From assembly GCA_963733815.1 (NCBI GenBank), contig CAVTEG010000015.1:171910-235909 (forward strand): a stretch of DNA of 64,000 bases. Reading direction: 5' to 3'. The stretch is from an uncultured Acidobacteriota bacterium. GTDB lineage: Bacteria > Acidobacteriota > Thermoanaerobaculia > UBA5066 > Gp7-AA6. This document shows, in pieces, positions 1-64,000 of this stretch (positions within the stretch are counted from its first letter, which is position 1; every line of letters starts with the position of its first letter). A model generated the notes under the pieces. The model saw only the letters and a list, made by a program, of their open reading frames with translations, did no database searches and was not told the DNA's origin. The position numbers were made by a program, and so were the translations under genes.

Positions 1-171
1 CGAACCGCGCGAGAGCCTCGGGGGAGCCCGCGAAGCGCTCGGGCAGCACCTTGACGGCGACCTCGCGGCCGAGGCGCGTGTCACGCGCGCGGTAAACCTC
101 CCCCATTCCGCCCGCGCCGAGCGGGTCCACGATCGCGTAGGGGCCGAGCCGGGCATCCGGAGCCAGGGTCA
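1..171 (-). CDS. Ser/Thr protein kinase, N-terminal fragment (gene continues beyond window start)
   Basis: Minus-strand translation from ATG at 171 gives [45 protein letters not shown]. This is the glycine-rich loop plus VAVK lysine motif of a Hanks-type kinase. It is truncated by the window edge. Confidence 0.5.
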
Positions 172-229
172 TGAGGTCGGGCGGATTCTAGCCTCTGAGG
201 CGGGTGGAGCGAAGCCCCGGCGACAAAGC

Positions 230-247
230 TGCACACGAAAGTGTGCA
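230..247. promoter_or_regulatory. Perfect inverted repeat TGCACAC-N4-GTGTGCA upstream of glnA (NtrC-like or other regulator site candidate)
   Basis: The sequence reads TGCACACGAAAGTGTGCA, about 100 bp upstream of the glnA ATG. It resembles the NtrC consensus TGCACC-N5-GGTGCA. Confidence 0.3.
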
Positions 248-286
248 TTGGAGGCCACTTTTCGGTGCCATTCTGCAAGATTGTGG

Positions 287-314
287 TTGATTTGACGCAA
301 ATTGACACTAGAAT
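287..314 (+). promoter_or_regulatory. Candidate sigma-70 promoter of glnA (-35 TTGATT, 16-nt spacer, -10 TAGAAT)
   Basis: The spacing and hexamers were read directly from the sequence. An RBS AAGGGAGG lies at 334-341 before ATG 346. Confidence 0.3.
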
Positions 315-345
315 TCTGCTCTGACGTCAAGAAAAGGGAGGCGGC

Positions 346-1719
346 ATGGCAAAGGCGAAGGTCCTGAAGTTCGATGCGGCGGGTCCGGGTCTCTCCAAGT
401 CCGAGATTCTCAAGGTGTGCGAGGCGGAGAACGTCCGCTTCATGCGCCTGCAGTTCACCGACATCTTCGGCGTGATCAAGAACGTCGAGCTGCCGAGCTC
501 GCAGTTCGGCAAGGCTCTCGACGGCGAGATCCAGTTCGACGGGTCGTCGATCGAGGGGTTCACGCGCATCGAAGAGTCCGACATGAACCTGGTGCCGGAT
601 CTGAACTCTTTCGCGATCTACCCATGGGCGCACTCCAACGGCGAGAAGGTCGGCCGCCTGATCTGCGACGTCTACAACCCCGACGGAACGCCGTTTCCGG
701 GCTGCCCTCGCATGACGTTGAAGAAGCAGATGGACAAGGCCTCGGCCCTCGGCTACACGATGGTCACGGGCCCCGAGGCGGAATTCTTCCTGTTCCGCCG
801 CGACGCCAACGGCGATCCCATCGTGGACACGCACGACGAGGGCGCCTATTTCGACCTGACCCCCGTGGACCGCGGCGAGGAGGCTCGCCGGGACATCGTG
901 CTGGCTCTCGAGCAGATGGGCTTCGAGGTGGAGGCCGCTCACCACGAAGTCGCCCCCGGGCAGCACGAGATCGACTTCAAGTACGCCGATGCCGTGACCA
1001 CGGCCGACCGCGTCTCGACTTTCCGCTTCATCGTCAAGAAGGTCGCCATGGACCACGGTCTCCACGCGACGTTCATGCCGAAGCCGATCTTCGGCGTCAA
1101 CGGCTCGGGGATGCACGTCCACCAGTCCTTCCTGGACAAGAAGGGCAACAACGTCTTCTACGACGCGAAGGCCAAGTATCAGCTCTCCAAGACCGCTCTG
1201 AACTACACCGGCGGCATCCTGCGCCACGCCCGGGCGTTCGTGGCCGTCACGAACCCCCTCGTCAACTCGTACAAGCGCCTCGTGCCGGGCTACGAAGCGC
1301 CGGTCAACGTGGCGTGGTCGATGCGGAACCGTTCGCCCCTCGTGCGCGTCCCGGCGCGGCGCGGAATGGGCACGCGCATCGAGGTTCGCATGCCGGACCC
1401 GTCCTGCAACCCCTACCTGGCGTTCGGTGTGATGCTGGCGTCGGGCCTGGACGGCGTGAAGAACCGGATGGATCCGGGCGAGCCGGTCGATAAAAACGTC
1501 TTCAAGATGAGCGAGCGTGAAAAGCGGCGCCTGCGCATCGACCAGCTCCCGGCCAACCTCTCCGAGGCGCTGGACAACCTGGAGAAGGACGGCGTCGTCA
1601 CCGAGGCGCTCGGCGAGCACATCCTGTCGCACTTCCTCGAAGCCAAGCGCGGCGAGTGGGCCGAATACATCTCGCGGGTGCAGCCCTGGGAGACGGAGAA
1701 GTATCTCGAGACGTATTGA
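346..1719 (+). CDS. glnA: Glutamine synthetase type I
   Basis: A 457-aa ORF. The N-terminal beta-grasp and catalytic domain motifs are typical of GSI (e.g. FTDIFGV, NPYLAFG). A strong RBS precedes the start. Confidence 0.95.
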   Translation: MAKAKVLKFDAAGPGLSKSEILKVCEAENVRFMRLQFTDIFGVIKNVELPSSQFGKALDGEIQFDGSSIEGFTRIEESDMNLVPDLNSFAIYPWAHSNGEKVGRLICDVYNPDGTPFPGCPRMTLKKQMDKASALGYTMVTGPEAEFFLFRRDANGDPIVDTHDEGAYFDLTPVDRGEEARRDIVLALEQMGFEVEAAHHEVAPGQHEIDFKYADAVTTADRVSTFRFIVKKVAMDHGLHATFMPKPIFGVNGSGMHVHQSFLDKKGNNVFYDAKAKYQLSKTALNYTGGILRHARAFVAVTNPLVNSYKRLVPGYEAPVNVAWSMRNRSPLVRVPARRGMGTRIEVRMPDPSCNPYLAFGVMLASGLDGVKNRMDPGEPVDKNVFKMSEREKRRLRIDQLPANLSEALDNLEKDGVVTEALGEHILSHFLEAKRGEWAEYISRVQPWETEKYLETY

Positions 1720-1784
1720 TCGCGAAATACGGATTGCCTAATGTAATAAGGCCAGAGGAGACTCTGGCCTTATTTTTTTAGCAT

Positions 1785-2765
1785 ATGGCGTCCGGTAGAC
1801 TGGCAAACATGGGTGTCCTCTCGGAATCGCTCCGCGCGCGGCTGACCTCAGGTGCGCCGCTGCTTCTCGACGCGGCGATGGGAACAGAGCTCCAGAGGAG
1901 GGACGCCGACACGAAACTGCCGCTCTGGAGCGCCGCCGCTCTCGTCCGGGATCCCGAGCTGGTCTGGACGATTCACTCCGACGAGGTCTCGGCCGGTGCC
2001 GACATCCTGACCGCGAACACGTTCCGGACACACTCGCGGTCCCTGGCCAAGGCGGGTCTGGCGGAACGCGCGGGGGAGCTCGGCGCCCTGGCGGTGCAGC
2101 TCGCGCACCAGGCCGCCGCAGCTCCCGGGCGCGACATCTTCGTCGCCGGCTCGCTCTCGCCGCTCGAAGACTGCTATCGGCCGGACCTCGTCCCGGACGA
2201 TGCCGCTCTCGCGCGCGAGCACGGCGCACAGGCGCGCTTCCTGGCCGAGGCCGGCGTGGACCTGATCCTCGTCGAGACGCAGAACACGATCCGCGAGGCG
2301 GCTGCCGCGCTGCGCGCCGCGAAGGCGACCGGCGTTCCGGTCTTCGTTTCGCTGGTCACCGATGGGAAGGGGAGCCTCCTTTCAGGCGAACCGATCGCCG
2401 ACGCGGCGCAGACACTTCTGCCGCTCGAGCCCGACGCGCTCGGCATCAACTGCGTCCCTGCGGCGCGGCTGGGTTCCGATCTCGCCGCCCTCGCCGCCGC
2501 CGCGCCCGGCGTGCCGCTCGTCGCCTACGGCAACCTGGGTCTTCCCGACGACTCGCGCGGCTGGGCGTTCACCGAAGAGGTCTCGCCCGAGGAGTACGTC
2601 GAGCACGCCCGCACGTGGCTCGCCTCTGGGGCTCGCGTCGTCGGAGGCTGCTGCGGGACCACGCCCGCGTTCACGAGGGCGCTGCGAGAAATGATGAACC
2701 AGAGGCAGGAGAATCCGCCACACATGATTCCCCTCTCCCCCCGCGCCGCGGGGGGAGAGGGTTAG
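1785..2765 (+). CDS. mmuM: Homocysteine S-methyltransferase (MmuM/BHMT family)
   Basis: The S-methyl_trans domain signatures are present: LWSAAAL, ILTANTF and the C-terminal zinc site VVGGCCGTTP. Confidence 0.8.
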   Translation: MASGRLANMGVLSESLRARLTSGAPLLLDAAMGTELQRRDADTKLPLWSAAALVRDPELVWTIHSDEVSAGADILTANTFRTHSRSLAKAGLAERAGELGALAVQLAHQAAAAPGRDIFVAGSLSPLEDCYRPDLVPDDAALAREHGAQARFLAEAGVDLILVETQNTIREAAAALRAAKATGVPVFVSLVTDGKGSLLSGEPIADAAQTLLPLEPDALGINCVPAARLGSDLAALAAAAPGVPLVAYGNLGLPDDSRGWAFTEEVSPEEYVEHARTWLASGARVVGGCCGTTPAFTRALREMMNQRQENPPHMIPLSPRAAGGEG

Positions 2766-2777
2766 GGTGAGGGGGGC

Positions 2778-3914
2778 TCAGCCCTCCGTCTCTATCTCAT
2801 AGACGTCGATGCCCGTGCCAAGACTGGAGAAGGTCTCGATCGGGCTCTTCTTCAGGAAGCGCAGCCAGGCGGGCCGGCGGGACTTGCCGAAGATGGCGAG
2901 CGTCACCCCGTGCTCGCGGGCGAAGCGCAGCAGCTCGCGGGCGACGTTCTCGGCCGACAGCCAGACGACTTTGGCTCCGAGCTCCATGGCGAGGGTCACG
3001 TTTTCGTTCAGGAGCCGGTGCTCGCGCGCCGACATCCGCTGGGGGCTCTCCTTGGGCGTCCGGACGTACACCGCGAACCAATTCGTGTTGAGCTTGCCGG
3101 CCATCGCCGACGCACGGCGGAGGAGGCGTCGCGTGGTCTCGGGGTTCGACGAGATCGCGACCATGGCCTTCGTGCCGACGGGTTCCCCGATCACGAACTT
3201 GTCCGTGCCCCTCCTCTCGGCCTCGAGCCGGTCGGCGATCTGCCGCATGGCCAGCTCGCGCAGCGATGCCAGGTTCTCCTCGGTGAAGAAGTTCTGGAGA
3301 GCGGGCTGGATTCGCTCCGGCGGATAGATCTTTCCGGCGAGGAGCCTCTCGCGGAGCTCTTCGGAAGGCAGATCGACGTTCACGACCGCGTCGGCCTGGC
3401 GCAGGATCCGGTCCGGCACGCGTTCCTGGACGTCGACGCCCGTCACGCGCGAGACGATGTCCTGGAGGGACTCGAAGTGCTGGATGTTGACCGCCGACAT
3501 CACCGAGATGCCCGCGTCCAGGAGGTCCTCGACGTCCTCGTACCGCTTGGCATTTTCGGTTCCCGGAACGTTGGTGTGCGCGAGCTCGTCGACGATCACG
3601 GCTTCGGGCCTGCGCCGGAGAATCGCGGGCAGGTCCATTTCCTCTAGGGACTTGCCCTTGTAGGTCACAGTGCGGCGGGGAATGATCTCGAGGCCGGCCA
3701 CCCGCTCGGCGGTCTCGGCGCGACCGTGGGTCTCGATCAGGCCCGCGACGACGTCAATACCCTGTTTCTTCAAGTGGTGGGCGTCTTCGAGCATCTGGTA
3801 GGTCTTGCCGACTCCCGCCGCGTGCCCGATGTACAGCTTGAGCTTGCCGCGGCGCCCCTTCTCGATCAGCTTCAGGAAGATGTCGGCGGTCCGGCGACTG
3901 TCCTCCTGAGGCAT
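2778..3914 (-). CDS. kdpD: KdpD N-terminal sensor domain plus Usp domain, encoded as a separate protein (split KdpD, part 1)
   Basis: The Walker-A-like GHAAGVGKTY is typical of the KdpD N-terminal domain (PF02702), and a USP fold follows. The ORF stops before any TM or kinase region. Confidence 0.85.
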   Translation of the reverse strand: MPQEDSRRTADIFLKLIEKGRRGKLKLYIGHAAGVGKTYQMLEDAHHLKKQGIDVVAGLIETHGRAETAERVAGLEIIPRRTVTYKGKSLEEMDLPAILRRRPEAVIVDELAHTNVPGTENAKRYEDVEDLLDAGISVMSAVNIQHFESLQDIVSRVTGVDVQERVPDRILRQADAVVNVDLPSEELRERLLAGKIYPPERIQPALQNFFTEENLASLRELAMRQIADRLEAERRGTDKFVIGEPVGTKAMVAISSNPETTRRLLRRASAMAGKLNTNWFAVYVRTPKESPQRMSAREHRLLNENVTLAMELGAKVVWLSAENVARELLRFAREHGVTLAIFGKSRRPAWLRFLKKSPIETFSSLGTGIDVYEIETEG

Positions 3915-3923
3915 GCAGCAATT

Positions 3924-4505
3924 CTAAGGTCGGGCCGGGAGCGCTCGGTCGAGGTCCAGATTCGTCAGGAGCACGTTGACCCGCGGCTCTCCCAGGAAGC
4001 CGAGCGTGCGCGCCTCGACGTGGCGGCGGATGACCTTGGCGATCTGCTCCTCGGTGACACCCCGCGCCTTTGCGATCCGGGCGGCCTGCCAGAGGGCCGC
4101 GTCCGGCGACAGGTGAGGGTCGAAGCCCGATGCCGATGTGGTGACGAGGTCCGCTGGGACCGGGCGCGAGTCGCCGGGACGGTCGGCGCGCGCGGCGGCG
4201 ACGGCCTCGGCGATCTGCTTCGCCAGGCCCGCGTCCGTTGCGCCCTTGTTGGTGCCGCCGGAGGCGGTCGCGTCGTACCCCTCCTTCCCGGCCGCCGAGG
4301 GCCGGCCATGGAGGTACTCGGGACGCGTGAACTTCTGCCCGATGAGCTCGGAGCCCACCACCCGCCCGTTCGCCGTGACGAACGACCCGTTGGCTCGGCC
4401 CGGCCAGAATACGCGGCCGGCGAGCCAGACGGCTCCGGGATAGACGCCCCCGAGCAGGACGGTCAGCACGACGACATAGAGCGTGGAGCGAATAGCGAGT
4501 TTCAT
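3924..4505 (-). CDS. kdpC: K+-transporting ATPase subunit C
   Basis: A 193-aa ORF with an N-terminal TM helix. The KdpC family pattern is clear (LIGQKF, TSASGFDPHLSP). Confidence 0.9.
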   Translation of the reverse strand: MKLAIRSTLYVVVLTVLLGGVYPGAVWLAGRVFWPGRANGSFVTANGRVVGSELIGQKFTRPEYLHGRPSAAGKEGYDATASGGTNKGATDAGLAKQIAEAVAAARADRPGDSRPVPADLVTTSASGFDPHLSPDAALWQAARIAKARGVTEEQIAKVIRRHVEARTLGFLGEPRVNVLLTNLDLDRALPARP

Positions 4506-4514
4506 GGCATGTCC

Positions 4515-6546
4515 TCAGGCAAGATGAAGGGCCAACACGATCCAGTCGATGAGCTTGATTCCGATGAAGGGCACGATGATGCCCCCGATGCCGTAGATCC
4601 AGAGGTTCCGGGCCAGGATGCGCGCGGCGCCGAGCGGCCGGTACCGGACGCCGCGCAGCGCCAGCGGAATCAGCGCGACGATGATCAACGCGTTGAAAAT
4701 GACGGCGGAAAGAATCGCCGACTTCGGATTCCCGAGGTGCATGACGTTCAGGGCGTTCAAGGCTGGATACGTCGCCGCGAACATCGCGGGCAGGATCGCG
4801 AAGTACTTCGCGACGTCGTTGGCGATCGAGAACGTCGTGAGCGAGCCGCGCGTCATCAGCAGCTGCTTGCCGATCTCGACGACCTCGATGAGTTTCGTGG
4901 GGTTGGAGTCGAGGTCGACCATGTTGCCGGCTTCGCGCGCGGCCTGCGTCCCGGTGTTCATCGCGACGCCGACGTCCGCCTGGGCGAGCGCCGGAGCGTC
5001 GTTAGTTCCGTCTCCCGTCATCGCCACGAGGTTGCCGCCTTCCTGCTCCTTGCGGATCAGGGCGAGCTTCTGTTCGGGCGTGGCCTGGGCCAGGAAATCA
5101 TCCACGCCGGCTTCCCGCGCAATCGCGGCGGCGGTCAGAGGGTTGTCGCCGGTGATCATGATCGTGCGGATGCCCATCGCCCGGAGACGGTCGAAGCGGT
5201 CGCGCATGCCCGTCTTGACCACGTCGCGCAGGGCGATGACGCCAAGGATCTTGGCGTCGTCGGACACCAGCAGGGGCGTCGCGCCTTCCCCGGCAATCCG
5301 GTTGACGAGGTCGTTGACGGCGGGGTCGATCCGGCCTCCCTGAGAGCGGACCCATTCGATGATGGCGTCGCCGGCGCCCTTGCGGATCCTGCGGCCGTTC
5401 AAGTCCACGCCCGACATCCGGGTCGTCGCCGAGAAGGGGATGAAGTGCATGCCCTCGACGTGCCGTCCCCGCAGGCCGAACTTCTCCTTCGCGAGGACGA
5501 CGATCGAGCGGCCCTCCGGAGTCTCGTCGGCCAGCGAAGAGAGCTGCGCGGTCTCGGCGAGGTACGAAGCCGGGACGACTCCGGGCGCCAGGATGAAGTC
5601 CGTCGCCTGGCGATTCCCCAGGGTGATGGTTCCCGTCTTGTCGAGCAGAAGGACGTTGACGTCGCCGGCGGCCTCGACGGCTCGCCCGGACATAGCCAGC
5701 ACGTTGTGCTGGAGGACTCGGTCCATCCCGGCGATTCCGATCGCCGAGAGCAAGCCGCCGATGGTCGTCGGAATCAAACACACGAGGAGCGCGATCAGGA
5801 CGGGTGTCGTGGCTTCCCCCTTGGCGTAGAGAGCGAAGGGTCGAAGCGTGACGGTCGCGATCAGGAAGACGATCGTCAACCCCGCGAGCAGAATCGAGAG
5901 GGCGATCTCGTTGGGCGTCTTCTGCCGGGTTGCCCCCTCGACCAGTGCGATCATGCGGTCCAGGAACGTCTCGCCGGGGTTCGACGTGATCTCGACGACG
6001 ATGCGATCCGAGAGCACCCGCGTGCCTCCCGTGACCGCGGAACGGTCGCCTCCGGATTCCCGGATCACGGGCGCCGACTCGCCGGTGATCGCCGATTCGT
6101 CGACCGAGGCAATGCCTTCGACGACGGTTCCGTCGCCCGGGATGACCTGGCCGGCCTCGACGACCACGCGGTCGCCCTTTCGTAGAGATGTCGCCGGGGT
6201 CTGTTCCTCGCCCTTCTTCGTCAGACGCCGCGCCATCGGTCTCCTGCCGGCCTCGGCGCAGGGCGGCGGCCTGGGCCTTGCCGCGTCCTTCGGCCATGGC
6301 CTCGGCGAAGTTGGCGAAGAGCAGAGTGAACCAGAGCCAGAGAGCGATCTGAAGGTTGAAGAGCACGTCCTTGCCGCGGGCAACGTCGCGAACGAGAAGC
6401 ACGGTCACGAGGACCGCACCGACGAGCACGACGAACATGACCGGGTTCTGCGCCTGCAGCCGCGGGTCGAGCTTGCGGAAGGAATCGCGGATCGCCGGGC
6501 CGACGATGGACCGGTCGAAGAGCTTGTGCGCCCGAGGGTACGCCAT
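4515..6546 (-). CDS. kdpB: K+-transporting P-type ATPase subunit B, interrupted by one apparent frameshift near 6240
   Basis: The N-terminal 100 aa are in the frame of ORF 5098..6546 ([20 protein letters not shown]). The rest, including DKTGTIT and TGDNPLTA, is in the frame of ORF 4515..6383. The junction falls at ALRR / LTKKGEEQ. Confidence 0.8.
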
Positions 6547-6556
6547 GGTCTTCCTC

Positions 6557-8284
<1,728 letters not shown>

Positions 8285-8288
8285 GGCA

Positions 8289-8378
8289 TCACACCTTCTC
8301 GGCTCTCAGCATGGCGTGCAGCAGGTACCAGAGCAGCCCGAGAGTGACGAGAAGCCCCAGCACATCTTCCCAACCCAT
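8289..8378 (-). CDS. kdpF: K+-transporting ATPase subunit F (29 aa)
   Basis: Translation gives MGWEDVLGLLVTLGLLWYLLHAMLRAEKV. This is a single TM helix of the same size as E. coli KdpF. Its stop overlaps the kdpA start (ATGA). Confidence 0.65.
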   Translation of the reverse strand: MGWEDVLGLLVTLGLLWYLLHAMLRAEKV

Positions 8379-8387
8379 GTGCCCTCC

Positions 8388-8471
8388 TCAGATCCGGTCG
8401 CAGCGGCGCGTGTAGACGATCGAGGCCCAAAACAGAAGAATCGTCGCTGCGAGGAAGATCAGGTCCAGCAT
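8388..8471 (-). CDS. Candidate 27-aa hydrophobic peptide between the porin and kdpF
   Basis: Translation gives MLDLIFLAATILLFWASIVYTRRCDRI. A GAGGAG RBS lies 6 nt upstream. It is not in the ORF track because of its size. Confidence 0.3.
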   Translation of the reverse strand: MLDLIFLAATILLFWASIVYTRRCDRI

Positions 8472-8481
8472 CGCTCTCTCC

Positions 8482-9417
8482 TCAGAATGCGTAACCGAGC
8501 TCGATTAGGCCGGCGTTGCCCTTCGAGTCGCCGTTCTTGATCGAGTAGGCGGCATACGCGGTCCAGTGTCCCCCGAACGAGTAGTACAGCCCTGGCGTCA
8601 CGTAGCCGATTGCGTTCTCCCCACTCCACCAGTCGGCGGCGAGCGTCAGGCCCTTGACCCAGGGGAGCGGCTGCTCGAAGGTCGCGAGGGCGCCGCCCGT
8701 GCTTCTCGGCAGCGCGTAGCCCGCCGAGGAATACCACCCGCCGATCTCGATCCGCGTCCCGAGCTTCGGGATCTTGTAGGACGCGAAGCCGTAGCCGAGC
8801 CCGGCGGGGTCCCCGTCCTGGCTGCCCTTCAGAAAGAAGAGACCTTGGCCGCCGGCCGTCAGCGTGAAGTCCCCGGCGCGCACGGGCTGGATCTTGAGGG
8901 CGACGTTCGCGGTCGGGACGATCCCTCCGGGGGAGTTGAAGCCTCCGAAGTTGACGCCTCCCTCGACGCGCGGGAAGAGCCCGACGACGCCGCGAATGGT
9001 CGTCGAGGAGAACTTCGGCTCCGTCGGCCGAAAGAGCTCGTCGACTTCGAGGTAGACCTTCCCCGGATCGAGCACGCTGTCCGAGGGCACGTTGAAGACC
9101 GTCTGCTGGGCGAGCGCCGGCGCGGCGACCAAAGCGAAAGCGAGAATGGCCGCGGCGCGGACAGTCCCGACCCGCCGGCGATCGGGGCCGGGCGCCGGCG
9201 TCGGGCCGCGATCCTCCTCCCTCCATGCCCTGACCTTCACCTTCCAGGTCTTCATAGCGCGGCTCCCGAAATATAGATAACCCACGTACCCTGCGACGAC
9301 GGCGATCACCGCGACCCTGGGCGCGAGTGCCCCGAGTATCATGCCTCCGAGCAGACTTCCCAACGCCAGTCCGGTGAAACGGACGGCTCCTTTTTTCGCG
9401 TTCATGGATAGGAGCAT
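8482..9417 (-). CDS. Outer-membrane beta-barrel (porin-like) protein, in frame with an N-terminal small two-TM module
   Basis: The C-terminal 250 aa show alternating beta-strand patterns and end in the aromatic residue F. An internal signal peptide (VRAAAILAFALVAAPALAQQ) follows a two-TM segment that is paralogous to the upstream 97-aa ORF. The true start may be ATG 9405 or an internal GTG. Confidence 0.55.
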   Translation of the reverse strand: MLLSMNAKKGAVRFTGLALGSLLGGMILGALAPRVAVIAVVAGYVGYLYFGSRAMKTWKVKVRAWREEDRGPTPAPGPDRRRVGTVRAAAILAFALVAAPALAQQTVFNVPSDSVLDPGKVYLEVDELFRPTEPKFSSTTIRGVVGLFPRVEGGVNFGGFNSPGGIVPTANVALKIQPVRAGDFTLTAGGQGLFFLKGSQDGDPAGLGYGFASYKIPKLGTRIEIGGWYSSAGYALPRSTGGALATFEQPLPWVKGLTLAADWWSGENAIGYVTPGLYYSFGGHWTAYAAYSIKNGDSKGNAGLIELGYAF

Positions 9418-9418
9418 C

Positions 9419-9469
9419 CCTCCCCTCCGGAAAAGAAGTCCGGAGGGAGTTCGAAAGAGTTTCGAAAGG
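9419..9469 (-). promoter_or_regulatory. Leader motif copy 1 (anti-SD hairpin plus tandem CTTTCGAA) in the 5' UTR of the small-TM/porin gene
   Basis: The mRNA reads CTTTCGAAACTCTTTCGAACTCCCTCCGGACTTCTTTTCCGGAGGG. CCCTCCGG pairs with CCGGAGGG (8 bp) and overlaps the SD. The region is about 85% identical to copy 2 over about 43 nt. Confidence 0.35.
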
Positions 9470-9474
9470 CGAGT

Positions 9475-9768
9475 TCAGGTTCCATCGGGAAGGCGGATGC
9501 CCAAGCGGCGCGGCGCTGGCCGGGAAGAGAGGCCTCCCTGACGCTTGGTTCGGGATGCGGCCAGAAGTCTCGCCGCGTCGGCTCCGTTGAAGGCGCATCC
9601 GATGAGACCGAGGGCGACGAGAACCAGCCGCGAGAACGGGTCGGCCGAGGCGGCGCCGGCGAGAACGCCGCCGACGAGGCAGGCGAGGGCGAGGGCGGTG
9701 TATTCGAGAGCGGCGCGGTGTCGTTTCGAGTCGGGTACGTCTTTCAAGGTTCCCTCCAGACCGGGCAA
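9475..9768 (-). CDS. Small two-TM membrane protein (paralog of the N-terminus of the porin ORF)
   Basis: TALALACLVGGVLAGAAS...LVLVALGLIGCAF aligns with GLALGSLLGGMILGALA...VIAVVAGYVGYLYF in the downstream ORF. The track start is TTG. An alternative TTG at 9747 has a better GGAGGG RBS. Confidence 0.4.
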   Translation of the reverse strand: MPGLEGTLKDVPDSKRHRAALEYTALALACLVGGVLAGAASADPFSRLVLVALGLIGCAFNGADAARLLAASRTKRQGGLSSRPAPRRLGIRLPDGT

Positions 9769-9826
9769 GTCTGGCGGGGTGGGCGGAAAGAAGTCCGGAG
9801 GAGGCCCGAAAGAAACTCGAAAGATG
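9745..9826 (-). promoter_or_regulatory. Leader motif copy 2, with alternative hairpins involving the SD of the 97-aa ORF
   Basis: The same conserved 43-nt block is present (GCGGAAAGAAGTCCGGAGGAGGCCCGAAAGAAACTCGAAAG). A local palindrome CCAGACCGGGCAAGTCTGG lies at 9751-9769, and the CCUCC tract is complementary to GGAGG of the SD. Confidence 0.35.
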
Positions 9827-9833
9827 CCCGCAC

Positions 9834-9923
9834 GTCATCCCGAGCGAAGCGAGGGATCCCGTGCTTTCTGCGAGTGTTGCGGATCGAGTTCGGGATCCCT
9901 CGGGCTCACGCCCTCGGGATGAC
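9834..9923. repeat. About 90-bp palindromic intergenic repeat element (copy 1) immediately 3' of kdpE
   Basis: GTCATCCCGAGCGAAGCGAGGGATCCC ... GGGATCCCTCGGGCTCACGCCCTCGGGATGAC forms terminal inverted repeats. A second copy lies at 21946-22036. Confidence 0.5.
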
Positions 9924-9928
9924 AGGGG

Positions 9929-10609
9929 CTACCCCTCCGGCGAGAAGCGGTATCCGACCCAGGGCTCCGTCCGGATCCAGTGCGGCTGGTTCGGGTCGTC
10001 CTCGAGCTTGCGCCGGAGGCTTCCCATGTGGACGCGGAGTGTGTCGTTCGTGACCCCGGCCGTGGTGCCCCAGACGGCGGCGAGGAGCTGGCGGTGAGTC
10101 CACACGGCCCCGGGCTTTTTCAGCAGAGTCACGAGGATCGAAAACTCGATCGGCGTCAGATGGACTGGCCGGCCCGCCTTTTGGACGGTCCGGGCTTCCG
10201 GGTCGACCTCGATGTCCGCCCATCGAGTGATCGTCTCGTTCCGGGCGGCTTCGCGCCGCCGCAACAACGCACGGGCGCGCGCCAGAAGCTCGGCGACACC
10301 GAAGGGTTTGGTCACGAAATCGTCCGCTCCCGCGTCGAGAAGGCGGACCTTCTCCCGCTCTTCGCTGCGCACGGTGAGGATCAAGATCGGGACGCTGGAG
10401 CTGCGGCGGATTTCCTGAACCAGCTCGAGGCCGCCCACGCGGGGCATGGCGAGGTCCGTGACGATGAGGTCGAACCGTCCCTCCTCGAACTCCTCGAGCG
10501 CCTCGTGGCCGTCGATCGCCGAGACGACGTTATGGCCTTCCCGCTCAAAGGCATCGCGAACGACTTTGCGGATCCCGGGCTCGTCGTCCGCGACGAGCAC
10601 CCGGCTCAC
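9929..10609 (-). CDS. kdpE: OmpR-family response regulator KdpE
   Basis: The receiver domain carries the DD/D/K signature (VLVADDEP..., LIVTDLAMP), and a winged-helix output domain follows. It overlaps the kinase gene by 4 nt. Confidence 0.9.
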   Translation of the reverse strand: MSRVLVADDEPGIRKVVRDAFEREGHNVVSAIDGHEALEEFEEGRFDLIVTDLAMPRVGGLELVQEIRRSSSVPILILTVRSEEREKVRLLDAGADDFVTKPFGVAELLARARALLRRREAARNETITRWADIEVDPEARTVQKAGRPVHLTPIEFSILVTLLKKPGAVWTHRQLLAAVWGTTAGVTNDTLRVHMGSLRRKLEDDPNQPHWIRTEPWVGYRFSPEG

Positions 10610-12045
10610 GCGGCGCTCCGGGGGAGAGCGATCTCGAAGAGGGTTCCTCCGCCTTCGGCTTCGCTGAGCCGCAGGCGCCCTCCGTTCAGGGCGACGAGGC
10701 TCCGAGCGATGAAGAGGCCGAGCCCGCTGCCGGGCACCTGCGCATCATCCTCGAGACGGACGAACCGCTCGAAGACGTGTTCGCGCTCGGAGGCCGGAAC
10801 TCCCTTGCCCTGGTCGGCAACGCGGATATAGACGGCGTTTTCGTCGGAGGCGACCCAGACGCGGATGGTGGAGCCGGCGGGAGAGTAGCGGGCGGCGTTC
10901 TCGAGACCGTGGCCGAGGGCCTCCGTCAGCTGCGCCGGGTCGACCTCGACGGTCAGCCCCTGGGCCGGCGGGTCGATAAAGAGGCTATGTTCCGCGAGCG
11001 CGTCGCCGAATCGCGCCACGGCCGCCTCCACGATCTCTCCGCAGCTGACGGTTTGCGGGCGCGGCCGAGCGGTACCGGCGTCGAGGCGGACGACGTCCAT
11101 CAGTTCGGCGATGCGGCGGCCGAGGGTCGAGAGCTGCTCGCCGGCCAGCCTCGAGGCCTCCGAGCCGCCGCTCGATGCTTCCCAGTTCTCGATGGCGCCG
11201 CGCGCGGCGGCAACCGGGGTCTTCAGGTCGTGAGCGAGCTGGGCGAGCAGCGTCGACTTCATCTGCTCGCTCGTCCTCGTCTCTTCGCCCGCCCGCGCCA
11301 GGCGCAGAAACCGCTCGCGCTCGACGGCAAGCCCGAGCAGGAGCGCGCAGGCCTCGGCCATCCGCTCGCTCGACCGCAGGCCGCGCGCGACGAGGGTCCC
11401 CGCGCGCTGGAGCCCGACGGGAATCGGGAGATAGATGTCGGTGCCTCCGAGATCGGAGGGATACGCCGCGGAGTTGCCCTGCCGGAACGCCAGCTCGGCG
11501 AGGTCGTGGCGGACCTCGACGTCCCCCGTCGCCGTCCGCTGCGAGAGCTCGCCCTTCTCGTCCGCCAGCAGGATGGCGACCTGCTCGCAGTGGAGGGCCT
11601 GCCGGAGACGGTCGGCCGCGACGCCCAGCAGCGTCTCGCGATTGGTGTCGGTCAAGAAGCCTTGCGAGAGCTGCGTCAGCCCGATCAGGTCGCGGCGCTC
11701 GGACTCGAGCAGTCCGAGCCGCCGCCGTGAAATCGCCGAGAGCCGCCCGATCAACAAGCCCGAGACGAGGAAGACGAAGAGGGCGGAGACGTTGCGCGGA
11801 TCCTGGATCGTGAGCGTATAGAGAGGCGGCAGGAAGAAGAAGTTGAACCCCAGCGTCGCGACCAGCGCCGCGACGACGCCCGGGCCGCTCTGCCAGACCG
11901 AGGCGCAAAAAAAGACGGCCAGCAGGAGGAGCAGTGCGACGGAGGAGTCCGTCAGCTCCGGAAAGAGCTTGAGGAGCCCGACCGTCGCCGCGACGACGAG
12001 GATGGACGCCGGGTAGCCGATCCACTTCCTCGTCGCGATCTTCAT
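10606..12045 (-). CDS. kdpD: KdpD C-terminal half: 4-TM domain (DUF4118), GAF, HisKA and HATPase (split KdpD, part 2)
   Basis: The sequence contains FNFFFLPPLYTLTIQDP (KdpD TM signature), the H-box HDLKTP and the G1/G2 boxes. It lacks the N-terminal KdpD/Usp domains, which are encoded at 2778-3914. Confidence 0.9.
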   Translation of the reverse strand: MKIATRKWIGYPASILVVAATVGLLKLFPELTDSSVALLLLLAVFFCASVWQSGPGVVAALVATLGFNFFFLPPLYTLTIQDPRNVSALFVFLVSGLLIGRLSAISRRRLGLLESERRDLIGLTQLSQGFLTDTNRETLLGVAADRLRQALHCEQVAILLADEKGELSQRTATGDVEVRHDLAELAFRQGNSAAYPSDLGGTDIYLPIPVGLQRAGTLVARGLRSSERMAEACALLLGLAVERERFLRLARAGEETRTSEQMKSTLLAQLAHDLKTPVAAARGAIENWEASSGGSEASRLAGEQLSTLGRRIAELMDVVRLDAGTARPRPQTVSCGEIVEAAVARFGDALAEHSLFIDPPAQGLTVEVDPAQLTEALGHGLENAARYSPAGSTIRVWVASDENAVYIRVADQGKGVPASEREHVFERFVRLEDDAQVPGSGLGLFIARSLVALNGGRLRLSEAEGGGTLFEIALPRSAA

Positions 12046-12067
12046 GGCCCGCCGATTCTATCGGCTC

Positions 12068-13114
12068 TCACGCGATCAACATGGCGTCGCCAAACGAGTA
12101 GAAGAGGTACCCCTTTCGCACGGCCTCGGCATATGCGGCGAGCACGTGTTCGCGGCCGGCAAAGGTGGAAACGAGCATGAGCAGCGTCGAGCGAGGCAGG
12201 TGAAAATTCGTCAGAAGGACGTCGACCACGCGGAACTCGAAGCCCGGCGTGATGAAGAGGTCGGTCGAGAAGCGCAGGTCGCGATCCCCGGCGAGACCCT
12301 CGGGCCGGCGGGCGGCGGCCTCGAGAGATCGAGCGACGGTCGTGCCGACCGCGGCGACGCGGCGCCCCTCTCCCTTCGCGCGCGCCATCGCCGCGAGCGT
12401 CTTCGCGGGAATCGTCGCGTCTTCGGCGGTAAGCGAATGCTGGTCCGTGTCTTCGACGACGACGGGCTTGAACGTGCCGGCGCCGACGGCGAGCGTGAGA
12501 TCGGCGACCTCGATCCCGCGTTCGCGAAGCCGGTCGAAGATTCCCGGCGTGAAGTGCAGACCGGCCGTCGGCGCGGCCACGGCCAGCGGCTCGCGCGCGA
12601 AGACGGTCTGGTACGCCTCGCGATCCGCGGGACGATCCGGCGCCCCCGCGTCGCGACGAATGTAGGGAGGCAGGGGAGTGCGCCCGATGCGCGAGAGCAG
12701 CGAGTCGTCGAGTGGCCGATCGAACGTCACGTGCCGCGTGCCGTCGGATTCGACGGCGTCGACACGCGCGGTCAGCCCCTCTTCGAAGTGGATCGTCCGA
12801 CTCTGTTTCGCCCGCCGTCCGGGTTTTGCGAGCGCGTGCCAGCGAGTGCTGGAGGGATCCTCGCGAGAAAGCAGAAAGATCTCGACGAGGCGTTCCTCGG
12901 CGTCCTTTCCATAGAGGCGCGCGGGACGCACGCGCACGTCGTTGCGGACGAGGAGATCGCCGGGCCGGAGAAGTTCGGGCAGATCCGCGAAACGCTCGTG
13001 ACGGATCTCGCCCGTCGCGCGATCGAGGACGAGCAGCCGGCTCTCACCGCGGGGCCGAGCCTCCTGGGCGATCCGGTCCGCCGGCAGGTCGTAGTCGAAG
13101 AGATCCACACGCAC
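12068..13114 (-). CDS. queA: S-adenosylmethionine:tRNA ribosyltransferase-isomerase
   Basis: The N-terminal FDYDLPADRIAQEARPRGESRLLV is the QueA signature, and the 348-aa length is typical. Confidence 0.9.
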   Translation of the reverse strand: MRVDLFDYDLPADRIAQEARPRGESRLLVLDRATGEIRHERFADLPELLRPGDLLVRNDVRVRPARLYGKDAEERLVEIFLLSREDPSSTRWHALAKPGRRAKQSRTIHFEEGLTARVDAVESDGTRHVTFDRPLDDSLLSRIGRTPLPPYIRRDAGAPDRPADREAYQTVFAREPLAVAAPTAGLHFTPGIFDRLRERGIEVADLTLAVGAGTFKPVVVEDTDQHSLTAEDATIPAKTLAAMARAKGEGRRVAAVGTTVARSLEAAARRPEGLAGDRDLRFSTDLFITPGFEFRVVDVLLTNFHLPRSTLLMLVSTFAGREHVLAAYAEAVRKGYLFYSFGDAMLIA

Positions 13115-13295
13115 GCGGCGTAGGGTATCCGTCAGAAAACCCGCGTTACCGAGGGTAACGGGGCCAGCTCCCGAACCGGAACTGCCGGATACTGCGCCTC
13201 TCCTCTAAGTGGTTCTCCGTCTGCGTGTTCGGGGTCCCTCGAAGGCGGTGGCACGGGAGTTGGAGTAATGGATCGCGGAAACGGAGGGACACCCA

Positions 13296-13391
13296 TGACG
13301 GATCGCGCATTTGGTTCGATCTCGGCAGTGCTGGCCTGCGTGCTGGTGCTCGCGGCGGTCGTCCTGCTGTTCTGGCCCTCGCTGCACGCCT
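13296..13391 (+). CDS. Candidate 31-aa membrane peptide
   Basis: Translation gives MTDRAFGSISAVLACVLVLAAVVLLFWPSLHA, preceded by GGAGGG 6 nt upstream. Confidence 0.2.
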
Positions 13392-13407
13392 GAAATAGCC
13401 TGCGGCC

Positions 13408-14262
13408 GTGGGGGAGGACTATCCCGACGGCCGCGGCCGGGTCCGCGTCGAGGCGGCGGGAATCCCGATCGAGGGCGTCTCGATCGCGGGCCACGAATCC
13501 TTCTACAAGCTCCCCGGCTTTCGGACGCTGCTCGAGTTCGGGCGCGCTCCGGAGGACGTCGTCGGCTACCCGATGGTCGCCGTTTCGCACGGGCACCTCG
13601 ATCACATCGCCGGCCTCGCGCACTACGCGTCGCGGCGGCGGCTCCAGGGGCTTCCGCCGGCGCGGATCCTGGTTCCGAGCGAGGCCGTGGGTCCGGTCGC
13701 GCGCTGGGTCGAGGCGTGCGAAGAGCTCGAGAGGATTCGCTATTCCATCGAGGTCGTCCCGGCCTCGCCGGGCGACCGAATCACGCTCCGCAACGACCTG
13801 GAGCTGACCGTCCTGCCGGGCCGGCACCGCGTGCCGACGGTCGGATATCTTTTCTCGGAGGTCAAGCACAAGCTTCTCGCCGAGTTCGACGGGCGCGCCG
13901 GGCACGAGATTGCGGACCTGAAGGCGAAGGGCGTCGCTGTCACGCGGCGAGAGGAGGTGCCACTCCTCGCGTATACCGGCGACTGCGGCGAGGCGATCTT
14001 CGACGCCGCGCCCGAGATCCTCCGCGCGAAGGTTTTGCTGATCGAGTGCTCGTTTCTCCTCCCCGACGACGTCTCCCGGGCGCGCGAGTACGCGCACATC
14101 CACCTCGACGACATCCTCGCCCGCGCGGATCGCTTCGAGAACCAGGCTCTCGTCCTGACGCACTTCTCCCAGCGCTACCGTCCCGAGGAGATCCGCGAGG
14201 CCCTCGCGGCGATCCCCGAGCCACTGGCCTCCCGCGTGATCCCCTTCCTGCCGCCGTTATGA
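13408..14262 (+). CDS. MBL-fold metallo-hydrolase (RNase Z-like)
   Basis: The HxHxDH motif (SHGHLDHIAG) is present, with downstream His/Asp ligands. The true start may be internal. Confidence 0.7.
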   Translation: MGEDYPDGRGRVRVEAAGIPIEGVSIAGHESFYKLPGFRTLLEFGRAPEDVVGYPMVAVSHGHLDHIAGLAHYASRRRLQGLPPARILVPSEAVGPVARWVEACEELERIRYSIEVVPASPGDRITLRNDLELTVLPGRHRVPTVGYLFSEVKHKLLAEFDGRAGHEIADLKAKGVAVTRREEVPLLAYTGDCGEAIFDAAPEILRAKVLLIECSFLLPDDVSRAREYAHIHLDDILARADRFENQALVLTHFSQRYRPEEIREALAAIPEPLASRVIPFLPPL

Positions 14263-14274
14263 TGGGGATGCGCT

Positions 14275-14350
14275 TGTGGGGTAGTTGAGCTGGTACAACG
14301 TCCGGCTGTTAACCGGAAGGTCGGTGGTTCGAGTCCACCCCCCACAGCCA
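14275..14350 (+). tRNA. tRNA-Asn (anticodon GTT)
   Basis: The cloverleaf was folded by hand: acceptor TGTGGGG/CCCCACA, D arm GTTG/CAAC, anticodon stem TCCGG/CCGGA with loop CTGTTAA, T arm GGTGG-TTCGAGT-CCACC, discriminator G and an encoded CCA. Confidence 0.85.
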
Positions 14351-14496
14351 GACTCGGACTCCTGGCGGCCCGCTTCGCGGGCCAACCGACGGGAGGGGAA
14401 GTCGCTCTGGGACTCTCTCCCACGGATTCGACAGGACGTTCTCGCCCCCCCTCGCTGCGCTATGCGGAGAGTCCTCGGGCTGCGAACGGAAGAGGG

Positions 14497-14967
14497 CTAT
14501 CTCCGGCCGGGCCTCACCACATCGGTCGCGGACTTTCGCTCGTTGACCGCCCAGAGCCCGAGGTGGCTGCGCCAGGCAGCCGCCGAGGCCGGCGTGAGAA
14601 CGAACTCCAGGTCGGTTCCGTCCGAACGTGAGAGACGCAGGACTTCCATGCGGAGCAGTCGGCGTCCGCTGGCGAGGCGGTCGCCGGTAACGATCTTCTG
14701 AAGGCGCTGGGTCGGGAGCGTCGTCGTTTCGCCGAAGAGGCTCTCGAAGACGATCGCGCCTCCTCCCAGTCCGAGGACTCCGGGCAGACGGCGGTGCGGA
14801 CCGGCGCAGAGCTGTGCCCGCGTCAGCAGGTCGAACGGCCGCGAGGCGTCCGCGAGAAGCCGGCTCGCAAGCCGATCCTGTGCGCGCCGCAGGAGCAGGC
14901 GCGGCAGGACCAGCACGAGCAGGACCGCGCCCGCGAGGCCGGCGAGCGCGTATCCGAGCTCAGGCAC
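14497..14967 (-). CDS. Hypothetical membrane-anchored protein
   Basis: A 156-aa ORF with an N-terminal TM helix (LAGLAGAVLLVLVLP). It has no recognisable domain, and the alternative frames are GC-artefact-like. Confidence 0.35.
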   Translation of the reverse strand: MPELGYALAGLAGAVLLVLVLPRLLLRRAQDRLASRLLADASRPFDLLTRAQLCAGPHRRLPGVLGLGGGAIVFESLFGETTTLPTQRLQKIVTGDRLASGRRLLRMEVLRLSRSDGTDLEFVLTPASAAAWRSHLGLWAVNERKSATDVVRPGRR

Positions 14968-14971
14968 CTCT

Positions 14972-16177
14972 CTATGGTACGAAGAACGTCTTCGTCAGGA
15001 ACACGGCCATCTGCCCTCGGCTGTTCGGGTTCGTCGGACAGTAGAGCGGCGGCGGGCCCACGGCGCAGCCTCCCGTGATGCTGCGGTTGTACAGCTCCTC
15101 CACCCAGTCGGAGAACCCTGTCCCGGGAGTGCACGGCACGTCGTCGAAGATGCCGAGGCAGTCCGGCGGGTCGTAGGACGACCCGTCGTGGGCTTTGAGC
15201 AGGAAGACCGCCATCTGCTGCCGTGTGACGGTATCGTTCGGGCAATAGTTCCCGTTGCCACAGCCGCTCGTGACGCCTTCGGTGGAAAGCTCCTCGATCC
15301 AGTCAGCAAACTGGCTCGGGCACGTGACGTCATTGAAGATGCCCTGACAGGCCGGCGGGACATGATTCGACCCGTGCTCGGCCTTGAGGAGGAACACCGC
15401 CATCTGCGCCCGCGAGACCGGAGCGTTCCGGCAGTAGTTGCCTCCGGAACAGCCGGCGGTGACGCCGTTGCGGAAGATCGTCTCGACGTACTGGTGGAAG
15501 GGGTCCGACTGCGGGACGTCGAGGAAATCCGCCATCCATCCGGCGGTCAGCGTCCCGCTTTGCATGTCCGTGTTCGTGACGACGACGTCGTTGAGCACGC
15601 CGGGCGTCAGGACCGGAGTCGTGGCGGTCATCGTCGTCGCGTCGGTGACGTTTTCTCCGCTCGCGTTCGCGCCGCCGACGGTGACGATCGCGCCTGTGCC
15701 GAAATTCGTCCCGGTGATCGTGAACGGGTTGGTCGTGTCTGCCGGGCCCGACGTCGGATCCAGGCTCGTGACGGTGGGTGCCGAGCCGACGTCGGTGACG
15801 ACGACGGTACCCTTCATCAAAGTGTCGTGCACATTGCAGTAGTACGCGAACGTTCCTGCGGAAGAAAACTGGTGGGAGTAAGTGAAGGGTGCCGAATGGG
15901 TGTCGGAGTCCCACAGGCCGTCCGGGGTGCATGGCGGGCAGGCTCCGGAAGTGGTGCTGTGCGTACCGGCGGACCAGACCCAGTCGATCGTGTCGCCGGT
16001 GTGGATGTTCGACGTACTCGTTCCGCTGATCTCGTCCACGAAGTTCGTTCCGCCCATACCGACGTGGACGGTCCGGGTCGCGGCGGCCGCGCCGGGAGAG
16101 GCGCCGAAGAGGCAGATCAGCACGGACGCGGCGAAGCACGAGACTCTCCAAGGCGAGGCGGCGCTTCGAATTCGCAA
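14972..16177 (-). CDS. Secreted cupredoxin (type-1 copper) - IPT/TIG - triple SLH-domain protein
   Basis: It has a signal peptide. A blue-copper loop YYCNVHDTLM (Cys-X2-His-X2-Met) follows an upstream His. An IPT-like segment (TVTSLDPTSGP...FTITGTNFG) is followed by three repeats of the form F.D......F...V......G...G..GNYCPN..V.R.QMAVFL.KA, typical of SLH domains. Confidence 0.7.
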   Translation of the reverse strand: MRIRSAASPWRVSCFAASVLICLFGASPGAAAATRTVHVGMGGTNFVDEISGTSTSNIHTGDTIDWVWSAGTHSTTSGACPPCTPDGLWDSDTHSAPFTYSHQFSSAGTFAYYCNVHDTLMKGTVVVTDVGSAPTVTSLDPTSGPADTTNPFTITGTNFGTGAIVTVGGANASGENVTDATTMTATTPVLTPGVLNDVVVTNTDMQSGTLTAGWMADFLDVPQSDPFHQYVETIFRNGVTAGCSGGNYCRNAPVSRAQMAVFLLKAEHGSNHVPPACQGIFNDVTCPSQFADWIEELSTEGVTSGCGNGNYCPNDTVTRQQMAVFLLKAHDGSSYDPPDCLGIFDDVPCTPGTGFSDWVEELYNRSITGGCAVGPPPLYCPTNPNSRGQMAVFLTKTFFVP

Positions 16178-16377
16178 TGGTCGGCCCTCCTGTTCTCCCC
16201 GGACGGTTCTTGGAGGATTCTAGCGCCCGCTCCGTCCGCGCAGGCCGGGAGCGCGAAGATTTAGGAAATCCTTCATCTTTGGACACCCGTGGCGGACCGT
16301 CACCGGTAGAGCTGAACACTTGTCTGCGAAATCGGAGAGGAATGCGGGTTAGGCCAGCGCCGGGTCCGCCCGGCGCG

Positions 16378-17463
16378 TCAGTGCAGGAACTTCTTGCGAT
16401 TCCTTATGTAGTCGGTGAACAGGAACTCGGCGAGGTTGTAGGGCGAGGCGTAGTACGCGCGGCCGCGGTTGATTTTGGTGAGCTTGTCCACGAACTCGAC
16501 GAGGTAAGTGTCCGTGGCGATCATGAAGGTCGTGATCGTGATGCCGTCGCGGCGGCAGGCGTCGGCCTCCTCCAGCGTGCGGTTGACGATCTTCAGGTCC
16601 AGGCCGAACGGGTTCTTGTAAAGCCGGCCGCGCTCCCAGATCGCCGAAGGCTTTCCGTCGGTGATCAGGAAGATCTGCTTGTTCGGATTCTTGCGGTGGA
16701 CGAGGAGCTTGCGCGCGAGCGCGAGGCCGGCCTTCGTGTTCGTGTGGAACGGGCCGACCTGCGTCTTGGAAATCTCCGAGATCGGCACCCGCCTGGCGTC
16801 GTCGCCGAAGAGGAGCACGTCGATCGAGTCTTTCGGGTACTTCGACTGGATGAGCTCGACCATCGCGAGCGCGACCTTCTTGGCGGGAGTGAACCGGTCT
16901 TCGCCGTAGAGAATCATGGAGTGGGAGATGTCGATCGCGAGCACCGTCGCGCAGGACGTCAGGTGCTCTTCTTCGTGGACCTCGAAGTCCTCGGGCGTGA
17001 GCGAGATGTCCTCGGAGTCGCGGCGCACGGCGTTGCCGATCGTGCGCACGCCGTCGATGGCGGCGGGATTGTCGCCGAACTCATAGGCGCGGGTCTCGGG
17101 GAGAAGCTCGCCACCGCCGCCCGTGCGGGGCACGGCGTGATAGCCCGGTCCGGCCTTCGACAGCGACGTGAAGATTTCCTCGAGAGCCGAGCGCCGGATC
17201 CGCCGCTCGCCGGCGGCGGAGAGCTGGAGCTGGCCGCCGCGCTCCTCGACCATCTCGTTCTTCTGCAGCTCCTTGCGGAACTCGGCGAGGTCGATGGATG
17301 GGTCGATCATTCCGCGGTCCTGGAGGTATTTCATCCAGCGGAGCGCCTCCTCGACGTCGCCGCCGGACTGGAGCACGAGCTGGAGAAAGAGCTTGACGAG
17401 CTCCTGGTAGGTGAGCAGCTCCCGCAGCAGGTCGACCGGGAATTCCTCGTAGCGGTACCGCAT
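16378..17463 (-). CDS. VWA domain-containing protein (partner of the ChlI-like ATPase)
   Basis: The MIDAS motif DISHSM is present with a downstream T and D. The 361-aa length is typical. Confidence 0.8.
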   Translation of the reverse strand: MRYRYEEFPVDLLRELLTYQELVKLFLQLVLQSGGDVEEALRWMKYLQDRGMIDPSIDLAEFRKELQKNEMVEERGGQLQLSAAGERRIRRSALEEIFTSLSKAGPGYHAVPRTGGGGELLPETRAYEFGDNPAAIDGVRTIGNAVRRDSEDISLTPEDFEVHEEEHLTSCATVLAIDISHSMILYGEDRFTPAKKVALAMVELIQSKYPKDSIDVLLFGDDARRVPISEISKTQVGPFHTNTKAGLALARKLLVHRKNPNKQIFLITDGKPSAIWERGRLYKNPFGLDLKIVNRTLEEADACRRDGITITTFMIATDTYLVEFVDKLTKINRGRAYYASPYNLAEFLFTDYIRNRKKFLH

Positions 17464-17467
17464 GGTT

Positions 17468-18151
17468 TCAGTCCCGCGCGACGGCGGAGCGCCAGACGCG
17501 GGCGGACTCCGTCAGAAGCGTGCGGTCGCTGATCGTGAAGACGCTGTAGCCGAGCTTCGCCAGGGGCGGGATCTCGTCGCGCGTGCGCAGCATGATGCCC
17601 GCAGCCTTGCCCGCCTCCTTCGCCACGGCGCCGACGCGCTCGACGGCCGCGCGGTAGCGAGGCTCGTCGTAATGGCCGGGAACTCCGAGTGACTGCGAGA
17701 GGTCGTTCGGCCCGATGAACAACAGGTCGACGCCGTCTTCCGCGGCGATCTCGGAGGCGGCGTTGAGCGCTCCGGCGGTCTCGATCTGGACGATGACCGC
17801 CGTAGACGCGTTGGCGTCCCGGACGAACTGGTCGAAGGATATGGCTCCGTACCGGTTCGCTCGGACGCCGGCGAGCCCGCGCTTGCCGGCCGGCGCGTAC
17901 TTGACACACTCGACGGCGCCGCGGACCGCGGCGATACCGTCGGCACGCGGAAACAGGGTCCCCGCGGCTCCCGTGTCGAGGGCGCGTCCCGCGTCCGCCG
18001 GCGACTGGCAACTGGGAACGCGGACGACCGCGAAGGCCTTCGCGGCGTCGGCTGCACGGACCAGGCGCCCCACCGACTCCGGGTTGAAGAGACCGTGCTC
18101 GGTGTCGATCACCAGGAAGTCGAAGCCCGCGGCCGCGAGCATCTCGACCAC
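17468..18151 (-). CDS. HpcH/HpaI-family aldolase (citrate lyase beta-like); start uncertain and probably upstream
   Basis: AGFDFLVIDTEHG and the downstream motifs match this family. The N-terminus looks about 20 aa short, so a non-ATG start upstream of 18151 is likely. Confidence 0.7.
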   Translation of the reverse strand: MVEMLAAAGFDFLVIDTEHGLFNPESVGRLVRAADAAKAFAVVRVPSCQSPADAGRALDTGAAGTLFPRADGIAAVRGAVECVKYAPAGKRGLAGVRANRYGAISFDQFVRDANASTAVIVQIETAGALNAASEIAAEDGVDLLFIGPNDLSQSLGVPGHYDEPRYRAAVERVGAVAKEAGKAAGIMLRTRDEIPPLAKLGYSVFTISDRTLLTESARVWRSAVARD

Positions 18152-18316
18152 GACTTCCGACGGAGAGGTCAGAAACGCGCCCAGGAGAGGCTCCCGGGCC
18201 AGGACGCGCGCGCGGAAGAAACGCTCAGCAGCGATTCGGGCCTCCCGTTCGCCTAACTCCGGGATCCTTCGTCGCTGCGCTCCTCAGGATGATGCGCGAC
18301 GGCTTCGCTTCGCGCA

Positions 18317-19909
<1,593 letters not shown>

Positions 19910-20004
19910 GTCACTCCTGAACGACGTCCTTCGGGCGACTCCTGGCGATCAATCGAGACCTGACCCCATGCTTTCTCCGGCTACCTGCCGGCGTTTCGCG
20001 ATTC

Positions 20005-20553
20005 TCAACCGGGTTTGAACGGGGGAACCTTTTCGCCGGGACGGAAGAGCTCGGCGGAGGGCTTTCCCGCGAGCGAGGCCGCGCGTCGCGCGAGCCCCTC
20101 GAGCGCCTTGCGGTCGAACCCCTCCACGGTCTCGGCGATCGTCCCGTCGGGAGACACGCGGAAGAGCGTCGGGACGGTCGTCATGCCGAGCGCATCGGAA
20201 GCCTTCCAGGGCTCGGGGTCGTAACGCGTGTCGAGCCTTGCGCCGGTCCGCTGGCTGAAGGCCCGCGTCTTCGCGGCGTTGTCCTGGCTGACGGCGATCA
20301 CGCGCAGCTTGCCGCCCTCGGCGACCTGGCGGATGCGCTCCAGAAACGGCCAGGTCAACTCGCAGACCGGGCAGGTCGTCTTGAAGACGGCGTAGAGGGT
20401 CTCGCCGTCCGCCGCGGCCGACGGCGCTCCGGACTCGTCGAGAAGAGAAACGCGCGGGAATCGGGTTCCGGGCGAGAGGGCAGCCACGTTCCGGATTATA
20501 GACTTCGCCAGCGGCGCGCCGGCGTGGATCCCGCGCGCGGCGGAGGACCGCAT
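20005..20553 (-). CDS. Thioredoxin-fold thiol-disulfide oxidoreductase (TlpA/ResA-like); start uncertain
   Basis: A CPVC active site sits in a thioredoxin-like context (FKTTCPVCELTWPFL). The upstream part of the track ORF is likely a non-coding read-through. Confidence 0.6.
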   Translation of the reverse strand: MRSSAARGIHAGAPLAKSIIRNVAALSPGTRFPRVSLLDESGAPSAAADGETLYAVFKTTCPVCELTWPFLERIRQVAEGGKLRVIAVSQDNAAKTRAFSQRTGARLDTRYDPEPWKASDALGMTTVPTLFRVSPDGTIAETVEGFDRKALEGLARRAASLAGKPSAELFRPGEKVPPFKPG

Positions 20554-21991
20554 GGCGCACCCGCGCAGACGCCGGCTCTCGCGGCGCAAGTTCCTCGGCG
20601 AGGCGGGCCTCGCGCTCGCCGCCGGAGCGTTCCCGGCCCTCTCGTGCGCGCGCCCCGAGAAGACGGCGGCGGCCGCGGCGCGCAAGACGCTGCGGATCCT
20701 GCAGTGGAGTCACTTCGTGCCCCGCTACGACGCCTGGTTCGATCGCGTCTTCACGAAGGAGTGGGGCGCGAAGAATGGAACCGACGTGATCGTCGACCAC
20801 ATGGCGGCGACCGAGGTCAACGCAAGGGGCGCCGCCGAGGCCGCCGCCGGCAAGGGCCACGACCTCTTCCTGTTCATCTCTCCGCCGGCCGCATACATCG
20901 ATCGCGTCATCGACCACCGCGAGATCGTCGAAGAGGTCGAGCGGCGGCACGGCAAGATGATTCCCCTGGCGCGGAAGTCGATCTTCGACCCGAAGAGCGG
21001 AAAGTACTTCGCGTTCTCCGATTCCTACGTCCCCGATCCCGGCAACTACCGGATCGATCTCTGGCGGGAAGTCGGTTTCCCGAATGGCCCCGACACCTGG
21101 GAGGACCTCCGCGTGGGCGGCCGGAAGATCAAGGAGAAGTTCGGCAACCCCGTGGGCATCGGCCTGTCTCAGGAGATGGACTCCAACATGGCCCTGCGCG
21201 CGATCCTCTGGTCCTTCGGGGGCGCCGAGCAGGACGACGCAGGGCACGCCGTTCTCAACTCGCGAGGGACGATCGAGGCGCTGAAGTTCGTGCGCGCGCT
21301 CTACGAGGAGACGATGACGGCGGAGGTCTTCACCTGGGATCCGTCCTCCAACAACCGCATGATCCTCGCCGGAAAAGCGTCGTTCATCTGCAATGCGATC
21401 TCCGTGACGCGCACCGCCGAGCGCGAGAACCGGGCGATGGGCGCGAAGATCGGGCTGGTGCCGACGTTGAAGGGACCGGTTCGGCGGATCGCCGCCGAGC
21501 ACGTCATGAACTGCTACGTCATCTGGAAGTTTGCCGAGAACATCGACGGCGCCAAGCAGTTCCTGGCAGACCTCGTCGGCAGCTTCGCGTCCGTTTTCCG
21601 CGAGAGCGAGTTCTACAACTTCCCGTGCTATCCGACGACCGTGCCGGATCTGGCGCAGCAGCTCGCCGACGACCCGAAGGCGGACCCGAAGGGTAAGTAC
21701 GCCGTCCTCTCCAATGTCCTCGACTGGGCCACCAACGTCGGCTATCCCAGCTACGCCACACCCGGAATCGACGAGGTCTTCAACACCTTCGTCATTCCCA
21801 CGATGTTTGCCCGCGTTGCGCGAGGGGAACAGACTCCTGAAGCGGAGGCGGAGGCGGGGCAAAGGGGAGTGGAGCGGATTTTCAAGAAGTGGGCGCGAGG
21901 CCGGCTCGATAAGGTCTTTCGACGAGAGGCCGTCGAGCGCCGCTTGTCATCCCGAGCGAAGCGAGGGAGCCCTTTAGGCGCGGTCGTGTGA
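20552..21991 (+). CDS. ABC transporter substrate-binding protein (Tat signal); the C-terminal about 15 aa are encoded by the palindromic repeat
   Basis: The twin-arginine signal is RRRRLSRRKFLGEAGLALAAGA. It is about 75% identical to the frameshifted copy at 39346-40666. The ORF tail ...SSRAKRGSPLGAVV lies inside repeat copy 2. Confidence 0.8.
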   Translation: MAHPRRRRLSRRKFLGEAGLALAAGAFPALSCARPEKTAAAAARKTLRILQWSHFVPRYDAWFDRVFTKEWGAKNGTDVIVDHMAATEVNARGAAEAAAGKGHDLFLFISPPAAYIDRVIDHREIVEEVERRHGKMIPLARKSIFDPKSGKYFAFSDSYVPDPGNYRIDLWREVGFPNGPDTWEDLRVGGRKIKEKFGNPVGIGLSQEMDSNMALRAILWSFGGAEQDDAGHAVLNSRGTIEALKFVRALYEETMTAEVFTWDPSSNNRMILAGKASFICNAISVTRTAERENRAMGAKIGLVPTLKGPVRRIAAEHVMNCYVIWKFAENIDGAKQFLADLVGSFASVFRESEFYNFPCYPTTVPDLAQQLADDPKADPKGKYAVLSNVLDWATNVGYPSYATPGIDEVFNTFVIPTMFARVARGEQTPEAEAEAGQRGVERIFKKWARGRLDKVFRREAVERRLSSRAKRGSPLGAVV

Positions 21992-22036
21992 CTTAGAAAG
22001 GGATCCCTCGGGCCTGCGGCCCTCGGGACGATGGAC
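21946..22036. repeat. Palindromic intergenic repeat element (copy 2)
   Basis: GTCATCCCGAGCGAAGCGAGGGAGCCC ... GGGATCCCTCGGGCCTGCGGCCCTCGGGACGATGGAC. It is the same family as 9834-9923. Confidence 0.5.
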
Positions 22037-22369
22037 GACCGCGCTACGCGGTAAACGCTGGCTTCCGCCAGCGTTGCCTGCTTCCGAGGGTCTGCCTTCG
22101 GTGGCCGGCTCGTCCATCGAAAAAATGGGCGGCCCTTCGACCGCCCGGAGGATGGAGGGGCGGGATCCAGCGCCCGCCCTTTCGACTCGGAGCCCTGATG
22201 CTGCGGATGGGATCCAACGCCCATCCGGTTCCGAACGCGATTGCTTTACAAGACTGTACGGACCAGAAGTCGCGGTCAACAAATTATTGATTTCCAGTAA
22301 GTTAGTATGTCAATTCGTGAAAAGCGGCGGTTGTAAAGCCGTTGATGATGTAAATTCACACGCAAAGCG

Positions 22370-23806
22370 ATGGCGGAGCAGAAGTTCGGCCCAAAGGTGC
22401 GCGCGCTCCGGCGACGCAACGGCCTGCGTCAGGTGGATCTGGCCGAGAAGCTCGGGATTTCCGCGTCGTACCTGAACCTCATCGAGCACGATCAGCGCGC
22501 TCTGACGGCGCCGCTGCTCCTGAAGCTGGCGTCTCTCTACCCGGTGGACCTGAAGAGCTTCGCGGCCGAGGACCACGCGCGGCTGGTATCGGACCTGCAC
22601 GAGGTGTTCGGCGACGCGCTCTTCGAGGCGCTGGACGTGACCACGATGGACCTGCGGGAGACCGCGTCGAACGAGTCGGTCTCGCTTGCGATCGTCAAGC
22701 TCTACCACGCGTACCGCGACGCGCTCGAGTCGATCCAGGCCGCGGCGTCGAAAGTCGCCGAAGGCGAGGACCTGACTGGAATCGATCCGGCACGCCTTCC
22801 GTCGGAAGAGGTCTCCGACGTGCTGCAGGAGAACCAGAACTACTTCCCGGAGCTCGAGGAGGCCGCGGAGAGACTGGCGGACGAAGCCGGCCTCGAGCGG
22901 CCGGACGCCTTCCCGGGGCTCGTGCGGCTGCTCGAAAAGGACGGCGTCACCGTCGAAGTCGTCCCGCGGCGGAGCGAGAAGGCGACGGTCCGCGCCTTCG
23001 ATCCGGTCCGCAAGCGTCTCGAGATCTCCGAGATCCTCTCGTCCTACGCGCGGAACTTCCAGATTGCCCACCAGATTGGATTGCTGCGGCTGGAGCGCGA
23101 ATTCGACCGGATCATCGGCAAGTCGCGGCTGACGACTCCCGACTCCCTCGTCCTCTGCCGCGTGGCGCTGGCGAGCTACTTCGCCGGCGCGCTGCTGATG
23201 CCCTACGGACCGTTTCTGCAGTCGGCGAAGGCGCTCCGCTACGACATCGAGATCCTCGAGCGCCGATTCGGCGTCAGCTTCGAGCAGGTCTGCCACCGGC
23301 TGACGACGCTGCGCCGTCCCGGGCAGGAAGGCGTGCCGTTTCATTTCATCCGCGTCGATATCGCCGGGAACATCTCGAAACGGTTCTCGGCCTCGGGCAT
23401 CCGGTTCGCCCGATTCTCGGGGCTGTGTCCGCGCTGGAACGTGCATAGCGCCTTCATGACTCCCGGAATCGTGCGCACGCAGCTCTCGCGGATGCCCGAC
23501 GGGACGACGTACCTCTGCGTGGCGCGCACCGTGCGGCAGAGTTACGGCGGTTTCGGCGCCGCGCATCCGCTGCTCGCGATCTCGCTCGGGTGCGAGGTCA
23601 GCCACGCGAAACACCTGATCTACGGCGACAACATCGACGTGAACAACCCGCACGCCGCCGTGCCGATCGGGATCACCTGCCGGCTCTGCGAGAGGACCGA
23701 CTGCGAGCAGCGGGCTTTCCCGCCCATCCACCGCAAGCTCGGGATCGACGAGAACGTGCGCGGAGTGTCGTTCTACCGGTTCGCCGACAAGGAAAAGCCG
23801 GCGTGA
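22370..23806 (+). CDS. XRE-HTH / ImmA-IrrE / DUF2083 regulator (short-chain fatty acyl-CoA regulator, PrpR/RamB type)
   Basis: The N-terminus has a Cro/C1 HTH (LRQVDLAEKLGISASYLNLIEHDQR). The C-terminus has the Cys cluster GITCRLCERTDCEQRAFPP typical of DUF2083. The 478-aa length is typical. Confidence 0.8.
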   Translation: MAEQKFGPKVRALRRRNGLRQVDLAEKLGISASYLNLIEHDQRALTAPLLLKLASLYPVDLKSFAAEDHARLVSDLHEVFGDALFEALDVTTMDLRETASNESVSLAIVKLYHAYRDALESIQAAASKVAEGEDLTGIDPARLPSEEVSDVLQENQNYFPELEEAAERLADEAGLERPDAFPGLVRLLEKDGVTVEVVPRRSEKATVRAFDPVRKRLEISEILSSYARNFQIAHQIGLLRLEREFDRIIGKSRLTTPDSLVLCRVALASYFAGALLMPYGPFLQSAKALRYDIEILERRFGVSFEQVCHRLTTLRRPGQEGVPFHFIRVDIAGNISKRFSASGIRFARFSGLCPRWNVHSAFMTPGIVRTQLSRMPDGTTYLCVARTVRQSYGGFGAAHPLLAISLGCEVSHAKHLIYGDNIDVNNPHAAVPIGITCRLCERTDCEQRAFPPIHRKLGIDENVRGVSFYRFADKEKPA

Positions 23807-24255
23807 CCGGCGGCGGAGCCGAGAAACCGGATCGGACGAGCCCTCTCGAGCCCGAAATCGGCGCGACGGCTTCGGCCGAGCTCGTGGTCACGGAGGCCGA
23901 TCTCGCCAGCTCCTTCCGGCCCGGTCCCGAGGACGCATTTCCGCCCGTGCTCGCGACCGCCCGCATGGTCGCATTGATGGAAGTCGCCGCCGCGCGAGTC
24001 CTGGCGCCGTTGCTCGGCCCGGGCCAGCTCTCCGTCGGCGTGCTCGTCGATGTGACGCACACCGCCGCGACCCCGGCGGGAATCCGGGTCACCGCCACCG
24101 CCCGCTATCTCGGACGCGAAAACGGTCAGTATTGCTTCGAGGTCGTTGCGCGCGACCACGGCGGGGAAATCGGCCGCGCCGCACATCGGCGGGCGGTCGT
24201 TTCGAGCCAGCGTCTCCTCGCCGGCGCCACCCGCCGCAACGCGTCCGCGAACTGA
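23803..24255 (+). CDS. Hotdog-fold thioesterase (FlK/PaaI-like)
   Basis: The GTG start overlaps the regulator stop (GTGA). The region VLATARMVALMEVAAARVL...VGVLVDVTHTAATPAG...YCFEVVARDHGGEIG has a thioesterase-superfamily pattern. Confidence 0.6.
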   Translation: MTGGGAEKPDRTSPLEPEIGATASAELVVTEADLASSFRPGPEDAFPPVLATARMVALMEVAAARVLAPLLGPGQLSVGVLVDVTHTAATPAGIRVTATARYLGRENGQYCFEVVARDHGGEIGRAAHRRAVVSSQRLLAGATRRNASAN

Positions 24256-24268
24256 TACGCTTTCCTCC

Positions 24269-24973
24269 GTGCAGCCGTTTTCTCCGGCGAGATTCCGGAC
24301 ACCGGCGCTGATCTCGCTGCTCGCGCTTGCGCCGGGCTGTGCCAACTACCAGCAGGTGACGGACGCCACGCGCACGATCGACGCGGTGCACGTCACGACC
24401 AAGGCCTCGGACGTCGCGGATTGCCGATTCCTCGAAAAAGTCGACTACCGGGACACGGCGAAGGGCTGCGGTCTGACCGTTCAGCCGACCCCCGAAGAAT
24501 GCCTGCGATATCAGGTGCGAATGATTGGCGGCGACACGCTCCTGCGGGACGGACCGGTCGGAAGCGCCTACGCCTGCTCGTCGCACGCCGCCGAGACGAA
24601 GACGGAAGCATCCTCGCCGTCGGCGGCTCCGGCGGCGGCACCCGTCCCGGCCCCGGCGCCAGCAGCTTTTTCCGGGTCTCCGGCAGCCCCGGCGCCCGTG
24701 GCTGCGCCCACCGCGGCCCCGACACCTGCGCAATCCGCACCGACGCCAGCCGCGGCCGCCGAATCGAAACTCCCGGCGGTTCGGCTGACGTACGATCGCG
24801 ACGAAGCCAAGGGCTGCGTCTATCTGGGCGACTTCGCGCCAGGAGCCGCCTGCGAAGGGCCGGACGCCCAGCTCTCCGCCGACTGCACCGATCAGGCCCG
24901 GAAAGCGGGCGCCGATCTCGTTCTCGTCGAGGGCGTCCGGGCGCAGATGTTCTCGTGCAAGGCGAGACGATGA
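24269..24973 (+). CDS. Lipoprotein with two Cys-containing repeat domains
   Basis: The lipobox is LLALAPGC. Duplicated motifs DCRFLEKVDY...GC and AKGCVYLGDF...C are separated by a Pro/Ala-rich linker. The start (GTG 24269) is uncertain. Confidence 0.5.
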   Translation: MQPFSPARFRTPALISLLALAPGCANYQQVTDATRTIDAVHVTTKASDVADCRFLEKVDYRDTAKGCGLTVQPTPEECLRYQVRMIGGDTLLRDGPVGSAYACSSHAAETKTEASSPSAAPAAAPVPAPAPAAFSGSPAAPAPVAAPTAAPTPAQSAPTPAAAAESKLPAVRLTYDRDEAKGCVYLGDFAPGAACEGPDAQLSADCTDQARKAGADLVLVEGVRAQMFSCKARR

Positions 24974-25266
24974 CCGACTCCCCCGAAGCGGGCGTGCCCG
25001 GACTGACGAATCCTCGCGGCCTTGGCCTCGAGCGCTTTCCGATCCGCGCCCGGGAACAGGCGATGACGCTCGCGGCCTGGCGCCTCTCGGCCGCCGCGGA
25101 GGAGGGGGAGGGGACGATCACGCTGGTGGAGCTTCCCTCGGGCGAAATCCTGCGCCGCGGCGACGGGATCTTCCTGGGATGGACGCAGGAGAGGCTCGGC
25201 CGCGCCTACGAGGCGCTGGCTCCGAGGGACGACGGGCCGCCGATGGAGATGCTCCAGCTCGGCTGA
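24970..25266 (+). CDS. Hypothetical small protein (ATGA-coupled to the lipoprotein gene)
   Basis: A 98-aa ORF whose start overlaps the upstream stop. No domain was recognised. Confidence 0.3.
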   Translation: MTDSPEAGVPGLTNPRGLGLERFPIRAREQAMTLAAWRLSAAAEEGEGTITLVELPSGEILRRGDGIFLGWTQERLGRAYEALAPRDDGPPMEMLQLG

Positions 25267-25270
25267 CGTC

Positions 25271-25690
25271 TCACTCGGGAGGGGAGCCGGCTTCCAGCGT
25301 CCGTCGCTCTTCCGCCGTCAGAAGGGCAGCTGCCGCCGGGTGGTAAACGCCCGCGTTGCCGCGTTCGTGCGCTTCGAGGCGGCGCGAAAGATTCTCGATC
25401 AAGCCCAGCAGGTCGGCGATCGGCGCGCGATTCTCGATCCCGAGCCGGATGTTGCGCGTCAGCTCGCGCAGCTGGACGTACTCGAGAGAAAGCTCGCGCT
25501 GCGGATCGCGGTCCGGAATCACGGCGCGCCGGAGCGCCGGCAGGAGCGCGCTCTCCTCCGCCGCCGTCCAGCGGCACAGGTTGTCGTGGAAGTCGGCGAT
25601 GGCCAGCCGATAGGCCGCCTCGTCGCGCCGATCGAATGCCCGCCGGAAGTCGTCGAACCGCGCGCGCAGTCCCCGCTGCGCCGCGTTCAT
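25271..25690 (-). CDS. Hypothetical protein (possibly hemerythrin-like)
   Basis: A 139-aa ORF from MNAAQRG. A His/Asp/Glu-rich helical pattern (FHDNL, RELT) is present. The assignment is weak. Confidence 0.35.
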   Translation of the reverse strand: MNAAQRGLRARFDDFRRAFDRRDEAAYRLAIADFHDNLCRWTAAEESALLPALRRAVIPDRDPQRELSLEYVQLRELTRNIRLGIENRAPIADLLGLIENLSRRLEAHERGNAGVYHPAAAALLTAEERRTLEAGSPPE

Positions 25691-25709
25691 CAGCGCGCTC
25701 GCCTCGATC

Positions 25710-26528
25710 TCAGACACCCGCGAGTCCCGGCTCGACGCGCTCGAACCCTTGCTCGTGCGCCCAGAGATCGAGCGCGAGGGATGCGAGCTCGTCGACCTCG
25801 GGAATCGGCCGCGCATCCTCGGAAAGGTCGATCGATTTGACGTACTTGCGGCACGTCTCGCAGGCCTCGATGCGGACGGCGGGATGCCGCTCGGTCGTAT
25901 AGGACGGAAGCTTGCGCGGGTCTTCCTCGAAACACGCGGGGCAGAGGATTCGGGTGAAGAGCCACTCTCCTCCGCAAAGAGCGCAGACGAGCGAGCGCCG
26001 CGCGCCCTCCGTCAGCGACCCTTCCCGCCGCGCCGAGACCCACGGAGACCCGCCGCAGAAAGGGCACTGGCCCCTCCGGTGCAGGCGGTCCGGAGGAGTC
26101 ACGGCGACCCGCAGCACCTCCACGTACGGTCGAAGGACCGCCCGCGAGAGATAGTCGTCGCGCGAGGTCGCGTCGCCGCTCCAGTAGACGAGCAGCCGCG
26201 TCCGCGCGGTGGCGGCGAGATCGGACTGCCGCGCGCGGGCGGTTTCGGCGAGCGTTTCGGGACCGGACTGCGCCGCGTAGCCGACGATCCCCGCGGCCTG
26301 TTCGAGAAAGCGCTCGAGGTCCGCGTCCAGGTGTCCCGAGAGACGAGACCCGGCATGCGCGGATTCCAGGTGCTCGGCGAGCCGTCCCTGGGCGCGATAG
26401 AGGCCCGCCGCGAACCGGAGGGGCTCGCGCGCGGTTTCGGCCTGCCCGGCGAGAAGCTCCGCCCGCGCCGCGCGCCGCTCGAATTCCGAAGCGACGGCCG
26501 CGGTGCTACGGACGGCGGGGCTCTTCAC
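25710..26528 (-). CDS. fdhE: Formate dehydrogenase accessory protein FdhE
   Basis: The four CxxC pairs are present: CPFCGG, CALCGGEW, CPAC and CETCRKY. Confidence 0.85.
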   Translation of the reverse strand: MKSPAVRSTAAVASEFERRAARAELLAGQAETAREPLRFAAGLYRAQGRLAEHLESAHAGSRLSGHLDADLERFLEQAAGIVGYAAQSGPETLAETARARQSDLAATARTRLLVYWSGDATSRDDYLSRAVLRPYVEVLRVAVTPPDRLHRRGQCPFCGGSPWVSARREGSLTEGARRSLVCALCGGEWLFTRILCPACFEEDPRKLPSYTTERHPAVRIEACETCRKYVKSIDLSEDARPIPEVDELASLALDLWAHEQGFERVEPGLAGV

Positions 26529-27208
26529 CCGTGACTTCTCGATACCAGCGCGGGTGGTGCACGCGCGCCCAGGTCCGAGTCACCGTGCCACGGATCATGG
26601 ATCCGTATGTGCCCGGTTCCGCGGCGGTGCTCAGGTAGATGTGGAAGACCAGCGACGCCACGAAGCAGATGAAGGTGAAGTCGTGGATGATGAACGCGAG
26701 CTGCATCAGCCAGCGCGGGAAAGCGGTCGGGAACCACATCAGGAGGCCCGAGAGGAGCAGCCCCACGGCTCCGAGCGACACCGCCCAGAAGTAGAGCTTC
26801 TGACCTCCGTTGTACTTGCCGGTGCGGGGATCGTCGGCCGAGGCGTCGTAGCGCATGTAGCGAACGACCCTCGGGCCCACCCAGTCCTTTTCCCACGATT
26901 CGACGCGCATATCGGAGCGCCACTCGAAGAACTGCACCAGCGCCGCGACGAAGAAGGCCAGGCCCGCCCAGGGATGAAGGAGCCGGCAGACGGAGAGACC
27001 GCCGAAGAGGTGCGCCATCCACCCGAAGATCGGCGTCCAGATCGGCAGTCCGGTCAGCAGCGAGAGGAAGAAGGTCAAGGCCACCGTCCAGTGCACGAGC
27101 CGTGAGAATCGACGGTGCCGGACGATCTCGGGGCCGACGACGACGTCTTCGCGGCTTCGGGCCACGACGACTGCGGAATCCATCGGCGCGCGGGGGGCGG
27201 CGGTGCTC
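26506..27208 (-). CDS. fdnI: Formate dehydrogenase gamma (cytochrome b556) subunit
   Basis: The start ATG at 27208 has an AACGGAGGA RBS. It has four TM helices with conserved heme His residues (FSRLVHWTVA, IIHDFTF, FHIYL). Confidence 0.85.
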
Positions 27209-27229
27209 ATCGATGTCCTCCGTTCTGCC

Positions 27230-28106
27230 TCAAGCGCTCGGAAGGTTGGCGTCCTTGTCGCTCGCGCCGCGCGCCTCCTTGGGGCCGTACTTCGTGTAGT
27301 GCGCGAACGCGCCGGCAATGGCGCCGAAAATGGCAAGAACTCCCAGCGGCCGGACGATCTTCTTCCAGATCTTGACTCCCCAGGGCACGTGCGGGTTCGC
27401 GGGCAGGCCGTACCAGTCGGGGTGGTCTCCGTGTGCCAGGATCGTGATGACGCTGGTTCCCCCGACGCCCTTCGGATCGTAGACGGACGCCTGCGCGAAG
27501 CCGTTGGCCTTGAGCTGCTGCACGCGGCCGTGTGCGAGCTCCAGCATGTCGTCCTTGGTGCCGAAGTGCAGGCAGCCGGTCGGGCAGGCCTTGATACACG
27601 CGGGCTCGAGGCCGACCGAGACCCGGTCGACACAGAGCGTGCACTTGGCCATCTTGCCGGTGGTCTGCGAGAACTTCGGGACGTCGAAGGGGCAACCGGT
27701 CTCGCAGTACTGGCAGCCGATGCACTGGTCGGCGTTGACGTCGACGATCCCGTTCTCGTACTGGACGATCGCGCCGGGCGCGGGGCAGGCCTCGAGGCAG
27801 CCCGGCTCGTCGCAGTGCATGCACTGGTCCTTGCGCATGAGCCAGATGATGCCGCCGTCGAAGTCGCGTTCGTTGAAGCGGATGAGGTTCCAGTACTCAG
27901 GGTGCAGCGTCGGGAGCGTCTGGTAGGTGCCGACCTGGTCGGGTTTCGACCGGCTTCAGGTCGTTCCACTCCTGACATGCGACCTCACAGGCCTTGCATC
28001 CAATGCACGTCGTGGTGTCGATGTACTTGGAAACGGTCGGCGTGGTGCGCATGCCGGAAAGGCTTCCCCAGACCGAAGCGGAAGAGCGGCGAATGTCGAG
28101 ACTCAT
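27230..28106 (-). CDS. fdnH: Formate dehydrogenase iron-sulfur (beta) subunit, with one apparent frameshift near 27840-27930
   Basis: The N-terminus ([10 protein letters not shown]...[15 protein letters not shown]) is in the 27897..28106 frame. The rest ([31 protein letters not shown] anchor) is in the 27230..27838 frame. Confidence 0.8.
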
Positions 28107-28119
28107 GGCGCTCCTCCTC

Positions 28120-31100
28120 TCACGCTTTCTCGATTTTCACGAGGAACGCCTTGTACTCCGGCGTCCAGGTGTTCGGGTCCATCGCGGACGGCGTCAGGTG
28201 GTTCGCGAGGGGGCCGGTGTGCCCGGTGTTGCCGGCGGCATACCCCCAGTGGAGCGGGAAGCCGATCTGCCAGATCTCCTTGCCGTCGACTTGAGCTTGA
28301 TGCAGCCGTTTCGTCACCATCGCGACGCCCTGCACGGAGCCGCGCGCGCGACGTGACCTTGACCTGAGATCCGTTGGCGATTCCCTTCTCCTTGGCCAGG
28401 CTCTTCCGGGATCTCGACGAAGAACCCGGGCTGGAGCTGGTTCAAGCCTGGGTGTGCTTGGTCCAGTAGTGGTACATCTCGGTGAGCCGGTAGGTCGTGC
28501 ACGACGATGGGAAAGTCGTACGGTTTCCGTAGACGTCCTTGTCGGATGTGAACTTCTTGGTGGCCGGGCTCGACGCTGACCTTCGGGTGGAGCAGGTTGT
28601 CGACGGGCGCTTCGATCGGTTCGTAGTGCTCGGGGAACGGACCGTCGTTCAAGCGATGCGGCGAAGAGCCGGCCCACGCCTTCCGGCAGCATGATGAAGG
28701 CGCCCGTACTCGCCCGGGCGGCGAGTCGGGCTTGATGTCGGGCACGTCGCCGACCCATTTCTTGCCGTTCCACACGATGCCGGGCCGCTTGGGATCCCAG
28801 GCTTTGCCCTGAGCGTCCGCAGACGCGCGGTTGTACATGATCCGGCGGTTGGCGGGCCAGGAGAAGGTCCAGTTGTGGTACATGCCGAGGCCTGTCGGGT
28901 CGGCGGTCGAGCGGCGCTGCGTGTTGTTGCCGGCCTCGGTGTAGGCGCCCGATGTAGAGCCAGTTGCCGCACATCGTCGAGCCGTCGTCCTGGAGCTGGC
29001 CGAAGCCGTCGAGCTGCTGGCCCGCGGCTTGCACGGAGGCTTCGTCTTGTCCTTGGGGTCCGGGATGTCGGCGACGGCCTTGCCATTCATCTCCTTGAGG
29101 CACTTCGCCGAGATCGGGATTGACCGGGTTGGTGTAGTCCCACGTCGACGTTGAGCGACCGGCTCCGGGACGCGCGCCGCCTTCCTTGCGCGTACAGGTC
29201 GCGAACCGCGAGGAAAATGCGCGCCATGATCTCCTGGTCGGCCCTGGCCTGGCCCGGCGGATCGACCGCCTTCCACTTCCACTGCAACCAGCGCGCGCGA
29301 GTTGGTGAAGCGAGCCGTCTTTCTCGGCGAAGTCGGCGGCGGGAGCTGGAAGACCTCGGTCTGGATCTTCGAGGCATCGGGCGTCCCGTATTCCTTGGGT
29401 GGCCTTCCAGAAGTGGCGGTCTCGATCTCGAAGTTCTCCGACGACCAGCCACTTCAGCTTCGAGAGAGCGGCGATGACCTTCGGCGTGTTCGGCCCGATG
29501 CCGACGGGGTTCATTCCGAACGTGATCAGGCCTTCGGGCGCCGGCTCCTTGCCGCCGGCGCGGTCGAGGTGCCGCGATACATGTCGTCGAAGATGTACAT
29601 CCAGCGAATAGTTGCCGTCGACCTTCGGGAGCCAGGCAGTACCCGAAGTCGTTTTCCTTGGTGGCGTTCTTCCCGTACAGGGCCTTCAGCAGCGAGACCA
29701 TGAACTTCGGATAGTTGCGCCAGTAGTTCATCGAGGCCCAGGCGCTGTTTGTTGAACGTCGTCGGAGTCGCGTCGGTCAGGTAGTCCTGCAGCGTCTGCG
29801 ACGGGCCCGCGAGGCGTCTTCATGTAGCCGGGCAGGATCTCGAACGTTCCCGCCCATGTCGGTGGCGCCCTGGATGTTCGAGTGGCCGCGCAACGCGTTG
29901 ACTCCGCCGCCGGGACGGCCGACGTTGCCCAGCAGCAGTTGCAGCATCGCCGCGCACCGGATCATCTGCACGCCGATCGAGTGCTGCGTCCAGCCCAGAG
30001 CGTACATAATCGTCCCGACGCGTCTCGGGCGGATACGATCGATGTGACGATCTCGGCCGACCTTGAGGAACTTGTCCTCGGGCGTGCCGCAGATGCGCTC
30101 GACCATCTCCGGGGTGTAGCGCTCGACGTGCTTCTTCAGGAGCTGGAAGACGCAGCGCGGGTCCTGCATCGTCGGGTCGACCTCGTAGGCCTTGCTCTTC
30201 GGGTCGGCCTCGTACGCCCAGTTGGTCTTGTCGTACTTCCCGATGCCTCGTCGAATCCGCTGAAGAGGCCCTCGTCGAAGCCGTACTTCTCGCCGATGAG
30301 ATAGGGCCGCGTTGGTGAAGAGCTTGACGTACTCCTCGTGGAAGCGCTTCTGCTCGATGGCGTAGCGGATGATCCCGAGCAGGAAGGCGATGTCGGTGCC
30401 GGCGCGGATCGGGGAGTAGTAAGTCGGCGACCGCAGCGGTGCGTGTGAAGCGCGGATCGACGGCGACGAGCTTGGCACTGCGGTTGCTGCTGGGCTTCGA
30501 TCGCACCACTTGAACCCGCAGGGATGGTTCTCGGCGGGATTGCCGCCCATGGCCAGGATCGACATCGGCGTTCTTGATGTCGATCCAGCCGTTGGTCATG
30601 GCTCCGCGCCCGAACGTGGCGGCCAAACTGGCCACCGTCGGGCCGTGTCAAACCCGGGCCTGGCTGTCCCGGTACGACACCCCCAGGGCCGCGACGGACT
30701 TTCCACTGCAAGAAGTTGAATTCGTTCGTGTCGGTGCAGCCGCCGATCATCGCGATGCCGGGGTTGCGATTGACGGTCTGGCCCTTGGCGTTCTTGGCGA
30801 CGAAGCACCGGTCGCGCGTGTCCTTGATGTGTCGCGCGATTCCGGCGATCGCATCGTCCCAGGAGATGTCCTCCCAGTTGTCCGAGCCCGGCCGGCGGAC
30901 CTTCGGCGTCAGCAGACGGTCGGGATTGTTGATGTCGTCGCGGAGAGTCGAGCCCTTCGGGCAAAGCGTTCCGCGGTTGATCGGGTGTTCGGGATCGCCT
31001 TCGACGTGAACGACGGCGGGTGTCGACGTTCTTGCGCCTTGTCGCCCAGCGTGTGAATGATCACTCCGCAGGAGACCGCGCAGTACGGGCAAGTACTTCG

Positions 31101-31226
31101 GGTCTCGATGGTGCGGGCGATCTTGAACTGCCGCATCTCCGCTTCGGCTGACGAGACGTCGAAGCCGAGTGCGATCGTGGTTCCGATGCCGGTGGCCTTC
31201 AGGAACCCGCGACGCGTGACCTCCAT
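28120..31226 (-). pseudogene. fdnG: Formate dehydrogenase-N catalytic (alpha) subunit, selenocysteine-containing, fragmented by numerous frameshifts
   Basis: The Tat leader is MEVTRRGFLKATG. The CPYCAVSCG Fe-S motif, SILAMGGNPAENHPCGFKW and GTIMYALGWTQHSIG are present, and the C-terminus is [14 protein letters not shown]. The pieces are spread over at least 8 frames and fragments. An in-frame TGA at 30648-30650 gives ARV-U-HGPTVASLAATFGRG. Confidence 0.8.
30605..30647 (-). ncRNA. Candidate SECIS stem-loop immediately 3' of the fdnG UGA
   Basis: The mRNA reads UGA CAC GGC CCG ACG GUG GCC AGU UUG GCC GCC ACG. The hairpins GGCCA-GUU-UGGCC and GUGGC...GCCAC start 11-14 nt after UGA. Confidence 0.35.
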
Positions 31227-31496
31227 CGGTCCTCCTCTCTGGGGGTGTTATCCCGGTGCAAAGAGCGCGCCGACTCAGAATTCAATTCCTCCGCGTCGCC
31301 AATGTCAAGGGGGGCGAAGCGGCGAGTGGCTGCGGTCGCGGGTGGTCATCCGAAGACGCGCCCGGCGCAGCGAGGAGTTACCTCGGGATCCGATATATCC
31401 GGCTCGCCGCGAGGGGGCCTCGGAGCCGCCAGGAGAACGAGGAATCCCGTCGTGACCGGCAGGCCAGCGAGATCGGCCGGCGTGGCAGCGGGCGTC

Positions 31497-32927
31497 TCAC
31501 TCCGGGGAGGCTTCGGCCTCTGTGTCGCGAGGCGGCGTCTTGACCACGGTTACGGTGCACTCCGCCTGGGCAACCACCTGCGAGGATACGCTCCCCAGAT
31601 AACGCCGCAGCGTCGAGCTGCCGCGCGATCCGATGATGATCTGCTCGACGCGGTTGGCGCGGGCGAACTCCAGGATCGCCGCTCCCGGATCGGGCGCTTC
31701 CAGTACGTGGTGAGTGACCTTGCCGGGCACGGTTCCGAGAGGCCGGGCCCAGCGCTTCAGCTTCGCCAGCGCGCGAAGACGGAGGTTTCTGTCCTCGGCG
31801 CCGGCGCCGGTTTCGAGTGCGATCCGCGCCTTCTTCAGGACCGTCAGGCAGGCGAGGCGGGCGCCGGGCTCGGTCTCCCGGACGCGCCGGGCGGTGCGCC
31901 GCAACGCCTCCGACAGCGTCTCAGACCCCTGGGCGAGATCCACGGCCACGACGACGATCGGCGCTTTCGAGCTGGCCTCCACCGGGCGAGGATCCGGCTC
32001 GCCCATCAGCCGGAATCGGCGCTTTGCCACGGCCATGACCCCATCGCGCTCCGTCCGGCGAGCCCTCGCGGAGAGGTGAACCTGATGCGGGTGCTGGAGC
32101 GCGAACGACAGCTGCGCGGCTGTGTCGAACCGATTCTCAGGGGCGACCTCGAGGCAGCGGAGAATCACCTCCTGGAGCCACGGCAGGCAGTCGGGACGGA
32201 TCGCCCGCGGGGGGAGAGGATCCCGGTAGAGGCGGCGCCTGAGACCGTGCACGGACGTCGGATTCCCGAAGGGCCGTTGCCCCGTCGCGAGGAAGTAGAG
32301 CAGCACGCCGAGACCGAACTGGTCGCTTCGCGGGTCGCTGCGAATGCCTCGAATCTGCTCGGGAGAGATGTAAGGACCGGTCCCCATCGGCAGACGGAAC
32401 TGCTCGGCGAGCAGATCGGGGATCTCGTCATGTCGAGACAGCCCGAAGTCGATCAACACGGCCTCTCCCGTGCCGCGAAACATGACATTGCTCGGCTTGA
32501 CGTCGAGGTGGATCACGCGCTGGCGGTGGAGGTCGTGGAGCGCCGAGCCCACCCTCGCTCCGATCGATGCGACCTCGGCGAAGGGGAGTGGAACCTCGTC
32601 GAGACGCGCTCGGAGAGATTCGCCGGCGATCAACTCCATCACGACGTACGGCTGGGGCGGCCCGTCGCCCGAGGCCACGAAGCGTGGGGCATGAGGACCC
32701 GAGACCCTCGGCAGGATCGCCCGCTCGACCTCGAAGCCGACGAGGGCTACGGGATCGGCGCTGTCGCGCCAGGAGGGAATCTTCATCGCCATCGGGGACG
32801 GGCGATCGGGATGGGAGACCCTCCAGATCTCCGCCATGCTGCCCTGGTGGATCTTCTCCTCGAGGCGGAAGCCGTCGACGAGGGTCCCGGGCTCGATCCA
32901 TTCGGTCATGGTGCGGGGAAGCGCCAT
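31497..32927 (-). CDS. Ser/Thr protein kinase fused to a C-terminal universal stress protein domain
   Basis: The start is MALPRTM at 32927. The kinase subdomains are present (AMKIP, HRQRVIHLDVKPSNVM, DFGLS, SPEQ). A Usp fold is at the C-terminus. The 814-aa track ORF has a spurious N-terminus. Confidence 0.75.
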   Translation of the reverse strand: MALPRTMTEWIEPGTLVDGFRLEEKIHQGSMAEIWRVSHPDRPSPMAMKIPSWRDSADPVALVGFEVERAILPRVSGPHAPRFVASGDGPPQPYVVMELIAGESLRARLDEVPLPFAEVASIGARVGSALHDLHRQRVIHLDVKPSNVMFRGTGEAVLIDFGLSRHDEIPDLLAEQFRLPMGTGPYISPEQIRGIRSDPRSDQFGLGVLLYFLATGQRPFGNPTSVHGLRRRLYRDPLPPRAIRPDCLPWLQEVILRCLEVAPENRFDTAAQLSFALQHPHQVHLSARARRTERDGVMAVAKRRFRLMGEPDPRPVEASSKAPIVVVAVDLAQGSETLSEALRRTARRVRETEPGARLACLTVLKKARIALETGAGAEDRNLRLRALAKLKRWARPLGTVPGKVTHHVLEAPDPGAAILEFARANRVEQIIIGSRGSSTLRRYLGSVSSQVVAQAECTVTVVKTPPRDTEAEASPE

Positions 32928-33078
32928 ATCCGCGATCCAGCGTACGGCTCTCGGTCCGCCGTCCTCTGAGCCATTTGCATCAGACGTCTCGGGCCCGCTG
33001 CGGTACGATCCCGAAACCCTCGAAACCGCGCCGCGCCTTCGCGGCGTCCGGGCTCGAGCGAGCGGGAAGGAGGATGGG

Positions 33079-35062
<1,984 letters not shown>

Positions 35063-35066
<4 letters not shown>

Positions 35067-36324
35067 AAGTTGTAGAGACCCGAGAGCGCGAGCTGGTGGC
35101 CGGTAGGTCTTGGTCTCCAGGCCGACCGGTTGACAGCTTGTCGTGCATGTACTCGAAGCCGAACGCGAGCGGCCGCACTTCCAGCGCAGCATCCCGGCGT
35201 ACATCATGTTCTTCATCCGACCGGCCGGACCGACGGCCTGCAGGACGTCGAGGTTCTTGGGATCGTCGATGCCCCAGAATCCGAAGATGCCCCAGTTCTG
35301 AGGTGATGTCGAAGCCGACCTGCGCCCAGCCGCCCTTGCCCCTGGATCTTGCCGAACTGGGTGATCATGCCGAACTGTTGCCGATCGAGTGGCCCGTGTA
35401 GCCGTTGCCCTGGATGAGCACCGGGCCGATCTGGAACTTGGCGCCGATCTCGACGGCCGATCCCGTGAGCTTGTCGTCGGTGACGCCGGGGCCGCAGGGG
35501 TTGGGCGGCCGCCGCAGCCGGAGCGCCGGACCCCGAGAGGTCCTTCTCGTCGATGTGGCCGACGATGTAGGTGCTCCAGGTCCCCTGTCGCCCAGCTTCC
35601 GCCCAGGTTGAAGCGCAGCTCGAACTGCGGCCAGGACGCGTTGCCGGCCGTCTGCCAGTTGACGCAGTTGTTCGTCGTGTCGCAGTTCGGGCCGTTCCAC
35701 GAGCCGGACATCACCGCGGCCTGAATGTCCGCGTTGACGACCGAGTCCTTGGGCGTCAGCTTCTGGACCAGAGAAGATGCCCGGGAAGCGCCAGCCGATG
35801 TCGCCCGCCGAGCCGTAGCCCAGGGGAAAGGCGATGTGCGAGAGCGAGACGGCCGTGTTGCCGAAGAGAGGCGACCATTGCTGGCCCAGCTGGATCGTCG
35901 TGCTGCCGTTGCTCAACTGGACGTAGCCGAGGCGCAGAGCGCGGGGTCGGGCTGCTCGGCGACGAAGGCGCTGTTGGTCGTGCTGCCGTATCCGCCGAAG
36001 AAGTCCATCTCCACGATGGCGCCGGCCTTCCAGTCTGCCGAAGAGCCTCGGACCGTCGAAGACGAGCGTCAGCCGCGTGTTCCGGACGTCGCCGCCGCCG
36101 AACCAGCAGTCGACCACGCAGTTCGGGCCCGGTCGGCACACTCGGCGTTCTGCCCGTTGCCGAAAATGAAGTTCTGGTCCTGGGCGAACAGCGGTGGCGC
36201 TGATGAATCCCTTCAAGCGTGAGGGTGCCGGCGCCGCCGAGTGGACCGTGGCCTGCGCCGACAGGGCGCCGCCACGATCAACAGAAGGGCCGCGACGACC
36301 GAAGAGCGAACCGCGAAACCTCAT
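35063..36324 (-). pseudogene. Outer-membrane porin-like protein, frameshifted (including within the signal peptide)
   Basis: The C-terminus is ...ALSGLYNF. Beta-barrel-like fragments occur in several frames, and two indels lie within the first 30 codons. Confidence 0.4.
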
Positions 36325-36555
36325 GCCAGCTCCTTTCGCTTCTCCGTTAGACGCCGTCGCGCCGCAGACGATCGGGCGCGAGGACCGGTAACGCCCGGGG
36401 CCGGGTCAGGGGGGTCGGCGGCCTCTTCTTCGCCGGGAAGCTCGAGCTCGGCGGCGCGCCTCTCCGCGCGTCCCGGGGAGCCACTGGTCCTGCGCTTCCG
36501 CATCGCCGTTCGGCCGTCTTCACGACCGGTATAATCCCTCTTCTTGCCACGAGAT

Positions 36556-37400
36556 TCATTTCACGGATCCGAACGTAAATCCGGCGATGAACCGGTCCAG
36601 GAACAGGTTGTAGACCACACCGATGGGGAGGCTCGCGATCAGGCAGGCCGCCATCAGCGACCCCCAGTAGTAGACGTCGCCCCGGACGAGGTAAGATCGG
36701 CACACCCGACGCCCACGGTCTGGTGCGAGGCCGAGGAGATGAACGTCAGGGCGTAGACGAACTCCTGGGTCACCAGCGTGAAGGAGAAGATCACGACGGT
36801 CAGGATCCCGGAAATCGAGATCGGCACGATCAGCTTGCTGGAACGTCTGGAACCGCGTCAGGCCGTCGACCATGGCCGCGTCCTCGAGCTCCGCGGGATC
36901 GACTTGAAGAACCCCATCAGGAGCCAGGTCGAGAACGGAATGGTGAAGCTCGGGATACACCACGACCACCGACCAGATGCGTGTCCTGCAATCCGAGGCC
37001 GCCACGACCCGCGACAGGGGGATGAACAGCAGGGTCGGCGGCACCAGGTAGGTCAGAAAGATGGCGATTCCCATGCGCTCCCCCAGCGTCCGGTCAGGCG
37101 GGCCAGGGCGTAGGCCGCCGGCAGGGCGAGCAGCAGCGTGATCGCCACGACACAGGCCCCGGCGAGGGCGGTGTTCCAGAGCCAGCGAGGAAACAGGGTT
37201 TCCTGGAACAGCAGCCGCAGGTGCTCCAGCGTGGGGGGCTGGTGGAAGAGAAACGGGTTGTTCTTCAGGTCGTAGAGGTCGCTCGTTCTCTTGAAGGTGG
37301 TGATCAGCATCCAGTAGAACGGGAAGGAGAGGCCGACCGAGAAAGCGGCAAGGATTCCCCACCGAACCGCCGTCCCAGCGCCCGGCGCGCCCGGCGTCCG
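36556..37400 (-). pseudogene. ABC transporter permease (MalG-like, second permease), frameshifted
   Basis: The C-terminus VVYNLFLDRFIAGFTFGSVK is intact. The N-terminus LSFPFYWMLITTFK is in another frame. Confidence 0.6.
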
Positions 37401-38254
37401 GCCATCAGCCCACCTCCGCGCGGTGCGCGGTGCGCAGCATCCGCCAGGCCACCAGCGACGAGCAGCGGCAGCAGGAAGATCGAGATCGCGGCACCCTCGG
37501 CGAGGTCGCTGCCGAGAATGCCCGTGAAGAAGGCAAGCGACGGCAGGACCTGCGTCGTGTCGTAGGGCCCGCCGCGCGTGAGGATGTAGATCACCGTCAT
37601 GTCCGTGAACGTGAAGACGATCCCGAAAAGCAGCGCGACGTTGATGATCGGCAGCAGCATCGGCATCGTGATCTGGAAGAGGGTCCGGAAGTAGCCGGCG
37701 CCGTCGACCGCGCGGCCTCGGGAATGTCCTCGGGATCGCCGTCCAGCCGGCCAGAAGGATCACGGTGGCGAACGGCAGCACGTGCCAGGTGTGCACCAGG
37801 ATGACCGAGATCATCGCCAGCGTCGGATCTCCCAGCCACATCGGCGGAGAGAACTCGTTGACCAGATGCAGCCGGATCAGCACCCAGTTGATGACGCTGT
37901 AGAGCGAATCGAGGATCCACTTCCAGCCGATCGAGCCGATCGACACCGGAGCGACCCACGGCAGGAGGATGAGGAAGCGGATCAGACGCCGGCCCTCGGA
38001 ACGCGTCCTTCAGCACGAGCGCCAGGACGTTTCCTCCGACCAGCACGAGGACCTGGGAGCAGACCGTGAAGACGATCGAGTTGCGCAGCGCCCGCCGAAA
38101 CGACGGGCTCTCGGAGCACCGACGCGAAGTTGTGCAGCCCGACGAAGTGGTAGCCGGTGGATCCGACCTTCACGTCGCCCACCGCGTAGACGAAGGCCAG
38201 GAGGAAGGGCACGCCGACCAGGGCGAGGACGTAGAGGATGGCCGGGGCGAGCAT
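37380..38254 (-). pseudogene. ABC transporter permease (MalF-like, first permease), frameshifted
   Basis: The N-terminus is MLAPAILYVLALVGVPFLLAFVYAV, the middle is VILVHTWHVLPFATVILLAG and the C-terminus is TRGGPYDTTQVLPSLAFFTG, spread over three frames. Confidence 0.55.
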
Positions 38255-38331
38255 CGCCGGGCCCGAGCCAGCGCTCGCGCGGCCGCCGGCTCTTCACTCG
38301 AGCGCCGCGGCGTCGCGCCGGCGCTCCCGTC

Positions 38332-39345
38332 TCACTGTCGAAGAATTTCAGCTTGGGCGCGCTCGACCTGGAAAGGCCGCGACGGAGCCGGACGCCGCCG
38401 CCGGGGTGAAAAGTGGCGGGCAATCGCGAAACCGCTTTCTCGCCGTCGAAACGGCCGCCTTCCAGGCGGCCGTAGAGGATGCGTTCGGACCCGAGGTATT
38501 CCTCGTGGTCGAGATGAAACGAGAGAGAGCAGCGTCGATGGGGAAGCGGATGCGGCGCCCTCCGAGGGAAAGAAGTGCTCGGGCCGGAACCCGATGATCG
38601 CCGTCTCGCCCTGGACGAGGTTCATCGGAGGCGAGCCGAGAAAAGTCGCGACGAACGTGTCTGCGGGATCGTCGTAGACGTCGGCGGGAGTCCCGATCTG
38701 CCGCACCCGCCCCTGGTGCATCACGACGACCCGGTCGCCCATCGCCATGGCCTCGATCTGATCGTGGGTGACGTAGATCATCGTCGTCCCGATCCGGCGC
38801 TGGAACTGCTCGAGCTCCTCCCTGGCCGAGGCGCGGAGCTTGGCGTCGAGGTTCGAGAGGGGCTCGTCGAGAAGAAAGACCGTCGGCTCGCGGACGATCG
38901 CCCGTGCGAGGGCGACCCGCTGCCGCTCCCCGCCGGACAACTCGCGCGGCCGGCGGCCGAGAAGATGGCCGATCCCGAGAAGATCCGCCGCCCATTGCGC
39001 CTTCTTTTGCCGCTCGGGTCGGGCGACCTTCTGGGCCTTCAGCGGAAAGACGATGTTTCCGAGCACCGTCAGGTGGGGATAGAGGGCGTAGCTCTGGAAC
39101 ACCATCGCGATCCGGCGTTCGCGCGGGGTCATGTCGTTGACGACGACGCCCCCGATCAGGACGTCGCCCGAGGTCGGTTCCTCGAGCCCGGCGATCATGC
39201 GCAGGAGCGTGGTTTTCCCGGAGCCCGACGGGCCCAGGAGAACCAGGAACTCGCCCTCGCGGCTTTCCAGGTCGACGCCGACGACCGCCCCGACGGAACC
39301 CTGGCGAAAAGTTTTGGTCAGTGCCCTGGTCTGGACGATCGCCAT
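38332..39345 (-). CDS. ABC transporter ATP-binding protein (MalK/UgpC-like); C-terminal tail likely frameshifted
   Basis: Walker A GPSGSGKTT, LSGGERQRVALARA and Walker B FLLDEPLSNLD are present. The last about 100 aa lack the TOBE-domain pattern. Confidence 0.75.
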   Translation of the reverse strand: MAIVQTRALTKTFRQGSVGAVVGVDLESREGEFLVLLGPSGSGKTTLLRMIAGLEEPTSGDVLIGGVVVNDMTPRERRIAMVFQSYALYPHLTVLGNIVFPLKAQKVARPERQKKAQWAADLLGIGHLLGRRPRELSGGERQRVALARAIVREPTVFLLDEPLSNLDAKLRASAREELEQFQRRIGTTMIYVTHDQIEAMAMGDRVVVMHQGRVRQIGTPADVYDDPADTFVATFLGSPPMNLVQGETAIIGFRPEHFFPSEGAASASPSTLLSLVSSRPRGIPRVRTHPLRPPGRRPFRRRESGFAIARHFSPRRRRPAPSRPFQVERAQAEILRQ

Positions 39346-40666
39346 CTAGGGCGTCACTTCCACTTGTCGAAGATGCGCTTGGTCTCCTTCTCCGCGGCGC
39401 GGGCCGCATCTTCCGGGCGAAAGGACGTCCTGGGCGGCTTTGGCAAACATCGTCGGAATCACGAACGTGTTGAAGACTTCGTCGATCGCCGCGGTCGCGT
39501 AGCCGGGGTAACCGACGTTGGTGGCCCAGTCCAGGACGTTGGCCAGGACCTTGTACTTGTCGGGAGGGTTGGCCTTGGGGTCGTTCGCGAGCTGCTGGGC
39601 CAGGTCCGGCACCGTCGCGGGGAAGCACGGGAAGTTGTAGAACTCGCTGGCCTTGAACGCCGTCCCGAAGTTGTCCATGTAGTCGAGCAGGAACTGCTTG
39701 GCGCCGTCCTTGTTCTCCGCGAAGTCCCAGATCACGTAGCAGTCCATGACGTGCTCGGCCGCGATGCGCCGCACGGGACCCTTCAGCGCCGGCGTGAGCC
39801 AGATCTTGGCGGACATTTCGGGGTTGTCCTTCTCCGCCGTGCGCGTGACCGAGATGGCGTTGTCCACGAAGGAGAGCTTGCCGGCGATGATGCCGCGGTT
39901 GTTGGAGGAGGGATCCCAGTGAAGACCTCGGGAGTCATCGTCTCCTTGAAGAGCGAGCGCACGTACTTGAGGGCGTCGATAGTCTGCTTGGAGTAGATCG
40001 CGACCTTGCCGTCCTCGTTCTGCTCGGCGCCGCCGAACGACCAGAGGAGCCCTCGCAGCGCCATGTTCGAGTCGAGCTCCTGCGAGAGGCCCACGCCGAC
40101 CGGGTTGCCGAACTGGTCCTTGATCTTCTTCCCGCCGACCCGCAGGTCGTCCCAGGTATCCGGGCCGTTGGGAAAGCCGACTTTCTCCCAGAGGTCCTTG
40201 CGGTAGTTGCCGGGGTCCGGCACGTAGGAGTCGGAGAAGGCGAAGTACTTCTTGGTCTTCGGGTTGAGGGTCGAACGCTCGGCCAGCGCGATCTTCTTGC
40301 CGTGCTTCTTCTCGACGGCCTCGTAGATCTCGCGGTGGTCGATGACCTGCTTCTCGTAGGCTGCCGGCGGCGGAGGAACATGAACAGGTCGTGGCCCTTC
40401 TTCGCCGCGACTTCCGCGGCCGCCCGCGCGTTGACCTCGCCGATCGCGATGTGGTCGACAGTCACGTTCGTGTCGTACTTTGCCGCCCACTCCTTTGTGA
40501 AGACACCGTCGAACCACTTGTCGTATCCCGGAACGAAGTGGCTCCACTGGATGATCTTCAGGGTCTTCTGCTGCGCGGCCGCCCGCGCCGGGAAGAGGAA
40601 GTTGGCGCCGAGCCCGGCCGCGGCCGCTCCGGCTCCGGTGAGTTTCGCGAACTGGCGGCGGGTCAT
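39346..40666 (-). pseudogene. ABC transporter substrate-binding protein, paralog of 20552-21991, split into three frames
   Basis: Fragments MTRRQFAKLTGAGAAAAGLG...KTLKIIQWSHFVPGYDKWFDGVFTKEW and ...DTWDDLRVGGKKIKDQFGNPVGVGLSQELDSNMALR... and ...GPVRRIAAEHVMDCYVIW... match the intact copy. Confidence 0.7.
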
Positions 40667-40701
40667 GCCCGTCTTCGCGCTGTCTGTGTCATGACCCTAC
40701 C

Positions 40702-42369
40702 TCAAATGCGCGATTGCGCGAATCCGGCGACCGTGAAGGTCGCTGTCAGAAGTGACGAATGCCCACGTCCTTGGTCTCGCTTGATGAAGAGGCTTCCGAT
40801 CACGAAGCTCATCAGCGCGACGATGATCGGGTACCAGAGACCGGCATAGATGTTGCCCTTCGAGGCCACCATGGCCGTCGCGAGCAACGGCAGCATGCCG
40901 CCGAACCAGCCGTTGCCGATGTGGTACGGCAGCGACATCGACGTGTAGCGGATCCGCGTCGGGAAGAGCTCGACGAGAAACGCCGCGATGGGCCCGTACA
41001 CCATGGTCACGTAGATCACGAGAATGACCAGGATCAGGATCGTCATCGTCCAGTTGAGTCTGAGTCTTGTCGAATTTCAGGGTAGTTGGTGGTCTTGAGC
41101 GCTTCCTTGTACTTGTCTTCGTCGAAGCCCTGCAGCTCGATGCTGCCGATCTTCGTGACGACCGGTCTGGCCCTCGACCGGCGGCAGCTCCGTGAAGGAG
41201 AGGCCCGCCTTGTTCAGGAAGTCGCGGGCCTTGTCGCAGTCGGAGTAGACGGTCTTCGTCGCCGGGAAAATGTGGACCTGGCAGTCCGTGGCCGCGACGC
41301 TGATCGGCGTGTTGGCCGAGTAAGGCCTCGATCGCCGGGTTGACGTTGTGCGTCAGGGCCTTGAAGAGCGGAATGTACGTCAGCGCCGCGATCAGGCAGC
41401 CCGCCATGATGATCCACTTGCGGCCGATGCGGTCGGAGAGGCTGCCGAAGAAGATGAAGAACGGCGTGCCGATGACGAGCGAGACGCCGATCAGCATGTA
41501 GGCCTTCAGGTAGTCGAGCTTGAGGTCGAGCGTGAGGAAAAAGAGCGCGTAGAACTGGCCCGTGTACCACACGACGCCCTGGCCCGCCGTCGCGCCGAAG
41601 AGCGCGAGCAGCACGAGCTTGGCGTTCCCCCAGTTGGCGAAACTGTCCGTCAGCGGCGCCTTGGAGCCCTTGCCCTGCGCCTTCATCTCCGTGAAGACCG
41701 GCGACTCCTGCAGCTTGAGCCGGATGTAGACGGAGATGGCGAGCAGGACAGCGAGACCAGGAACGGGAATGCGCCAGCCCCAGCTCTTGAACTCTCGGCG
41801 GCATCATGCCGCGGCAGAGTCCGATCACGACCAGGGCGAGGAAGAGGCCGAGCGTCGCCGTCGTCTGGATCCAGGCGGTGCGCGGCCCGCGCTTGCCCGT
41901 GCGGGGCGTGCTCGGCCACGTAGGTCGCCGCGCCGCCATATTCGCCTCCGAGCGCGAGGCCCTGGAGCAGGCGCAGGACAGCAGCAGGATGCCGGCGCCG
42001 ACGAATGCCGATCGAGGCATAGGTCGGCAGCAGGCCGACGGCCGCGGTCGAAGCGCCCATCACGACGATGGTGATCGAGAAAGGTGTATTTCCGCCCGAC
42101 GAGATCGCCGATCCGGCCGAACACGAGCGCGCCGAACGGCCGGACGAGGAACCCGGCGGCATAGGCGACGAAGGAGGCCGAGCAAAGCCGCGGTCGCGTT
42201 GCCCGGCGGGAAGAACAGGGCCGCGAAGAAGGGCGCCAGGGTGCCGTAGATGTAGAAGTCGTACCACTCGAAGACCGTGCCCAGCGACGAGGCGAAGATG
42301 ACCCGTTTTTCCGCGCCCGTGAAGGTCCCGGCCGGTGGTCTGGTTGTTTTCCGCGACAGCCGTCGACAT
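40702..42369 (-). pseudogene. MFS transporter (metabolite:H+ symporter family), frameshifted
   Basis: LFPTRIRYTSMSLPYHIGNGWFGG, GSLSDRIGRKWIIMAG and N-terminal fragments lie in three frames. Confidence 0.6.
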
Positions 42370-42689
42370 CGCTTCCCTCCTTCAGTTCACGACAAAACGA
42401 ATCCGGACAAATTCGCGAATAGGTGCGGGGGGCGGGATGGTCAGGGGGTACGGGTCCGGACAAAGGGCGGGCAGCGGGCGTCGACCCTCGGCCCGTCCGC
42501 TGACCCTCGGCAAAACCTCGGTAGGCGTAGGCAACGTGGTCCTTCGACCTCGAAGGTGGTTGCAGTCTTTTTCCAGATCTCGGCGATGTCAAGGGGATTC
42601 ACAGCGGCGGCGGTTCGCAGGACCGCGTCCCGGCCGCCGACGACCGGGACTAAGATTGCGCTCCGCCCCTTGGTCGAAAGGAGGCAGCC

Positions 42690-44800
42690 ATGGCCGACGC
42701 GCACAGACCGGTGGAGGTCGCGGAAACGACCGAAGCGCAGATCGCGGTCCATTGGAAGGAAGAGGAGTACTACTCTCCGCCCGCCAGTTTCGTCGCGCAG
42801 GCGAACCTGAAGGACCCCGCGGTCAACGATGGTTTCGCCGAAAAGAACTTTCCGAAGTGTTTCGAGGAATTCGCGGAACTGCTCGCCTGGGACAAGAAGT
42901 GGGACACGGTCCTCGACACGAGCGAGGCGCCGTTCTGGAAATGGTTCGTGGGCGGCAAGCTGAACGTATCCCGCAACTGCATCGACCGGCACCTGGCGAA
43001 GTACACGAACAAGGCCGCGCTGATCTCGGTGCCGAGCTCGAGGAAGAGGGCCACGGTCACGGTGACGTACCAGGAGCTCTACGTTCGCGTCAACGAGTTC
43101 GCCGCGCTCCTGCGCGACTTCGCGGGCCTGAAGGCGGAGACCGCGTCACGATCCACATGCCGATGCTGCCGGAGCTTGCCGATCACCATGCTCGCATGCG
43201 CGCGGCTCGGCGTGATCCACTCGGTCGTGTTCGGCGGCTTCAGCGGCGAAGCCTGCGGTCTGCGCGCGGCCGACTCGGGCAGCCGCGTGCTCATTTACAT
43301 GGACGCCTACTATCGGAGCGGCAAGCTCATCGACCACAAGCCCGGAGCCGTCGAGACGGCCGTCGCCGCGGCGAAGGCGAACGGGCAGCCGGTCGACAAG
43401 GTCCTGGTGTGGCGCCGCAGGCCGGGCAAGAGCTCCTCCGAGGCGCCCATGGTGGAGGGCCGGGACTTCTTCGTGGACGACCTCCTCCGAACTACCGGGG
43501 CAAGCGAATCGAGCCCGTCTCCATGGATGCGAACGACCCGCTCTTCCTGATGTACACGAGTGGCACGACCGGTAAGCCCAAGGGGTGCCAGCATCGGACC
43601 GGCGGCTACCTCGCCTACGTCACGCGGGACCTCGAAGTGCATCCAGGACATCCACCCGGAGGACGTCTACTGGTGCATGGCGGACATCGGATGGATCACG
43701 GGCCACTCCTACATCGTCTACGGTCCGCTCGCTCTTGCGGCGACGTCGGTCCTGTACGAAGGGGTTCCCAACTACCCCGACGCGGCCGGCCCTGGCGGAT
43801 CGCCGAGCGGCTGGACGTCAACATCTTCCACACGTCGCCGACGGCGATCCGGATGCTGCGCAAGGCCGGCGCCGACGAGCCGGCAGAAGTACCAGTACCA
43901 CTTCAAGCACATGACGACGGTCGGCGAGCCGATCGAGCCCGAGGTCTGGCGGTGGTACTACGACGTCGTCGGCAAGGGCGAAGCGGTCATCGTCGACACG
44001 TGGTGGCAGACCGAGAACGGAGGTTCCTCTGCAGCACGCAAACCGGCGCTGGACCGGATGAAGCCGGGAAGCGCCGGCCCGGGAGTGCCCGGCATCGACC
44101 CGGTCGATCTACGACGAGAAGGGCGAGGAGACGGTCGCGGGACCGGGAAGGCCGGAAACATCTGCATCCGGAATCCCTGGCCCGGCATCTTCCAGACCAT
44201 CTGGGGCGACCAGGATCGCTTCGTGCAGCAGTACTACTCGAAGTACTGCAAGGACCCGAAGAGCAAGGACTGGCGGGACTGGCCCTACTTCGCGGGCGAC
44301 GGGGCCGTGCTCGCCGCCGACGGTTACTTCCGGATCCTGGGCCGCGTCGACGACGTGATCAACGTCGCGGGCCATCGCCTGGGGACCAAGGAGCTGGAGT
44401 CGGCGTGTCTCACTGTCCCGCAGGTCGCGGAGGCGGCCGTGGTGCCCGTCGTCGACGACATGAAGGGACGCGTCCCGAGCATCTATCATCGCGCTGAAAC
44501 CCGGCGTCACGGCGAACAAAAAGGTGACCGACACCGTCGTCTCGAGGCTCGAGACGATGATCGGCGAAGATCGCTCGGCCCAAGACGGTGCACGTCGTTC
44601 CGGACATGCCCAAGACGCGCTCCGGAAAGATCATGCGCCGCGTCCTCGCCGCGATCTCCAACGAGATGGACACGGGAGACATCACGACGCTCGCCAATCC
44701 CGACATCGTCGAGCAGATCCGCCAGGCCGTCCAGGGCAAGGAAAAACGCGTAACCCGCGAGGGTCCCGAAGACGTGAAGAAGTTCGGCGAGCAGGAGTAG
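42690..44800 (+). pseudogene. acs: Acetyl-CoA synthetase, multiple frameshifts
   Basis: FWKWFVGGKLNVSRNCIDRHL, LMYTSGTTGKPKG, WCMADIGWITGHSYIVYGPL, WWQTENGG and the C-terminal TRSGKIMRRVLAAI are spread over at least 5 frames. Confidence 0.75.
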
Positions 44801-44851
44801 GCGGGTAGAAGAAAGCTTCCGATCGGCCCGCCCGCACGTACAATCGAATCG

Positions 44852-45958
44852 GTGAGGGCATCCGGAAGCGTTCTGGACGGCCAGGTCCTGGGCCGGCTGG
44901 ATCGCTGGCGGAAGGCACGCGCCGTCTTCGTCCGCCCCGACGGGGTCGAAGCGGAGCGGGCCGTTTCCGCGGCGTTCGGCCGGAACTGGGCGCGTGCCCC
45001 GATGTACGGACGGGCGCGCCGCCTGCTCGTCGAGCGAACCCCCGAACAATTCCTGGAAGAGCTCGAGCGCAAGCTCGGCCCTCTGGCCGACAAGGTTCGC
45101 GTGGCGCCCGAGGACATGCGCCAGACCAAGTGGGACGCGATGAGCCACTTGACGCCCCTTCCTCGCGCGCGCCAGGAAGTGGAGGCGCTCTGGCTCGCCG
45201 ACGAGCTGACCACGGGGGAGTTCTTCGTCGAGTTCCAGCCTCTCTTCGACTTGAAGACCGGGTCGGCCATCGGATACGAGAGCCTTCTGCGCGGCCGGGG
45301 ACGCGACGGGCACACGCGTCCGGCGGCGGAGATTTTTCCGGCCGCGGCGGCCCTGCATCTGGAGCCGACGTTCGAGCGGTTCTCCTGGAGCTGCGTCCTC
45401 GAGGCGGCCGACCGGCTGCCCGACGGCGCGCTGCTGTTCTTGAACGTCAACCCGCGCCTGATCGACCGCTCGGAAAATGCCCTCGCGGGCCTCGGCCAGG
45501 AGGCCGAGCGGCGCGGACTCTCCTTCGCGAGGATCGTCCTCGATTTGGTCGAGGTCGAGACGCTTCCTAACGTCGCCGACCTCGCGCAGGCCCTGCGCGT
45601 GCCGCGCGACCTCGGAGCGGTCATCGCTCTGGACGACGTGACGTCCGGGTACGGCACGCTGCAGATGTGTCACGTGCTCCAGCCCGAGTTCATCAAGGTC
45701 GACGCCGAGGTCACGCGGGGTATCGCCCACGACCCGAGGCGCCGCGCGATCCTGAAGTTTCTCGGAGACCTGTCCAAGGAGTTCTCGTTCCGCCTGGTCG
45801 CAGAGGGCATCGACAACGCCGAGGATCTCGAGGTCTGCGCGGCGGAAGGCGTTGGCGTGGCGCAGGGTTACTTCCTGGCACGCCCGGCCGAAAAGCCCCC
45901 GGAGGCCACGCCGGGAGCTCTCGGCGTGGCTCGAATCCCGGCCCGCGGGCCTTCGCTC
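44852..45958 (+). CDS. EAL-domain protein (putative c-di-GMP phosphodiesterase) with an unknown N-terminal domain; no stop before the next gene
   Basis: The EAL core is present (EFQPLFDL, ESLLR, NVNP, DDVTSGYG, KVD, QGYFLARP). It continues in frame into the Hsp15 ORF. Confidence 0.65.
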
Positions 45959-45961
45959 GGC

Positions 45962-46366
45962 ATGAACGCGGACCCCTCCGGGGGACCGCTCCCGTCCGTT
46001 CGTCTCGACGTCTGGCTCGACGTCGCCTGCGTCTATCCCACTCGGTCGCAGGCCAAGGCTGCGTGCGAAGGCGGGAAGGTCGACGTCAACGGCGAAAGGG
46101 CCAAGCCGCATCGCGAGATCCGCCCCGGCGACCGCATCTCCCTCTCCGGGCGAGAAGGCCGGCGGCGGGAGCTGATCGTCCGGGGTCTGGCCGAGCGCTC
46201 GATTCCGAAGGCCCAAGCGCGAAAGCTCTACGAGGACGTCACGCCCGCGCCGGCCCCGGAAGTCCTCGAAGCACGGCGTCTGGACCGCATACTCACGCCT
46301 CGCGGCGACGCCGGCCGGCCGGACAAGCGGGATCGGAGGGAGCGCATCCGCTTCAAGCGCTCCTGA
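45962..46366 (+). CDS. hslR: Ribosome-associated heat shock protein Hsp15 (S4 RNA-binding domain)
   Basis: RLDVWLDVACVYPTRSQAKAACEGGKVDVNGERAKPHREIRPGDRISL is the S4 fold of HslR. The 134-aa length is typical. Confidence 0.7.
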   Translation: MNADPSGGPLPSVRLDVWLDVACVYPTRSQAKAACEGGKVDVNGERAKPHREIRPGDRISLSGREGRRRELIVRGLAERSIPKAQARKLYEDVTPAPAPEVLEARRLDRILTPRGDAGRPDKRDRRERIRFKRS

Positions 46367-46391
46367 TCCGCTTCTGTTCTAGACTTCGGTC

Positions 46392-46679
46392 GTGGACTTC
46401 GAGCTTCTCTGCCCCTGCTGCAACGCCCGGCTCAAGATCGATCCAGAGCTCAAGGCCGTCATCGATCACGAGGCGCCGAAGACGCCCCGCAAGTACGGAT
46501 CGGTGGACGACGCGCTCGGCGCTCTGAAGGGTGCGGACGAGGAGCGCGAGAAGAAGTTCGCCGCGTCCATCGAGGCCGAGAAGTCCAAGAAGGACGTCCT
46601 CAACCGAAAATTCCAGGAGCTCTTCGAGAAGACCAAGGGCGACACGTCCAAGCCGCTCCGCGACATCGACCTCGATTAG
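46392..46679 (+). CDS. Small zinc-ribbon protein
   Basis: An N-terminal CPCC...(zinc ribbon) is followed by a charged helical tail. The start is GTG. Confidence 0.45.
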   Translation: MDFELLCPCCNARLKIDPELKAVIDHEAPKTPRKYGSVDDALGALKGADEEREKKFAASIEAEKSKKDVLNRKFQELFEKTKGDTSKPLRDIDLD

Positions 46680-46688
46680 CGGCGTCCT

Positions 46689-47213
46689 GTGAACGTCGGG
46701 GTCTTCGGCTCGAGCCTGCCGCGTCGCGGAAGCGACGCCTACATCGTCGCGTTCGAGCTGGGCGCCCAGATCGCGCGGCGCGGGGCCGGAGTCGTCTGCG
46801 GCGGGTATGGCGGCACGATGGAGGCGGTCTGCCGCGGCGCTGTCGAGGCGGGAGGTTCGACGCGCGGCGTGATCCTCTCCGGAGGCGGCGATCCCAACGC
46901 GTGGGTCCGGCAGCCCACCGTCGCCGCCGACCTCGGGGAGCGGCTCCGGATCCTTCGTGATTCTTCCGACGCGTGGGTCTTCCTGCCGCACGGACTCGGC
47001 ACGATGCTGGAGCTCGTCTGGATGGCCGAATCCGTGGTGAAGGCCGTGGCCTATCCCCGTCCTTTCGTGCTCGTCGGGAAACTCTGGCGGGCGTCGATCG
47101 AGACGGCGCTGCTGGAGGCTTCGAACTCCGACGGGGCCGCGGCACTCCGGAGCGTCTTGCGTTACACGAACACGGTGCCCGAAACGGTGGCGGCGGCGAT
47201 GGAATCGGCTTGA
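46689..47213 (+). CDS. LOG-family (TIGR00730) Rossmann-fold nucleotide-binding protein
   Basis: The motifs VVCGGYGGTMEA and LPHGLGTMLEL (PGGxGTxxE-like) are present. Confidence 0.8.
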   Translation: MNVGVFGSSLPRRGSDAYIVAFELGAQIARRGAGVVCGGYGGTMEAVCRGAVEAGGSTRGVILSGGGDPNAWVRQPTVAADLGERLRILRDSSDAWVFLPHGLGTMLELVWMAESVVKAVAYPRPFVLVGKLWRASIETALLEASNSDGAAALRSVLRYTNTVPETVAAAMESA

Positions 47214-47226
47214 GGCGAGTCCGAAC

Positions 47227-49080
47227 ATGAGACTCCGGATCGGTCTGCTCGTCCTCGCCCTTCTGATCGCGAAAGAGATGTCGGCCTGGACGTACTCCGA
47301 GCACCGCGCGATCACGGCGAAGGGCATCGAGTCGCTCGATCCGCGCAACCGCGCCGCACTCGACGCGCTCTGGGCTCTCGCCCAAGCGGGGGAGGCGCGG
47401 CTCTGCGAGGCCCCGGACGCCGGAGCCCAGGGGCCAAAGCCCACCTGCATCGATTTGGCGGCCTGGGGTGCGATCGCGGGAGACCACTCCTGCTCGCCCG
47501 AGGACATGTTGCGAGTCATCCTTCAAAGCGACTGGATCCTGAAGGTCGCGGGCGTGGCAGCGCGGGTGGATGAAGGGCTCGCCAAGGCCAAGAACGAGGC
47601 AATACGCACGAACGTCCGGATCGAGGGGGACCTCGGGCTGGAGCGCAACGATCCGGAATACAGCACCCGCGCCCGAGGGAACAACGCGCATTTCCTGCTG
47701 CCCCGCAAGGTCGACGACGCAGCGGAATATGCGGCCCAGTCGCTCTCCGGCGAGATCAACGCCATCGGGATCTACGTCGTCTTTCACGCGGCGGCCCTCG
47801 AGCATGCGAACCGTGCGGACGCGGACGGCGCGAGCGCCCGCCTGGCCCTGGCTCTGGAGCTTTTCGGCGTCCACTTCCTGGAGGACGCCTTCTCCGCGGG
47901 TCACATCGCCGGCTCGTGGGGCAACGCCGCCGAGCGGAAGGGGACCCACGACTACTACAACCAGCACGGCCTCGACGCGGAGAGCTGGAATCGGACGCCG
48001 ATGATTCTCTTCGGCGACGGCTACGCCCGCGCGGAGGACATCGCGCGGGCGGGAGCGGCCGTCGGCGAAAGTCTGTCGCAGTTCGTTGCCGCCGGAAGGC
48101 CGGATTCGGAGGCGGCTCGGGCCGTGGCCGGAGCGACGATCCCGGCGGCGGCCGAGGACGGAACGTTCGACGTCTGCCGCTCGACGCAGATGCCGCTGGG
48201 AAAAGCGACCGAGGGACTGAGCGTTCTCCTCGGAGAGGTTCTGCGCGAGACGCCCGTCCCGTTTCGCGGACCGGGCTATGCGTCCCTGCCTCGGTTTCGG
48301 GCCGAGATCGGTCCCTTCATCGGCGTGGCCAGCGGCGGCGCCGTGATCGGATCGGATCAGGGATTCCCGCCCGGTTCGGATGGCGCCGTACAGGGGCAGC
48401 TGGACGTGGGCGTGCGGCTGGGGCTCGGCCTCGACGCATTGCTCGGCGAGAACGGGGACGGGCTCGTGTTCGTGGAGACCGCGTTCATCAGCCAGTCGCG
48501 GTCCACTGGGGGCTGCCCCGCCTGCCAAAACGATCCGCTGGTCCAGGAGTTCGTCCCGGGAGTTCCGGCGCGGTCGGGCATCCAGTTCCGGCTGCGCCTC
48601 CCGTACTGGGTCATCCCGGGCGACCTGGTGCTTGCCGCGCCCGTGCTCGCGTTCACCAATCCCAGGCTCCTCGAGAAGATGGCCATCAAGGCCGCCGACG
48701 GCGGGCTGATTCCGTGGCAGCGTCGGATCGCTACGGACGTGGGCGCGGTCCAGTTCGTCGCCGGCCGCGAGTTCGGAGTCACACTCTTCGGCTACGGCAC
48801 CAAGGACGCGTTTCTCGCGGTCATTGGCGGCCCGAATCAGTCCGTGCTCTTACCGCTCGCGGTCAAGTCGCTCCAGTGGGATTTCCCGGTCGTGGAGTAC
48901 CGGCCTTTTCGCGAGTTCGGGACGCGTTACACATTTGCGACGTTCCTCCAGCTGGGGCTGGGCTTCGACCACCCGGTCTCGACCGAGATCGTGGGTCTGC
49001 CCGGCGTTCCGGCGCCGCAGCTCCAGAACCGCTATTTCGCGTACCTGCGGATCTACTTCGACGGTCGCCGCTACTTCTGA
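47227..49080 (+). CDS. Secreted hypothetical protein; mature N-terminus begins with Trp (possible Zn-dependent PLC/P1-nuclease-like domain)
   Basis: The signal peptide cleaves at ...KEMSA|WTYSEHRAIT. His/Asp-rich motifs occur in the first 250 aa. The C-terminal half is Gly-rich and beta-rich and ends in YF. Confidence 0.5.
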   Translation: MRLRIGLLVLALLIAKEMSAWTYSEHRAITAKGIESLDPRNRAALDALWALAQAGEARLCEAPDAGAQGPKPTCIDLAAWGAIAGDHSCSPEDMLRVILQSDWILKVAGVAARVDEGLAKAKNEAIRTNVRIEGDLGLERNDPEYSTRARGNNAHFLLPRKVDDAAEYAAQSLSGEINAIGIYVVFHAAALEHANRADADGASARLALALELFGVHFLEDAFSAGHIAGSWGNAAERKGTHDYYNQHGLDAESWNRTPMILFGDGYARAEDIARAGAAVGESLSQFVAAGRPDSEAARAVAGATIPAAAEDGTFDVCRSTQMPLGKATEGLSVLLGEVLRETPVPFRGPGYASLPRFRAEIGPFIGVASGGAVIGSDQGFPPGSDGAVQGQLDVGVRLGLGLDALLGENGDGLVFVETAFISQSRSTGGCPACQNDPLVQEFVPGVPARSGIQFRLRLPYWVIPGDLVLAAPVLAFTNPRLLEKMAIKAADGGLIPWQRRIATDVGAVQFVAGREFGVTLFGYGTKDAFLAVIGGPNQSVLLPLAVKSLQWDFPVVEYRPFREFGTRYTFATFLQLGLGFDHPVSTEIVGLPGVPAPQLQNRYFAYLRIYFDGRRYF

Positions 49081-50042
49081 GTCGGAGCGGGCGCAGGCTG
49101 ATAGGCCATCTCGCGCAGCAGCGCGATCCGCTTCAGGATCGGTGGATGCGTCGCGAAAAGGTTCGCGAACCAGCCTTCCTTCTGCTCGAGGCTGCCGCCG
49201 CGGGGATCCTCGATGCAGAGGTGCGCCACGCCCTGCTTGATCGAGGGCGTGGGCCCCTTCTCGGCGGCGATCTTCTCGAGGGCCGAGGCGAGGGCGAGCG
49301 GGTTGCGGGTCAGCTCGGCGCCAGAGGCGTCGGCGAGGTACTCGCGCTGCCGCGAGACTGCCATGGCCACCAGCTGTGCCACGAAGGGGGCGAGCAGGAT
49401 CGACACGACCCAGACCACGGCGAAGAGAAGCCCGGCCCCGCCTCCGCCTCCCTTGGTATCGCGGCGCCGGCCCAGACCCCAGCCGAACCCGCGGCGGCCC
49501 CAGTCGGAGAGCAGCAGGATCGCGCCCGCGAGCGCCGCGACGACCGTCATCAGCCGCACATCGAGATTCCGGACATGCGACATCTCGTGCGACACGACCG
49601 CCTGGAGCTCGTCACGGTCGAGCTTTTCGAGAAGCCCGCGGGTGACCGCGATCGACGACTTCTCCGGGCCGGTGCCGGTGGCAAAGGCGTTGGGGTCCGC
49701 GTCCGGGATCACGTAGATCGCCGGCTTGGGCAGCCCGGAGGCGATCGCCATTTCCTCCACGACGTTGTCGAGAACCCGCTGCGGCGGGTCGGAAGGGTCG
49801 AGCGGCGCGGCTCGAGTGGACTCCAGGACCGCCCGGTCGCCGCCGTGGAGGGACCACCAGGCCGACATGCCTCCCACGCAGAGTGCCCCGAGTGTGGCGA
49901 GGGGGAGCCCGGGCGAAAAGCCGCCCGCATAGAGCATTCCGTCGGCGCCGAGACCCAGGAAGACGAGCAGCAGGACGAAGCCGGCGATGAAGAGGCGCGT
50001 GTTGGAGATGTTGCGCTTCTGCTGCTCGTAGAGGTTGGTCAC
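49071..50042 (-). CDS. htpX: M48-family zinc metalloprotease HtpX
   Basis: HEMSHV is in a TM context and the C-terminal motif REYLAD is present. The GTG start overlaps the lemA stop. Confidence 0.8.
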   Translation of the reverse strand: MTNLYEQQKRNISNTRLFIAGFVLLLVFLGLGADGMLYAGGFSPGLPLATLGALCVGGMSAWWSLHGGDRAVLESTRAAPLDPSDPPQRVLDNVVEEMAIASGLPKPAIYVIPDADPNAFATGTGPEKSSIAVTRGLLEKLDRDELQAVVSHEMSHVRNLDVRLMTVVAALAGAILLLSDWGRRGFGWGLGRRRDTKGGGGGAGLLFAVVWVVSILLAPFVAQLVAMAVSRQREYLADASGAELTRNPLALASALEKIAAEKGPTPSIKQGVAHLCIEDPRGGSLEQKEGWFANLFATHPPILKRIALLREMAYQPAPAPTQK

Positions 50043-50629
50043 GCCCCCGGCTGCGGCCGGATGTTCAGGTCCACCTTCGGCACCGCCCTTTCGGCCGCGT
50101 CCTTGATCTCGAAGAGCTCGACGGTCTGGAACTTGAACGTCTGCGCGATGAAACTGTCGGGGAACATCTGCTGCGCCGTGTTGAAGCGCGTCGCAATGTC
50201 GTTGTAGAACTGGCGAGCGAACCCGATGCGGTTCTCGGTCGAGGACAGCTCCTCCATCAACGCGCGGACGCTCTCGTTGGCCTTCAGCTGCGGGTAGTTC
50301 TCGGCCAGGGCGAAGAGCCGCGAGAGAGTCTGGGTCAGCGCGTTTTCCTTCTCGGCGGAGTCGGCGACCCCGCGCGCGGCCACGGCCGAGTTGCGCGCCT
50401 GGATCACCTTCTCGAGCGTGTCCTGCTCGAACTGCATCTCTCCCTTGACCGCCGAGACCAGGTTGGGAATCAGGTCGTGCCGGCGCTTCAGCTGCACGTC
50501 GATCTGCTTCCACGCGTTGGCGACCTGGTTGCGCAGGCCGATCAGGTTGTTGTACCGCCAGATCGCCCACATGGCGCAAAAGACCGCGCCGACCACGAGG
50601 ATCAGCAAACAGCCGCCGATAGCTCCCAT
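50039..50629 (-). CDS. lemA: LemA family protein
   Basis: An N-terminal TM helix is followed by the conserved LemA core (NLIGLRNQV..., ENYPQLKAN). Confidence 0.85.
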   Translation of the reverse strand: MGAIGGCLLILVVGAVFCAMWAIWRYNNLIGLRNQVANAWKQIDVQLKRRHDLIPNLVSAVKGEMQFEQDTLEKVIQARNSAVAARGVADSAEKENALTQTLSRLFALAENYPQLKANESVRALMEELSSTENRIGFARQFYNDIATRFNTAQQMFPDSFIAQTFKFQTVELFEIKDAAERAVPKVDLNIRPQPGA

Positions 50630-50691
50630 CTGTTGCGGGTTCCTCCGTTGAAAGTTACGAAAAACCGGGGAAGAAGTTCAGTGCGTCCGGC

Positions 50692-51816
50692 TCACGCATT
50701 GAGGCCCTGGCGCAGCTCGCGCGCCAGGATCTCGACGGCGGAACGGGTGCCTCCCGTGAGCTTTTCCTTCCAGACCGTCTCGGTCTCGAAGCGGCGGTCG
50801 CCGATCGCCTCCGCCCACGGGCGCAGCGCCGCGTCGAGCTCTCCCGCCGACCAGACGTCGCCGCCCCGCTTGCGGACCATCGCGATGACGTACGGAACGA
50901 TGCGGATGAACGCCCGGAGCGACGTCGAGCTCTTGATCGAGTACTTGCGTCCGGCGAACGCCGCGGGAAAGGCCCGTGCCGCGGCTTTGAAGTAGTTGAG
51001 GAAGAAGCGCCGCGCGTTCTCCCGGAACTCCCGGGCGACGCGGCCCCCCGCCGTATCGACCGCCGCGAAGACGTCGCGCAGCTCGTCGGCGAGCGAGGCC
51101 TGCGTGACCGATCCTTTTCCGATGCCGAGCACCTTGATGGAGCCCTTCAGAGGCGAGCTCTCGTCTTCGTTGAGCGTGCGGATGACGTCGTGGGCCGCCG
51201 CGAGGTTCTCGTCGCGGTAGAGGCGGCGCCCCGCCAGCGAGATCAGGTGCGAGGGATTCAGCTTCGTGTGCTTGCTGTTGATGGTGACGAAGAGCTCGAC
51301 GACCTGGTCCGGCGTGAGGTTGTCGAACACCACGGCGGGGACCTGGAAGTCGCGGAGATTGTGCTTTTCGGCGATCTGGTGGAGCGCGAGGAGCCGGTGC
51401 TGACCGTCCAGGGCGCGGAGGATGCCGGACTCTTCGGGAAGCTTCAACGAGCCGGCGTCGGCGCGTCCCCCGGACGGGGTGAACTCCAGGCGCTTCTCCG
51501 AGACGAGGAGCACGCTGCCCGGGATCGCCGGCAGCGAGCCGGCGTCGGCCTGCTGGAGGTAGTAGGCCACGAGCTCGTCGATCTTCTTCTTGATGATCGG
51601 ACGCTGAAACGCGTGCTCGGACGCCGCGATCTTCTTTTCCAGGAGGTCCCAGTTCACCCGCCCCGCCGGTTTGTGCTTGCCGCGGGTGGTCTCGCTGCCG
51701 GGGCCGAAGGAGAGGACCTCGAAGCCGACCAGGGACTGCAGATCGGCGCCCGAGAGCAGGGCCTCGTAGAAGCGGACGCCGAACTGGTTCAGGCGAAGCG
51801 AGGGAACCGAAATCAT
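50692..51816 (-). CDS. DGQHR-domain protein (DndB-like family), stand-alone
   Basis: The LDGQHRLLAL motif has flanking conservation. The start is MISVPSL. The upstream 54 codons of the track ORF translate the heptamer palindrome and are non-coding. Confidence 0.7.
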   Translation of the reverse strand: MISVPSLRLNQFGVRFYEALLSGADLQSLVGFEVLSFGPGSETTRGKHKPAGRVNWDLLEKKIAASEHAFQRPIIKKKIDELVAYYLQQADAGSLPAIPGSVLLVSEKRLEFTPSGGRADAGSLKLPEESGILRALDGQHRLLALHQIAEKHNLRDFQVPAVVFDNLTPDQVVELFVTINSKHTKLNPSHLISLAGRRLYRDENLAAAHDVIRTLNEDESSPLKGSIKVLGIGKGSVTQASLADELRDVFAAVDTAGGRVAREFRENARRFFLNYFKAAARAFPAAFAGRKYSIKSSTSLRAFIRIVPYVIAMVRKRGGDVWSAGELDAALRPWAEAIGDRRFETETVWKEKLTGGTRSAVEILARELRQGLNA

Positions 51817-51921
51817 GTCCACCTCCTGGCCCGCGGGTGCCCTCCGGACGCGGGTCGCCGGTAGGGCGGCGCAAAGCGTATACCGGCTTTTTGGCGATTG
51901 AGCCCAGGAGATTTCAGCCGC

Positions 51922-51993
51922 CGTTGCAGGTTGCAGGTTACAGGTTGCAGGCGGGATCCGGCCCCCTGAAACCTGCAACTTGAAACTTGCAAC
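51922..51993. promoter_or_regulatory. Large imperfect palindrome built from tandem GTTGCAG-like heptamers in the divergent DGQHR / MFP promoter region
   Basis: GTTGCAGGTTGCAGGTTACAGGTTGCAGG ...14 nt... CCTGAAACCTGCAACTTGAAACTTGCAACC. Confidence 0.4.
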
Positions 51994-52340
51994 CCGGTTA
52001 CGGCGGCGAAACGGTCTTCCAGTCCTGCCCGGCCACCATTTGGTCGTAGATCTGGTTCGCGCCCGTCAGGATCCCGGAGAGCTCGGCGGTGAGGATCGCG
52101 GCGAGCTCGGCGAGGGCGTCCGGACGGGCGACCGGAACGGAGCATTCCACCGAGGACTGGCCGAGCGAGGCGAAGAACGGGGAGGGCCGACGGGTCCAGT
52201 CGGAGTCGCTGCGCCGGTGCTTGGTCATCAGGAACGCGGCGAGGCGCCGCTCGTCCCAGGGCTCGGACATGACCCAGCTGAAATTCGCGCGCAGACCTTT
52301 CTGCTCGACGGAGGGCGCGTCGCTGGCCAGCGAGATCGAC

Positions 52341-53135
52341 ATGGAACCTCCGGAAACGATAGCATTCCGGCGTTCGTCCGACACCGTGAAAAGAGTCCTG
52401 TTTTCGGGCCTTCTCCTGCTCGGCCCGGGCTTGCGCCCGGCCGCGGCGCAGGACCGCGTGTACGCGTCTCACCTGATGGTCGACCAGGACGTCGCGGTCG
52501 CGTCGCGGATCTCGGGCGTCATCGCGTCGATCGCCGTGGACCGCGGAGCGGTCGTGACGCAGGGGCAGGAGCTCGCCGCGCTCGATCCTCGCGAGGCCGA
52601 CGCCGACGTGCGCGAGGCGAAGGAAGACATGGAGTTGAAGAAGGCCGAGCACGCCCGGGCGGAGTCGCTGGCCGCGTCCAAGATCACGAGCGCGGCGGAC
52701 CTGGACGAGAAGAAGGCCCAGTACGCCGTGGCCACGGCGCGGTGGGAGAAGGCCAAGACGTTGCGGGACTACACCGTGATCCGGGCGCCCTTCGCCGGTG
52801 TGGTCACCGAGAAGTACGCCCGCATCGGCCAGAAGGTCACCGAGGACAAGCCCGAGCCCTTGTTCAAGATCACGGCGGTCGAGCCCCTGCTCGCCCGGAT
52901 CTATCTGCCCGAGGAAGAGCTGCTCCGCGTCAAAGTCGGGGACCGCGTCGACATCGTCGCCGAGCGATTCCCGGACGTGAAGACGACCGGCGAGGTCCAG
53001 TTCATCAGCCCGACTGTGGACGCCGCGAGCGGGACCTTCCAGGTCGTGGTTCGGGTCAAGCGGGAGCCCGCGCGTACGGTGCTGCGGCCCGGCATCGCGG
53101 TCCAGGTGCGGTTCCCCAAGGCCGCGGCGAAGTAG
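52341..53135 (+). CDS. HlyD-family periplasmic adaptor (membrane fusion protein), short form
   Basis: An N-terminal anchor or signal (LFSGLLLLGPGLRPAAA) is followed by a biotinyl-lipoyl-like segment, a coiled coil and a beta-barrel segment. Confidence 0.7.
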   Translation: MEPPETIAFRRSSDTVKRVLFSGLLLLGPGLRPAAAQDRVYASHLMVDQDVAVASRISGVIASIAVDRGAVVTQGQELAALDPREADADVREAKEDMELKKAEHARAESLAASKITSAADLDEKKAQYAVATARWEKAKTLRDYTVIRAPFAGVVTEKYARIGQKVTEDKPEPLFKITAVEPLLARIYLPEEELLRVKVGDRVDIVAERFPDVKTTGEVQFISPTVDAASGTFQVVVRVKREPARTVLRPGIAVQVRFPKAAAK

Positions 53136-53151
53136 AGAATCGCCGGCAGGC

Positions 53152-53872
53152 CATGCCGCCGACCGCTCCCCGCACCTCCGCCCGTCTCCGGTCGGCCCGC
53201 GACCGTGTGCTCGTGCACGACATCAAGAACATGTCCTTCCGGCTCCGGCTGCTGCTGTCCAATCTCGACGAGCACTGGGAAGACCCCGACTTCCGCCGGA
53301 CCGTCCGCGACCTGCTCGCCTCCTGTGTGGAGCGGCTGGAGGGAATCGCAGGCCGGTTCGTGGAACGCGAGGATGCGGTTCTCATCAAGGTGGCCCTGGA
53401 CGTCAACGATCTGCTGCGCCAGGTCGCCGAGCTCCCGGGCCGCAGGTCGGGCCGAAAAGGCGCGGAGGCGAGTCCCGGCGTTTCCCTGGCACTCGGAGAT
53501 GCGCCTCGAATCTGGGGGGATCCCTACTACCTCGCCGACGCCGTGGCGAGCCTGGTCGACAACGCCTGCGAGGCCGCGGCGCCGGCAGGCCGCGTGCTCA
53601 TGAGGAGCTTTTCCGCCGGCAGCCCGCGCCGACCCCGGGCCGTCATCGAAATCATCGACAATGGAGCCGGGATGACTCCCGAGTTCCTGCGCGATCGGCT
53701 CTTCCAGCCCTTCGAGACAACCAAGCCGCAGGGCGTGGGACTCGGTCTCGCGACCGCCAACCAGATCGCTCGCCTGCATCGCGGGACGATCCGGGTCCTG
53801 AGTCAGCCCGGCGGCGGTACCCTCGTGCGGCTGTCCTTTCCCGGGATCCCGGCCGAGCCGGGCGAGGCCTAG
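53152..53872 (+). CDS. Cytoplasmic sensor histidine kinase (no sensor domain)
   Basis: The H-box is LVHDIKN, and the N/G1/G2 boxes are present (DNACEAA, IIDNGAGM, GVGLGLA). Confidence 0.75.
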
Positions 53873-54145
53873 CAGGTTGCTGAAAGAGGGTGTGGGATGG
53901 CGTTACGAGCGCCACGGGGTCAGATGCAAGGAAGCGCGACGACGGCGATGCCCTTGCATCGTCGAGGAGCGATGACGATGCAGATGGCCCCGCGCCGCCG
54001 TAACCCGAAGGGTGGACGGCAATTTGCCGGCGGCCGCTCAATCGCGATAGAGCACCGAGTCGCAACACTTTGGAACGGGCGCCGGATGCAAATTGCCGGA
54101 CACGACACCCGCATCCATCTTTCAGCGGCCTGCTAGGAGGCGCGC

Positions 54146-55523
54146 GGTGGGCGGTCAGGCCGAAGGCGCGATCGGCCGCATCCTCATCGTCGAGGACGAC
54201 GAGGTTCTCCTCGAGCAGCTGACCTGGGCGTTGAAGGGCAAGTTCGCGGTTTCGTCGGCGCGCGACGCCACGCATGGCAAGGCCCTTTGCGACGCGGAAC
54301 CGGACCTCTTTCTTTTCGACATGCGCCTGCCTCCGTCGCAACAGGTCCAGGAGGGGCTCGAGTTGTTGCGCCACGCGCGCCGGCGCGACCCGGAGGCCAC
54401 GGTCGTCATGATGTCGGGCGAAGGGGAGAGGGGCGACGCCCTGAAGGCGATCGCCCTGGGCGCCTTCGACTTCTTTCAGAAGCCGATCGACACGGCGGAA
54501 CTGCTGGTGATCCTGAACCGCGCTCTCGAGCGCCGGCGTCTGATGTCCGAGAACCGCGAGCTGCGCCGGGCCGTCTCCCAGCCGGCCGTCTCCGAGCGTT
54601 TGATCGGCGAGAGCCCGGCGCTGCGCCGCTTGAACAGCGAGATCGACCGTGTCGCCTCCGGCGACGCGACCGTGCTGCTCCACGGCGAGAGCGGCACCGG
54701 CAAGGATCTGGTGGCCCGGACGATCCACGCGCGCAGCGGACGCCGCGACCGCCCCTTCGTCGCCGTCAACGTGGCGGCGATGCCGGAAACGCTCGTCGAG
54801 GCGGAGCTGTTCGGTCACGAAAAGGGAGCCTTCACCGGAGCCATCGCATCGCGTCCCGGGCGCTTCGAGCTCGCGCACGGCGGCACGCTGTTTCTCGACG
54901 AAATCGGCACGCTCTCGCCGGCGGCCCAGGCGAAGCTGCTCCGCGCCATCGAAAGCCGGGAGGTCGAGAGAGTCGGCGGCCGCCGCGCGATCCCGGTGGA
55001 CTTTCGCCTGATTTCGGCCACCAATGAGGATCTGGAGGCGCGGGTGGGCGCCGGGAGCTTCCGGGAGGACCTGTACTACCGCATCAACACGATCCCGATC
55101 CGGATTCCGCCTCTGCGGGAGCGAGGCGACGACGTCGCGCTGCTGGCGCGGCACTTCCTCGGAGAGCTTCGCGCCAAGCATGGCCGGGGACCCACGCGCC
55201 TCTCGGAGGCGGCCCTGGCGCGCCTCTCGGCGCATCCGTGGAGAGGCAACGTCCGGGAGCTCCAGCACGCGATCGAGACGCTGGTGGTCTTCGCCGAAGG
55301 TGACGAGGTCGTCGAGGAGGATCTGCCGCGGGCCCTCCGGGAGCGCGCCTCGCCAAAGGCCGTCCACGCGTCGACGTCGTTCGCCCAGGCCGTCGAGGAC
55401 TTCGAGCGGCGACTGCTCTCAGACGCGATCGCCGCGGCCGGCGGCGTGAAGGCCGAGGCGGCGCGCAAGCTGGGTCTCGATGCGAATCAGATCAAGTATC
55501 TGTGTCGGAAATACGGGCTCTGA
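54146..55523 (+). CDS. Sigma-54-dependent response regulator (NtrC family)
   Basis: It has a receiver domain, an AAA+ sigma-54 activation domain (GESGTGKD, GAFTGA, ESELFGHEKGAFTGA-like) and a C-terminal Fis-type HTH. The GTG start has an AGGAGG RBS. Confidence 0.9.
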
Positions 55524-55530
55524 TTTATGG

Positions 55531-55568
55531 GTGAAAAACTCAACCGCGGTGAGAAAAGTTTTCACCAA
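55531..55568. promoter_or_regulatory. Candidate enhancer (UAS) palindrome for the NtrC-type regulator
   Basis: GGTGAAAAACT-N17-AGTTTTCACC lies about 90-120 bp upstream of the sigma-54 promoter. Confidence 0.4.
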
Positions 55569-55648
55569 GTCTTAGACTCGCGCCTGCCGCGAATCGTTAA
55601 ATTACTGAAAGCAAGCTATTTGTTTATCGTACCCGGGGCGGGAAAACC

Positions 55649-55664
55649 TGGCGCGAACCTTGCG
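55649..55664 (+). promoter_or_regulatory. Sigma-54 (-24/-12) promoter: TGGCGCGAACCTTGCG
   Basis: It matches YTGGCACGrNNNTTGCW with the GG and GC correctly spaced. It is followed by RBS AGGAGGG and ATG 55697. Confidence 0.6.
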
Positions 55665-55696
55665 CTCTAGTCGTTGGAAAGAGGAGGGAAGAAACA

Positions 55697-56218
55697 ATGG
55701 CGAACGAAGTCAAGATCAAGCTGACGGACGCGCAGAAGGAAAAGATCCGCGAGGCCACGGGCAAGGACATGCCCGAGATCCGCGTGGAGAGCTTCGGAGG
55801 CAACGCCGCGCTGTCTCCGACGACGAAGGTCGTCTCGGCTCGCGCGATGGGCAAGTCGATTGGCGCGCGGGCGACGGGCAAGTCGGTCGGCGCTCGGGCG
55901 ACGGGCAAGTCGATTGGCGCGCGAGCCACGGGCAAGTCGGTCGGCGCTCGGGCGACGGGCAAGTCGATTGGCGCTCGGGCCACGGGCAAGTCGGTCGGTG
56001 CGCGGGCGACGGGCAAGTCGATTGGCGCTCGGGCCACGGGCAAGTCGGTCGGTGCGCGGGCGACGGGCAAGTCGATTGGCGCGCGGGCGACGGGCAAGTC
56101 GATTGGCGCGCGGGCCACAGGCAAGTCGATTGGCGCTCGGGCCACAGGCAAGTCGATTGGCGCTCGGGCGACGGGCAAGTCGATTGGCGCTCGGGCAACG
56201 GGCAAGGCCCAGTTCTAA
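55697..56218 (+). CDS. Leader-plus-tandem-repeat small protein: about 50-aa amphipathic leader followed by 14 units of ARATGKS(I/V)G
   Basis: Translation gives MANEVKIKLTDAQKEKIREATGKDMPEIRVESFGGNAALSPTTKVVS, then 13 full nonapeptide units plus a terminal ARATGKAQF. It has no Cys, no signal peptide, a strong RBS and a sigma-54 promoter. Confidence 0.7.
   Translation: MANEVKIKLTDAQKEKIREATGKDMPEIRVESFGGNAALSPTTKVVSARAMGKSIGARATGKSVGARATGKSIGARATGKSVGARATGKSIGARATGKSVGARATGKSIGARATGKSVGARATGKSIGARATGKSIGARATGKSIGARATGKSIGARATGKSIGARATGKAQF
55838..56215. repeat. 27-bp in-frame tandem repeat (x14; 54-bp higher-order period over the first 8 units)
   Basis: Repeats of the form GCGCGGGCGACGGGCAAGTCGATTGGC. 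The I and V variants alternate at first, then five consecutive I units follow. Confidence 0.8.
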
Positions 56219-56240
56219 GGAACCCGCTTCACTTCGAAAC

Positions 56241-56269
56241 GCCCCGCTCCGGCGGGGCGTTTCTCTTTT
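56241..56269 (+). terminator. Rho-independent terminator (functional in both directions between convergent genes)
   Basis: A GCCCCGC-tccg-GCGGGGC stem is followed by GTTTCTCTTTT. Confidence 0.6.
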
Positions 56270-56273
56270 GCGT

Positions 56274-58463
56274 TCACCACGCCACGGACTGCACCCAACG
56301 CTTGAGCACGCGCCACGCGCGCGCCGCGTAAGAGGCGCGCCTTCCATAGATCTTGGCGTAACCGTGCATTCCGGCGTAGAGGCTGCCGTCCTCGTTGTCA
56401 AAAACGGCGAGGGCCACGAAACGCTCGGGCTGCTCCTGGGGCGCCGAGGGATCCGCATTCGCCGCGGCGGTCTTGGGTTGTGCGAGGGCGGCCGGGGCGA
56501 TCGAGACGATCGTGCCGTGAACGGGCCGCGGATGCCCGAGGAAAAGCGCGGTGACCGGCGCGTTCGGCACGAGATCTTCGAGAAGACGTTCGGAAACGGT
56601 CAGGTCCGCCGCCATCCGCCGGTCCTCGCCGACCTCGGCGAGAAGAGTCCCCGCGGGCACGGAGCGCCCTTCGAGGTCGCGTACGTAGGGAGTCAGCAAG
56701 TGCCCCGTCGAAGGGCTCTTCACCAGCAGGCGCTCCTCGCGGGCACGTCCGTTCTTCAAGGCCGCGTCGAGGGAGACGCCCCGGGTCTCGGATGCGAAGA
56801 CGCGCGCCGGCTCGGCGGCCTGCCGCGCCAGGCTCGCGTCGCGCGTCGCGCGCTCGCGCTCGGAAGTGAGCCGCTTCGTCGCTTCCGACGCGGCCGCGCT
56901 GACGAGCTGGAAGACCGGCTGCCCGGCCGTCACGCGATCCCCCTCCTGGGCGAGCGCGCGCGTCACGACCCCGTCTTCCGGAGCCTCCAGTCGGATCGTC
57001 ACCGTGGGCCGGAGCAGGGCGGGTGAGCGGAGTGTGCGCCGGCTCCAGGGGAGGAAGAACAGCAGGGCGAGCACGGCGGCGCCGGCGAAGAGCGCCGCGC
57101 GGATACGGTGCGACATGAGCAGCTCCTTCTTGTCGAGATAGAAGAGATGGCCCGTGCGCGTGACCAGGCGGACCCGCTTGCGAAAGAGGCGGTACAGCGT
57201 CAGGACCAGGAGCACGATCGCCCAGTTCGGGAAGAAGTGGTGGTAGAGGTTGTAGAGGAGCCCGCCGATGAACCGCATGACGACGCCCACCCACGCCAGC
57301 GCGAGCGAGCCGAAGATCCAGTAGATCCGGCGCTTGCGCCGTGAGACCAGGGGCACCTCGACGGGAAGCCTCAGCACGTATCGCTGGAAGCACGCCCCGA
57401 TGTAGCGGAACGATTCCTCCCGCAGGTCCGGAATTTCGAGCACGCTCGAGAGCGCGTAGTAGCCGTCGATCTTGATGAGCGGGTTGATGTTGAAGAAGAC
57501 CGTCGAAACTCCCGTGAAGAGCATCGTCTTGAACGCGATCTCGTGCACAAGAGTGTCGGGATAGGAGACCACCCACGCGAGCGTGGCCACCGAACACATG
57601 ATGGCCTCGATGTAGATGCCCGCCGTCGTGACCCAGAGCCGGTGCCACTTGTTCGTGAAGAGCACCGAGTCGGTCGTGTCGCAGTAGAACGCCGGCGTGA
57701 AATAGAGGAGCGCCAGGCCTATGTCGTGGACTTCGCCGCCGTAGATTTTGGTGACGTACGCGTGCGAGAACTCGTGGAACAGTCCGATGAAGGTCAGAAT
57801 GCAGAAGAACTGCACGACATCGAGAAGTGGTTTCGACGTCAACGCGTAGAGCTCGATCGTTCCGCTCCAGATCGCCCCCCAGTGCACGAGGATGACCCCG
57901 AAAGCCCAGCCGGCGAAGATCAAAGCCGCCGCCACGACGGGAGGCGTCCAGATCCAGCGCACGTACTTCACGGTCCGGTCCAGGAAGCGGTTGGGGTCGA
58001 GGACGTGGAAGAGCAGGAAGAACGGGTTGAAGCCCTCGGCCTTCTCCTCGGCGGCGCGCTGGCGGGCCGTCTTCGCGTTCGCGAGGAGCTTGAGGTTCCT
58101 CTCGGCCGCGGACTGCGCGATGAGGCCCATCTCGCGGAGCATTTCCGCGTACTCGCGGACGACGGCCATCTCGATCTTCTCGCGTGGGAACATCGCCTGG
58201 TACTCGGCATGGATCTGCGCCAGCGTCCGCGTCCCATCGAACATCTGGCAGAGCCCCCACTCGGGGTCGTCGAAGTTGTAGTACTTCGTGGTCTCCGGGT
58301 TCTTCACGACCCAGTTGATCTCGCCGAGCTGCACGACGCGCCGGATCACCGCGTCCGATCGGATGGCCGGGCGGTCGCTGGCGATGCCGTGACGGGCCGC
58401 GAGGGCCGCCGCGCCTTCTTCCGGGCGCGTGGCGGCGAGCAAACGTCCGGGGCGCGCGCTCAC
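56274..58463 (-). CDS. Tri-domain protein: PqqD-like RRE domain - M50/S2P-like zinc metalloprotease - HlyD-like adaptor
   Basis: The GTG start overlaps the upstream stop (GTGA). The N-terminus IRRVVQLGEINWVVKNPETTKYYNFDDPEWGLCQMFDGTRTLAQIHAEYQ...EYAEMLREMGLI fits the PqqD/RRE profile. The membrane core has HEFSHAY (HExxH) and NPLIKIDGYY (S2P NxxPxxxLDG motif). The C-terminus has a biotinyl-lipoyl-like segment, a coiled coil and a beta-barrel segment. The 384 codons of the track ORF upstream of the GTG overlap the neighbouring gene and are spurious. Confidence 0.75.
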   Translation of the reverse strand: MSARPGRLLAATRPEEGAAALAARHGIASDRPAIRSDAVIRRVVQLGEINWVVKNPETTKYYNFDDPEWGLCQMFDGTRTLAQIHAEYQAMFPREKIEMAVVREYAEMLREMGLIAQSAAERNLKLLANAKTARQRAAEEKAEGFNPFFLLFHVLDPNRFLDRTVKYVRWIWTPPVVAAALIFAGWAFGVILVHWGAIWSGTIELYALTSKPLLDVVQFFCILTFIGLFHEFSHAYVTKIYGGEVHDIGLALLYFTPAFYCDTTDSVLFTNKWHRLWVTTAGIYIEAIMCSVATLAWVVSYPDTLVHEIAFKTMLFTGVSTVFFNINPLIKIDGYYALSSVLEIPDLREESFRYIGACFQRYVLRLPVEVPLVSRRKRRIYWIFGSLALAWVGVVMRFIGGLLYNLYHHFFPNWAIVLLVLTLYRLFRKRVRLVTRTGHLFYLDKKELLMSHRIRAALFAGAAVLALLFFLPWSRRTLRSPALLRPTVTIRLEAPEDGVVTRALAQEGDRVTAGQPVFQLVSAAASEATKRLTSERERATRDASLARQAAEPARVFASETRGVSLDAALKNGRAREERLLVKSPSTGHLLTPYVRDLEGRSVPAGTLLAEVGEDRRMAADLTVSERLLEDLVPNAPVTALFLGHPRPVHGTIVSIAPAALAQPKTAAANADPSAPQEQPERFVALAVFDNEDGSLYAGMHGYAKIYGRRASYAARAWRVLKRWVQSVAW

Positions 58464-60919
58464 GGCAGAAGCGGCCAGATCTTGTTCCAGAGATACCGGA
58501 GAGGCTTCCGGAACAGCGCCGTGATGACGCGCCGCGTGCCGACGGAGACCTTGCCGTTGCCGAGCATGCCGGTCTTCAGCCTCCCGTCGGAATTCGGAAC
58601 GGCCACCTCGGCGATCAAGAAACGCTGGTCGCCTTCCTCGCGGATCCGGGGCGCGACGCGGGCGACTTCTCCACGGAAGAGCGTCCCGGGGTAGGGGTTG
58701 AACTTCAAAGCCGTCTTCTGGCCCGGCCGGACCAGGGCCGCGTCGGCCTCGGGAACGGCGACCTCGGCCGTTACGGTGCGAACGTCGGCGACGACGCAGA
58801 GCTCCGCGCCTCGCGGAAGAAGCTGACCGACCCTCTCCTCGATCCGCGGAGTCACGATGATGCCGGCGGCAGGTGCAGTCAACCGGGTGCGCGACAGGCG
58901 GTCTTCGGCGAGAGCGATGCGCGCGCGGGCCTCGCGCCGGCGCGCCTCGGCGTCGAAAACAGCGCCGGCGTCCGCATTCTGGCGCGACCGCGCAACGTCG
59001 ACGTCCGAAAGCGCCAGCGCCGACTTGGCCTCCGCCAGCGCGGCCTGGTAGCTCTCGTCCTTCAACGTCGCGATGACGTCGCCGGCCTCCACACGGTCGC
59101 CCTCCCGCCGCAGCACGGCGCCGACGACGCCGTCCACCATCGACGTGACGGCGGCGCGGCGGCCCGGGAGGACCCGTGCGGGCCCGGTGATGCGCAGGGG
59201 CCACGGTGCGACGAACAGGATCAGGGCGGCGACGGCCGCGCCGATTGCCCATCGCCGTCGGCGGGACAACGGGATCGCCGAGAGCTTGCGCTGCTTCTCC
59301 AGGAGCGGTTTCCAGAAGCCGGCCAGCGGCACCTGCTGGTAGAGCTGCGCATTGCGGACGGCCACGGTGGCCTGGTTGACCAGGATCGACAGGAGGTCTC
59401 GCGTCTCCTCTTCGAACACCAGCGGCTCCTTGCTCTCGAATCCGAGAGCGCCGAGCTTTCCTTCCTCGTCCTTGAGGAGGACGCCGTAGAACGACCTCAT
59501 GCCCGTTTCCTGGAAGATCGCCCGGAACTTCTCCTCGGTCTCGGGCCGGTCGGCGGTGATCGCGCCGTCCTCGGTCTGCGTCACCGCGGTGTCGGTCCCG
59601 GAGAGGAAGATCCACTGAAGCAGCTCTTCCATCCGCCGGGCCTCGGGGTTTTTCCGGTCCACCTCGGTCGTGCCGGAGAGCGCCCCCAGCCGCAGCTTCC
59701 CCTTCTCCTGGATCGCAATCCCGCAGCTGTCATAGTGGATCAACGCCGAGGTGGCGTTGACGATCGTCTGCATGACCTTGTCGAGATCGAGCGTGGCCGT
59801 GATCTCTCGGGACACGGCCAGGAGCGCGTCGAGCTCCTCGACCTTCTTCTCGGCCTCGTGCTGCCTCGCCGTCCGCAGGGCCCGGACGGCCTGGCGGGCG
59901 ACGTCCTGCAAAAGCTCCTCGTCCTCGGCCGAGAACTCGGGGTGCCGGCCGCGCTTGTTGGCGAGGACGAGCGCTCCGATCGTGATTTCTTCTTCGACGA
60001 GAGGCGCCGCCAGGACCGACTGGATCGGATAGCCGGTGTCCTCCTCCGCCCCCGGGTCCCCGGCGGGAATGCGGTTGCGCCGTACGGACGTCTGATCGGC
60101 GATGACGTCGCCGACGATCGAGGCGCCGACCGCCTCGGGCGCCGGGGTGACGTCGTAGTTCTCGTTGACGGCAGTGGCGGCCAGGTTGACCTCGCCCTTC
60201 GCGCTGTCGAGCACCCAGAGCGACGCCGATTCGGCCGTGACGAAGTCCGCGGCCTTGCGAACGATCAGCGCGGACAGCTCGTCGGTGTCGATCGTCGAGC
60301 CGAACGCCTTCGAGAGGTCGTAGAGGTTGGTCAGCCGCTCGATCGCGTGGAGCATGCCGACGGTCTTGCGCTCGGACCGCAGCGCCCGTCCCAGAGCCGG
60401 CGCCGCCTGCTCGAGGAATCTCTCCAGGCGCGCCAGCGCGTCTTCGGCGTCGGGCATGTGGCTGAAGTAGAGAGCGAGGAGTCCCACCACAAGGCCCTCG
60501 GCGTGGAGCGGCACCGCGAGGCAGGCGCGGAGCGTCGGGGGCAGCCCCCGCACGAAGGGATCGGAGGTTGCCAGCTCTTCTCCGGTCAGGACGATGGCCT
60601 GACGATCGCGGACCAGGTCATGGATGATGCCGGTCTCGCGCGGCGCCGATCGCCTCAGGAGCTTGTCGACTCCCGGGCCGGAACCCGCGATGCAGAGGAA
60701 CAGGGGATGAACGGTGTCGGGAGCCCAGAGCAGCGCGGCCTCGGCACCGGTCATGGTGATGCTCCATCGCGCCGCCCATCCCGACGTCTGCGAGAGGTTC
60801 TCGCAGAGGGCCAGCTCGGCGAGAGCCGAGACCTCGTCTTCGGACCCCGAGACGTGGTGCTCGGACTCGTCGGCCTCTTCGACCGGTTCGTCTTCCGTAT
60901 CTTCGGGCTCGTCCGCCAT
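58460..60919 (-). CDS. Triple-GAF-domain protein fused to a TM segment and a HlyD-like adaptor
   Basis: An acidic N-terminus is followed by three GAF-like modules (about 60-480 aa), a TM helix (WAIGAAVAALILFVAPW) and an MFP-like C-terminus (biotinyl-lipoyl-like segment, coiled coil, beta-barrel). Confidence 0.75.
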   Translation of the reverse strand: MADEPEDTEDEPVEEADESEHHVSGSEDEVSALAELALCENLSQTSGWAARWSITMTGAEAALLWAPDTVHPLFLCIAGSGPGVDKLLRRSAPRETGIIHDLVRDRQAIVLTGEELATSDPFVRGLPPTLRACLAVPLHAEGLVVGLLALYFSHMPDAEDALARLERFLEQAAPALGRALRSERKTVGMLHAIERLTNLYDLSKAFGSTIDTDELSALIVRKAADFVTAESASLWVLDSAKGEVNLAATAVNENYDVTPAPEAVGASIVGDVIADQTSVRRNRIPAGDPGAEEDTGYPIQSVLAAPLVEEEITIGALVLANKRGRHPEFSAEDEELLQDVARQAVRALRTARQHEAEKKVEELDALLAVSREITATLDLDKVMQTIVNATSALIHYDSCGIAIQEKGKLRLGALSGTTEVDRKNPEARRMEELLQWIFLSGTDTAVTQTEDGAITADRPETEEKFRAIFQETGMRSFYGVLLKDEEGKLGALGFESKEPLVFEEETRDLLSILVNQATVAVRNAQLYQQVPLAGFWKPLLEKQRKLSAIPLSRRRRWAIGAAVAALILFVAPWPLRITGPARVLPGRRAAVTSMVDGVVGAVLRREGDRVEAGDVIATLKDESYQAALAEAKSALALSDVDVARSRQNADAGAVFDAEARRREARARIALAEDRLSRTRLTAPAAGIIVTPRIEERVGQLLPRGAELCVVADVRTVTAEVAVPEADAALVRPGQKTALKFNPYPGTLFRGEVARVAPRIREEGDQRFLIAEVAVPNSDGRLKTGMLGNGKVSVGTRRVITALFRKPLRYLWNKIWPLLP

Positions 60920-60971
60920 GCGCCTCCTCGGTGGACACGACTTGGGCCGGGTGCCAGACGGGTCTGACCCC

Positions 60972-61307
60972 TCAGAAGCTGGAGACCGCGGCCTCCATGT
61001 CGTCGTGGATCTCGAACACCGAGTCGAGCTTGGTCATCTGGAGGAGCTTGCGAATCTGGGGGCCGGCGCGGAGGAGCTTGGTCTGGCCCCCTTCCTTCTG
61101 CGACTGCGTCAGCGCCCGCACCAGAGCTCCGAGGCCCGAGCTGTCGAGGAAGCCCACGCCCGAAAGATCCACGAGCAGACGGGTATGGCCCTCCTCCAGC
61201 AGACGCGTGACGGTCTTCTTGAAGGTCGACTCGGCGTCGCCGATGACGAGGTCTCCCGTCACGGTCAGCACCGTTACGGAGCCGTCTTCATGAGTTTGAA
61301 GTTCCAT
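60972..61307 (-). CDS. STAS-domain protein (anti-sigma-factor antagonist SpoIIAA-like)
   Basis: A 111-aa ORF. The LVDLSGVGFLDSSGLGALV motif contains the conserved phosphorylatable Ser region. Confidence 0.8.
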   Translation of the reverse strand: MELQTHEDGSVTVLTVTGDLVIGDAESTFKKTVTRLLEEGHTRLLVDLSGVGFLDSSGLGALVRALTQSQKEGGQTKLLRAGPQIRKLLQMTKLDSVFEIHDDMEAAVSSF

Positions 61308-61404
61308 GGAACCGGGGCATTATGCCAAAAGCCGAAGATGTCGGGGGCCGCAGCGGTTTCGGGGCGAAACCGGCGGTATTGGCCGAGCGCCATATGATCC
61401 CGCC

Positions 61405-62424
61405 ATGCCGACGCTCGATCGACGTTCCCTCTTTTCTCTCGGCGCCGCCTCCTATTTCCACGCCCTGCTGGGCCGCGCCCTCGTGCCCGGCGTTTCGCCA
61501 CAGGGGGTCAAGACCGCGGGCATCCGGATGATCCCGGTCGACGGGAAGTACAAGGTCTGGACGAAGAAGCTCGGGTCGGGAACGATCCAGATGCTGACTC
61601 TGCACGGCGGTCCCGGCATCACGCACGAATACTTCGAGTGCTTCGAGGATTTCCTGCCGCAGGCGGGTGTGGAGTTCTACTACTACGATCAGCTCGGATC
61701 TTTCTACTCCGACCAGCCCGACGATCCGTCGCTCTGGACCATGGATCGATTCCGCGAAGAGGTCGAACAGGTGCGGGCGGCCCTGGGGCTGGAGCACTTC
61801 ATCCTCTATGGGCAGTCGTGGGGCAGCATGCTCGCGATCGAGTACGCCCTCAAGTACCAGAAGCATCTCAAGGGTCTCGTCCTCTCGAGCATGACCGCGT
61901 CGATCCCTTCCTACATGAGCTATGTCGCGAAGCTCCGCGCCGCGTTGCCCGAGGACCTGCTCGCCACGCTCGAGAAGTACGAGGCGGAAGGAAAGTACGA
62001 CGCGCCCGAATACCAGGACGCGATGTACAAGAGCGTCTACCTCCGCCACGTCTGCCGCGTCGATCCCTGGCCGGATCCCGTCGCGCGCGCGTTCAAGCAC
62101 ATCAACAACCAGGTCTACGGTACGATGCAGGGACCCAACGAGTTCGTCGTCACAGGGACCTTCAAGGACTGGGACCGCTGGAAGGACCTTCCGAAGATCA
62201 CGGTGCCGACGCTCCTCATCGGCGCGCGCTACGACGAGATGGATCCCGAAGACATTCGTAAGATGGGCCGTCTCATTCCCAACTCGCGCGTCGTCATCTG
62301 CGACAACGGCAGCCACCTCGCGATGTGGGACGACCAGGAGGCGTACTTCGCCGCTTTGATCCCGTTCCTGCACGAGGTCGAGAAAGGCCGGTTCACCGGC
62401 TCGAAGACTTCGCCGCGCTCGTGA
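61405..62424 (+). CDS. Proline iminopeptidase family alpha/beta hydrolase (S33), Tat-like signal
   Basis: HGGPG, the GQSWGS nucleophile elbow and the catalytic Asp/His regions are present. The N-terminal signal is MPTLDRRSLFSLGAA. Confidence 0.8.
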   Translation: MPTLDRRSLFSLGAASYFHALLGRALVPGVSPQGVKTAGIRMIPVDGKYKVWTKKLGSGTIQMLTLHGGPGITHEYFECFEDFLPQAGVEFYYYDQLGSFYSDQPDDPSLWTMDRFREEVEQVRAALGLEHFILYGQSWGSMLAIEYALKYQKHLKGLVLSSMTASIPSYMSYVAKLRAALPEDLLATLEKYEAEGKYDAPEYQDAMYKSVYLRHVCRVDPWPDPVARAFKHINNQVYGTMQGPNEFVVTGTFKDWDRWKDLPKITVPTLLIGARYDEMDPEDIRKMGRLIPNSRVVICDNGSHLAMWDDQEAYFAALIPFLHEVEKGRFTGSKTSPRS

Positions 62425-63179
62425 GCGCCTCGGAGGGAAGGGGACGTCTCCTCGTCTTTTCCGACCCCGCCGCACTCGCGCGCGCGGCGGCGGACGACTT
62501 CGCCCGCCGCGCCTCGGGCTCCGTAGCGGCACGGGGGCGCTTCACGGTCGCGCTCTCCGGCGGCACGACTCCCCGGCGCCTGTACGAGCTTCTGGCGGGG
62601 GAGCCTTACCGTGCCCGGGTTCCCTGGGAGAAGACGCACCTCTTCTGGGGGGACGAGCGCCACGTGCCTCCCGACGATCCGCAGAGCAACTACCGCATGG
62701 CGCGGGAGGCGCTGCTCTCCAAGGTTCCCATCCCCGAATCCAACGTGCATCGCACCGAGGCGGAGCTTCCGGACGCGTCCGAGGCGGCCGCGCGGTACGA
62801 CGGCGAAATCCGCCGCTTCTTCGAGCTCCCTCCGGGACAGTTTCCGAGCTTCGACCTGATGTATCTCGGGCTGGGTCCTGAGGGGCACACGGCTTCGCTC
62901 TTTCCGGAAACCACGGCTCTCGAGGTCCAGGATCGGCTGGTCGTCGCGACCTGGGTCGCCAAGCTCGACGCGGACCGGATCACGATGACCTATCCGGTCT
63001 TCCGCGAGGCGTGCGCGGTCGCCTTCCTGGTGGAAGGCGCGAAGAAAACCGAGATCCTGGCCGCCGTCCGAAACCCGGTGACGGCCGCGGACTACCCGGC
63101 CGGGCGCATCCACCCCCGTGAAGGCGAGCTTCTCTGGTTCGCCGACCGGGCCGCGGCGGGAACCGGGTCTTCGACCTAA
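62421..63179 (+). CDS. pgl: 6-phosphogluconolactonase
   Basis: The GTG start overlaps the upstream stop. The motifs ALSGGTTP, HLFWGDER and LGLGPEGHTASLFP are present. Confidence 0.8.
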   Translation: MSASEGRGRLLVFSDPAALARAAADDFARRASGSVAARGRFTVALSGGTTPRRLYELLAGEPYRARVPWEKTHLFWGDERHVPPDDPQSNYRMAREALLSKVPIPESNVHRTEAELPDASEAAARYDGEIRRFFELPPGQFPSFDLMYLGLGPEGHTASLFPETTALEVQDRLVVATWVAKLDADRITMTYPVFREACAVAFLVEGAKKTEILAAVRNPVTAADYPAGRIHPREGELLWFADRAAAGTGSST

Positions 63180-63441
63180 GGGCTTCTTCAGAAAATCGTT
63201 GGGAGTCCTTTTCCGATGGTTTCCGGCAAATCCGTAAGGGCCCTCACCCCGTACAAGACGAGGAGGCAGGAACCGAGTTCGGGGCGTCCGGAGGCTTGAA
63301 ACCGGGGGAGCGGCTATAAGATCTCGCGATTCAACCGGTCCGGTACGCGAACCGGGTTGGCGAGTCACTCGACGAGGCCATGGCGGTCTCGCCGATTCGT
63401 TGGGGAGCCCCCGCAAAGGGGGCAACGAAAGGAGACCTTGG

Positions 63442-63867
63442 ATGAAGAAGGGTGATCTGACGGTGAAGGCTCTCGGCCTCGCGGTCGCGGGCGTCCTCGC
63501 AGGCTCCGGCCTGATGGCGGCGCTGCCGGCCGGCGGGGTGAAGGGCGACGAGGCGAGGCCGGCTTCGACCGACGCGAAGGCCCAGGACAAGGCGGGCGCG
63601 ACGTCGGACAAGCACGTCTGCAAGGGCCAGAACGCGTGTAAGGGCAAGGGCGGCTGTAAGGCCGGCGACAACGGATGCGCAGGCAAGAACTCTTGCAAGG
63701 GCAAGGGCGGCTGCGCTTCGGCCGACATGAAGCACTCCTGCAAGGGCATGAACTCGTGCAAGGGCCAGGGCGGCTGCAAGAGCGGCGACTCCGGTTGCGC
63801 GGGCAAGAACTCTTGCAAGGGCAAGGGCGGCTGCGCGGTTCCGGTGGCTCCGAAGAAGGCGGCCTAA
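63442..63867 (+). CDS. Secreted 12-Cys repeat peptide (two tandem 6-Cys units), candidate metal-binding or RiPP metallophore precursor-like
   Basis: The signal peptide is MKKGDLTVKALGLAVAGVLAGSGLMAA. The core contains two copies of xCKGxNxCKGxGGCKxGDxGCAGKNSCKGKGGCA. A good RBS AAAGGAGA is present. Confidence 0.65.
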   Translation: MKKGDLTVKALGLAVAGVLAGSGLMAALPAGGVKGDEARPASTDAKAQDKAGATSDKHVCKGQNACKGKGGCKAGDNGCAGKNSCKGKGGCASADMKHSCKGMNSCKGQGGCKSGDSGCAGKNSCKGKGGCAVPVAPKKAA

Positions 63868-64000
63868 CTCGATCGTTCATAAACCCGGGGGCCGCGGAGA
63901 TCCCGCGGCTCCCGGGCTCATCGGACCTCCAACCTTGATGCCCGAAACCCGAAATCGCTGGAGCTTCCCCGACCTCGGTGTCGGCGTGGGCCTGCGCACG

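Follow-up and report, generated by a model that had tools for sequence, protein, structure and literature searches.

Two closely similar stretches of DNA are found ahead of two small membrane protein genes beside the kdp genes of an uncultured member of the Acidobacteriota, and the question is at what level these stretches act. A reading made from the sequence alone took them for 5′ untranslated regions in which a CCUCC tract pairs with a GGAGG Shine-Dalgarno (SD) sequence and thereby forms a cis-acting translational switch. The window analyzed here is the whole 64,000-nt stretch of contig CAVTEG010000015.1. Comparison with related genomes and metagenome contigs gives a different answer: each copy of the element is, with good probability, a KdpE-type, activator-dependent promoter that acts as DNA and not as a leader RNA. 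What appeared to be an RNA switch, an SD sequence and a start codon is better read as a promoter, a spacer and a −10 box, which corrects the annotation of the locus.

Organization of the kdp locus

The features are all on the minus strand and are given in order of transcription. U and D refer to the upstream and downstream copies of the element.

10606–12045, minus strand: sensor histidine kinase, the C-terminal part of KdpD (DUF4118-HisKA-HATPase_c; Pfam)
9929–10609, minus strand: KdpE-like response regulator of the OmpR/PhoB family, inferred binder of the repeats (Pfam Response_reg and Trans_reg_C)
9834–9924, minus strand: REP-like long inverted repeat, right after the kdpE stop codon (fold −52.2 kcal/mol, z = −4.95)
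9785–9824, minus strand: repeat array of predicted promoter U (R1 9824–9818, R2 9813–9807, R3 9802–9796, R4 9791–9785; GGACTT 9796–9791)
9768–9773, minus strand: −10-like hexamer CAGACT of predicted promoter U, with A at position 2 and T at position 6, 17 bp past GGACTT
9752–9757, minus strand: genuine SD sequence GGAGGG of small ORF1, inside a leader of ~14 nt
9475–9747, minus strand: small ORF1, a two-transmembrane (two-TM) protein of 90 aa from TTG 9747 (open reading frame list, family alignment, profile match)
9430–9469, minus strand: repeat array of predicted promoter D (R1 9469–9463, R2 9458–9452, R3 9447–9441, R4 9436–9430; GGACTT 9441–9436)
9413–9418, minus strand: −10-like hexamer GATGCT of predicted promoter D; the A of "ATG 9417" is the invariant −11 A
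9247–9405, minus strand: likely true start ATG 9405 (MNAKKG...) and two-helix N-terminal membrane module (homologue starts, AF2)
9109–9246, minus strand: basic disordered linker and signal-peptide-like hydrophobic segment ending ...APALA before QQ (AF2, homologue alignment)
8482–9108, minus strand: mature 12-stranded beta-barrel with a KdgM-like porin fold, stop codon included (AF2, Foldseek)
8388–8471, minus strand: 27-aa hydrophobic open reading frame ahead of kdpF (open reading frame list)
2778–8378, minus strand: kdpF-kdpA-kdpB-kdpC and a KdpD N-terminal/Usp block (open reading frame list; Pfam Potass_KdpF, KdpD, Usp)
8378–8289, minus strand: kdpF
8284–6557, minus strand: kdpA
6546–4515, minus strand: kdpB, with the frame broken near 6235
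4505–3924, minus strand: kdpC
3914–2778, minus strand: separate KdpD N-terminal and Usp protein

The kdpE-like gene ends ~100 nt 5′ of promoter U. The element had been placed inside the kdp transcription unit, but it stands at the start of the kdpFABC unit, with kdpE on one side and the structural genes on the other. R1 of promoter D is only 7 nt past the stop codon of small ORF1 and no terminator is found in between; terminator-like matches in the scan do not exceed chance (2 found, 1.3 expected). The REP-like inverted repeat may serve as an insulator or terminator of the kdpDE transcript, and a further copy of it is present in the window at 21946–22040. Open reading frames of 38–39 aa that are similar to the 27-aa open reading frame are found directly behind the same promoter at three other loci (L049, L071, L156).

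Geometry and conservation of the repeated element

The two copies share an ungapped 37-nt direct repeat (positions 9432–9468 and 9787–9823) with 81% identity. A wider block shows ~31/39 identical positions, counted on the pairwise alignment, and the ~40-nt element as a whole is 79–81% identical. Thus the repeat proposed earlier is real, although the figure given for it, ~85% over 43 nt, is slightly high. A 21-nt gap placed between copies U and D in a MAFFT alignment is misleading. The ungapped register common to all other copies shows this, and copy U simply has a short leader past its own −10. The tandem motif TTTCG-N6-TTTCG, also pointed out earlier, occurs at just two sites in the 64 kb, both of them copies of the element, where 0.06 would be expected by chance. 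A weight matrix trained on 157 copies from elsewhere gives 73.7 bits for promoter D and 67.3 bits for promoter U, and no other site in the 64-kb window exceeds 12 bits.

The comparison covered 45 orthologous loci in genomes and 120 contigs from metagenomes. On the gene strand, 5′ of the porin gene, the motif is present in 45/45 orthologous loci, which bears out the view of a cis-regulatory element that is conserved and linked with kdp. The earlier reading was to be given up if orthologous loci lacked the motif, and the motif is present throughout; what is conserved, however, is DNA geometry and not RNA structure. The layout is fixed and without gaps: four TCTTyCG direct repeats at 11 bp are followed by an invariant GGACTT, a 17-bp variable spacer and the hexamer nAnnnT. 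In the 64 genome and 107 metagenome copies the TCTTyCG units start at columns −28, −17, −6 and +5. The "TC" prefix, which like the −10 columns was not part of the site-finding pattern, is conserved as well (of 64 genome copies each, T in 47 and C in 59 at −28/−27, T in 63 and C in 64 at −17/−16, and C in 55 at −5). GACT between R3 and R4 is invariant and the other inter-repeat spacers are not.

Taking the start codon as the predicted +1, the repeat array spans about −63 to −24, and R1-R2 (−63 to −46) are conserved as well as R3. A distance of 11 bp is one helical turn, so all four repeats are on one face of the DNA. The element is ~80% identical between the copies while the proteins encoded behind it share 31% amino acid identity; thus selection acts on the DNA.

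RNA secondary structure

The 8-bp stem CCCTCCGG/CCGGAGGG described in the sequence-only reading is present in the downstream copy, its arms lying in R3 and in the 17-bp spacer. The downstream 71-nt stretch folds at −27 kcal/mol (z = −3.7), the upstream copy shows a less distinctive fold (z = −1.6), and the hairpin of the window is among the strongest across all copies. RNAalifold on 123 unique orthologous or related copies shows no consensus structure (−0.5 kcal/mol). A stem with at least 7/8 pairs is found in 23 copies, compared with 21.7 ± 2.5 in controls whose right arms were exchanged among the sequences, i.e. there is no excess. Counts of pairs in fixed and floating register on the same 123 copies give no covariation signal, and together with RNAalifold they rule out the hairpin as a conserved feature. 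Many orthologous porin promoters are without it, e.g. L013 (−1.9 kcal/mol) and L008 (−2.9 kcal/mol).

The apparent stems are palindromic cores (TTCGAA, TCCGGA) within the direct repeats of the DNA. Self-complementarity to R3 is a little higher for the real spacers than for shuffled ones, but the effect is weak (mean z = −0.76). A swap of the spacer and −10 segment between sequences gives 8/200, a borderline value that is inflated by related sequences. This slight excess of complementarity leaves room for a minor structural role that the spacer might play. An Rfam search at the gathering threshold yields no match for the element, and a permissive search gives only a sub-threshold SAM-VI hit on the opposite strand (22.7 bits against a threshold of 57.5).

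The −10 hexamer and predicted translation starts

The second and last positions of the hexamer are nearly invariant, with A in 62/64 and T in 63/64 genome copies, and A in 100/107 and T in 98/107 metagenome copies, against a background of ~15–17% A and T. Most copies show GATGCT or GATCCT at the same −10 column; the first base is G or C and not T. Between the hexamer and the start codon there are most often 6 nt (31/65 genome, 53/107 metagenome) and in most other copies 7 or 9 nt, and the start codon past the spacer is ATG or GTG. In this main class just 6–9 mostly C-rich nt separate the −10 from the start, there is no SD sequence, and the −10 hexamer begins 12–13 nt before the ATG. A minority class, which includes copy U of the window, has a 16–24-nt stretch with GGAGG. 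The arrangement of copy U, an SD sequence, 4–6 nt and a start codon, is also seen in its leadered relatives L035/36/38, L037, L042 and L043. Most copies are without an SD sequence and a GGAGG-rich spacer is not conserved.

ATG 9405 is 7 nt past the −10 hexamer of promoter D, and the homologues of the porin begin with MNAKR or MNTKRKA. The true start of the porin gene is therefore likely to be ATG 9405, predicted to be leaderless. The sequence GGAGGGGAGGG, supposed to be an SD sequence, is probably the promoter spacer, and ATG 9417 probably the −10 hexamer; neither would be a ribosome binding site or a start codon. An ATG at the 9417 position is not conserved, since many copies have GATCCT in place of GATGCT. 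At the upstream copy, the mechanically listed TTG 9768 start of small ORF1 overlaps the −10 hexamer of promoter U, and the predicted transcription start of this promoter is near 9761. The earlier description of both stretches as 5′ UTRs is not confirmed.

In the leaderless genes of high-GC bacteria (Actinobacteria, Deinococcus-Thermus), a TANNNT-like signal is situated ~12 bp 5′ of the start codon with no SD sequence (PMC3160421). The main class shows this signature, with the −10 signal at ~12 bp and no SD sequence in between; it differs in that the first T of TANNNT is not conserved, the first base of the hexamer being G or C, and in that the phylum is Acidobacteriota (class Thermoanaerobaculia). 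Leaderless expression is predicted here for the first gene of the operon. A generic scan with the sigma-70 consensus finds no promoter at the element, which is expected if the promoter is activator-dependent and gives no positive support.

The KdpE-like regulator and candidate regulon

Among PDB structures the regulator matches E. coli KdpE best (4KNY, 3.3e-55), and the residues through which that protein contacts DNA (R193, R200, T215) align with it and are conserved. The best NCBIfam match is also KdpE, but its score of 211 bits is under the model cutoff of 325, so the assignment as a KdpE ortholog rests on genomic context and the best PDB match. KdpE is the inferred binder because the element is found between the kdpE-like gene and kdpFABC, and elsewhere ahead of kup and Usp genes.

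A metagenome search with the DNA motif alone as the query recovered kdp loci. In 42/82 testable contigs the end of a kdpE-like gene is no more than 1.3 kb upstream, and kdpA is found within 3.6 kb downstream in 16/27. Other genes behind the motif encode Kup (K_trans, 1e-187), Usp, other barrels, kinases and response regulators. The motif is distinct enough that kdp loci, and beyond them a wider candidate K+ regulon (kup, Usp, several porins, kinases), can be picked out of metagenomes directly.

The element shows the properties of an OmpR/PhoB-type site, namely 11-bp direct repeats, a predicted position in or just upstream of the −35 region, and linkage to kdpE and kdpFABC. PhoB-dependent promoters such as pstS, with its tandem pho boxes, carry several 11-bp direct repeats (CTGTCAT) that replace or overlap a poor −35 and end ~10 bp 5′ of the −10; they are activator-dependent and their mRNAs have leaders. 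The repeat architecture is the same here, but the regulator, the signal and the repeat sequence differ, as does the predicted absence of a leader.

As of 2017, KdpE sites had been mapped in four species only (PMC5401905). The E. coli site is TTTATA-N5-TTTACA, with an 11-bp period and an invariant TT (PMC3264566). The E. coli kdpFABC promoter and the element share this direct repeat, the TT and the position upstream of kdp beside kdpDE. However, four phased units are found here and not two, and they extend across the −35 region; the genome is GC-rich and the half-site reads TCTTyCG; the order is kdpDE, promoter, kdpFABC; the mRNA is predicted to be leaderless; and the promoter is duplicated or triplicated ahead of accessory genes. 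The footprinted site of M. smegmatis PkdpF, also from a high GC genome, contains on its reverse complement TTTCTTTACGG, which is close to the TCTTTCG/TCTTTAG unit, but there the site is single and 22 bp long, the promoter is SigF-like and the 5′ UTR measures 120 nt (PMC5401905). The half-sites correspond in part: TT is invariant and a T-rich TTTC/TTTA core is shared, but the 3′ half is CG here versus AYA in E. coli. The layout provides a precise operator-promoter model of the KdpE type for the Acidobacteriota.

Proposed mechanism and alternatives

On K+ limitation, the split KdpD kinase would phosphorylate KdpE. The phosphorylated regulator would bind R1-R2 head to tail, and probably R3-R4 too, and recruit RNA polymerase to a promoter that is weak by itself (cGGACTt, a 17–18 bp spacer, gAtgcT). 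Transcription from promoter D would start at or beside the A of ATG 9405 and produce a leaderless mRNA for the two-TM module, signal peptide and porin, and the message would continue through the 27-aa open reading frame, kdpFABC and the KdpD N-terminal protein. Promoter U would drive the paralogous small two-TM gene via a leader of ~14 nt with a real SD sequence and a TTG start.

A transcribed leader with a thermometer-like or ligand-responsive SD-sequestering switch is very unlikely. The good fold of the downstream copy (z = −3.67), the GGAGG 6 nt before ATG 9417 and the closest homologue, P0002, which also starts MLPSMN, are what it would account for. The lack of a consensus structure, the stem count equal to that of the arm-swapped controls, the orthologous porin promoters that are essentially hairpin-free, the variable ATG 9417 position, the SD sequence missing from most copies and the lack of an Rfam family all argue the other way, and a strict 11-bp period with a fixed −10 distance are properties of DNA. 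The likeness to ROSE and fourU thermometers and to translational riboswitches is confined to a CCUCC...GGAGG hairpin that can be drawn before an ATG in this window only; structure, covariation, SD sequence and start are not conserved, and the element is probably untranscribed from its own promoter. With no terminator between the copies, the hairpin could exist in read-through RNA from promoter U, just 7 nt separating the ORF1 stop codon from R1. A dual role, in which a KdpE promoter also supplies, in such read-through RNA, a hairpin that affects how the porin mRNA is translated or how stable it is in this organism, would fit the strength of the window hairpin and the weak overall excess of complementarity. 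It has an equally slim chance, as the hairpin is not conserved in close relatives, shows no covariation, and the same sequence features persist at loci that have just one copy of the promoter.

An alternative sigma factor promoter (ECF-type or stress), with CCGGACTTCTT as the −35, incidental repeats and no response regulator, is improbable. ECF promoters have a −35 of GGAAC(TT), which GGACTT resembles, and the invariance of GACT between R3 and R4, which sets it apart from the other inter-repeat spacers, also speaks for this reading. In addition, SigT- or SigF-type promoters have been reported for the kdp operons of Caulobacter and M. smegmatis (PMC8552747; PMC5401905). However, R1-R2 are too distant for sigma contact and yet are conserved like R3, the −10 shows the A(−11)/T(−7) housekeeping pattern and not the ECF CGT/TC, and no sigma/anti-sigma gene is adjacent, whereas roughly half of the contigs that could be tested have a kdpE-like gene beside the motif. 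The element is present on two adjacent paralogous genes and a genuine REP-like element adjoins it at 9834–9924, as would be seen with a by-product of recent tandem duplication or gene conversion, or with a REP/MITE-like repeat that has no regulatory role. Such an origin is hardly credible and is already refuted by the comparative data: the coding regions share 31% amino acid identity against ~80% for the DNA element, the distance to start codons is fixed in >150 contigs, the element is also found ahead of unrelated genes, and just two copies are found in the 64 kb.

The two-TM module and porin fusion

As a probable KdpE-type promoter the element is ordinary in kind, yet it brings to light an unusual protein in which a membrane anchor is fused to a porin. 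Small ORF1 and the N-terminal module of the porin are homologous at the profile level (hhalign 97.6%, E = 4.5e-12, 52 columns), which upholds the relatedness noted earlier; pairwise alignment by itself does not reach significance (31% over 51 aa, E = 0.3). The in-frame continuation of the second small protein into a beta-barrel is also real. The fusion of module, signal peptide and barrel is conserved in the homologues and recurs with an unrelated barrel family (BBP2).

AF2 predicts helices of the module at residues 5–31 and 33–57 (pLDDT 76–90), a linker at residues 61–108 with pLDDT <50 and a helix at 84–94, and 12 strands over residues 121–310, with a barrel pLDDT of ~70–93. The sequence A103-Q104-Q105-T-I-F-N-V-P is nearly invariant across homologues. 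An internal porin start at M55 was rejected; the homologues have L or V there. The predicted ~205-residue barrel matches VhGalP 8xua (E = 1e-6, TM 0.68), KdgM 4fqe (TM 0.80) and 4pr7 (TM 0.76) in Foldseek, the TM scores being on the target. Its membership in the 12-stranded monomeric KdgM/NanC type is, on this structure prediction, at the level of fold only. Unlike KdgM/NanC, the porin is encoded in a kdp operon, carries a two-helix module and a long basic linker before the signal peptide, and has no match in Pfam or NCBIfam at E ≤ 0.01; small ORF1 and the 27-aa open reading frame have none either.

The 2-TM, signal peptide and barrel fusion is the least expected part of the locus. A literature search on porins in kdp operons and on leaderless genes of acidobacteria found nothing specific. 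The fusion would be a precursor from which a signal peptidase cut after ...ALA, before QQ, releases a small inner-membrane protein and the porin. It is conceivable, though rather doubtful, that the two-helix module is a functional inner-membrane protein co-made 1:1 with an outer-membrane K+ channel and induced together with KdpFABC. If so, the conserved precursor described here, with a putative role in K+ uptake across two membranes, and the recurrence of its design with BBP2 would point to an accessory system of high-affinity K+ uptake in Acidobacteriota that spans the envelope and has not been described before. A profile search with the two-TM module gave 17 short stand-alone proteins and no fusions, but as a word-index search it is little guide to distribution. 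Stand-alone paralogues of the two-TM module carry the same promoter.

A probable duplicated promoter ahead of kdpFABC

Two copies of an element, one upstream (copy U) and one downstream (copy D), are found ahead of kdpFABC and share a 37 nt direct repeat with 81% identity. Judged from sequence, the element is quite probably a duplicated KdpE-type promoter, made up of four direct repeats phased at 11 bp and a weak core promoter. From copy D the porin-kdpFABC operon would be transcribed as a leaderless message, and from copy U the paralogous small gene as one with a short leader. This promoter system is of a known type in kind; less ordinary are the conserved precursor of two-TM module, signal peptide and porin, and the breadth of the candidate regulon. 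The sequence-only reading was largely correct in what it observed but not in its regulatory interpretation, an RNA switch embedded in the kdp transcription unit. The element is not inside that unit, as it has kdpDE on one side and the kdp structural genes on the other. All relevant genes share the minus strand:

12045-10606, minus, histidine kinase, DUF4118-HisKA-HATPase_c
10609-9929, minus, KdpE-like OmpR-family response regulator
9924-9834, minus, REP-like long inverted repeat
9824-9768, minus, element copy U
9773-9768, minus, copy U -10 hexamer CAGACT
near 9761, minus, copy U predicted transcription start
9757-9752, minus, copy U genuine SD GGAGGG
9747-9475, minus, small ORF1, start codon TTG at 9747
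9469-9413, minus, element copy D
9441-9436, minus, copy D GGACTT
9435-9419, minus, copy D spacer CTTTTCCGGAGGGGAGG
9418-9413, minus, copy D -10 hexamer GATGCT
9405, minus, copy D likely start ATG, 7 nt after the -10 hexamer
9417-8482, minus, 311 aa ORF (porin fusion), mechanically listed extent
8471-8388, minus, 27 aa hydrophobic ORF between the porin gene and kdpF
after the 27 aa ORF, minus, kdpF, kdpA, kdpB and kdpC, in this order
3914-2778, minus, separate KdpD N-terminal/Usp protein

TTTCG-N6-TTTCG occurs twice in the 64 kb window, against 0.06 expected. All 45 genome loci fetched by presence of the 311 aa protein have the tandem motif upstream of the porin-fusion gene and on its strand (one, L044, with a 1-nt indel). 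When copies are stacked ungapped on GGACTT, the conserved columns form four TCTTyCG units (R1-R4) starting at -28, -17, -6 and +5, exactly 11 bp apart. Although outside the template that located the copies, the TC prefixes and R4 are conserved as well. R3 and R4 are separated by GACT, which is invariant where the other spacers between units are not; this GACT may be what is left of a -35 contact. With its four phased units extending as far as about -24, the element resembles the tandem pho-box promoters of PhoB.

Behind GGACTT the genome copies show a 17-bp spacer of variable sequence and then a hexamer with A at base 2 in 62/64 and T at base 6 in 63/64 (background about 15% for A and 17% for T). 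A bacterial -10 element depends most on these two positions. The distance from hexamer to start codon is 6 nt in 31/65 copies, 7 nt in 15/65 and 9 nt in 7/65, and no Shine-Dalgarno is found between the two in copies at 6-9 nt. The signature of leaderless genes is a -10-like TANNNT about 12 bp upstream of the start codon, and in high-GC phyla only its TA...T positions are informative (PMC3160421).

Copy D fits the shared register, hence the proposed SD ahead of ATG 9417 is probably promoter spacer and this ATG part of the -10 hexamer GATGCT. The porin fusion likely begins MNAKKG... (ATG 9405), in agreement with MNAKR/MNTKRKA of its homologues. The leadered arrangement of copy U is also found in the related loci L035/36/38, L037, L042 and L043. 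MAFFT puts a 21-nt gap between copies U and D, an artefact that arises when a leaderless promoter is aligned with a leadered one.

Some loci show three promoter copies in a row, L030 (3007/3338/3761) and L033 (3424/3850, and on the minus strand). Each copy heads a different small membrane protein, one family starting M(R/Q)K(R/A)ESRW(L/R)RRRR.

RNA structure

The copy D RNA folds with -27 kcal/mol (z = -3.67) and does contain the previously noted 8-bp CCCTCCGG/CCGGAGGG stem, with a second stem of two TTCGAA palindromes; the copy U fold is unremarkable (z = -1.6). Across copies, the MFE of the segment from R3 to the -10 gives a mean z of -0.76 against shuffles of its own spacer, with 19% of copies below -2. 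When spacer and -10 were swapped between copies, 8/200 swaps were at or below the observed mean, a figure inflated by close relatives in the set. RNAalifold yields no consensus structure for 123 unique leaderless-class copies (-0.5 kcal/mol). With the stem floated over nine registers, 23 copies form at least 7 of the 8 pairs, compared with 21.7 +/- 2.5 in swap controls (201/500 controls at least equal). The orthologous porin promoters L001_3853, L013_3943, L008_4423 and L031_4393 show essentially no hairpin, and Rfam gave nothing relevant to the element. These results argue against an SD-sequestering translational switch. The window stems come from the palindromic repeat cores TTCGAA and TCCGGA and from the chance presence of CCGGAGGG in the spacer; the hairpin is organism-specific and not the conserved feature. 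It may play a minor role in read-through transcripts starting at copy U, as R1 of copy D lies only 7 nt past the stop codon of small ORF1, with no terminator in between.

Candidate regulator and regulon

We infer that the adjacent KdpE-like regulator binds the repeats of the putative promoter. Among solved structures its closest relative is E. coli KdpE (4KNY, 3.3e-55; next family 3.4e-41). R193, R200 and T215, necessary for DNA binding in E. coli KdpE (PMC3264566), are aligned and conserved in the window regulator. The E. coli KdpE site (PMC3264566) has a period and an invariant TT identical to those of the acidobacterial repeats. The footprinted M. smegmatis site is CCGTAAAGAAACCATCAAGGCC (PMC5401905), and its other strand, ...TTTCTTTACGG, is a near-match to the TCTTTCG/TCTTTAG unit.

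A search of metagenome contigs with R2, R3 and GGACTT alone (TCTTTCG-N6-YTCCGGACTTCTT) found at least 120 contigs. The -10, R1 and start distance are columns outside this pattern. Among the matches listed, unique copies with flanks show A at -10 position 2 in 100/107 and T at position 6 in 98/107, R1 is TCTTTCG, TCTTTAG, CCTTTAG or CCTTTCG, and the start codon is 6 nt away in 53/107 unique copies. Among these same matches, 42/82 contigs of testable length have a same-strand kdpE-like gene whose end is no more than 1.3 kb upstream, 16/27 have kdpA no more than 3.6 kb downstream, and for 79/122 motif instances the contig carries some kdp-related gene. A few matches are chance ones within coding regions, without R1 and -10.

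On some contigs a hydrophobic ORF of 38-39 aa comes directly after the motif, and kdpA follows the motif at a distance of about 240 nt. Seven contigs (L160 3209-5119, L068, L050, L106, L046, L080 and L069) carry other motif-preceded genes, i.e. the K+ transporter Kup (K_trans, 1e-187), Usp-domain proteins, a Phenol_MetA_deg barrel, HAMP-PAS histidine kinases and an OmpR-family regulator; BBP2 outer-membrane barrels and a DUF4118-GAF protein are also found. Thus the genes behind the motif look like a K+ regulon, suggested to be wider than kdp.

Two-TM modules and the porin fusion

The two small two-TM modules were reported as related, which is weak pairwise (31% identity, E = 0.3) and clear as profiles (hhalign 97.6%, E = 4.5e-12). 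A search at E <= 0.001 gives 166 homologues for the 311 aa protein, and many among the 120 of these listed cover 98-100% of it; the few source names available are Thermoanaerobaculia. In a 30-sequence alignment the N-terminal module (MxxKRKA...LA...L.GG...V.AGF.GYV.CGRRAM.LW.VDE.VF) is followed by a basic linker that varies, then by a segment resembling a signal peptide and an A-QQTIFNVP that hardly varies, all in a single reading frame down to about 46-48% identity. AlphaFold2 on this alignment (mean pLDDT 75) predicts, with residues numbered as in the 311 aa ORF:

residues 5-31 and 33-57, helices
residues 61-108, basic disordered linker, with a short helix at 84-94 as the signal-peptide core
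residues 121-310, 12-stranded barrel

The protein has no Pfam or NCBIfam sequence match. Foldseek against PDB places the barrel with the 12-stranded monomeric porins VhGalP (8xua, E = 1e-6) and KdgM (4fqe, TM 0.80 on target). We infer a cytoplasmic N-terminus, an inner-membrane helical hairpin, a cytoplasmic basic linker and a cleavable signal anchor, as the charge distribution and A-x-A before QQ fit.

The in-frame continuation of the second small protein into a barrel, first read as either two proteins or a fusion, is conserved. The best answer is a fusion, from which two products would possibly arise by processing. Among the homologues examined, the frame is retained even where the linker differs in length. 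The arrangement recurs in BBP2-family barrels (L090, L065), and stand-alone modules of 60-130 aa are found behind the same promoter. The BBP2 (OmpL-like) barrels of contigs L090 (162-1589), L065 and L067 have two N-terminal TM helices, a basic linker and a signal peptide ending ...LSATA before QEP, with the same promoter upstream, and are unrelated in sequence to the window porin.

Other features of the window

KdpD is split, with the N-terminal sensor and Usp domain as its own protein at the 3' end of the kdpFABC operon (2778-3914, minus) and the membrane and kinase part upstream alongside kdpE (10606-12045, minus). Directly 3' of the kdpE stop codon, the REP-like inverted repeat (9834-9924; GTCATCCCGAGCGAAGCGAGGGATCCC ... 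GGGATCCCTCG...) folds with -52 kcal/mol (z = -4.95). A second copy of the same architecture lies 12 kb off at 21946-22040, with single matches in contigs L110 and L162. It may be a transcript insulator or a dispersed palindromic element.

The 27 aa ORF (8388-8471, minus), MLDLIFLAATILLFWASIVYTRRCDRI, has no Pfam or NCBIfam match; similar 38-39 aa ORFs (MEPTLDILFVLLTLGFF..., MLDYAFLILILGFFW...) are found directly behind the same promoter in L049, L071 and L156. The kdpB frame is broken at about 6233-6237. Its N-terminal part (ATG 6546) and the remainder (end 4515) are in different frames, switching between ...RQET and ARRL..., and a 1-nt indel at GATGG would repair it; either the assembly is in error here or kdpB is a pseudogene. 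Scrambled stretches also occur in several homologues from similar MAGs (P0056, P0091, P0099).

A tRNA gene is present at 14275-14347 (plus). A bacterial SECIS element (RF01989, 70.8 bits) is found at 30595-30653 (minus), which implies a selenoprotein gene.

Follow-up and report, generated by a model that had tools for sequence, protein, structure and literature searches.

Gene Content of the Locus

The window, meaning the whole 64,000-nucleotide stretch of Acidobacteriota DNA analyzed here, contains an indel-dense block at positions 27,940–44,566, with the genes of a formate dehydrogenase-N (FDH-N) at its left edge, two acetate–CoA ligase genes, a complete ABC transporter, a metabolite symporter and a protein kinase gene. 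Genes were annotated by Pfam and NCBIfam searches with the window fragments and with the intact copies in L002, a syntenic contig of another Acidobacteriota genome. The G+C content of the window is about 67%, and raw ORF lists are therefore noisy. A stop-to-stop ORF scan with high GC3 showed most of the window to be covered by long, clean ORFs, with only fragments at about 28–45 kb. A single tRNA-Asn was found by Rfam in the window besides the SECIS element described below.

The FDH-N genes are located on the minus strand. fdhE and fdnI (25,713–27,229), belonging to the same functional unit as fdnGH, carry no window-specific frameshift. The beta subunit gene fdnH (27,230–28,109; Pfam Fer4_11 and Form-deh_trans) has one +1 insertion at 27,940, as evidenced by a tblastn frame switch and codon analysis, and its distal 700 bp are clean. 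The selenocysteine-containing alpha subunit is encoded by fdnG (28,123–31,230), the L002 orthologue of which matches TIGR01553 in full with 1117 bits. In the window this gene is interrupted by about 34 frame-breaking indels (27 insertions and 7 deletions). Its selenocysteine TGA codon (30,648–30,650) can be read directly in the sequence, and an intact SECIS element (30,595–30,653, minus strand; Rfam SECIS_3, 70.8 bits versus a gathering score of 63) directly follows it. The in-frame TGA, the SECIS element and the FdnG orthologue identify the predicted product as selenocysteine formate dehydrogenase-N. Gene order, selenocysteine codon and SECIS element are thus the same as in an authentic selenocysteine-dependent fdnGHI-fdhE locus, the difference being the many interruptions of fdnG and the one in fdnH.

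Two acetate–CoA ligase genes are encoded on the plus strand. acs1 (33,050–35,003), assigned to the family through its L002 orthologue (NF001208, TIGR02188), carries 19 frame-breaking indels, comprising 17 insertions and 2 deletions. acs2 (42,654–44,800) carries about 16–18 events, consistent across L002 and the three metagenome contigs L027, L030 and L051. Between them, on the minus strand, lies a gene for a 483-aa protein (35,066–36,559) with about 24 events, as determined by frame correction on the L002 codons. A Pfam and NCBIfam search with the L002 orthologue of this protein produced no match to a known family.

The ABC transporter genes are all on the minus strand. Two permeases, both with a BPD_transp_1 domain in the L002 orthologue, contain nine (36,559–37,396) and six (37,408–38,285) events, and after correction their products are 94.5 and 96.9% identical in amino acid sequence to the respective orthologues. 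The ATPase gene (38,297–39,345; Pfam ABC_tran) is broken by five +1 insertions, all of them in its C-terminal part (38,321–38,530), while the N-terminal 272 codons are clean. The solute-binding protein (39,357–40,700), carrying a TAT-type signal, has about five to six events according to tblastn and alignment: +1 at 39,417, −1 at 39,918, −1 at 40,372 and two +1 insertions at codons 3–7. Alignment with the intact paralogue elsewhere in the window (20,668–21,811) likewise shows the two deletions. The last gene of the minus-strand series encodes an MFS metabolite/H+ symporter (40,749–42,381; Sugar_tr, MFS_1 and TIGR00883 in the L002 orthologue), with 12 events and six frame pieces by tblastn.

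Embedded among the broken genes is one that is fully intact, coding for a Ser/Thr protein kinase with a Usp domain (31,497–32,894, minus strand; Pfam Pkinase and Usp). It matches L002, L003 and the metagenome contig L104 in a single frame, with no gaps over 1,519 bp, and has thousands of homologues of about 470 aa. A longer, 814-aa ORF at 31,497–33,941 was considered as one gene and rejected, as the first 350 residues of its product are acs1 read in antisense, and the kinase/Usp protein is confined to the C-terminal part of about 465 aa.

Most gene-level statements of the initial annotation hold: one shift in fdnH, both acyl-CoA synthetase copies broken, two indels within a signal peptide (the insertions at codons 3–7 of the solute-binding protein) and an intact paralogue of that protein, which occupies 20,552–21,991. 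fdnG is multiply broken, as it had stated, though far beyond the minimum of 8 shifts given. Its description of nearly every gene of the block as frameshifted is right for eleven genes, but not for the kinase/Usp gene, which it did not list, and its label of porin for the 483-aa product is not borne out by the Pfam and NCBIfam searches.

Extent of the Indel-Dense Block

The block was delimited by pairwise and triple alignments to L001, L002, L027, L030, L051 and L104. L001 and L002 are collinear contigs of Acidobacteriota MAGs found by a genome scan with the ORF 31,497–33,941 as the query. According to blastn, their collinearity with the window extends over 22,237–43,966 for L002 and 22,243–35,760 for L001, in both cases at about 84% nucleotide identity. 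L027, L030 and L051 were obtained from a metagenome scan with the gene located just right of the block and cover 38.6–46.7 kb and beyond. L104, reached via a protein search with the kinase, is a 2.4-kb JGI metagenome contig with 93% identity to the window. For references of 75–79% identity, raw blastn gap counts include a great many compensating gap pairs and were used only where several references agree. The intergenic segment 31,325–31,524, which according to the alignments exceeds its counterparts in L001, L002 and L104 by about 150 bp, was left out of indel scoring.

Over these 16.6 kb, about 185 indels of lengths other than multiples of three (126 insertions and 59 deletions) distinguish the window from its syntenic relatives, corresponding to about 11 per kb. 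In the flanks, comprising about 47 kb, there is at most one frame-breaking indel, located in kdpB, which amounts to a roughly 500-fold contrast in density. The gaps of the left flank genes (22.2–27.9 kb) relative to L001 and L002 are nearly all multiples of three, and the right flank (44.85–58.9 kb) gives single-frame matches to ORFs of the relatives. The claim of a dense frameshift block with clean flanks is therefore confirmed in a stronger form than that in which it was made, with its limits corrected from 27,230–44,800 to those given above.

About 80% of the block events were recovered at matching positions when a second reference was used, and L104, used as an independent reference, recovered six insertions in the 5′ region of fdnG. 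Comparison with orthologous loci of relatives, suggested in the initial annotation, revealed that every compared gene is intact in all six reference contigs and that the block indels are absent from all of them.

Both edges of the block lie within genes. The left edge is inside fdnH, and the right edge is inside acs2, where the last event (44,566) precedes the stop codon by 234 bp. In a three-way alignment with L001 and L002, window-specific 1-bp insertions rise at the boundary from 0 to 4–8 per 500 bp, while L001 and L002 are essentially without 1-bp insertions of their own. Synteny with the relatives, as evidenced by blastn, continues unbroken through both edges, and no repeats flanking the edges were found. 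A mis-join, including the repeat-induced one considered in the initial annotation, or a foreign insert is thus not indicated. A megablast search of the block against a plasmid collection produced distant gene-level matches only.

The events are unevenly distributed within the block. The longest clean patch (about 31,318–33,067; 1.75 kb) contains the kinase/Usp gene and has no events versus about 18 expected, its length being well beyond what a uniform error rate would give. Clean patches do not follow gene borders: another one, at 38,531–39,416, starts partway through the ATPase gene, and the five insertions that break this gene lie further on. The stretch 39,418–40,371 holds a single event.

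Spectrum and Sequence Context of the Indels

Single-base events account for 155 of the 185 indels (84%), and the insertion:deletion ratio of the block is 2.1. In pseudogenes of Burkholderia leaf-nodule symbionts, this ratio is 0.76–0.94 and the mean deletion is about 19 nt (PMC6054270). The deletion-biased spectrum with a wide range of sizes that is expected of pseudogenes is thus not seen in the block.

The inserted bases are not enriched in homopolymers. Runs of length 1, 2, 3 and 4 contain 65, 22, 17 and 3 of them, versus 55.5, 31.7, 14.4 and 4.3 expected if base and site were both random, so that the distribution of run lengths equals the random expectation. The coincidence of frameshifts with homopolymers, proposed as a check in the initial annotation, is therefore absent. 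The composition of the inserted bases is that of the background, and neither a flanking motif nor a strand bias was found at the insertion sites. Since the insertions are not linked to homopolymers, replication slippage is not their source. Homopolymer-type platform error, as in 454, Ion Torrent or residual ONT/PacBio consensus, was likewise considered and rejected, because the indels are not concentrated in homopolymer runs. Insertions and deletions do not alternate overall in the way that compensation would produce (P = 0.30); in acs2 alone the alternation is marginal (P = 0.037) and is lost after multiple testing.

Residual errors of well-covered PacBio and ONT assemblies lie mostly in homopolymers (PMC8574707, PMC9262707), unlike the indels of the block, which fit raw or low-depth stochastic noise instead. 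Insertion:deletion ratios for PacBio are inconsistent in the literature. For both these reasons, no platform is named here from the sequence.

Selection after Frame Correction

For frame correction, the window was projected onto the L002 codons and indels of lengths other than multiples of three were dropped. The resulting 4,739 codons of the eleven block genes contain no internal stops; three flagged stops in the corrected frames are all upstream of true start codons. The corrected proteins are 79–97% identical to their L002 orthologues. Their dN/dS values are 0.06–0.20, with 0.34 for the 483-aa gene, compared to 0.04–0.16 for clean flank genes and 0.14 for the clean kinase gene. The N/S ratio along the window lineage is 0.17–0.20 for fdnG and acs1, 0.13 for the clean kinase gene and 0.20 for the clean fdhE.

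The three-way alignment with L001 and L002 revealed no excess of window-specific substitutions in the block, their rate being flat across the boundary at about 4–10% per site on both sides. Neutral mutation usually produces several substitutions per indel. At such a proportion, 185 neutral indels would have been accompanied by substitutions in the hundreds and stop codons in the tens, of which there is no sign.

Origin of the Indels

The indels of the block are window-specific, fall in random sequence contexts, are distributed by position and not by gene, and come without any sign of relaxed selection. The block is most probably, at a probability of about 0.92, a technical artefact, a consensus made from little or unpolished error-prone read data, and we infer that its cause lies in read depth or polishing. 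The 16.6-kb consensus would have been built on sparse or unpolished error-prone reads, for example, in a long-read gap fill, a low-depth region or a bridged gap of a hybrid assembly, leaving stochastic single-base indels at a rate of about 1% per base. The genes themselves, namely fdnGH, the two acs genes, those of the ABC and MFS transporters and that of the 483-aa protein, would be intact and functional in the organism, and the clean patches, including the one with the kinase gene, would be places that by chance had better support. Read as such an artefact, the feature is real in the sequence, not in the organism. The preference of the initial annotation for an artefact is supported by the absence of stops, the flank-like dN/dS, the lack of a substitution excess, the insertion-biased single-base spectrum and the boundary that cuts the fdnGHI-fdhE operon. 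Its own argument, that a selenoprotein gene is broken, carries no weight in itself, and the selenocysteine codon and SECIS element happen to be intact.

The alternative of decaying paralogues raised in the initial annotation would make the block a genuine pseudogene cluster, in which eleven neighboring genes, some with paralogues, decay by real frameshifts and the kinase gene is kept by selection. The presence of a paralogue of the solute-binding protein and of two acs copies would agree with it, as would the position of the kinase/Usp gene, the only intact one, in the longest clean patch. In the solute-binding protein, moreover, a new in-frame ATG has arisen through an I-to-M change directly ahead of the TAT motif, downstream of the two insertions. 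Burkholderia leaf-nodule symbiont pseudogenes likewise have several frameshifts per gene in neighboring genes (PMC6054270), but in genuine pseudogenes deletions outnumber insertions, indel sizes vary widely, nonsense codons occur and dN/dS is relaxed. The block has none of these features: its indels are insertion-biased and nearly all of 1 bp, the corrected frames are free of stops, dN/dS is that of intact flank genes and lineage-specific substitutions are not in excess. The genes are, besides, intact in three to six relatives. Nor does the decay extend to the whole functional unit, as would be expected of pseudogenes: the distal 700 bp of fdnH together with fdnI and fdhE contain no events versus about 25 expected at the block rate, although they would be useless without FdnG. 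The clean kinase patch could look like selection, but selection need not be invoked: the other clean patches cut through genes, uneven support explains all of them, and the chance that a random 1.6-kb clean patch covers a whole gene is about 20% by our own estimate, summed over the seven genes that are short enough. Gene decay is therefore rejected as a very unlikely explanation.

Slightly less likely still is a consensus of a mixed population, in which reads of co-existing strains were collapsed and spurious indels were called for reasons other than low depth. The soil metagenomes from which the relatives derive contain many related lineages, and near 31.5 kb the tree of the window, L001 and L002 switches topology, suggesting recombination or strain mosaicism. 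A collapse of strains should, however, mainly yield mosaic substitutions, and window-specific substitutions are not elevated, while single-base indels independent of context, such as these, are typical of read noise. Such a mixture would in any case still be an artefact. More remote again is the presence of the indels in the DNA of the organism, either through a very recent burst of mutagenesis that inserted single bases in this region only, or because they are tolerated through restoration of the frame at the RNA level; in that case eleven genes under selection would have been disrupted and the embedded kinase gene spared. The specific proposal that the genes are functional despite real indels, with the frame restored at the RNA or translation level by cryptogene-style editing or pervasive recoding, has a practically negligible probability. 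The purifying selection on the corrected frames, despite the broken DNA frame, is what edited cryptogenes would look like, but the sites are not shared with relatives at 84–93% nucleotide identity and show no motif or strand bias, and the block takes in genes of either orientation as well as intergenic DNA, with both of its edges inside genes. To our knowledge, no such editing or recoding system exists in bacteria.

Consequences for Annotation

Gene-fragmenting indel errors are a known problem of long-read or hybrid assemblies (PMC12007338). The block resembles them in that single-base indels split conserved ORFs, the relatives are intact and removal of the indels restores full-length proteins; it differs in its confinement to 16.6 kb of a contig that is otherwise very clean and in its lack of a link to homopolymers. 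Annotation of the contig as is would produce eleven false pseudogenes, among them those for selenocysteine formate dehydrogenase, both acetyl-CoA synthetases and the whole ABC transporter, which would distort both metabolic reconstruction and pseudogene counts for the lineage. Watson and Warr reportedly issued a warning about gene-fragmenting indel errors in long-read assemblies in 2019. The main value of the present case is that of a quality and annotation warning, its biological interest being low.

The analysis also offers a read-free way to separate assembly noise from gene decay, based on syntenic relatives. It consists of the removal of indels followed by an assessment of stop codons, dN/dS and lineage-specific substitutions, and takes in the spectrum and context of the indels and the position of the boundary relative to functional units.

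Outside the block, a frameshift was found in kdpB (minus strand) alone, in agreement with the initial annotation. Alignments to KdpB sequences from PDB in two frames and the sequence itself place it as one +1 insertion near 6,237, outside a homopolymer. This insertion is of the same kind as those of the block, which suggests that the same process acted elsewhere in the window at a very low residual rate.

Lineage Topology and Gene Structure within the Indel-Dense Block

Over 26-35.7 kb, the topology of the tree relating the window to L001 and L002, two collinear contigs of Acidobacteriota metagenome-assembled genomes, switches near 31.5 kb. In fdnI-fdnG, the formate dehydrogenase-N genes, L001 is the most divergent of the three sequences, while in the kinase gene and acs1, encoding an acetate--CoA ligase family protein, this position is taken by the window. 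The switch suggests recombination among the lineages of the window, L001 and L002. Between the stop codon of the kinase gene and the start of fdnG, the window has an intergenic segment (31,325-31,524) that exceeds its equivalents in L001, L002 and L104, a short contig closely related to the window, by about 150 bp. An in-frame stop is present within fdnH of L002 (positions 16,313-16,315 of that contig), where L001 and the window continue reading; L002 may carry a truncated gene here, or its assembly may contain an error.

The seemingly intact 814-aa ORF at 31,497-33,941 of the minus strand was rejected as a single gene. Only its C-terminal part of about 465 aa, a kinase/Usp protein, is real, and the N-terminal 350 aa are an antisense shadow of acs1, which is encoded on the opposite strand.

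At the start of the solute-binding protein gene (40,640-40,700, minus strand), an isoleucine-to-methionine replacement relative to L002 and the metagenome contig L027 creates an in-frame ATG immediately preceding the twin-arginine motif (MTRRQF...). Since two +1 insertions are located just upstream of this new ATG, translation could start there.

Genes and Repeats in the Flanking Regions

Outside the block, kdpB (4,515-6,546, minus strand) is divided between two frames by one +1 insertion at 6,237, which reads ACC-G-ATG on the coding strand. No homopolymer is present at this site, and the event is of the same type as the indels of the block.

To the right of the block, a single 504-aa ORF (44,852-46,366, plus strand) comprises an EAL phosphodiesterase-like part (residues ~105-350) and an Hsp15/S4-like part (residues 382-503). 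In L027 the frames differ, and the first ORF stops near the junction of the two parts. The 504-aa ORF could be a fusion or, alternatively, two adjacent genes.

In the stretch at 23.8-25.7 kb, GC3 gives no clear indication of coding in the window or in either relative (L001 and L002), and there are numerous indels between the lineages, of multiples of three nucleotides and of other lengths; the one ORF checked there for a family match had none. A tandem array at 55,838-56,206 consists of 13.7 copies of a 27-nt unit (87% match), with an additional higher-order period of 108 nt; if coding, it would specify a 9-residue repeat.

Follow-up and report, generated by a model that had tools for sequence, protein, structure and literature searches.

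The locus considered here raises the question of what function connects a gene for a small tandem-repeat protein, placed under a two-component regulator and a sigma-54-type promoter, with a convergent operon encoding a membrane protease and HlyD-like adaptors (MFPs). It is located in a window of 64,000 nt, i.e., the whole stretch of DNA analyzed, representing positions 171,910-235,909 of contig CAVTEG010000015.1 (assembly GCA_963733815.1) from an uncultured Acidobacteriota bacterium (Thermoanaerobaculia; UBA5066; Gp7-AA6). The host is a soil acidobacterium. The following features were recorded within the window:

52341-53135, + strand: short MFP, 264 aa (HlyD_D23, 2e-22; RND_mfp, 153 bits)
53153-53872, + strand: histidine-kinase core, 239 aa (HATPase_c, 5e-20)
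54093-55523, + strand: NtrC-type activator (Response_reg, Sigma54_activat, HTH_8)
55530-55566, no strand: candidate activator-binding dyad (sequence inspection)
55649-55663, + strand: sigma-54-type promoter (TGGCGC-N5-TTGC)
55697-56218, + strand: small protein, 173 aa (no family match)
55697-55819, + strand: leader segment, small-protein residues 1-41 (conservation among relatives)
55838-56206, + strand: tandem repeat cargo (Tandem Repeats Finder)
56236-56263, + strand: intrinsic terminator hairpin (12-bp stem, T-run)
56274-58463, - strand: RRE-M50-MFP fusion, 729 aa (family-level domain assignment)
58460-60919, - strand: GAFx3-MFP, 819 aa (GAF, 2e-30; HlyD_D23, 2e-20)
60972-61307, - strand: STAS protein (STAS, 3.5e-20)
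61319-61327, - strand: conserved box upstream of STAS (TGGCATAAT / TTGACATAAT)

Seven genes, the sigma-54 element, about 14 nonapeptide repeats and a hairpin had been reported between positions 52341 and 61307 in a preliminary description, and all of them were found there. The GTG start of the M50 fusion gene overlaps the stop of the upstream GAFx3-MFP gene. Neither a modification enzyme nor an ABC, RND or MFS pump is encoded in the locus or its flanks (DGQHR, LemA and M48 genes on one side; alpha/beta-hydrolase and 6-phosphogluconolactonase genes on the other), as had been claimed for ABC and RND pumps and modification enzymes, and no SecA-type motor or outer-membrane factor was found within or adjoining the locus. 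Because the hairpin between the convergent genes (-30 kcal/mol, z = -4.6) has its U-tail on the + strand only, it clearly qualifies as terminator of the small gene but as no more than a possible one of the convergent operon.

The seven-gene order is kept in approximately 38 of 47 related genome loci from Thermoanaerobaculia/Acidobacteriota genomes (about 40 related species), with protease identities down to ~50%. Co-localization of regulators, promoter, repeat gene and convergent operon is thus not due to chance, and mining of genomes recovered the RRE-M50-HlyD fusion together with a short repeat ORF and a sigma-54 element in ~38 genomes. Within the small protein, the leader (MANEVKIKLTDAQKEKIREATGKDMPEIRVESFGGNAALSP) contains 12 positions that are invariant among 27 distinct leaders, and leader entropy summed by codon position amounts to 16.9/12.7/35.7, the third position being the most variable. 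By these sequence comparisons, the small ORF is genuine and evolves under coding constraint. A Shine-Dalgarno sequence precedes it in 37 of 39 cases, and two loci (L022 and L036) harbor the gene in two tandem copies, each equipped with its own promoter element. Almost no weight is therefore given to the explanation that the genes adjoin by coincidence or that the small ORF is a non-functional low-complexity artefact: high-GC genomes yield many spurious ORFs and the small protein has no family match, but this reading is contradicted by the comparative data, namely by position, strand, leader, ribosome-binding site and sigma-54 element kept in ~38 genomes, by the tandem copies, and by homologous leaders adjoining the same module in other phyla.

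Pfam and NCBIfam profile searches returned no family match for the small protein, and it contains neither a hydrophobic segment nor a Sec or Tat signal. Without a hydrophobic segment, the precursor itself offers no route through Sec. The 14 tandem nonapeptides described earlier correspond to 13.7 copies of a 27-nt unit (87% matches), encoding ARATGKS[IV]G, with a higher-order period of 108 nt. Between species the repeat part is hypervariable: units comprise 5-11 residues (periods 5, 8, 9, 10, 11), sequence and charge differ, and net charge ranges from +33 to -21. No Cys or aromatic residues were found in the repeat types compared. As a modification enzyme is also missing, the designation RiPP is not supported in its strict sense. 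Homology links the leader to the leaders of short peptides adjoining the same module elsewhere.

The regulatory genes agree with the proposed cytoplasmic kinase and NtrC-type activator upstream of the promoter. The kinase consists of a DHp and ATPase core only, and neither a sensor domain nor a membrane or hydrophobic segment was detected in it. It aligns to positions 482-679 of the 679-position PrsK model only, i.e., the C-terminal ~200 (130 bits, cut-off 300). The activator comprises a receiver (Response_reg, 5.5e-18), an AAA+ domain with GAFTGA loop (Sigma54_activat, 8e-69) and a Fis-type HTH (HTH_8, 1e-8); its closest model is PrsR (TIGR02915 PEP_resp_reg, 446 bits, below the cut-off of 502.6). 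The promoter (-24 TGGCGC, -12 TTGC) is located 34 nt before the small-gene ATG and differs from TGGCAC-N5-TTGC by one mismatch. A relaxed pattern (TGG[CT]NN-N5-[CT]TGC, a TGGC-N7-TTGC-type element) preceded the small gene by 43-80 nt in 39 of 40 cases, and was found upstream of STAS in none of 41 and upstream of the short MFP in none of 35. Among the three operon heads, conservation of the sigma-54 element is hence restricted to that of the small gene. Approximately 85-120 nt upstream of the -24 element, a dyad (GGTGAAAA-N21-TTTTCACC) represents a candidate activator-binding site; several related loci contain similar GGTTGAAA/TTTCAACC dyads around position -170 relative to the ATG. PrsK/PrsR together with RpoN drive abundant secreted PEP-CTERM matrix proteins in floc-forming bacteria (PMC9850573), an arrangement resembling the sigma-54 promoter preceding a putative small secreted-protein gene here. 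In contrast to that system, the window kinase lacks the membrane and GAF parts, both models are matched below their equivalog cut-offs, and the small protein is devoid of a PEP-CTERM tail because its C-terminus reads ...ATGKAQF.

The protease fusion is composed of a PqqD-like RRE (~35-115), an M50/S2P domain, one further membrane helix and a periplasmic MFP (~474-729). Its catalytic motifs, HEFSH (230-234) and NPLIKIDG (327-334), are intact, and HExxH and NPxxxxDG are kept at 96-100% among 110 relatives. For the window protein alone, scores remain below the Pfam gathering scores for Peptidase_M50 (21.9 against 27.2 bits) and PqqD (15.2 against 23.4 bits), so that both domains are secured at the family level only; the proposed RRE-M50-HlyD order was borne out at that level. 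Pfam PqqD is matched by 22 of 33 relatives, and the N-domain profile matches PqqD 3g2b at 3e-5 as well as lasso-peptide RREs. An AF2 model of the fusion (pLDDT 79) predicts three strands and three helices for the N-domain and an alpha-hairpin for the C-terminal MFP; best Foldseek matches were MacA, MexA and AcrA. By profile and predicted fold, the N-domain is PqqD/RRE-like.

Among named enzymes, the one most closely related to the protease by sequence is the daptide RRE-S2P leader peptidase (NCBIfam daptide_HExxH, 7e-49, residues 49-425). The daptide paper describes this enzyme as an RRE-dependent intramembrane leader peptidase and a leader motif, ELExMEAP, ending at position -1. MpaP (NF041824) likewise combines an N-terminal RRE with a HExxH intramembrane metalloprotease and its gene adjoins short ORFs whose N-terminal leader is conserved. 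However, the window protease scores 167 against an equivalog cut-off of 300 and carries an extra C-terminal MFP, with two further MFPs alongside; oxidoreductase, aminotransferase, methyltransferase and ABC transporter are missing here, and the cargo is a tandem repeat not ending in Thr. YydH/LiaK (NF058609) also represents an M50-type membrane protease whose locus encodes a small peptide precursor, matching the catalytic region (1.7e-9). Its score of 37.7 is far from the cut-off of 225, RRE and MFP fusions are absent from that model, and the radical-SAM epimerase and ABC exporter are lacking here.

The two remaining adaptors were assigned as previously proposed. The short MFP, first gene of the regulator operon and conserved in at least 35 loci, exceeds the RND_mfp cut-off of 95 bits and features a weakly hydrophobic N-terminus. 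The GAFx3-MFP (RND_mfp, 111 bits, same cut-off) contains three cytoplasmic GAF stretches, one membrane helix (~557-575) and a periplasmic MFP. The STAS protein, likewise confirmed as a member of the convergent operon and its first gene, is a single domain of the anti-sigma-antagonist type with a DSSG motif (TIGR00377, 73.5 bits, cut-off 53), showing 63-99% identity across 41 loci. The box listed above is conserved 11-13 nt before its ATG and no Shine-Dalgarno sequence is present there, which points to a -10 element of the sigma-70 type and an almost leaderless STAS mRNA.

GAF and STAS are signaling domains, and S2P proteases classically act in signaling. The locus might hence serve envelope signaling of the regulated-intramembrane-proteolysis or partner-switching type, in which case the small protein would stay in the cytoplasm as a regulator or decoy, to be degraded upon a signal and not secreted at any time. 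The missing motor and outer-membrane factor would fit this reading, as would the signal-transduction genes adjoining every module version: the HK/NtrC pair in the present locus, and in others a Crp-like regulator plus a cyclase (AAA_16, weak TPR match) or Ser/Thr kinases with a BTAD-AAA regulator. We nevertheless regard it as improbable, given that the small protein lacks the membrane segment typical of S2P signaling substrates, three MFPs are kept together, the modelled one bears an alpha-hairpin of the TolC-docking kind, TolC is encoded within proteobacterial versions, and the named enzyme nearest to the protease removes leaders from secreted peptides.

The export reading gains from the wider family. 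The trio of GAF-MFP, short MFP and RRE-M50-MFP is also present in other phyla, and each of the three MFP components of the window best matches its own counterpart in distant systems at 32-35% identity (short MFP, 35%; GAFx3-MFP, 32%). Peptides with homologous leaders directly adjoin this trio; they comprise at least 1,300 peptides of 45-60 residues with a basic tail (1,306 cluster representatives). Among the 124 of these retrieved, 122 show ELE[DE]R[IV][AS]P, which resembles daptide ELExMEAP, followed by a basic tail of 3-16 residues. Acidobacterial leaders lack the ELExR part, and just the final [AV][ST]P aligns. By analogy with these homologous systems, the leader is inferred to end at residue 41. 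In Proteobacteria, the trio of short MFP, (GAF-)MFP and RRE-M50-MFP (26-27% identity, catalytic motifs kept) is accompanied by TolC and by giant LEPR-XLL, tandem-95 and Ig-like proteins of 2,700-16,000 residues, cargo candidates with [LM]E[PSA]R at the N-terminus. These loci differ from the present one in TolC, in a truncated SecA-like ATPase in three of six examined (L046, L048, L055), in a SapC-family gene in L048, and in the absence of a sigma-54 two-component pair.

Functionally, C39-ABC/HlyD/TolC systems with double-glycine leaders appear similar: the leader is recognized and removed by an exporter-bound protease, MFPs are partners, TolC occurs in the proteobacterial relatives, and, as in type I secretion, the cargo range of the module appears to extend from a few residues to giant proteins. 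Here, however, an M50 metalloprotease replaces the C39 cysteine protease, recognition would be by an RRE, there are three MFPs instead of one, and the locus encodes no ABC ATPase. A linear-peptide pathway of Staphylococcus aureus reportedly uses an S2P protease, with signal peptides of other proteins as its substrates and export by a separate ABC system; it is also said to operate without an RRE, an MFP fusion or a dedicated leader-bearing gene. The likeness lies in dedicated processing and secretion of small unmodified linear peptides (PMC7157817).

Based on sequence comparison, we consider it fairly probable that this locus cleaves its cargo protein under guidance of the leader and exports it independently of an ABC transporter. 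The sensor-less kinase core and the PrsR-like activator would switch on the sigma-54 promoter, yielding a 173-residue precursor in which a 41-residue leader precedes ~14 copies of ARATGKS[IV]G. The leader would be bound in the cytoplasm by the PqqD-like RRE of the inner-membrane M50/S2P metalloprotease and removed by the protease, the probable cut immediately following the conserved [AV][ST]P near residue 41. The RRE, the intact catalytic motifs and the homology to a RiPP leader peptidase are consistent with these suggested steps. The C-terminal MFP of the fusion, the GAFx3-MFP and the short MFP may together build a periplasmic conduit that reaches a TolC-type channel encoded at an unlinked site. 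The charged, Ala-rich cargo would exit the cell through this conduit, with the cytoplasmic GAF and STAS domains gating or reporting on the machine. The HlyD-mediated export suggested earlier is thus favored by three MFPs and opposed by the missing motor and outer-membrane partner; MFPs are not known to transport by themselves, nor S2P proteases to translocate what they cleave. Further observations counting against export are the single-sequence PqqD and M50 scores, the acidobacterial leader without ELExR, and the lack of a cleavage motif common to the repeat types compared. The sensor-less kinase leaves any feedback loop unaccounted for.

The cargo allows two readings. In one, the S2P domain would release the repeat units singly. 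In the other, the same machinery would remove the leader and export the repeat region whole; this would then constitute an elongated, charged, Ala-rich polymer of the surface or matrix, or a thread running through the envelope-spanning conduit, and would not supply short peptides. The repeat part measures ~80-190 residues whether the unit has 5 or 9-11 residues, the repeat types have no junction motif in common, and the unit of the present locus lacks Pro; furthermore, the giant proteobacterial repeat proteins suggest that very long cargos are possible, and the regulators are closest to PrsK/PrsR. This polymer is nonetheless rated as rather unlikely: units of 5-11 residues match the tails of single-tail relatives, about 10 of 36 repeat types have R directly behind [AST]P wherever two units meet, as at the leader-tail junction of the wider family, and the span of net charge is hard to square with one structural role. 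By analogy with the short tails, we lean slightly towards repeats representing concatenated short peptide units.

The claim that the locus matches no described class requires some qualification, as the protease groups with RRE-S2P peptidases of the daptide MpaP type and the module constitutes one branch of a very large family. A literature search retrieved no description of the locus, nor of the proteobacterial giant-protein loci as a secretion system. Apparently, the locus is part of a very large and seemingly undescribed family of peptide and protein export systems.

The locus between positions 52341 and 61307 of the window is embedded in surroundings of 61–72% G+C and consists of two convergent gene sets. 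Its features are listed below by strand:

plus strand: short membrane-fusion protein (MFP) of the HlyD/RND-adaptor type, 264 residues
plus strand: histidine-kinase core of 239 residues, no hydrophobic segment
plus strand: NtrC-type activator of 476 residues with a receiver domain, a sigma-54 interaction domain containing GAFTGA, and a Fis-type HTH
plus strand: small ORF of 173 residues, following the NtrC-type activator after a spacer of 173 nt
minus strand: single-domain STAS protein, heading the set that runs towards the small ORF
58460–60919, minus strand: GAF-MFP of 819 residues, composed of three GAF domains, one membrane helix and an MFP
minus strand: RRE-M50-MFP fusion of 729 residues, its GTG start overlapping the stop codon of the preceding gene

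A hairpin with a 12-bp G+C-rich stem (−30 kcal/mol, z = −4.6) is located between the convergent genes, its T-run occurring on the plus strand only. The preliminary description of the locus, including its genes and coordinates, was correct, since the genes, the repeats, the promoter element and the hairpin were all found and neither a pump nor a modifying enzyme is encoded nearby. This applies to the kinase and NtrC-type activator upstream of a near-consensus sigma-54 promoter, to the leader followed by about 14 nonapeptides, to the hairpin and to the third, short HlyD-like adaptor on the plus strand. Genes neighboring the locus encode a DGQHR protein, LemA, an M48 peptidase, an alpha/beta-hydrolase and a 6-phosphogluconolactonase, and no pump or peptide-modifying enzyme was observed among the flanking genes. 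Furthermore, ABC, RND, MFS or SecA genes are absent from the locus itself, and in Pfam/NCBIfam-type scans neither the seven proteins nor the flanks showed an ABC or C39 domain.

In total, 47 loci encoding relatives were found in a scan of one genome per species, nearly all of them originating from Thermoanaerobaculia/Acidobacteriota metagenome-assembled genomes. In about 38 of these loci, the set of seven genes is complete and agrees in order and orientation, down to approximately 50% protease identity; the remaining ones are short contigs or two distant outliers. Flanks of the related loci were compared with the flanking ORFs of the window only. Since the flanking genes are common to closer relatives only, the seven genes represent the conserved unit. 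Chance adjacency is ruled out by the comparative data.

Two further observations concern neighboring genes. The DGQHR-domain (DndB/DpdB-like) protein adjoining the locus (50692–51816, minus strand) shares 85–97% identity across species, compared with only 74–88% for the locus proteins in the same species, which is unusually strong conservation for such a gene. Moreover, the gene at 63400–63867 (plus strand) encodes a secreted Cys-rich protein with two CKGxNxCKGKGGC-type modules, which scored 51 bits against the BufA2 bufferin-type metallophore model, below its cut-off of 60. This BufA2-like protein is kept near the locus in 12 relatives, and the remainder of a possible bufferin operon would fall past the window end.

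In every locus, the small protein starts in the same way, with a leader of about 41 residues (M-x-x-E-V-[KR]-I-x-L-T-x-x-Q-K-x-K-I-x-x-x-T-G-x(4)-E-I-R-V-x(3)-G-x-N-x-A-[VL]-[ST]-P), in which twelve positions are invariant among 27 distinct leaders. Entropy summed by codon position amounts to 16.9/12.7/35.7 for the small gene, the pattern expected of a translated gene, and a Shine-Dalgarno sequence precedes it in 37 of 39 cases (in the window, GGAGG 9 nt ahead of the ATG). The part following the leader is always a tandem repeat, the unit of which differs from clade to clade and is hypervariable across the approximately 38 loci. In the window, a 27-nt unit that encodes ARATGKS[IV]G occurs in 13.7 copies, with a higher-order period of 108 nt, and the protein ends in ...GKAQF. 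Units of other clades comprise nine or eight residues (A[RG]AAGKSI[AG], LRAGTKAP, ATRASVKA, SARSVEAAR) or five residues (RANTP, RNAAP, RVAAP, SLKSP, AQDLS and KDLSA, DDALR), repeat periods range from 5 to 11 residues or doubles thereof, and about 5–28 copies occur. The repeats are composed of 27% Ala, 12% Ser and 10% Arg, Cys and aromatic residues being practically absent, and their net charge varies between species from +33 to −21. No Sec-type signal is assigned to the small protein because it contains no hydrophobic segment. Neither the small protein nor its leader matched any Pfam or NCBIfam family. Prompted by the strand-helix pattern of the leader, its interpretation as an RHH-type DNA-binding element was also considered.

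Database entries for the small protein are mostly fragments of 45–74 residues on short contigs (P0271–P0310), and frameshifted copies of the gene were found in several long-read loci of relatives (L030, L041, L042, L045). The family is evidently under-represented in protein databases because the repeat array breaks assemblies and gene calls. Two relatives carry tandem paralogous precursor genes (L022, 11763–12998; L036, 12975–14188), each with its own sigma-54-type element and with related yet distinct arrays of AQDLS/AQDMSIS types.

For the fusion protein, the domain order RRE, M50 and HlyD had been proposed, and this order holds at the family level, while the window sequence alone remains under the Pfam cut-offs (M50, 21.9 against a gathering score of 27.2; PqqD, 15.2 against 23.4). 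The model of the daptide intramembrane metalloprotease (NF041824) aligned to residues 49–425 with E 7e-49 and 167 bits, its cut-off being 300, and the YydH/LiaK epipeptide protease model matched at E 2e-9, under its equivalog cut-off. In an alignment of 110 diverse relatives, the motif HExxH (H230, E231, H234) is 99% conserved and NPxxxxDG (N327, P328, D333, G334) 96–100%, both falling in predicted helices. A profile of the N-terminal 110 residues, built from 33 relatives, matched the PqqD structure 3g2b best (E 3e-5), followed by PqqCD, the lasso-peptide RREs TbiB1 and TfuB1, and PaaA; individually, 22 of the 33 relatives matched Pfam PqqD. In the AlphaFold model (pLDDT 79), residues 39–111 form three strands followed by three helices, the membrane core is helical, and the MFP has its alpha-hairpin at 523–578. 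Foldseek searches with the whole model retrieved MFP structures only, with MacA, MexA and AcrA as best matches (E 1e-13), and hence bear on the MFP part, not on the RRE or S2P parts. Taken together, family profiles, motif conservation, the structural model and Foldseek support the order RRE, M50/S2P, MFP. Judged by its sequence, the predicted protease is a member of the RRE-S2P leader peptidases known from daptides, as a homolog and not an equivalog.

Regarding regulation, the sigma-54-type element TGGCGC-N5-TTGC is located at 55649–55663, 34 nt ahead of the start codon of the small gene. A relaxed pattern, TGG[CT]NN-N5-[CT]TGC, was detected 43–80 nt upstream of the small-gene ATG in 39 of 40 cases, both copies of two-copy genomes being counted; the single exception has a spacer that is one base longer. 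The co-occurrence of fusion gene, repeat ORF and sigma-54 element envisaged in the preliminary description was thereby recovered by genome mining in about 38 loci. Within 200–250 nt upstream of the other operon heads, the relaxed pattern was absent (STAS 0/41, short MFP 0/35; 0/76 controls). The activator matched Sigma54_activat at 8e-69 and contains the GAFTGA loop, and the locus accordingly combines a predicted sigma-54-dependent promoter with a putative cognate AAA+ activator. Upstream of the −24 element by approximately 85–120 nt, an A+T-rich dyad, GGTGAAAA-N21-TTTTCACC, was found at 55530–55566, which is a candidate activator site because similar dyads occur at the same distance in several relatives. 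The only perfect TGGCAC-N5-TTGC of the window (30473–30487, plus strand) lies inside long ORFs of the opposite strand and probably arose by chance.

A different situation was encountered at the STAS gene, where a box (TTGACATAAT / TGGCATAAT) is located 11–13 nt before the ATG (61319–61327, minus strand), kept in most of the relatives' loci L001–L045, and no Shine-Dalgarno sequence precedes the start. Such an arrangement points to a sigma-70-type promoter whose transcript would be nearly leaderless. Since the sigma-54 element is found at the small gene and not at other operon heads, the substrate gene appears to be the regulated element, and the export machine looks constitutively expressed.

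The best model for the activator is PrsR (446 bits, cut-off 502.6). Only the last 200 positions of the PrsK model align to the kinase core (130 bits, cut-off 300). One GAF domain of the GAF-MFP (residues 302–370) aligns weakly (E 0.006) to the pre-kinase GAF region of PrsK. Very tentatively, the GAF-MFP and the separate kinase core may constitute a split PrsK-like sensor.

Far from being a singleton, the system is one branch of a very large family. At E <= 1e-30, searches with the RRE-M50 part yielded 1,575 representatives of clusters at 50% identity, a number that rises to 6,248 when the limit is relaxed to E <= 1e-10, and full-length matches mostly comprise 680–750 residues, the length of the three-part fusion. 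The leader profile retrieved unnamed fragments of the same clade and more distant peptides of 44–60 residues, and nothing else. A profile of these distant peptides matched 1,306 proteins, of which 124 were retrieved; 122 of the 124 show x-[IV]-R-I-E-L-T-x-E-Q-K-A-K-[IV]-R-x-A-T-G-K...E-L-E-[DE]-R-[IV]-[AS]-P followed by a single tail. The tails contain 3–16 residues (median 7; examples are RKKFV, RKTFPTP and KKYIPKPS), 35% of which are Lys plus Arg, and Arg is the first residue in 64 cases. The single-tail peptide gene directly adjoins the M50-MFP gene in all four contexts examined, and the full operon of GAFx2-MFP, short MFP and M50-MFP is present on all three contigs long enough to show it. 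Window proteins of this trio (GAF-MFP, short MFP, fusion) have their own counterparts in the single-tail loci as best matches, at 32–35% identity, which indicates that the trio is an old, co-inherited module. Signaling genes in these contexts include two Ser/Thr kinases in two cases, with a BTAD-AAA regulator also located upstream in L058, one of the single-tail loci, and in another case a Crp-type regulator and a cyclase with an AAA_16 domain and a weak TPR match. The signaling sets beside the trio differ among the single-tail loci (L058, 7596–18808; L060, 4240–13516; L052), as though one export core were combined with exchangeable sensing modules.

In Proteobacteria, the trio adjoins TolC and a giant repeat protein of 2,700 to 16,000 residues in several chromosomes and plasmids, including E. 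coli IncF plasmids, Pseudosulfitobacter, Pontibrevibacter, Variovorax and Aidingimonas; in Azospirillum, the trio occurs with TolC, and no giant gene is annotated alongside. N-termini of the giant proteins were readable in four cases (...MEALEPRFLLSADP, ...LDPMEPRVLLSADP, ...AMALEARYMFDAA and ...FALESRQLFDGA). The first of these, the only one of the four scanned, matched the LEPR-XLL model at 6e-8, and the Pontibrevibacter giant protein is annotated as LEPR-XLL in its record.

The enterobacterial plasmids, represented by E. coli IncF plasmid NZ_CP081687.1 (loci L049 and L051) and further found in 17 E. coli and 8 Citrobacter plasmids, encode TolC, short MFP, MFP and M50-MFP directly after a 4,459-residue Ig-like protein, the N-terminus of which (...HRFALESRQLFDGA) is a variant of the LEPRxLL motif. 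Moreover, the Aidingimonas, Pseudosulfitobacter and Pontibrevibacter loci carry a truncated SecA-like ATPase of 650–675 aa (L046, 12124–14088; L048, 12026–14050; L055, 11091–13076), which matched SecA_DEAD at 1e-99 in L046 and L048, the two scanned, and is named 'prepilin peptidase' (L048) or 'DEAD/DEAH box helicase' (L055) in public records. This ATPase is a candidate motor that is absent from the acidobacterial loci.

The assumption that no described class is matched was upheld insofar as the locus belongs to none of six known kinds of system, with the qualification that the protease groups with the daptide RRE-S2P peptidases. Daptide pathways are characterized by a precursor with an invariant C-terminal Thr and by oxidoreductase, aminotransferase and methyltransferase genes; in the window, neither this Thr nor genes for an oxidoreductase, an aminotransferase or a methyltransferase (Mpa) were found, and the NF041824 score is below the equivalog level. 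The locus is not an epipeptide system either, nor a strict RiPP pathway: the precursor features a conserved leader and a variable core, and a PqqD-like RRE is recognizable at the family level, but no modification enzyme occurs in the conserved seven-gene unit or the flanks and the cargo is essentially devoid of Cys and aromatic residues. Catalytic motifs of a site-2 protease (Peptidase M50) are placed in predicted helices, with a Pfam score under the threshold. The membrane-anchored substrate expected for regulated intramembrane proteolysis, such as an anti-sigma factor, was not found: the small protein contains no hydrophobic segment, and no anti-sigma factor gene occurs in the locus. A classical T1SS or PCAT lacks its ABC transporter here; in common with T1SS and tripartite efflux is an MFP with an alpha-hairpin, and the locus encodes three MFPs. 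TolC is found inside the proteobacterial versions, whereas no TolC-type outer-membrane factor is encoded in the window locus or the seven flanking ORFs examined. The small protein is not a PEP-CTERM target, since it has no PEP motif or C-terminal membrane helix and the regulators score below the PrsR and PrsK cut-offs. Finally, LEPR-XLL (NF012209) was matched by the Pseudosulfitobacter giant protein (6e-8) but not by the window leader, for which E values up to 1 were admitted; only the associated machinery is shared.

The adaptors are ordinary MFPs and the regulators ordinary sigma-54 two-component proteins. In a full-text literature search, no description of an RRE-S2P fused to an MFP, of its constant association with a GAF-MFP and a short MFP, or of such a module without transporter or modification enzyme was found. 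The same search yielded no description of the leader family and its tandem-repeat cargo, text matches to peptide motifs being spurious only; graspetide literature mentioning HlyD and PqqD is irrelevant here.

In the daptide enzyme as reported in the literature, an RRE is fused N-terminally to the intramembrane S2P, which removes a leader with the motif ELExMEAP ending at position −1. Based on the like arrangement and the similar motif at the same place in the relatives, a four-step pathway is proposed by homology and analogy: the RRE would bind the leader, the M50 domain would cut after the final Pro (in the window, ...NAALSP, then TTKVVS...), the cargo would enter a conduit built of the three MFPs, and this conduit would lead to a TolC-type channel encoded elsewhere. 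The weakest point of the pathway is the missing motor. Leader-guided processing and export, the core common to both readings of the cargo's fate considered below, are somewhat more likely than not. A pure signaling role without export is improbable, given that three MFPs are inherited together, that relatives encode TolC and that the closest named protease is a leader peptidase of secreted peptides.

Of the interpretation originally offered, the architecture and the idea of leader recognition persisted, while the RiPP label and the release of repeat units by the S2P domain are not established. Cargo release as repeat units and export of the intact array are considered roughly even. In length, the units correspond to the tails found in the single-tail relatives, and about 10 of 36 repeat types carry R directly after [AST]P at every unit boundary, equaling the leader-tail junction of the wider family; both observations favor unit release. 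Intact export is favored by the lack of Pro in the window's unit and most others, by the absence of a junction motif common to all repeat types, and by a total repeat part of approximately 80–190 residues whatever the unit length. The resemblance of the regulators to PrsK/PrsR, which together with RpoN drive secreted matrix proteins in floc-forming bacteria, points in the same direction.

On a broader scale, there is a substantial, though less than even, chance that RRE-M50-MFP and its two partner MFPs form the core of a distinct, widespread, envelope-spanning secretion route without an ABC transporter. In such a route, an ELExR..P or LEPRxLL leader would be read by the RRE and cut by the conduit's own intramembrane metalloprotease, and cargos would range from 3-residue tails over 100-residue repeat arrays to giant adhesins of up to 16,000 residues. 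In the acidobacterial branch, sigma-54 would control a cargo that has turned into an array of peptide units differing from species to species.

If true, a very large unstudied family of thousands of RRE-S2P-MFP fusions with two partner MFPs each becomes accessible through a compact, testable system, since the locus comprises seven genes with a single small substrate and a single promoter. The family may represent a new means for peptides and proteins to cross the double membrane. Some of the largest bacterial proteins known carry LEPRxLL-type motifs at their N-termini, and a function for these motifs would likewise be suggested; LEPRxLL-type giant proteins have been reported to be without known transport signals. 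Furthermore, RRE-protease fusions could then mark pathways without a modification step, which concerns the mining for RiPPs and peptide signals, and tandem-repeat 'multi-core' precursors would exist in bacteria outside the known classes. Acidobacteriota are abundant soil bacteria that are difficult to cultivate, and the finding, if true, points to a regulated, species-specific product secreted by them.

Follow-up and report, generated by a model that had tools for sequence, protein, structure and literature searches.

The window, by which we mean the whole 64,000-nt stretch of DNA from an uncultured Acidobacteriota bacterium, has a GC content of 67% and carries a block of genes in which a histidine kinase and a transcriptional activator precede a small gene for a repeat protein. 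The genes of this block are as follows.

52089–53135, plus strand: HlyD-family (membrane-fusion-like) gene before the kinase gene (Pfam HlyD_D23, 5.2e-22; HlyD_3, 2.9e-20)
53153–53872, plus strand: short histidine kinase, 239 aa (HATPase_c, 2e-19; H-box VHDIKN)
54147–55523, plus strand: NtrC-type enhancer-binding response regulator, 458 aa, with a GTG start and the ribosome-binding site AGGAGG at 54135–54140
55697–56218, plus strand: target gene, 173 aa, consisting of a conserved N-terminus (about 41 aa) and about 14 basic repeats of 9 aa
56274–58463, minus strand: HExxH intramembrane metalloprotease (M50-like) fused to an HlyD adaptor domain (Pfam HlyD_3 and Peptidase_M50)
58460–60919, minus strand: GAF-domain protein with a C-terminal HlyD adaptor (GAF, 2.3e-30 in three stretches; HlyD_D23, 1.6e-20)
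60972–61307, minus strand: STAS-domain protein (anti-sigma-antagonist-like), the first gene of the convergent operon (STAS, 3.5e-20; TIGR00377, 1.1e-20)

We used a set of 40 family loci (L081–L120), gathered by look-ups and one metagenome scan, for comparison with the window. The gene block occurs in soil and sediment metagenomes, and relatives with enough flanking sequence have the order HlyD-like gene, kinase, activator and small gene, followed by the convergent M50-HlyD, GAF-HlyD and STAS genes. Wherever the flank is long enough, the convergent operon adjoins the small gene, a conserved synteny, and the STAS protein is 86% identical in L081. The translated protease carries HEFSH and NPLIKIDG motifs and matches the NCBIfam models daptide_HExxH (6.9e-49, 167 bits against a cutoff of 300) and YydH/LiaK (1.7e-09).

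The kinase gene lies within a 630-aa open reading frame (51980–53872) that could be read as one large sensor kinase. The N-terminal 500 residues of this frame are without a Pfam match (E≤1), and the overlapping frame at 52089–53135 encodes the HlyD-family protein, indicating that the 630-aa frame is spurious over its first two-thirds. With the region re-parsed as an HlyD-family gene plus a short kinase, the block encodes three HlyD-type proteins. The true start of the HlyD-family gene is probably later than 52089. In L081 an HlyD-family gene likewise precedes the kinase gene, and a comparison of the translations by eye shows end-to-end resemblance between the kinase of the window and the one of L081, which has 234 aa. 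No sensor or transmembrane region is recognisable in the kinase encoded at 53153–53872, and its best NCBIfam match, PrsK (TIGR02916), scores 126.7 bits, below the cutoff of 300.

In the window the kinase and activator genes are separated by an insert of about 270 nt (53868–54137), flanked by 36-nt imperfect inverted repeats that are 75% complementary. The insert is missing from the closest relatives, L089 and L090, in which the gap between kinase and activator is approximately 10–18 nt, and no second copy was found within the window. From its sequence the insert looks like a small non-autonomous mobile element, and it may have altered expression of the activator in the window.

An earlier note on this DNA had placed an NtrC-type activator directly upstream of a sigma-54 promoter, and Pfam analysis confirmed the domain composition of the activator: a receiver domain (Response_reg, 5.5e-18), a sigma-54 AAA+ domain (Sigma54_activat, 8e-69; AAA_lid_14) and a C-terminal HTH_8 domain (1.3e-08). 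The GAFTGA motif is intact (at 54825), and the translation contains the Walker A sequence GESGTGK and the receiver residues DD...D...K. The GTG start at 54147 was fixed by alignment to L089 and L090. Among the NCBIfam models PrsR (TIGR02915) fits best, with 445.8 bits against a cutoff of 502.6, and the ntrC model gives 379.6 bits, below its cutoff of 558.6. Orthologues are 45–89% identical to the activator of the window (55–89% for those in which most of the gene could be compared), and they show almost no variation in the C-terminal helix (...GGVKAEAARKLGLDANQIKYLCRKYGL). The activator gene is found immediately upstream in 27 of 27 distinct intergenic sequences with a locatable 3′ end. When the activator protein was compared with 185,579 genomes, only NtrC paralogues of at most 48% identity were recovered, none of them with the small gene; at least 600 related activator stretches are present in the genomes searched.

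The intergenic region between activator and target (55524–55696) is AT-enriched, with 46–49% GC compared to about 67–72% around it. The regulatory features of the target gene are listed below.

55529–55545, no strand assigned: distal activator site UAS-1, predicted dyad GGGTGA-AAAAC-TCAACC, centred about −138 from the predicted start
55548–55566, no strand assigned: proximal activator site UAS-2, weaker predicted dyad GGTGA-GAAAAGTTT-TCACC, centred about −117
55598–55609, minus strand: IHF-like core TAAATTACTGAA, the reverse of WTCAR-N4-TTR, centred about −71
55649–55664, plus strand: predicted sigma-54 promoter TGGCGCGAACCTTGCG, with the −24 GG at 55650–51, the −12 GC at 55662–63 and canonical spacing
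55675–55677, plus strand: predicted transcription start, 12–14 nt past the −12 C, the usual sigma-54 geometry
55681–55687, plus strand: ribosome-binding site GAGGAGG, 9 nt before the ATG
56236–56273, plus strand: intrinsic terminator with a 12-bp stem (9 G-C pairs), a 4-nt loop and a T-rich tail

The promoter had been described as near-consensus in both sequence and spacing. The spacing is indeed canonical, the GG and GC doublets lying exactly one helical turn apart, but the element of the window (TGGCGCG-AACC-TTGCG) departs from TGGCACG-N4-TTGCW at two positions, with A replaced by G in the −24 block and W by G after TTGC. The pattern TGGCNC-N5-TTGC is observed three times in the window compared to 0.38 expected, and 0 of 100 shuffles reach three. 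The remaining matches (29018–29032 and 30473–30487, both on the plus strand) are GC-rich and lie inside long ORFs with no activator gene nearby, and are therefore probably due to chance; because these two are covered by ORFs, the element at 55649 is the only intergenic match.

Conservation of the promoter was determined in the 39 family loci that have at least 79 nt of upstream DNA, which represent 32 distinct sequences. The pattern TGGY-N7-TTGC is found exactly once in all 39, at 42–93 nt before the ATG. In an anchored alignment of the 32 distinct sequences, TGG, the T before TGC, and TGC itself are invariant, neighbouring positions are invariant or close to it, and the columns flanking the core mostly contain less than 0.3 bit. 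The pattern has a background rate of 5.9e-5 per nt, or only about 0.01–0.02 expected per upstream region searched, so that with flanks this poorly conserved the conservation of the promoter cannot be ascribed to chance. The element at 55649–55664 is thus predicted to be a genuine, textbook-style sigma-54 promoter. Transcription from the predicted start would produce a 5′ UTR of about 20–22 nt. This start adjoins a moderately conserved GCA at the matching positions of the alignment, in which the AGGAGG of the ribosome-binding site is also conserved. No sigma-70-like promoter was detected in 55300–56500, and neither rpoN nor ihf genes lie within the 64-kb window. A distant clade (L108, L111–L114 and L117) has a longer 5′ UTR, with about 45–80 nt between the −12 element and the ATG, and shares there a conserved GGCC(C/A)A(A/C)AGCCGGAA, which is duplicated in L108 and lacking in the window.

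The strong terminator that follows the small gene, together with the convergent orientation of the downstream genes, indicates that the unit is monocistronic. No Rfam families were found in 55400–56400, the terminator hairpin bearing a weak resemblance to sRNA terminators. A terminator scan detected nothing in the interval from the activator gene to the small gene, so transcription may read through from the former into the latter. The view of the locus as a compact, self-contained cassette thus needs to be qualified: it is compact, has a single target and has a terminator after the gene, but it is not insulated from the gene for its activator.

We also examined the inverted repeat that had been proposed as a palindromic enhancer of the promoter. 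A repeat is present at this position, but it is composed of two tandem dyads whose outer half-sites had been wrongly paired. The left arm (GGTGAAAAACT) sits at 55530–55540 rather than beginning at 55531, and the right arm (AGTTTTCACC) is found at 55557–55566, leaving a gap of 16 nt instead of 17. The arms are not exact complements, one having five A and the other four T. The activator gene, said to end 8 bp before the repeat, has its TGA stop codon at 55521–55523, a gap of 6 nt. The perfect inverted repeat consists of 8 nt (GGTGAAAA / TTTTCACC) with 21 nt between the arms. An inverted repeat of 8 nt or more is found in 49 of 2000 shuffles of the 125-nt spacer, making it only modestly unusual when considered alone.

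The two-dyad organization is most apparent in the relatives. In L108, which reads GGTTGAATGAGTCAACC-GC-GGTTGAAAAAGTCATCC, and in other loci, the DNA after the activator stop codon displays two adjacent 17-bp dyads; the corresponding sequence of the window across both sites is GGGTGAAAAACTCAACC-GC-GGTGAGAAAAGTTTTCACC. The spacer of UAS-2 in the window is 9 nt rather than 5 nt, and of the two halves of UAS-2 the one facing the promoter, TCA(A)CC, is better conserved. Sites were scored with a 17-bp dyad matrix trained on 26 other loci, the window being excluded. UAS-1 scores 24.5 bits and is the best match in the 64 kb on either strand, the next unrelated match having 11.3 bits, and UAS-2 (scored at 55550–55566) has 9.3 bits, the third best on the plus strand. 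A dyad-type site is present in 27 of 27 scanned loci, with a best site of 14–27 bits (the weak cases being L102, L110 and L109), and a second site is found 19–24 bp from the first in 26 of the 27 distinct loci, L109 having one site. All 68 matches of at least 16 bits in the family loci and the window fall 60–260 nt before the ATG of the small gene, and none falls elsewhere in the 424,604 nt scanned, both strands being counted. We predict that the enhancer is formed by two adjacent dyads of about 17 bp.

The spacing between sites and promoter is also conserved. The dyad centres of the window lie 112 and 91 bp upstream of the −24 T, consistent with the enhancer distance claimed in the earlier note. 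Enhancers of NtrC-like activators usually have at least two dyads some 80–150 bp upstream of the −24 element, subject to a constraint of helical phase. The centre of the distal site is 112–115 bp from the −24 T in 21 of the 27 distinct loci, and the outliers are mostly at 103 and 124–127 bp, about one helical turn off. The recognition helix of the activator (...LGLDANQIKYLCRKYGL) is almost invariant, in step with the conserved half-sites. Matrix matches at unrelated or paralogue activator loci, mostly of lower G+C, are isolated single sites of 16–21 bits, and were treated as chance rather than as extra targets of the activator. A weak match at 51978–51994 (minus strand), upstream of the HlyD-like, kinase and activator genes, scores 11.3 bits, compared to a background range of 11.0–11.2, and was rejected as an additional target; since this match lies within the background range, autoregulation is not supported.

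Two other arrangements were found among the family loci. L112 (about 480–1230) and L114 (about 630–1198) contain two small repeat-protein genes in tandem. The second of these genes is preceded by a small gene, not by an activator gene, and has its own site (22–25 bits) 114 bp from its own −24 element, from which we conclude that the site–promoter module travels with the target gene. L087 (1–243) has a perfect −24/−12 element, but the 197 nt upstream contain no recognisable dyad of the GGTTGA/TCAACC type; at 28–50 it carries a different palindrome, CTTGAT...ATCAAG.

The IHF-like core lies between the activator sites and the promoter, and has one mismatch to the full 13-mer (WATCAR-N4-TTR core). 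Six loci, the window among them, have the sequence YAA-N4-YTGAW at −51/−50 relative to the −24 T, and the clade of the window retains it. Within 75 nt upstream of the −24 element such a core is present in 9 of 27 loci compared to 0.26 expected from shuffles, and it is absent or degenerate in the others. The core has TGA(A) in common with the activator half-site, and could for this reason be something else. We assign it with low confidence as a probable bending site.

These features allow for several interpretations of the repeat. If it were one palindrome with a spacer of 16–21 nt (GGTGAAAA ... TTTTCACC), it would bind a single activator dimer, and the perfect 8-nt inverted repeat, matched in few of the shuffles, is what such a site would offer. 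The inner half-sites, however, are as well conserved as the outer ones in relatives such as L108 and L117, and the window contains both of them, TCAACC at 55540–45 and GGTGA at 55548–52. In addition, 55529–55545 reaches its high matrix score by itself, and the A4/T4 extension that makes the outer arms perfect is not conserved. We consider a single palindrome very improbable. The repeat begins 6 nt past the stop codon, the usual place for a terminator, and might thus act in RNA, as a terminator or by stabilising the 3′ end of the activator mRNA. The predicted fold of 55518–55580 argues against this, having a z-score of −1.26, and 25 of 200 shuffles fold equally well. The stem is rich in A and U, its loop spans 21 nt and there is no T-run, nothing was found there by the terminator scan, and what is conserved is dyad half-sites at fixed DNA spacing rather than compensatory pairs. 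A role as an RNA element is accordingly extremely improbable, and two tandem dyads in DNA remain our reading of the repeat.

The promoter could also be real and the adjacent activator not its regulator, the dyads binding another protein or the activator acting elsewhere. Soil bacteria of this kind have many NtrC paralogues, as is apparent from the number of related stretches in the genomes searched, and L087 has the promoter without the dyads. Against this, activator gene, dyads and promoter are conserved together in orthologues as distant as about 45% identity, recognition helix and half-sites alike hardly vary, the scanned family loci have no dyads at other positions, and the fixed distance of about 113 bp to the −24 element is typical of an enhancer site. 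We judge a non-cognate activator to be very unlikely. Finally, both motifs could have arisen by chance in an AT-rich spacer, with the gene transcribed by read-through or from an unrecognised promoter. The motifs are short, two other −24/−12-like matches in the window are evidently chance, and read-through from the activator gene would meet no terminator. The conservation of the motifs in 32 distinct sequences with unconserved flanks, at the low background rate given above, leaves almost nothing for this reading, and we regard it as effectively refuted by the comparative data. As judged from sequence comparison, the locus is very probably a sigma-54 transcription unit that depends on an enhancer and serves a single target gene. 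The predicted promoter unit is conserved in about 30 related soil-metagenome loci, in each of which it would drive one small gene.

We infer a mechanism for this unit that includes phosphorylation, binding of the activator to the dyads, involvement of IHF, the position of the start site and dependence on rpoN. The short kinase (53153–53872) would phosphorylate the receiver domain of the NtrC-type activator (54147–55523), whose Fis-type helix-turn-helix would bind both dyads just past its own stop codon, and on the dyads the activator would assemble into an active AAA+ oligomer. The AT-rich spacer, probably bent at the IHF-like element (55598–55609), would loop the oligomer to the promoter, where the sigma-54 holoenzyme would be waiting in a closed complex at TGGCGCG-N4-TTGC (55649–55664). 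ATP hydrolysis, acting through the GAFTGA loop, would then open the promoter, and transcription would proceed from about 55675–55677 through the 173-aa gene to end at the terminator (56236–56273).

To characterize the target of this unit, we examined the small protein and its relatives. In the window the repeat is ARATGKS(I/V)G, encoded by a 27-nt DNA repeat present in 13.7 copies, and the N-terminal region is hydrophilic. No Pfam or NCBIfam family or PEP motif was found in the protein, and an exact look-up of its sequence gave no recorded match. A search of 1.84 billion cluster representatives yielded 79 matches to the target family at E≤0.001, a few of which are long unrelated proteins, and the family amounts to about 75 sequence clusters at 50% identity and is uncharacterised. 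Its members share the N-terminus of about 41 aa, M[AS]NEVKIKLT[DE].QK.KI[KR]E.TG...E[IV].V...G.N.A. Relatives of the window protein share this N-terminus (MANEVKIKLTDAQKEKIREATGKD.PEIRV...) and have basic repeats that are entirely different. Repeats in the family are 5–15 residues long and 50–130 residues in total; A, R, K, S and T are abundant in them, acidic, aromatic and Cys residues are mostly absent, and several members end in F or Y. The family has no signal peptide. The sequences suggest that the repeats are fast-evolving and polycationic and follow a leader-like N-terminus.

The local regulon of the activator is apparently one gene. Tight, all-or-none control is typical of sigma-54, which suggests that the repeat protein carries a cost or is toxic when not required; this would fit a secreted polycation but is no proof of one. 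We put forward, as a tentative and rather doubtful proposal, that the cassette is the on-switch of an undescribed envelope system conserved as a block, in which the protease-HlyD fusion, acting with the GAF-HlyD and STAS proteins, cleaves the target and exports it. In such a system the repeat protein would be absent until the kinase/activator pair fires, and the HlyD-like protein encoded beside the sensor-less kinase could feed back on expression. If true, this would represent a new class of cationic peptide or polycation, unmodified and sigma-54-gated, with a very specific promoter/activator pair, for which roles as an antimicrobial, a matrix component or a DNA-binding protein are candidates. 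The predicted consensus of the activator site (GGTTGA-N5-TCAACC, in two copies, about 113 bp from the −24 element) appears to be previously undescribed, and offers a clean handle for genetic and reporter work on the uncharacterised gene block. A search of the literature on M50-HlyD-GAF-STAS neighbourhoods, sigma-54 control of precursor peptides and daptide-type proteases found no description of the system, the paper on PrsK/PrsR being the one relevant analogue.

The predicted unit resembles several known systems in part. The convergent protease matches the families of the daptide MpaP-like and YydH/LiaK epipeptide systems, and the target, like a precursor peptide, has a conserved N-terminus followed by a hypervariable C-terminal part. 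Unlike in those systems, the protease scores below the family cutoffs and is fused to an HlyD adaptor, there are no modification enzymes in the conserved neighbourhood, and the ‘core’ of the target consists of 50–130 residues of basic tandem repeats, unlike any described RiPP. At NifA-dependent nifH-type promoters the activator has a GAF domain instead of a receiver domain and recognizes TGT-N10-ACA, and IHF bends the DNA in a manner subject to face-of-helix dependence. The locus has in common with these an upstream dyad about 100–150 bp from the −24/−12 element, and its partly conserved IHF-like core is a candidate for an IHF site between the two.

Both regulators have their closest profiles in PrsK/PrsR. 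The ‘PEP-CTERM box’ of that system is a 17-nt motif, sometimes repeated, that lies at a fixed distance of about 63 nt upstream of a −24/−12 promoter and heads single-gene operons with long intergenic regions encoding small low-complexity exported proteins; the PrsR upstream motif ends in TTTACA, and the regulon includes dozens of genes (Haft et al. 2006, PMC1569441). The regulators described here differ in scoring below the curated equivalog cutoffs. Their putative sites contain GGTTGA/TCAACC rather than the TTTACA end, the target lacks a PEP-CTERM domain, each locus has one target, and the conserved neighbourhood is without EpsH/exosortase or PrsT. Based on the scores, the motif and the target, we do not consider the pair a member of the PrsK/PrsR family.

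In both architecture and function, the closest counterpart by analogy is NtrC at glnAp2. At the E. coli glnAp2 promoter, NtrC (NRI) has two 17-bp dyads near −140 and −108 (TGCACC-N5-GGTGCA), oligomerises on these tandem sites and acts by DNA looping on a −24/−12 promoter. The unit described here likewise combines an activator of receiver, AAA+ (GAFTGA) and Fis-type HTH domains with tandem dyads, here predicted at about −138 and −117, the adjacent dyads lying about two to three helical turns apart upstream of the −24/−12 element. It differs from glnAp2 in its half-sites (GGTTGA-N5-TCAACC), in a short kinase lacking the PAS domain of NtrB, in the putative IHF-like site, which has no equivalent at glnAp2, and in having a single small repeat-protein target rather than a role in nitrogen assimilation. 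The regulatory logic would be ordinary, and the more unusual part is the target system, in which a putative leader plus polycationic repeats is encoded beside an M50-HlyD protease fusion.
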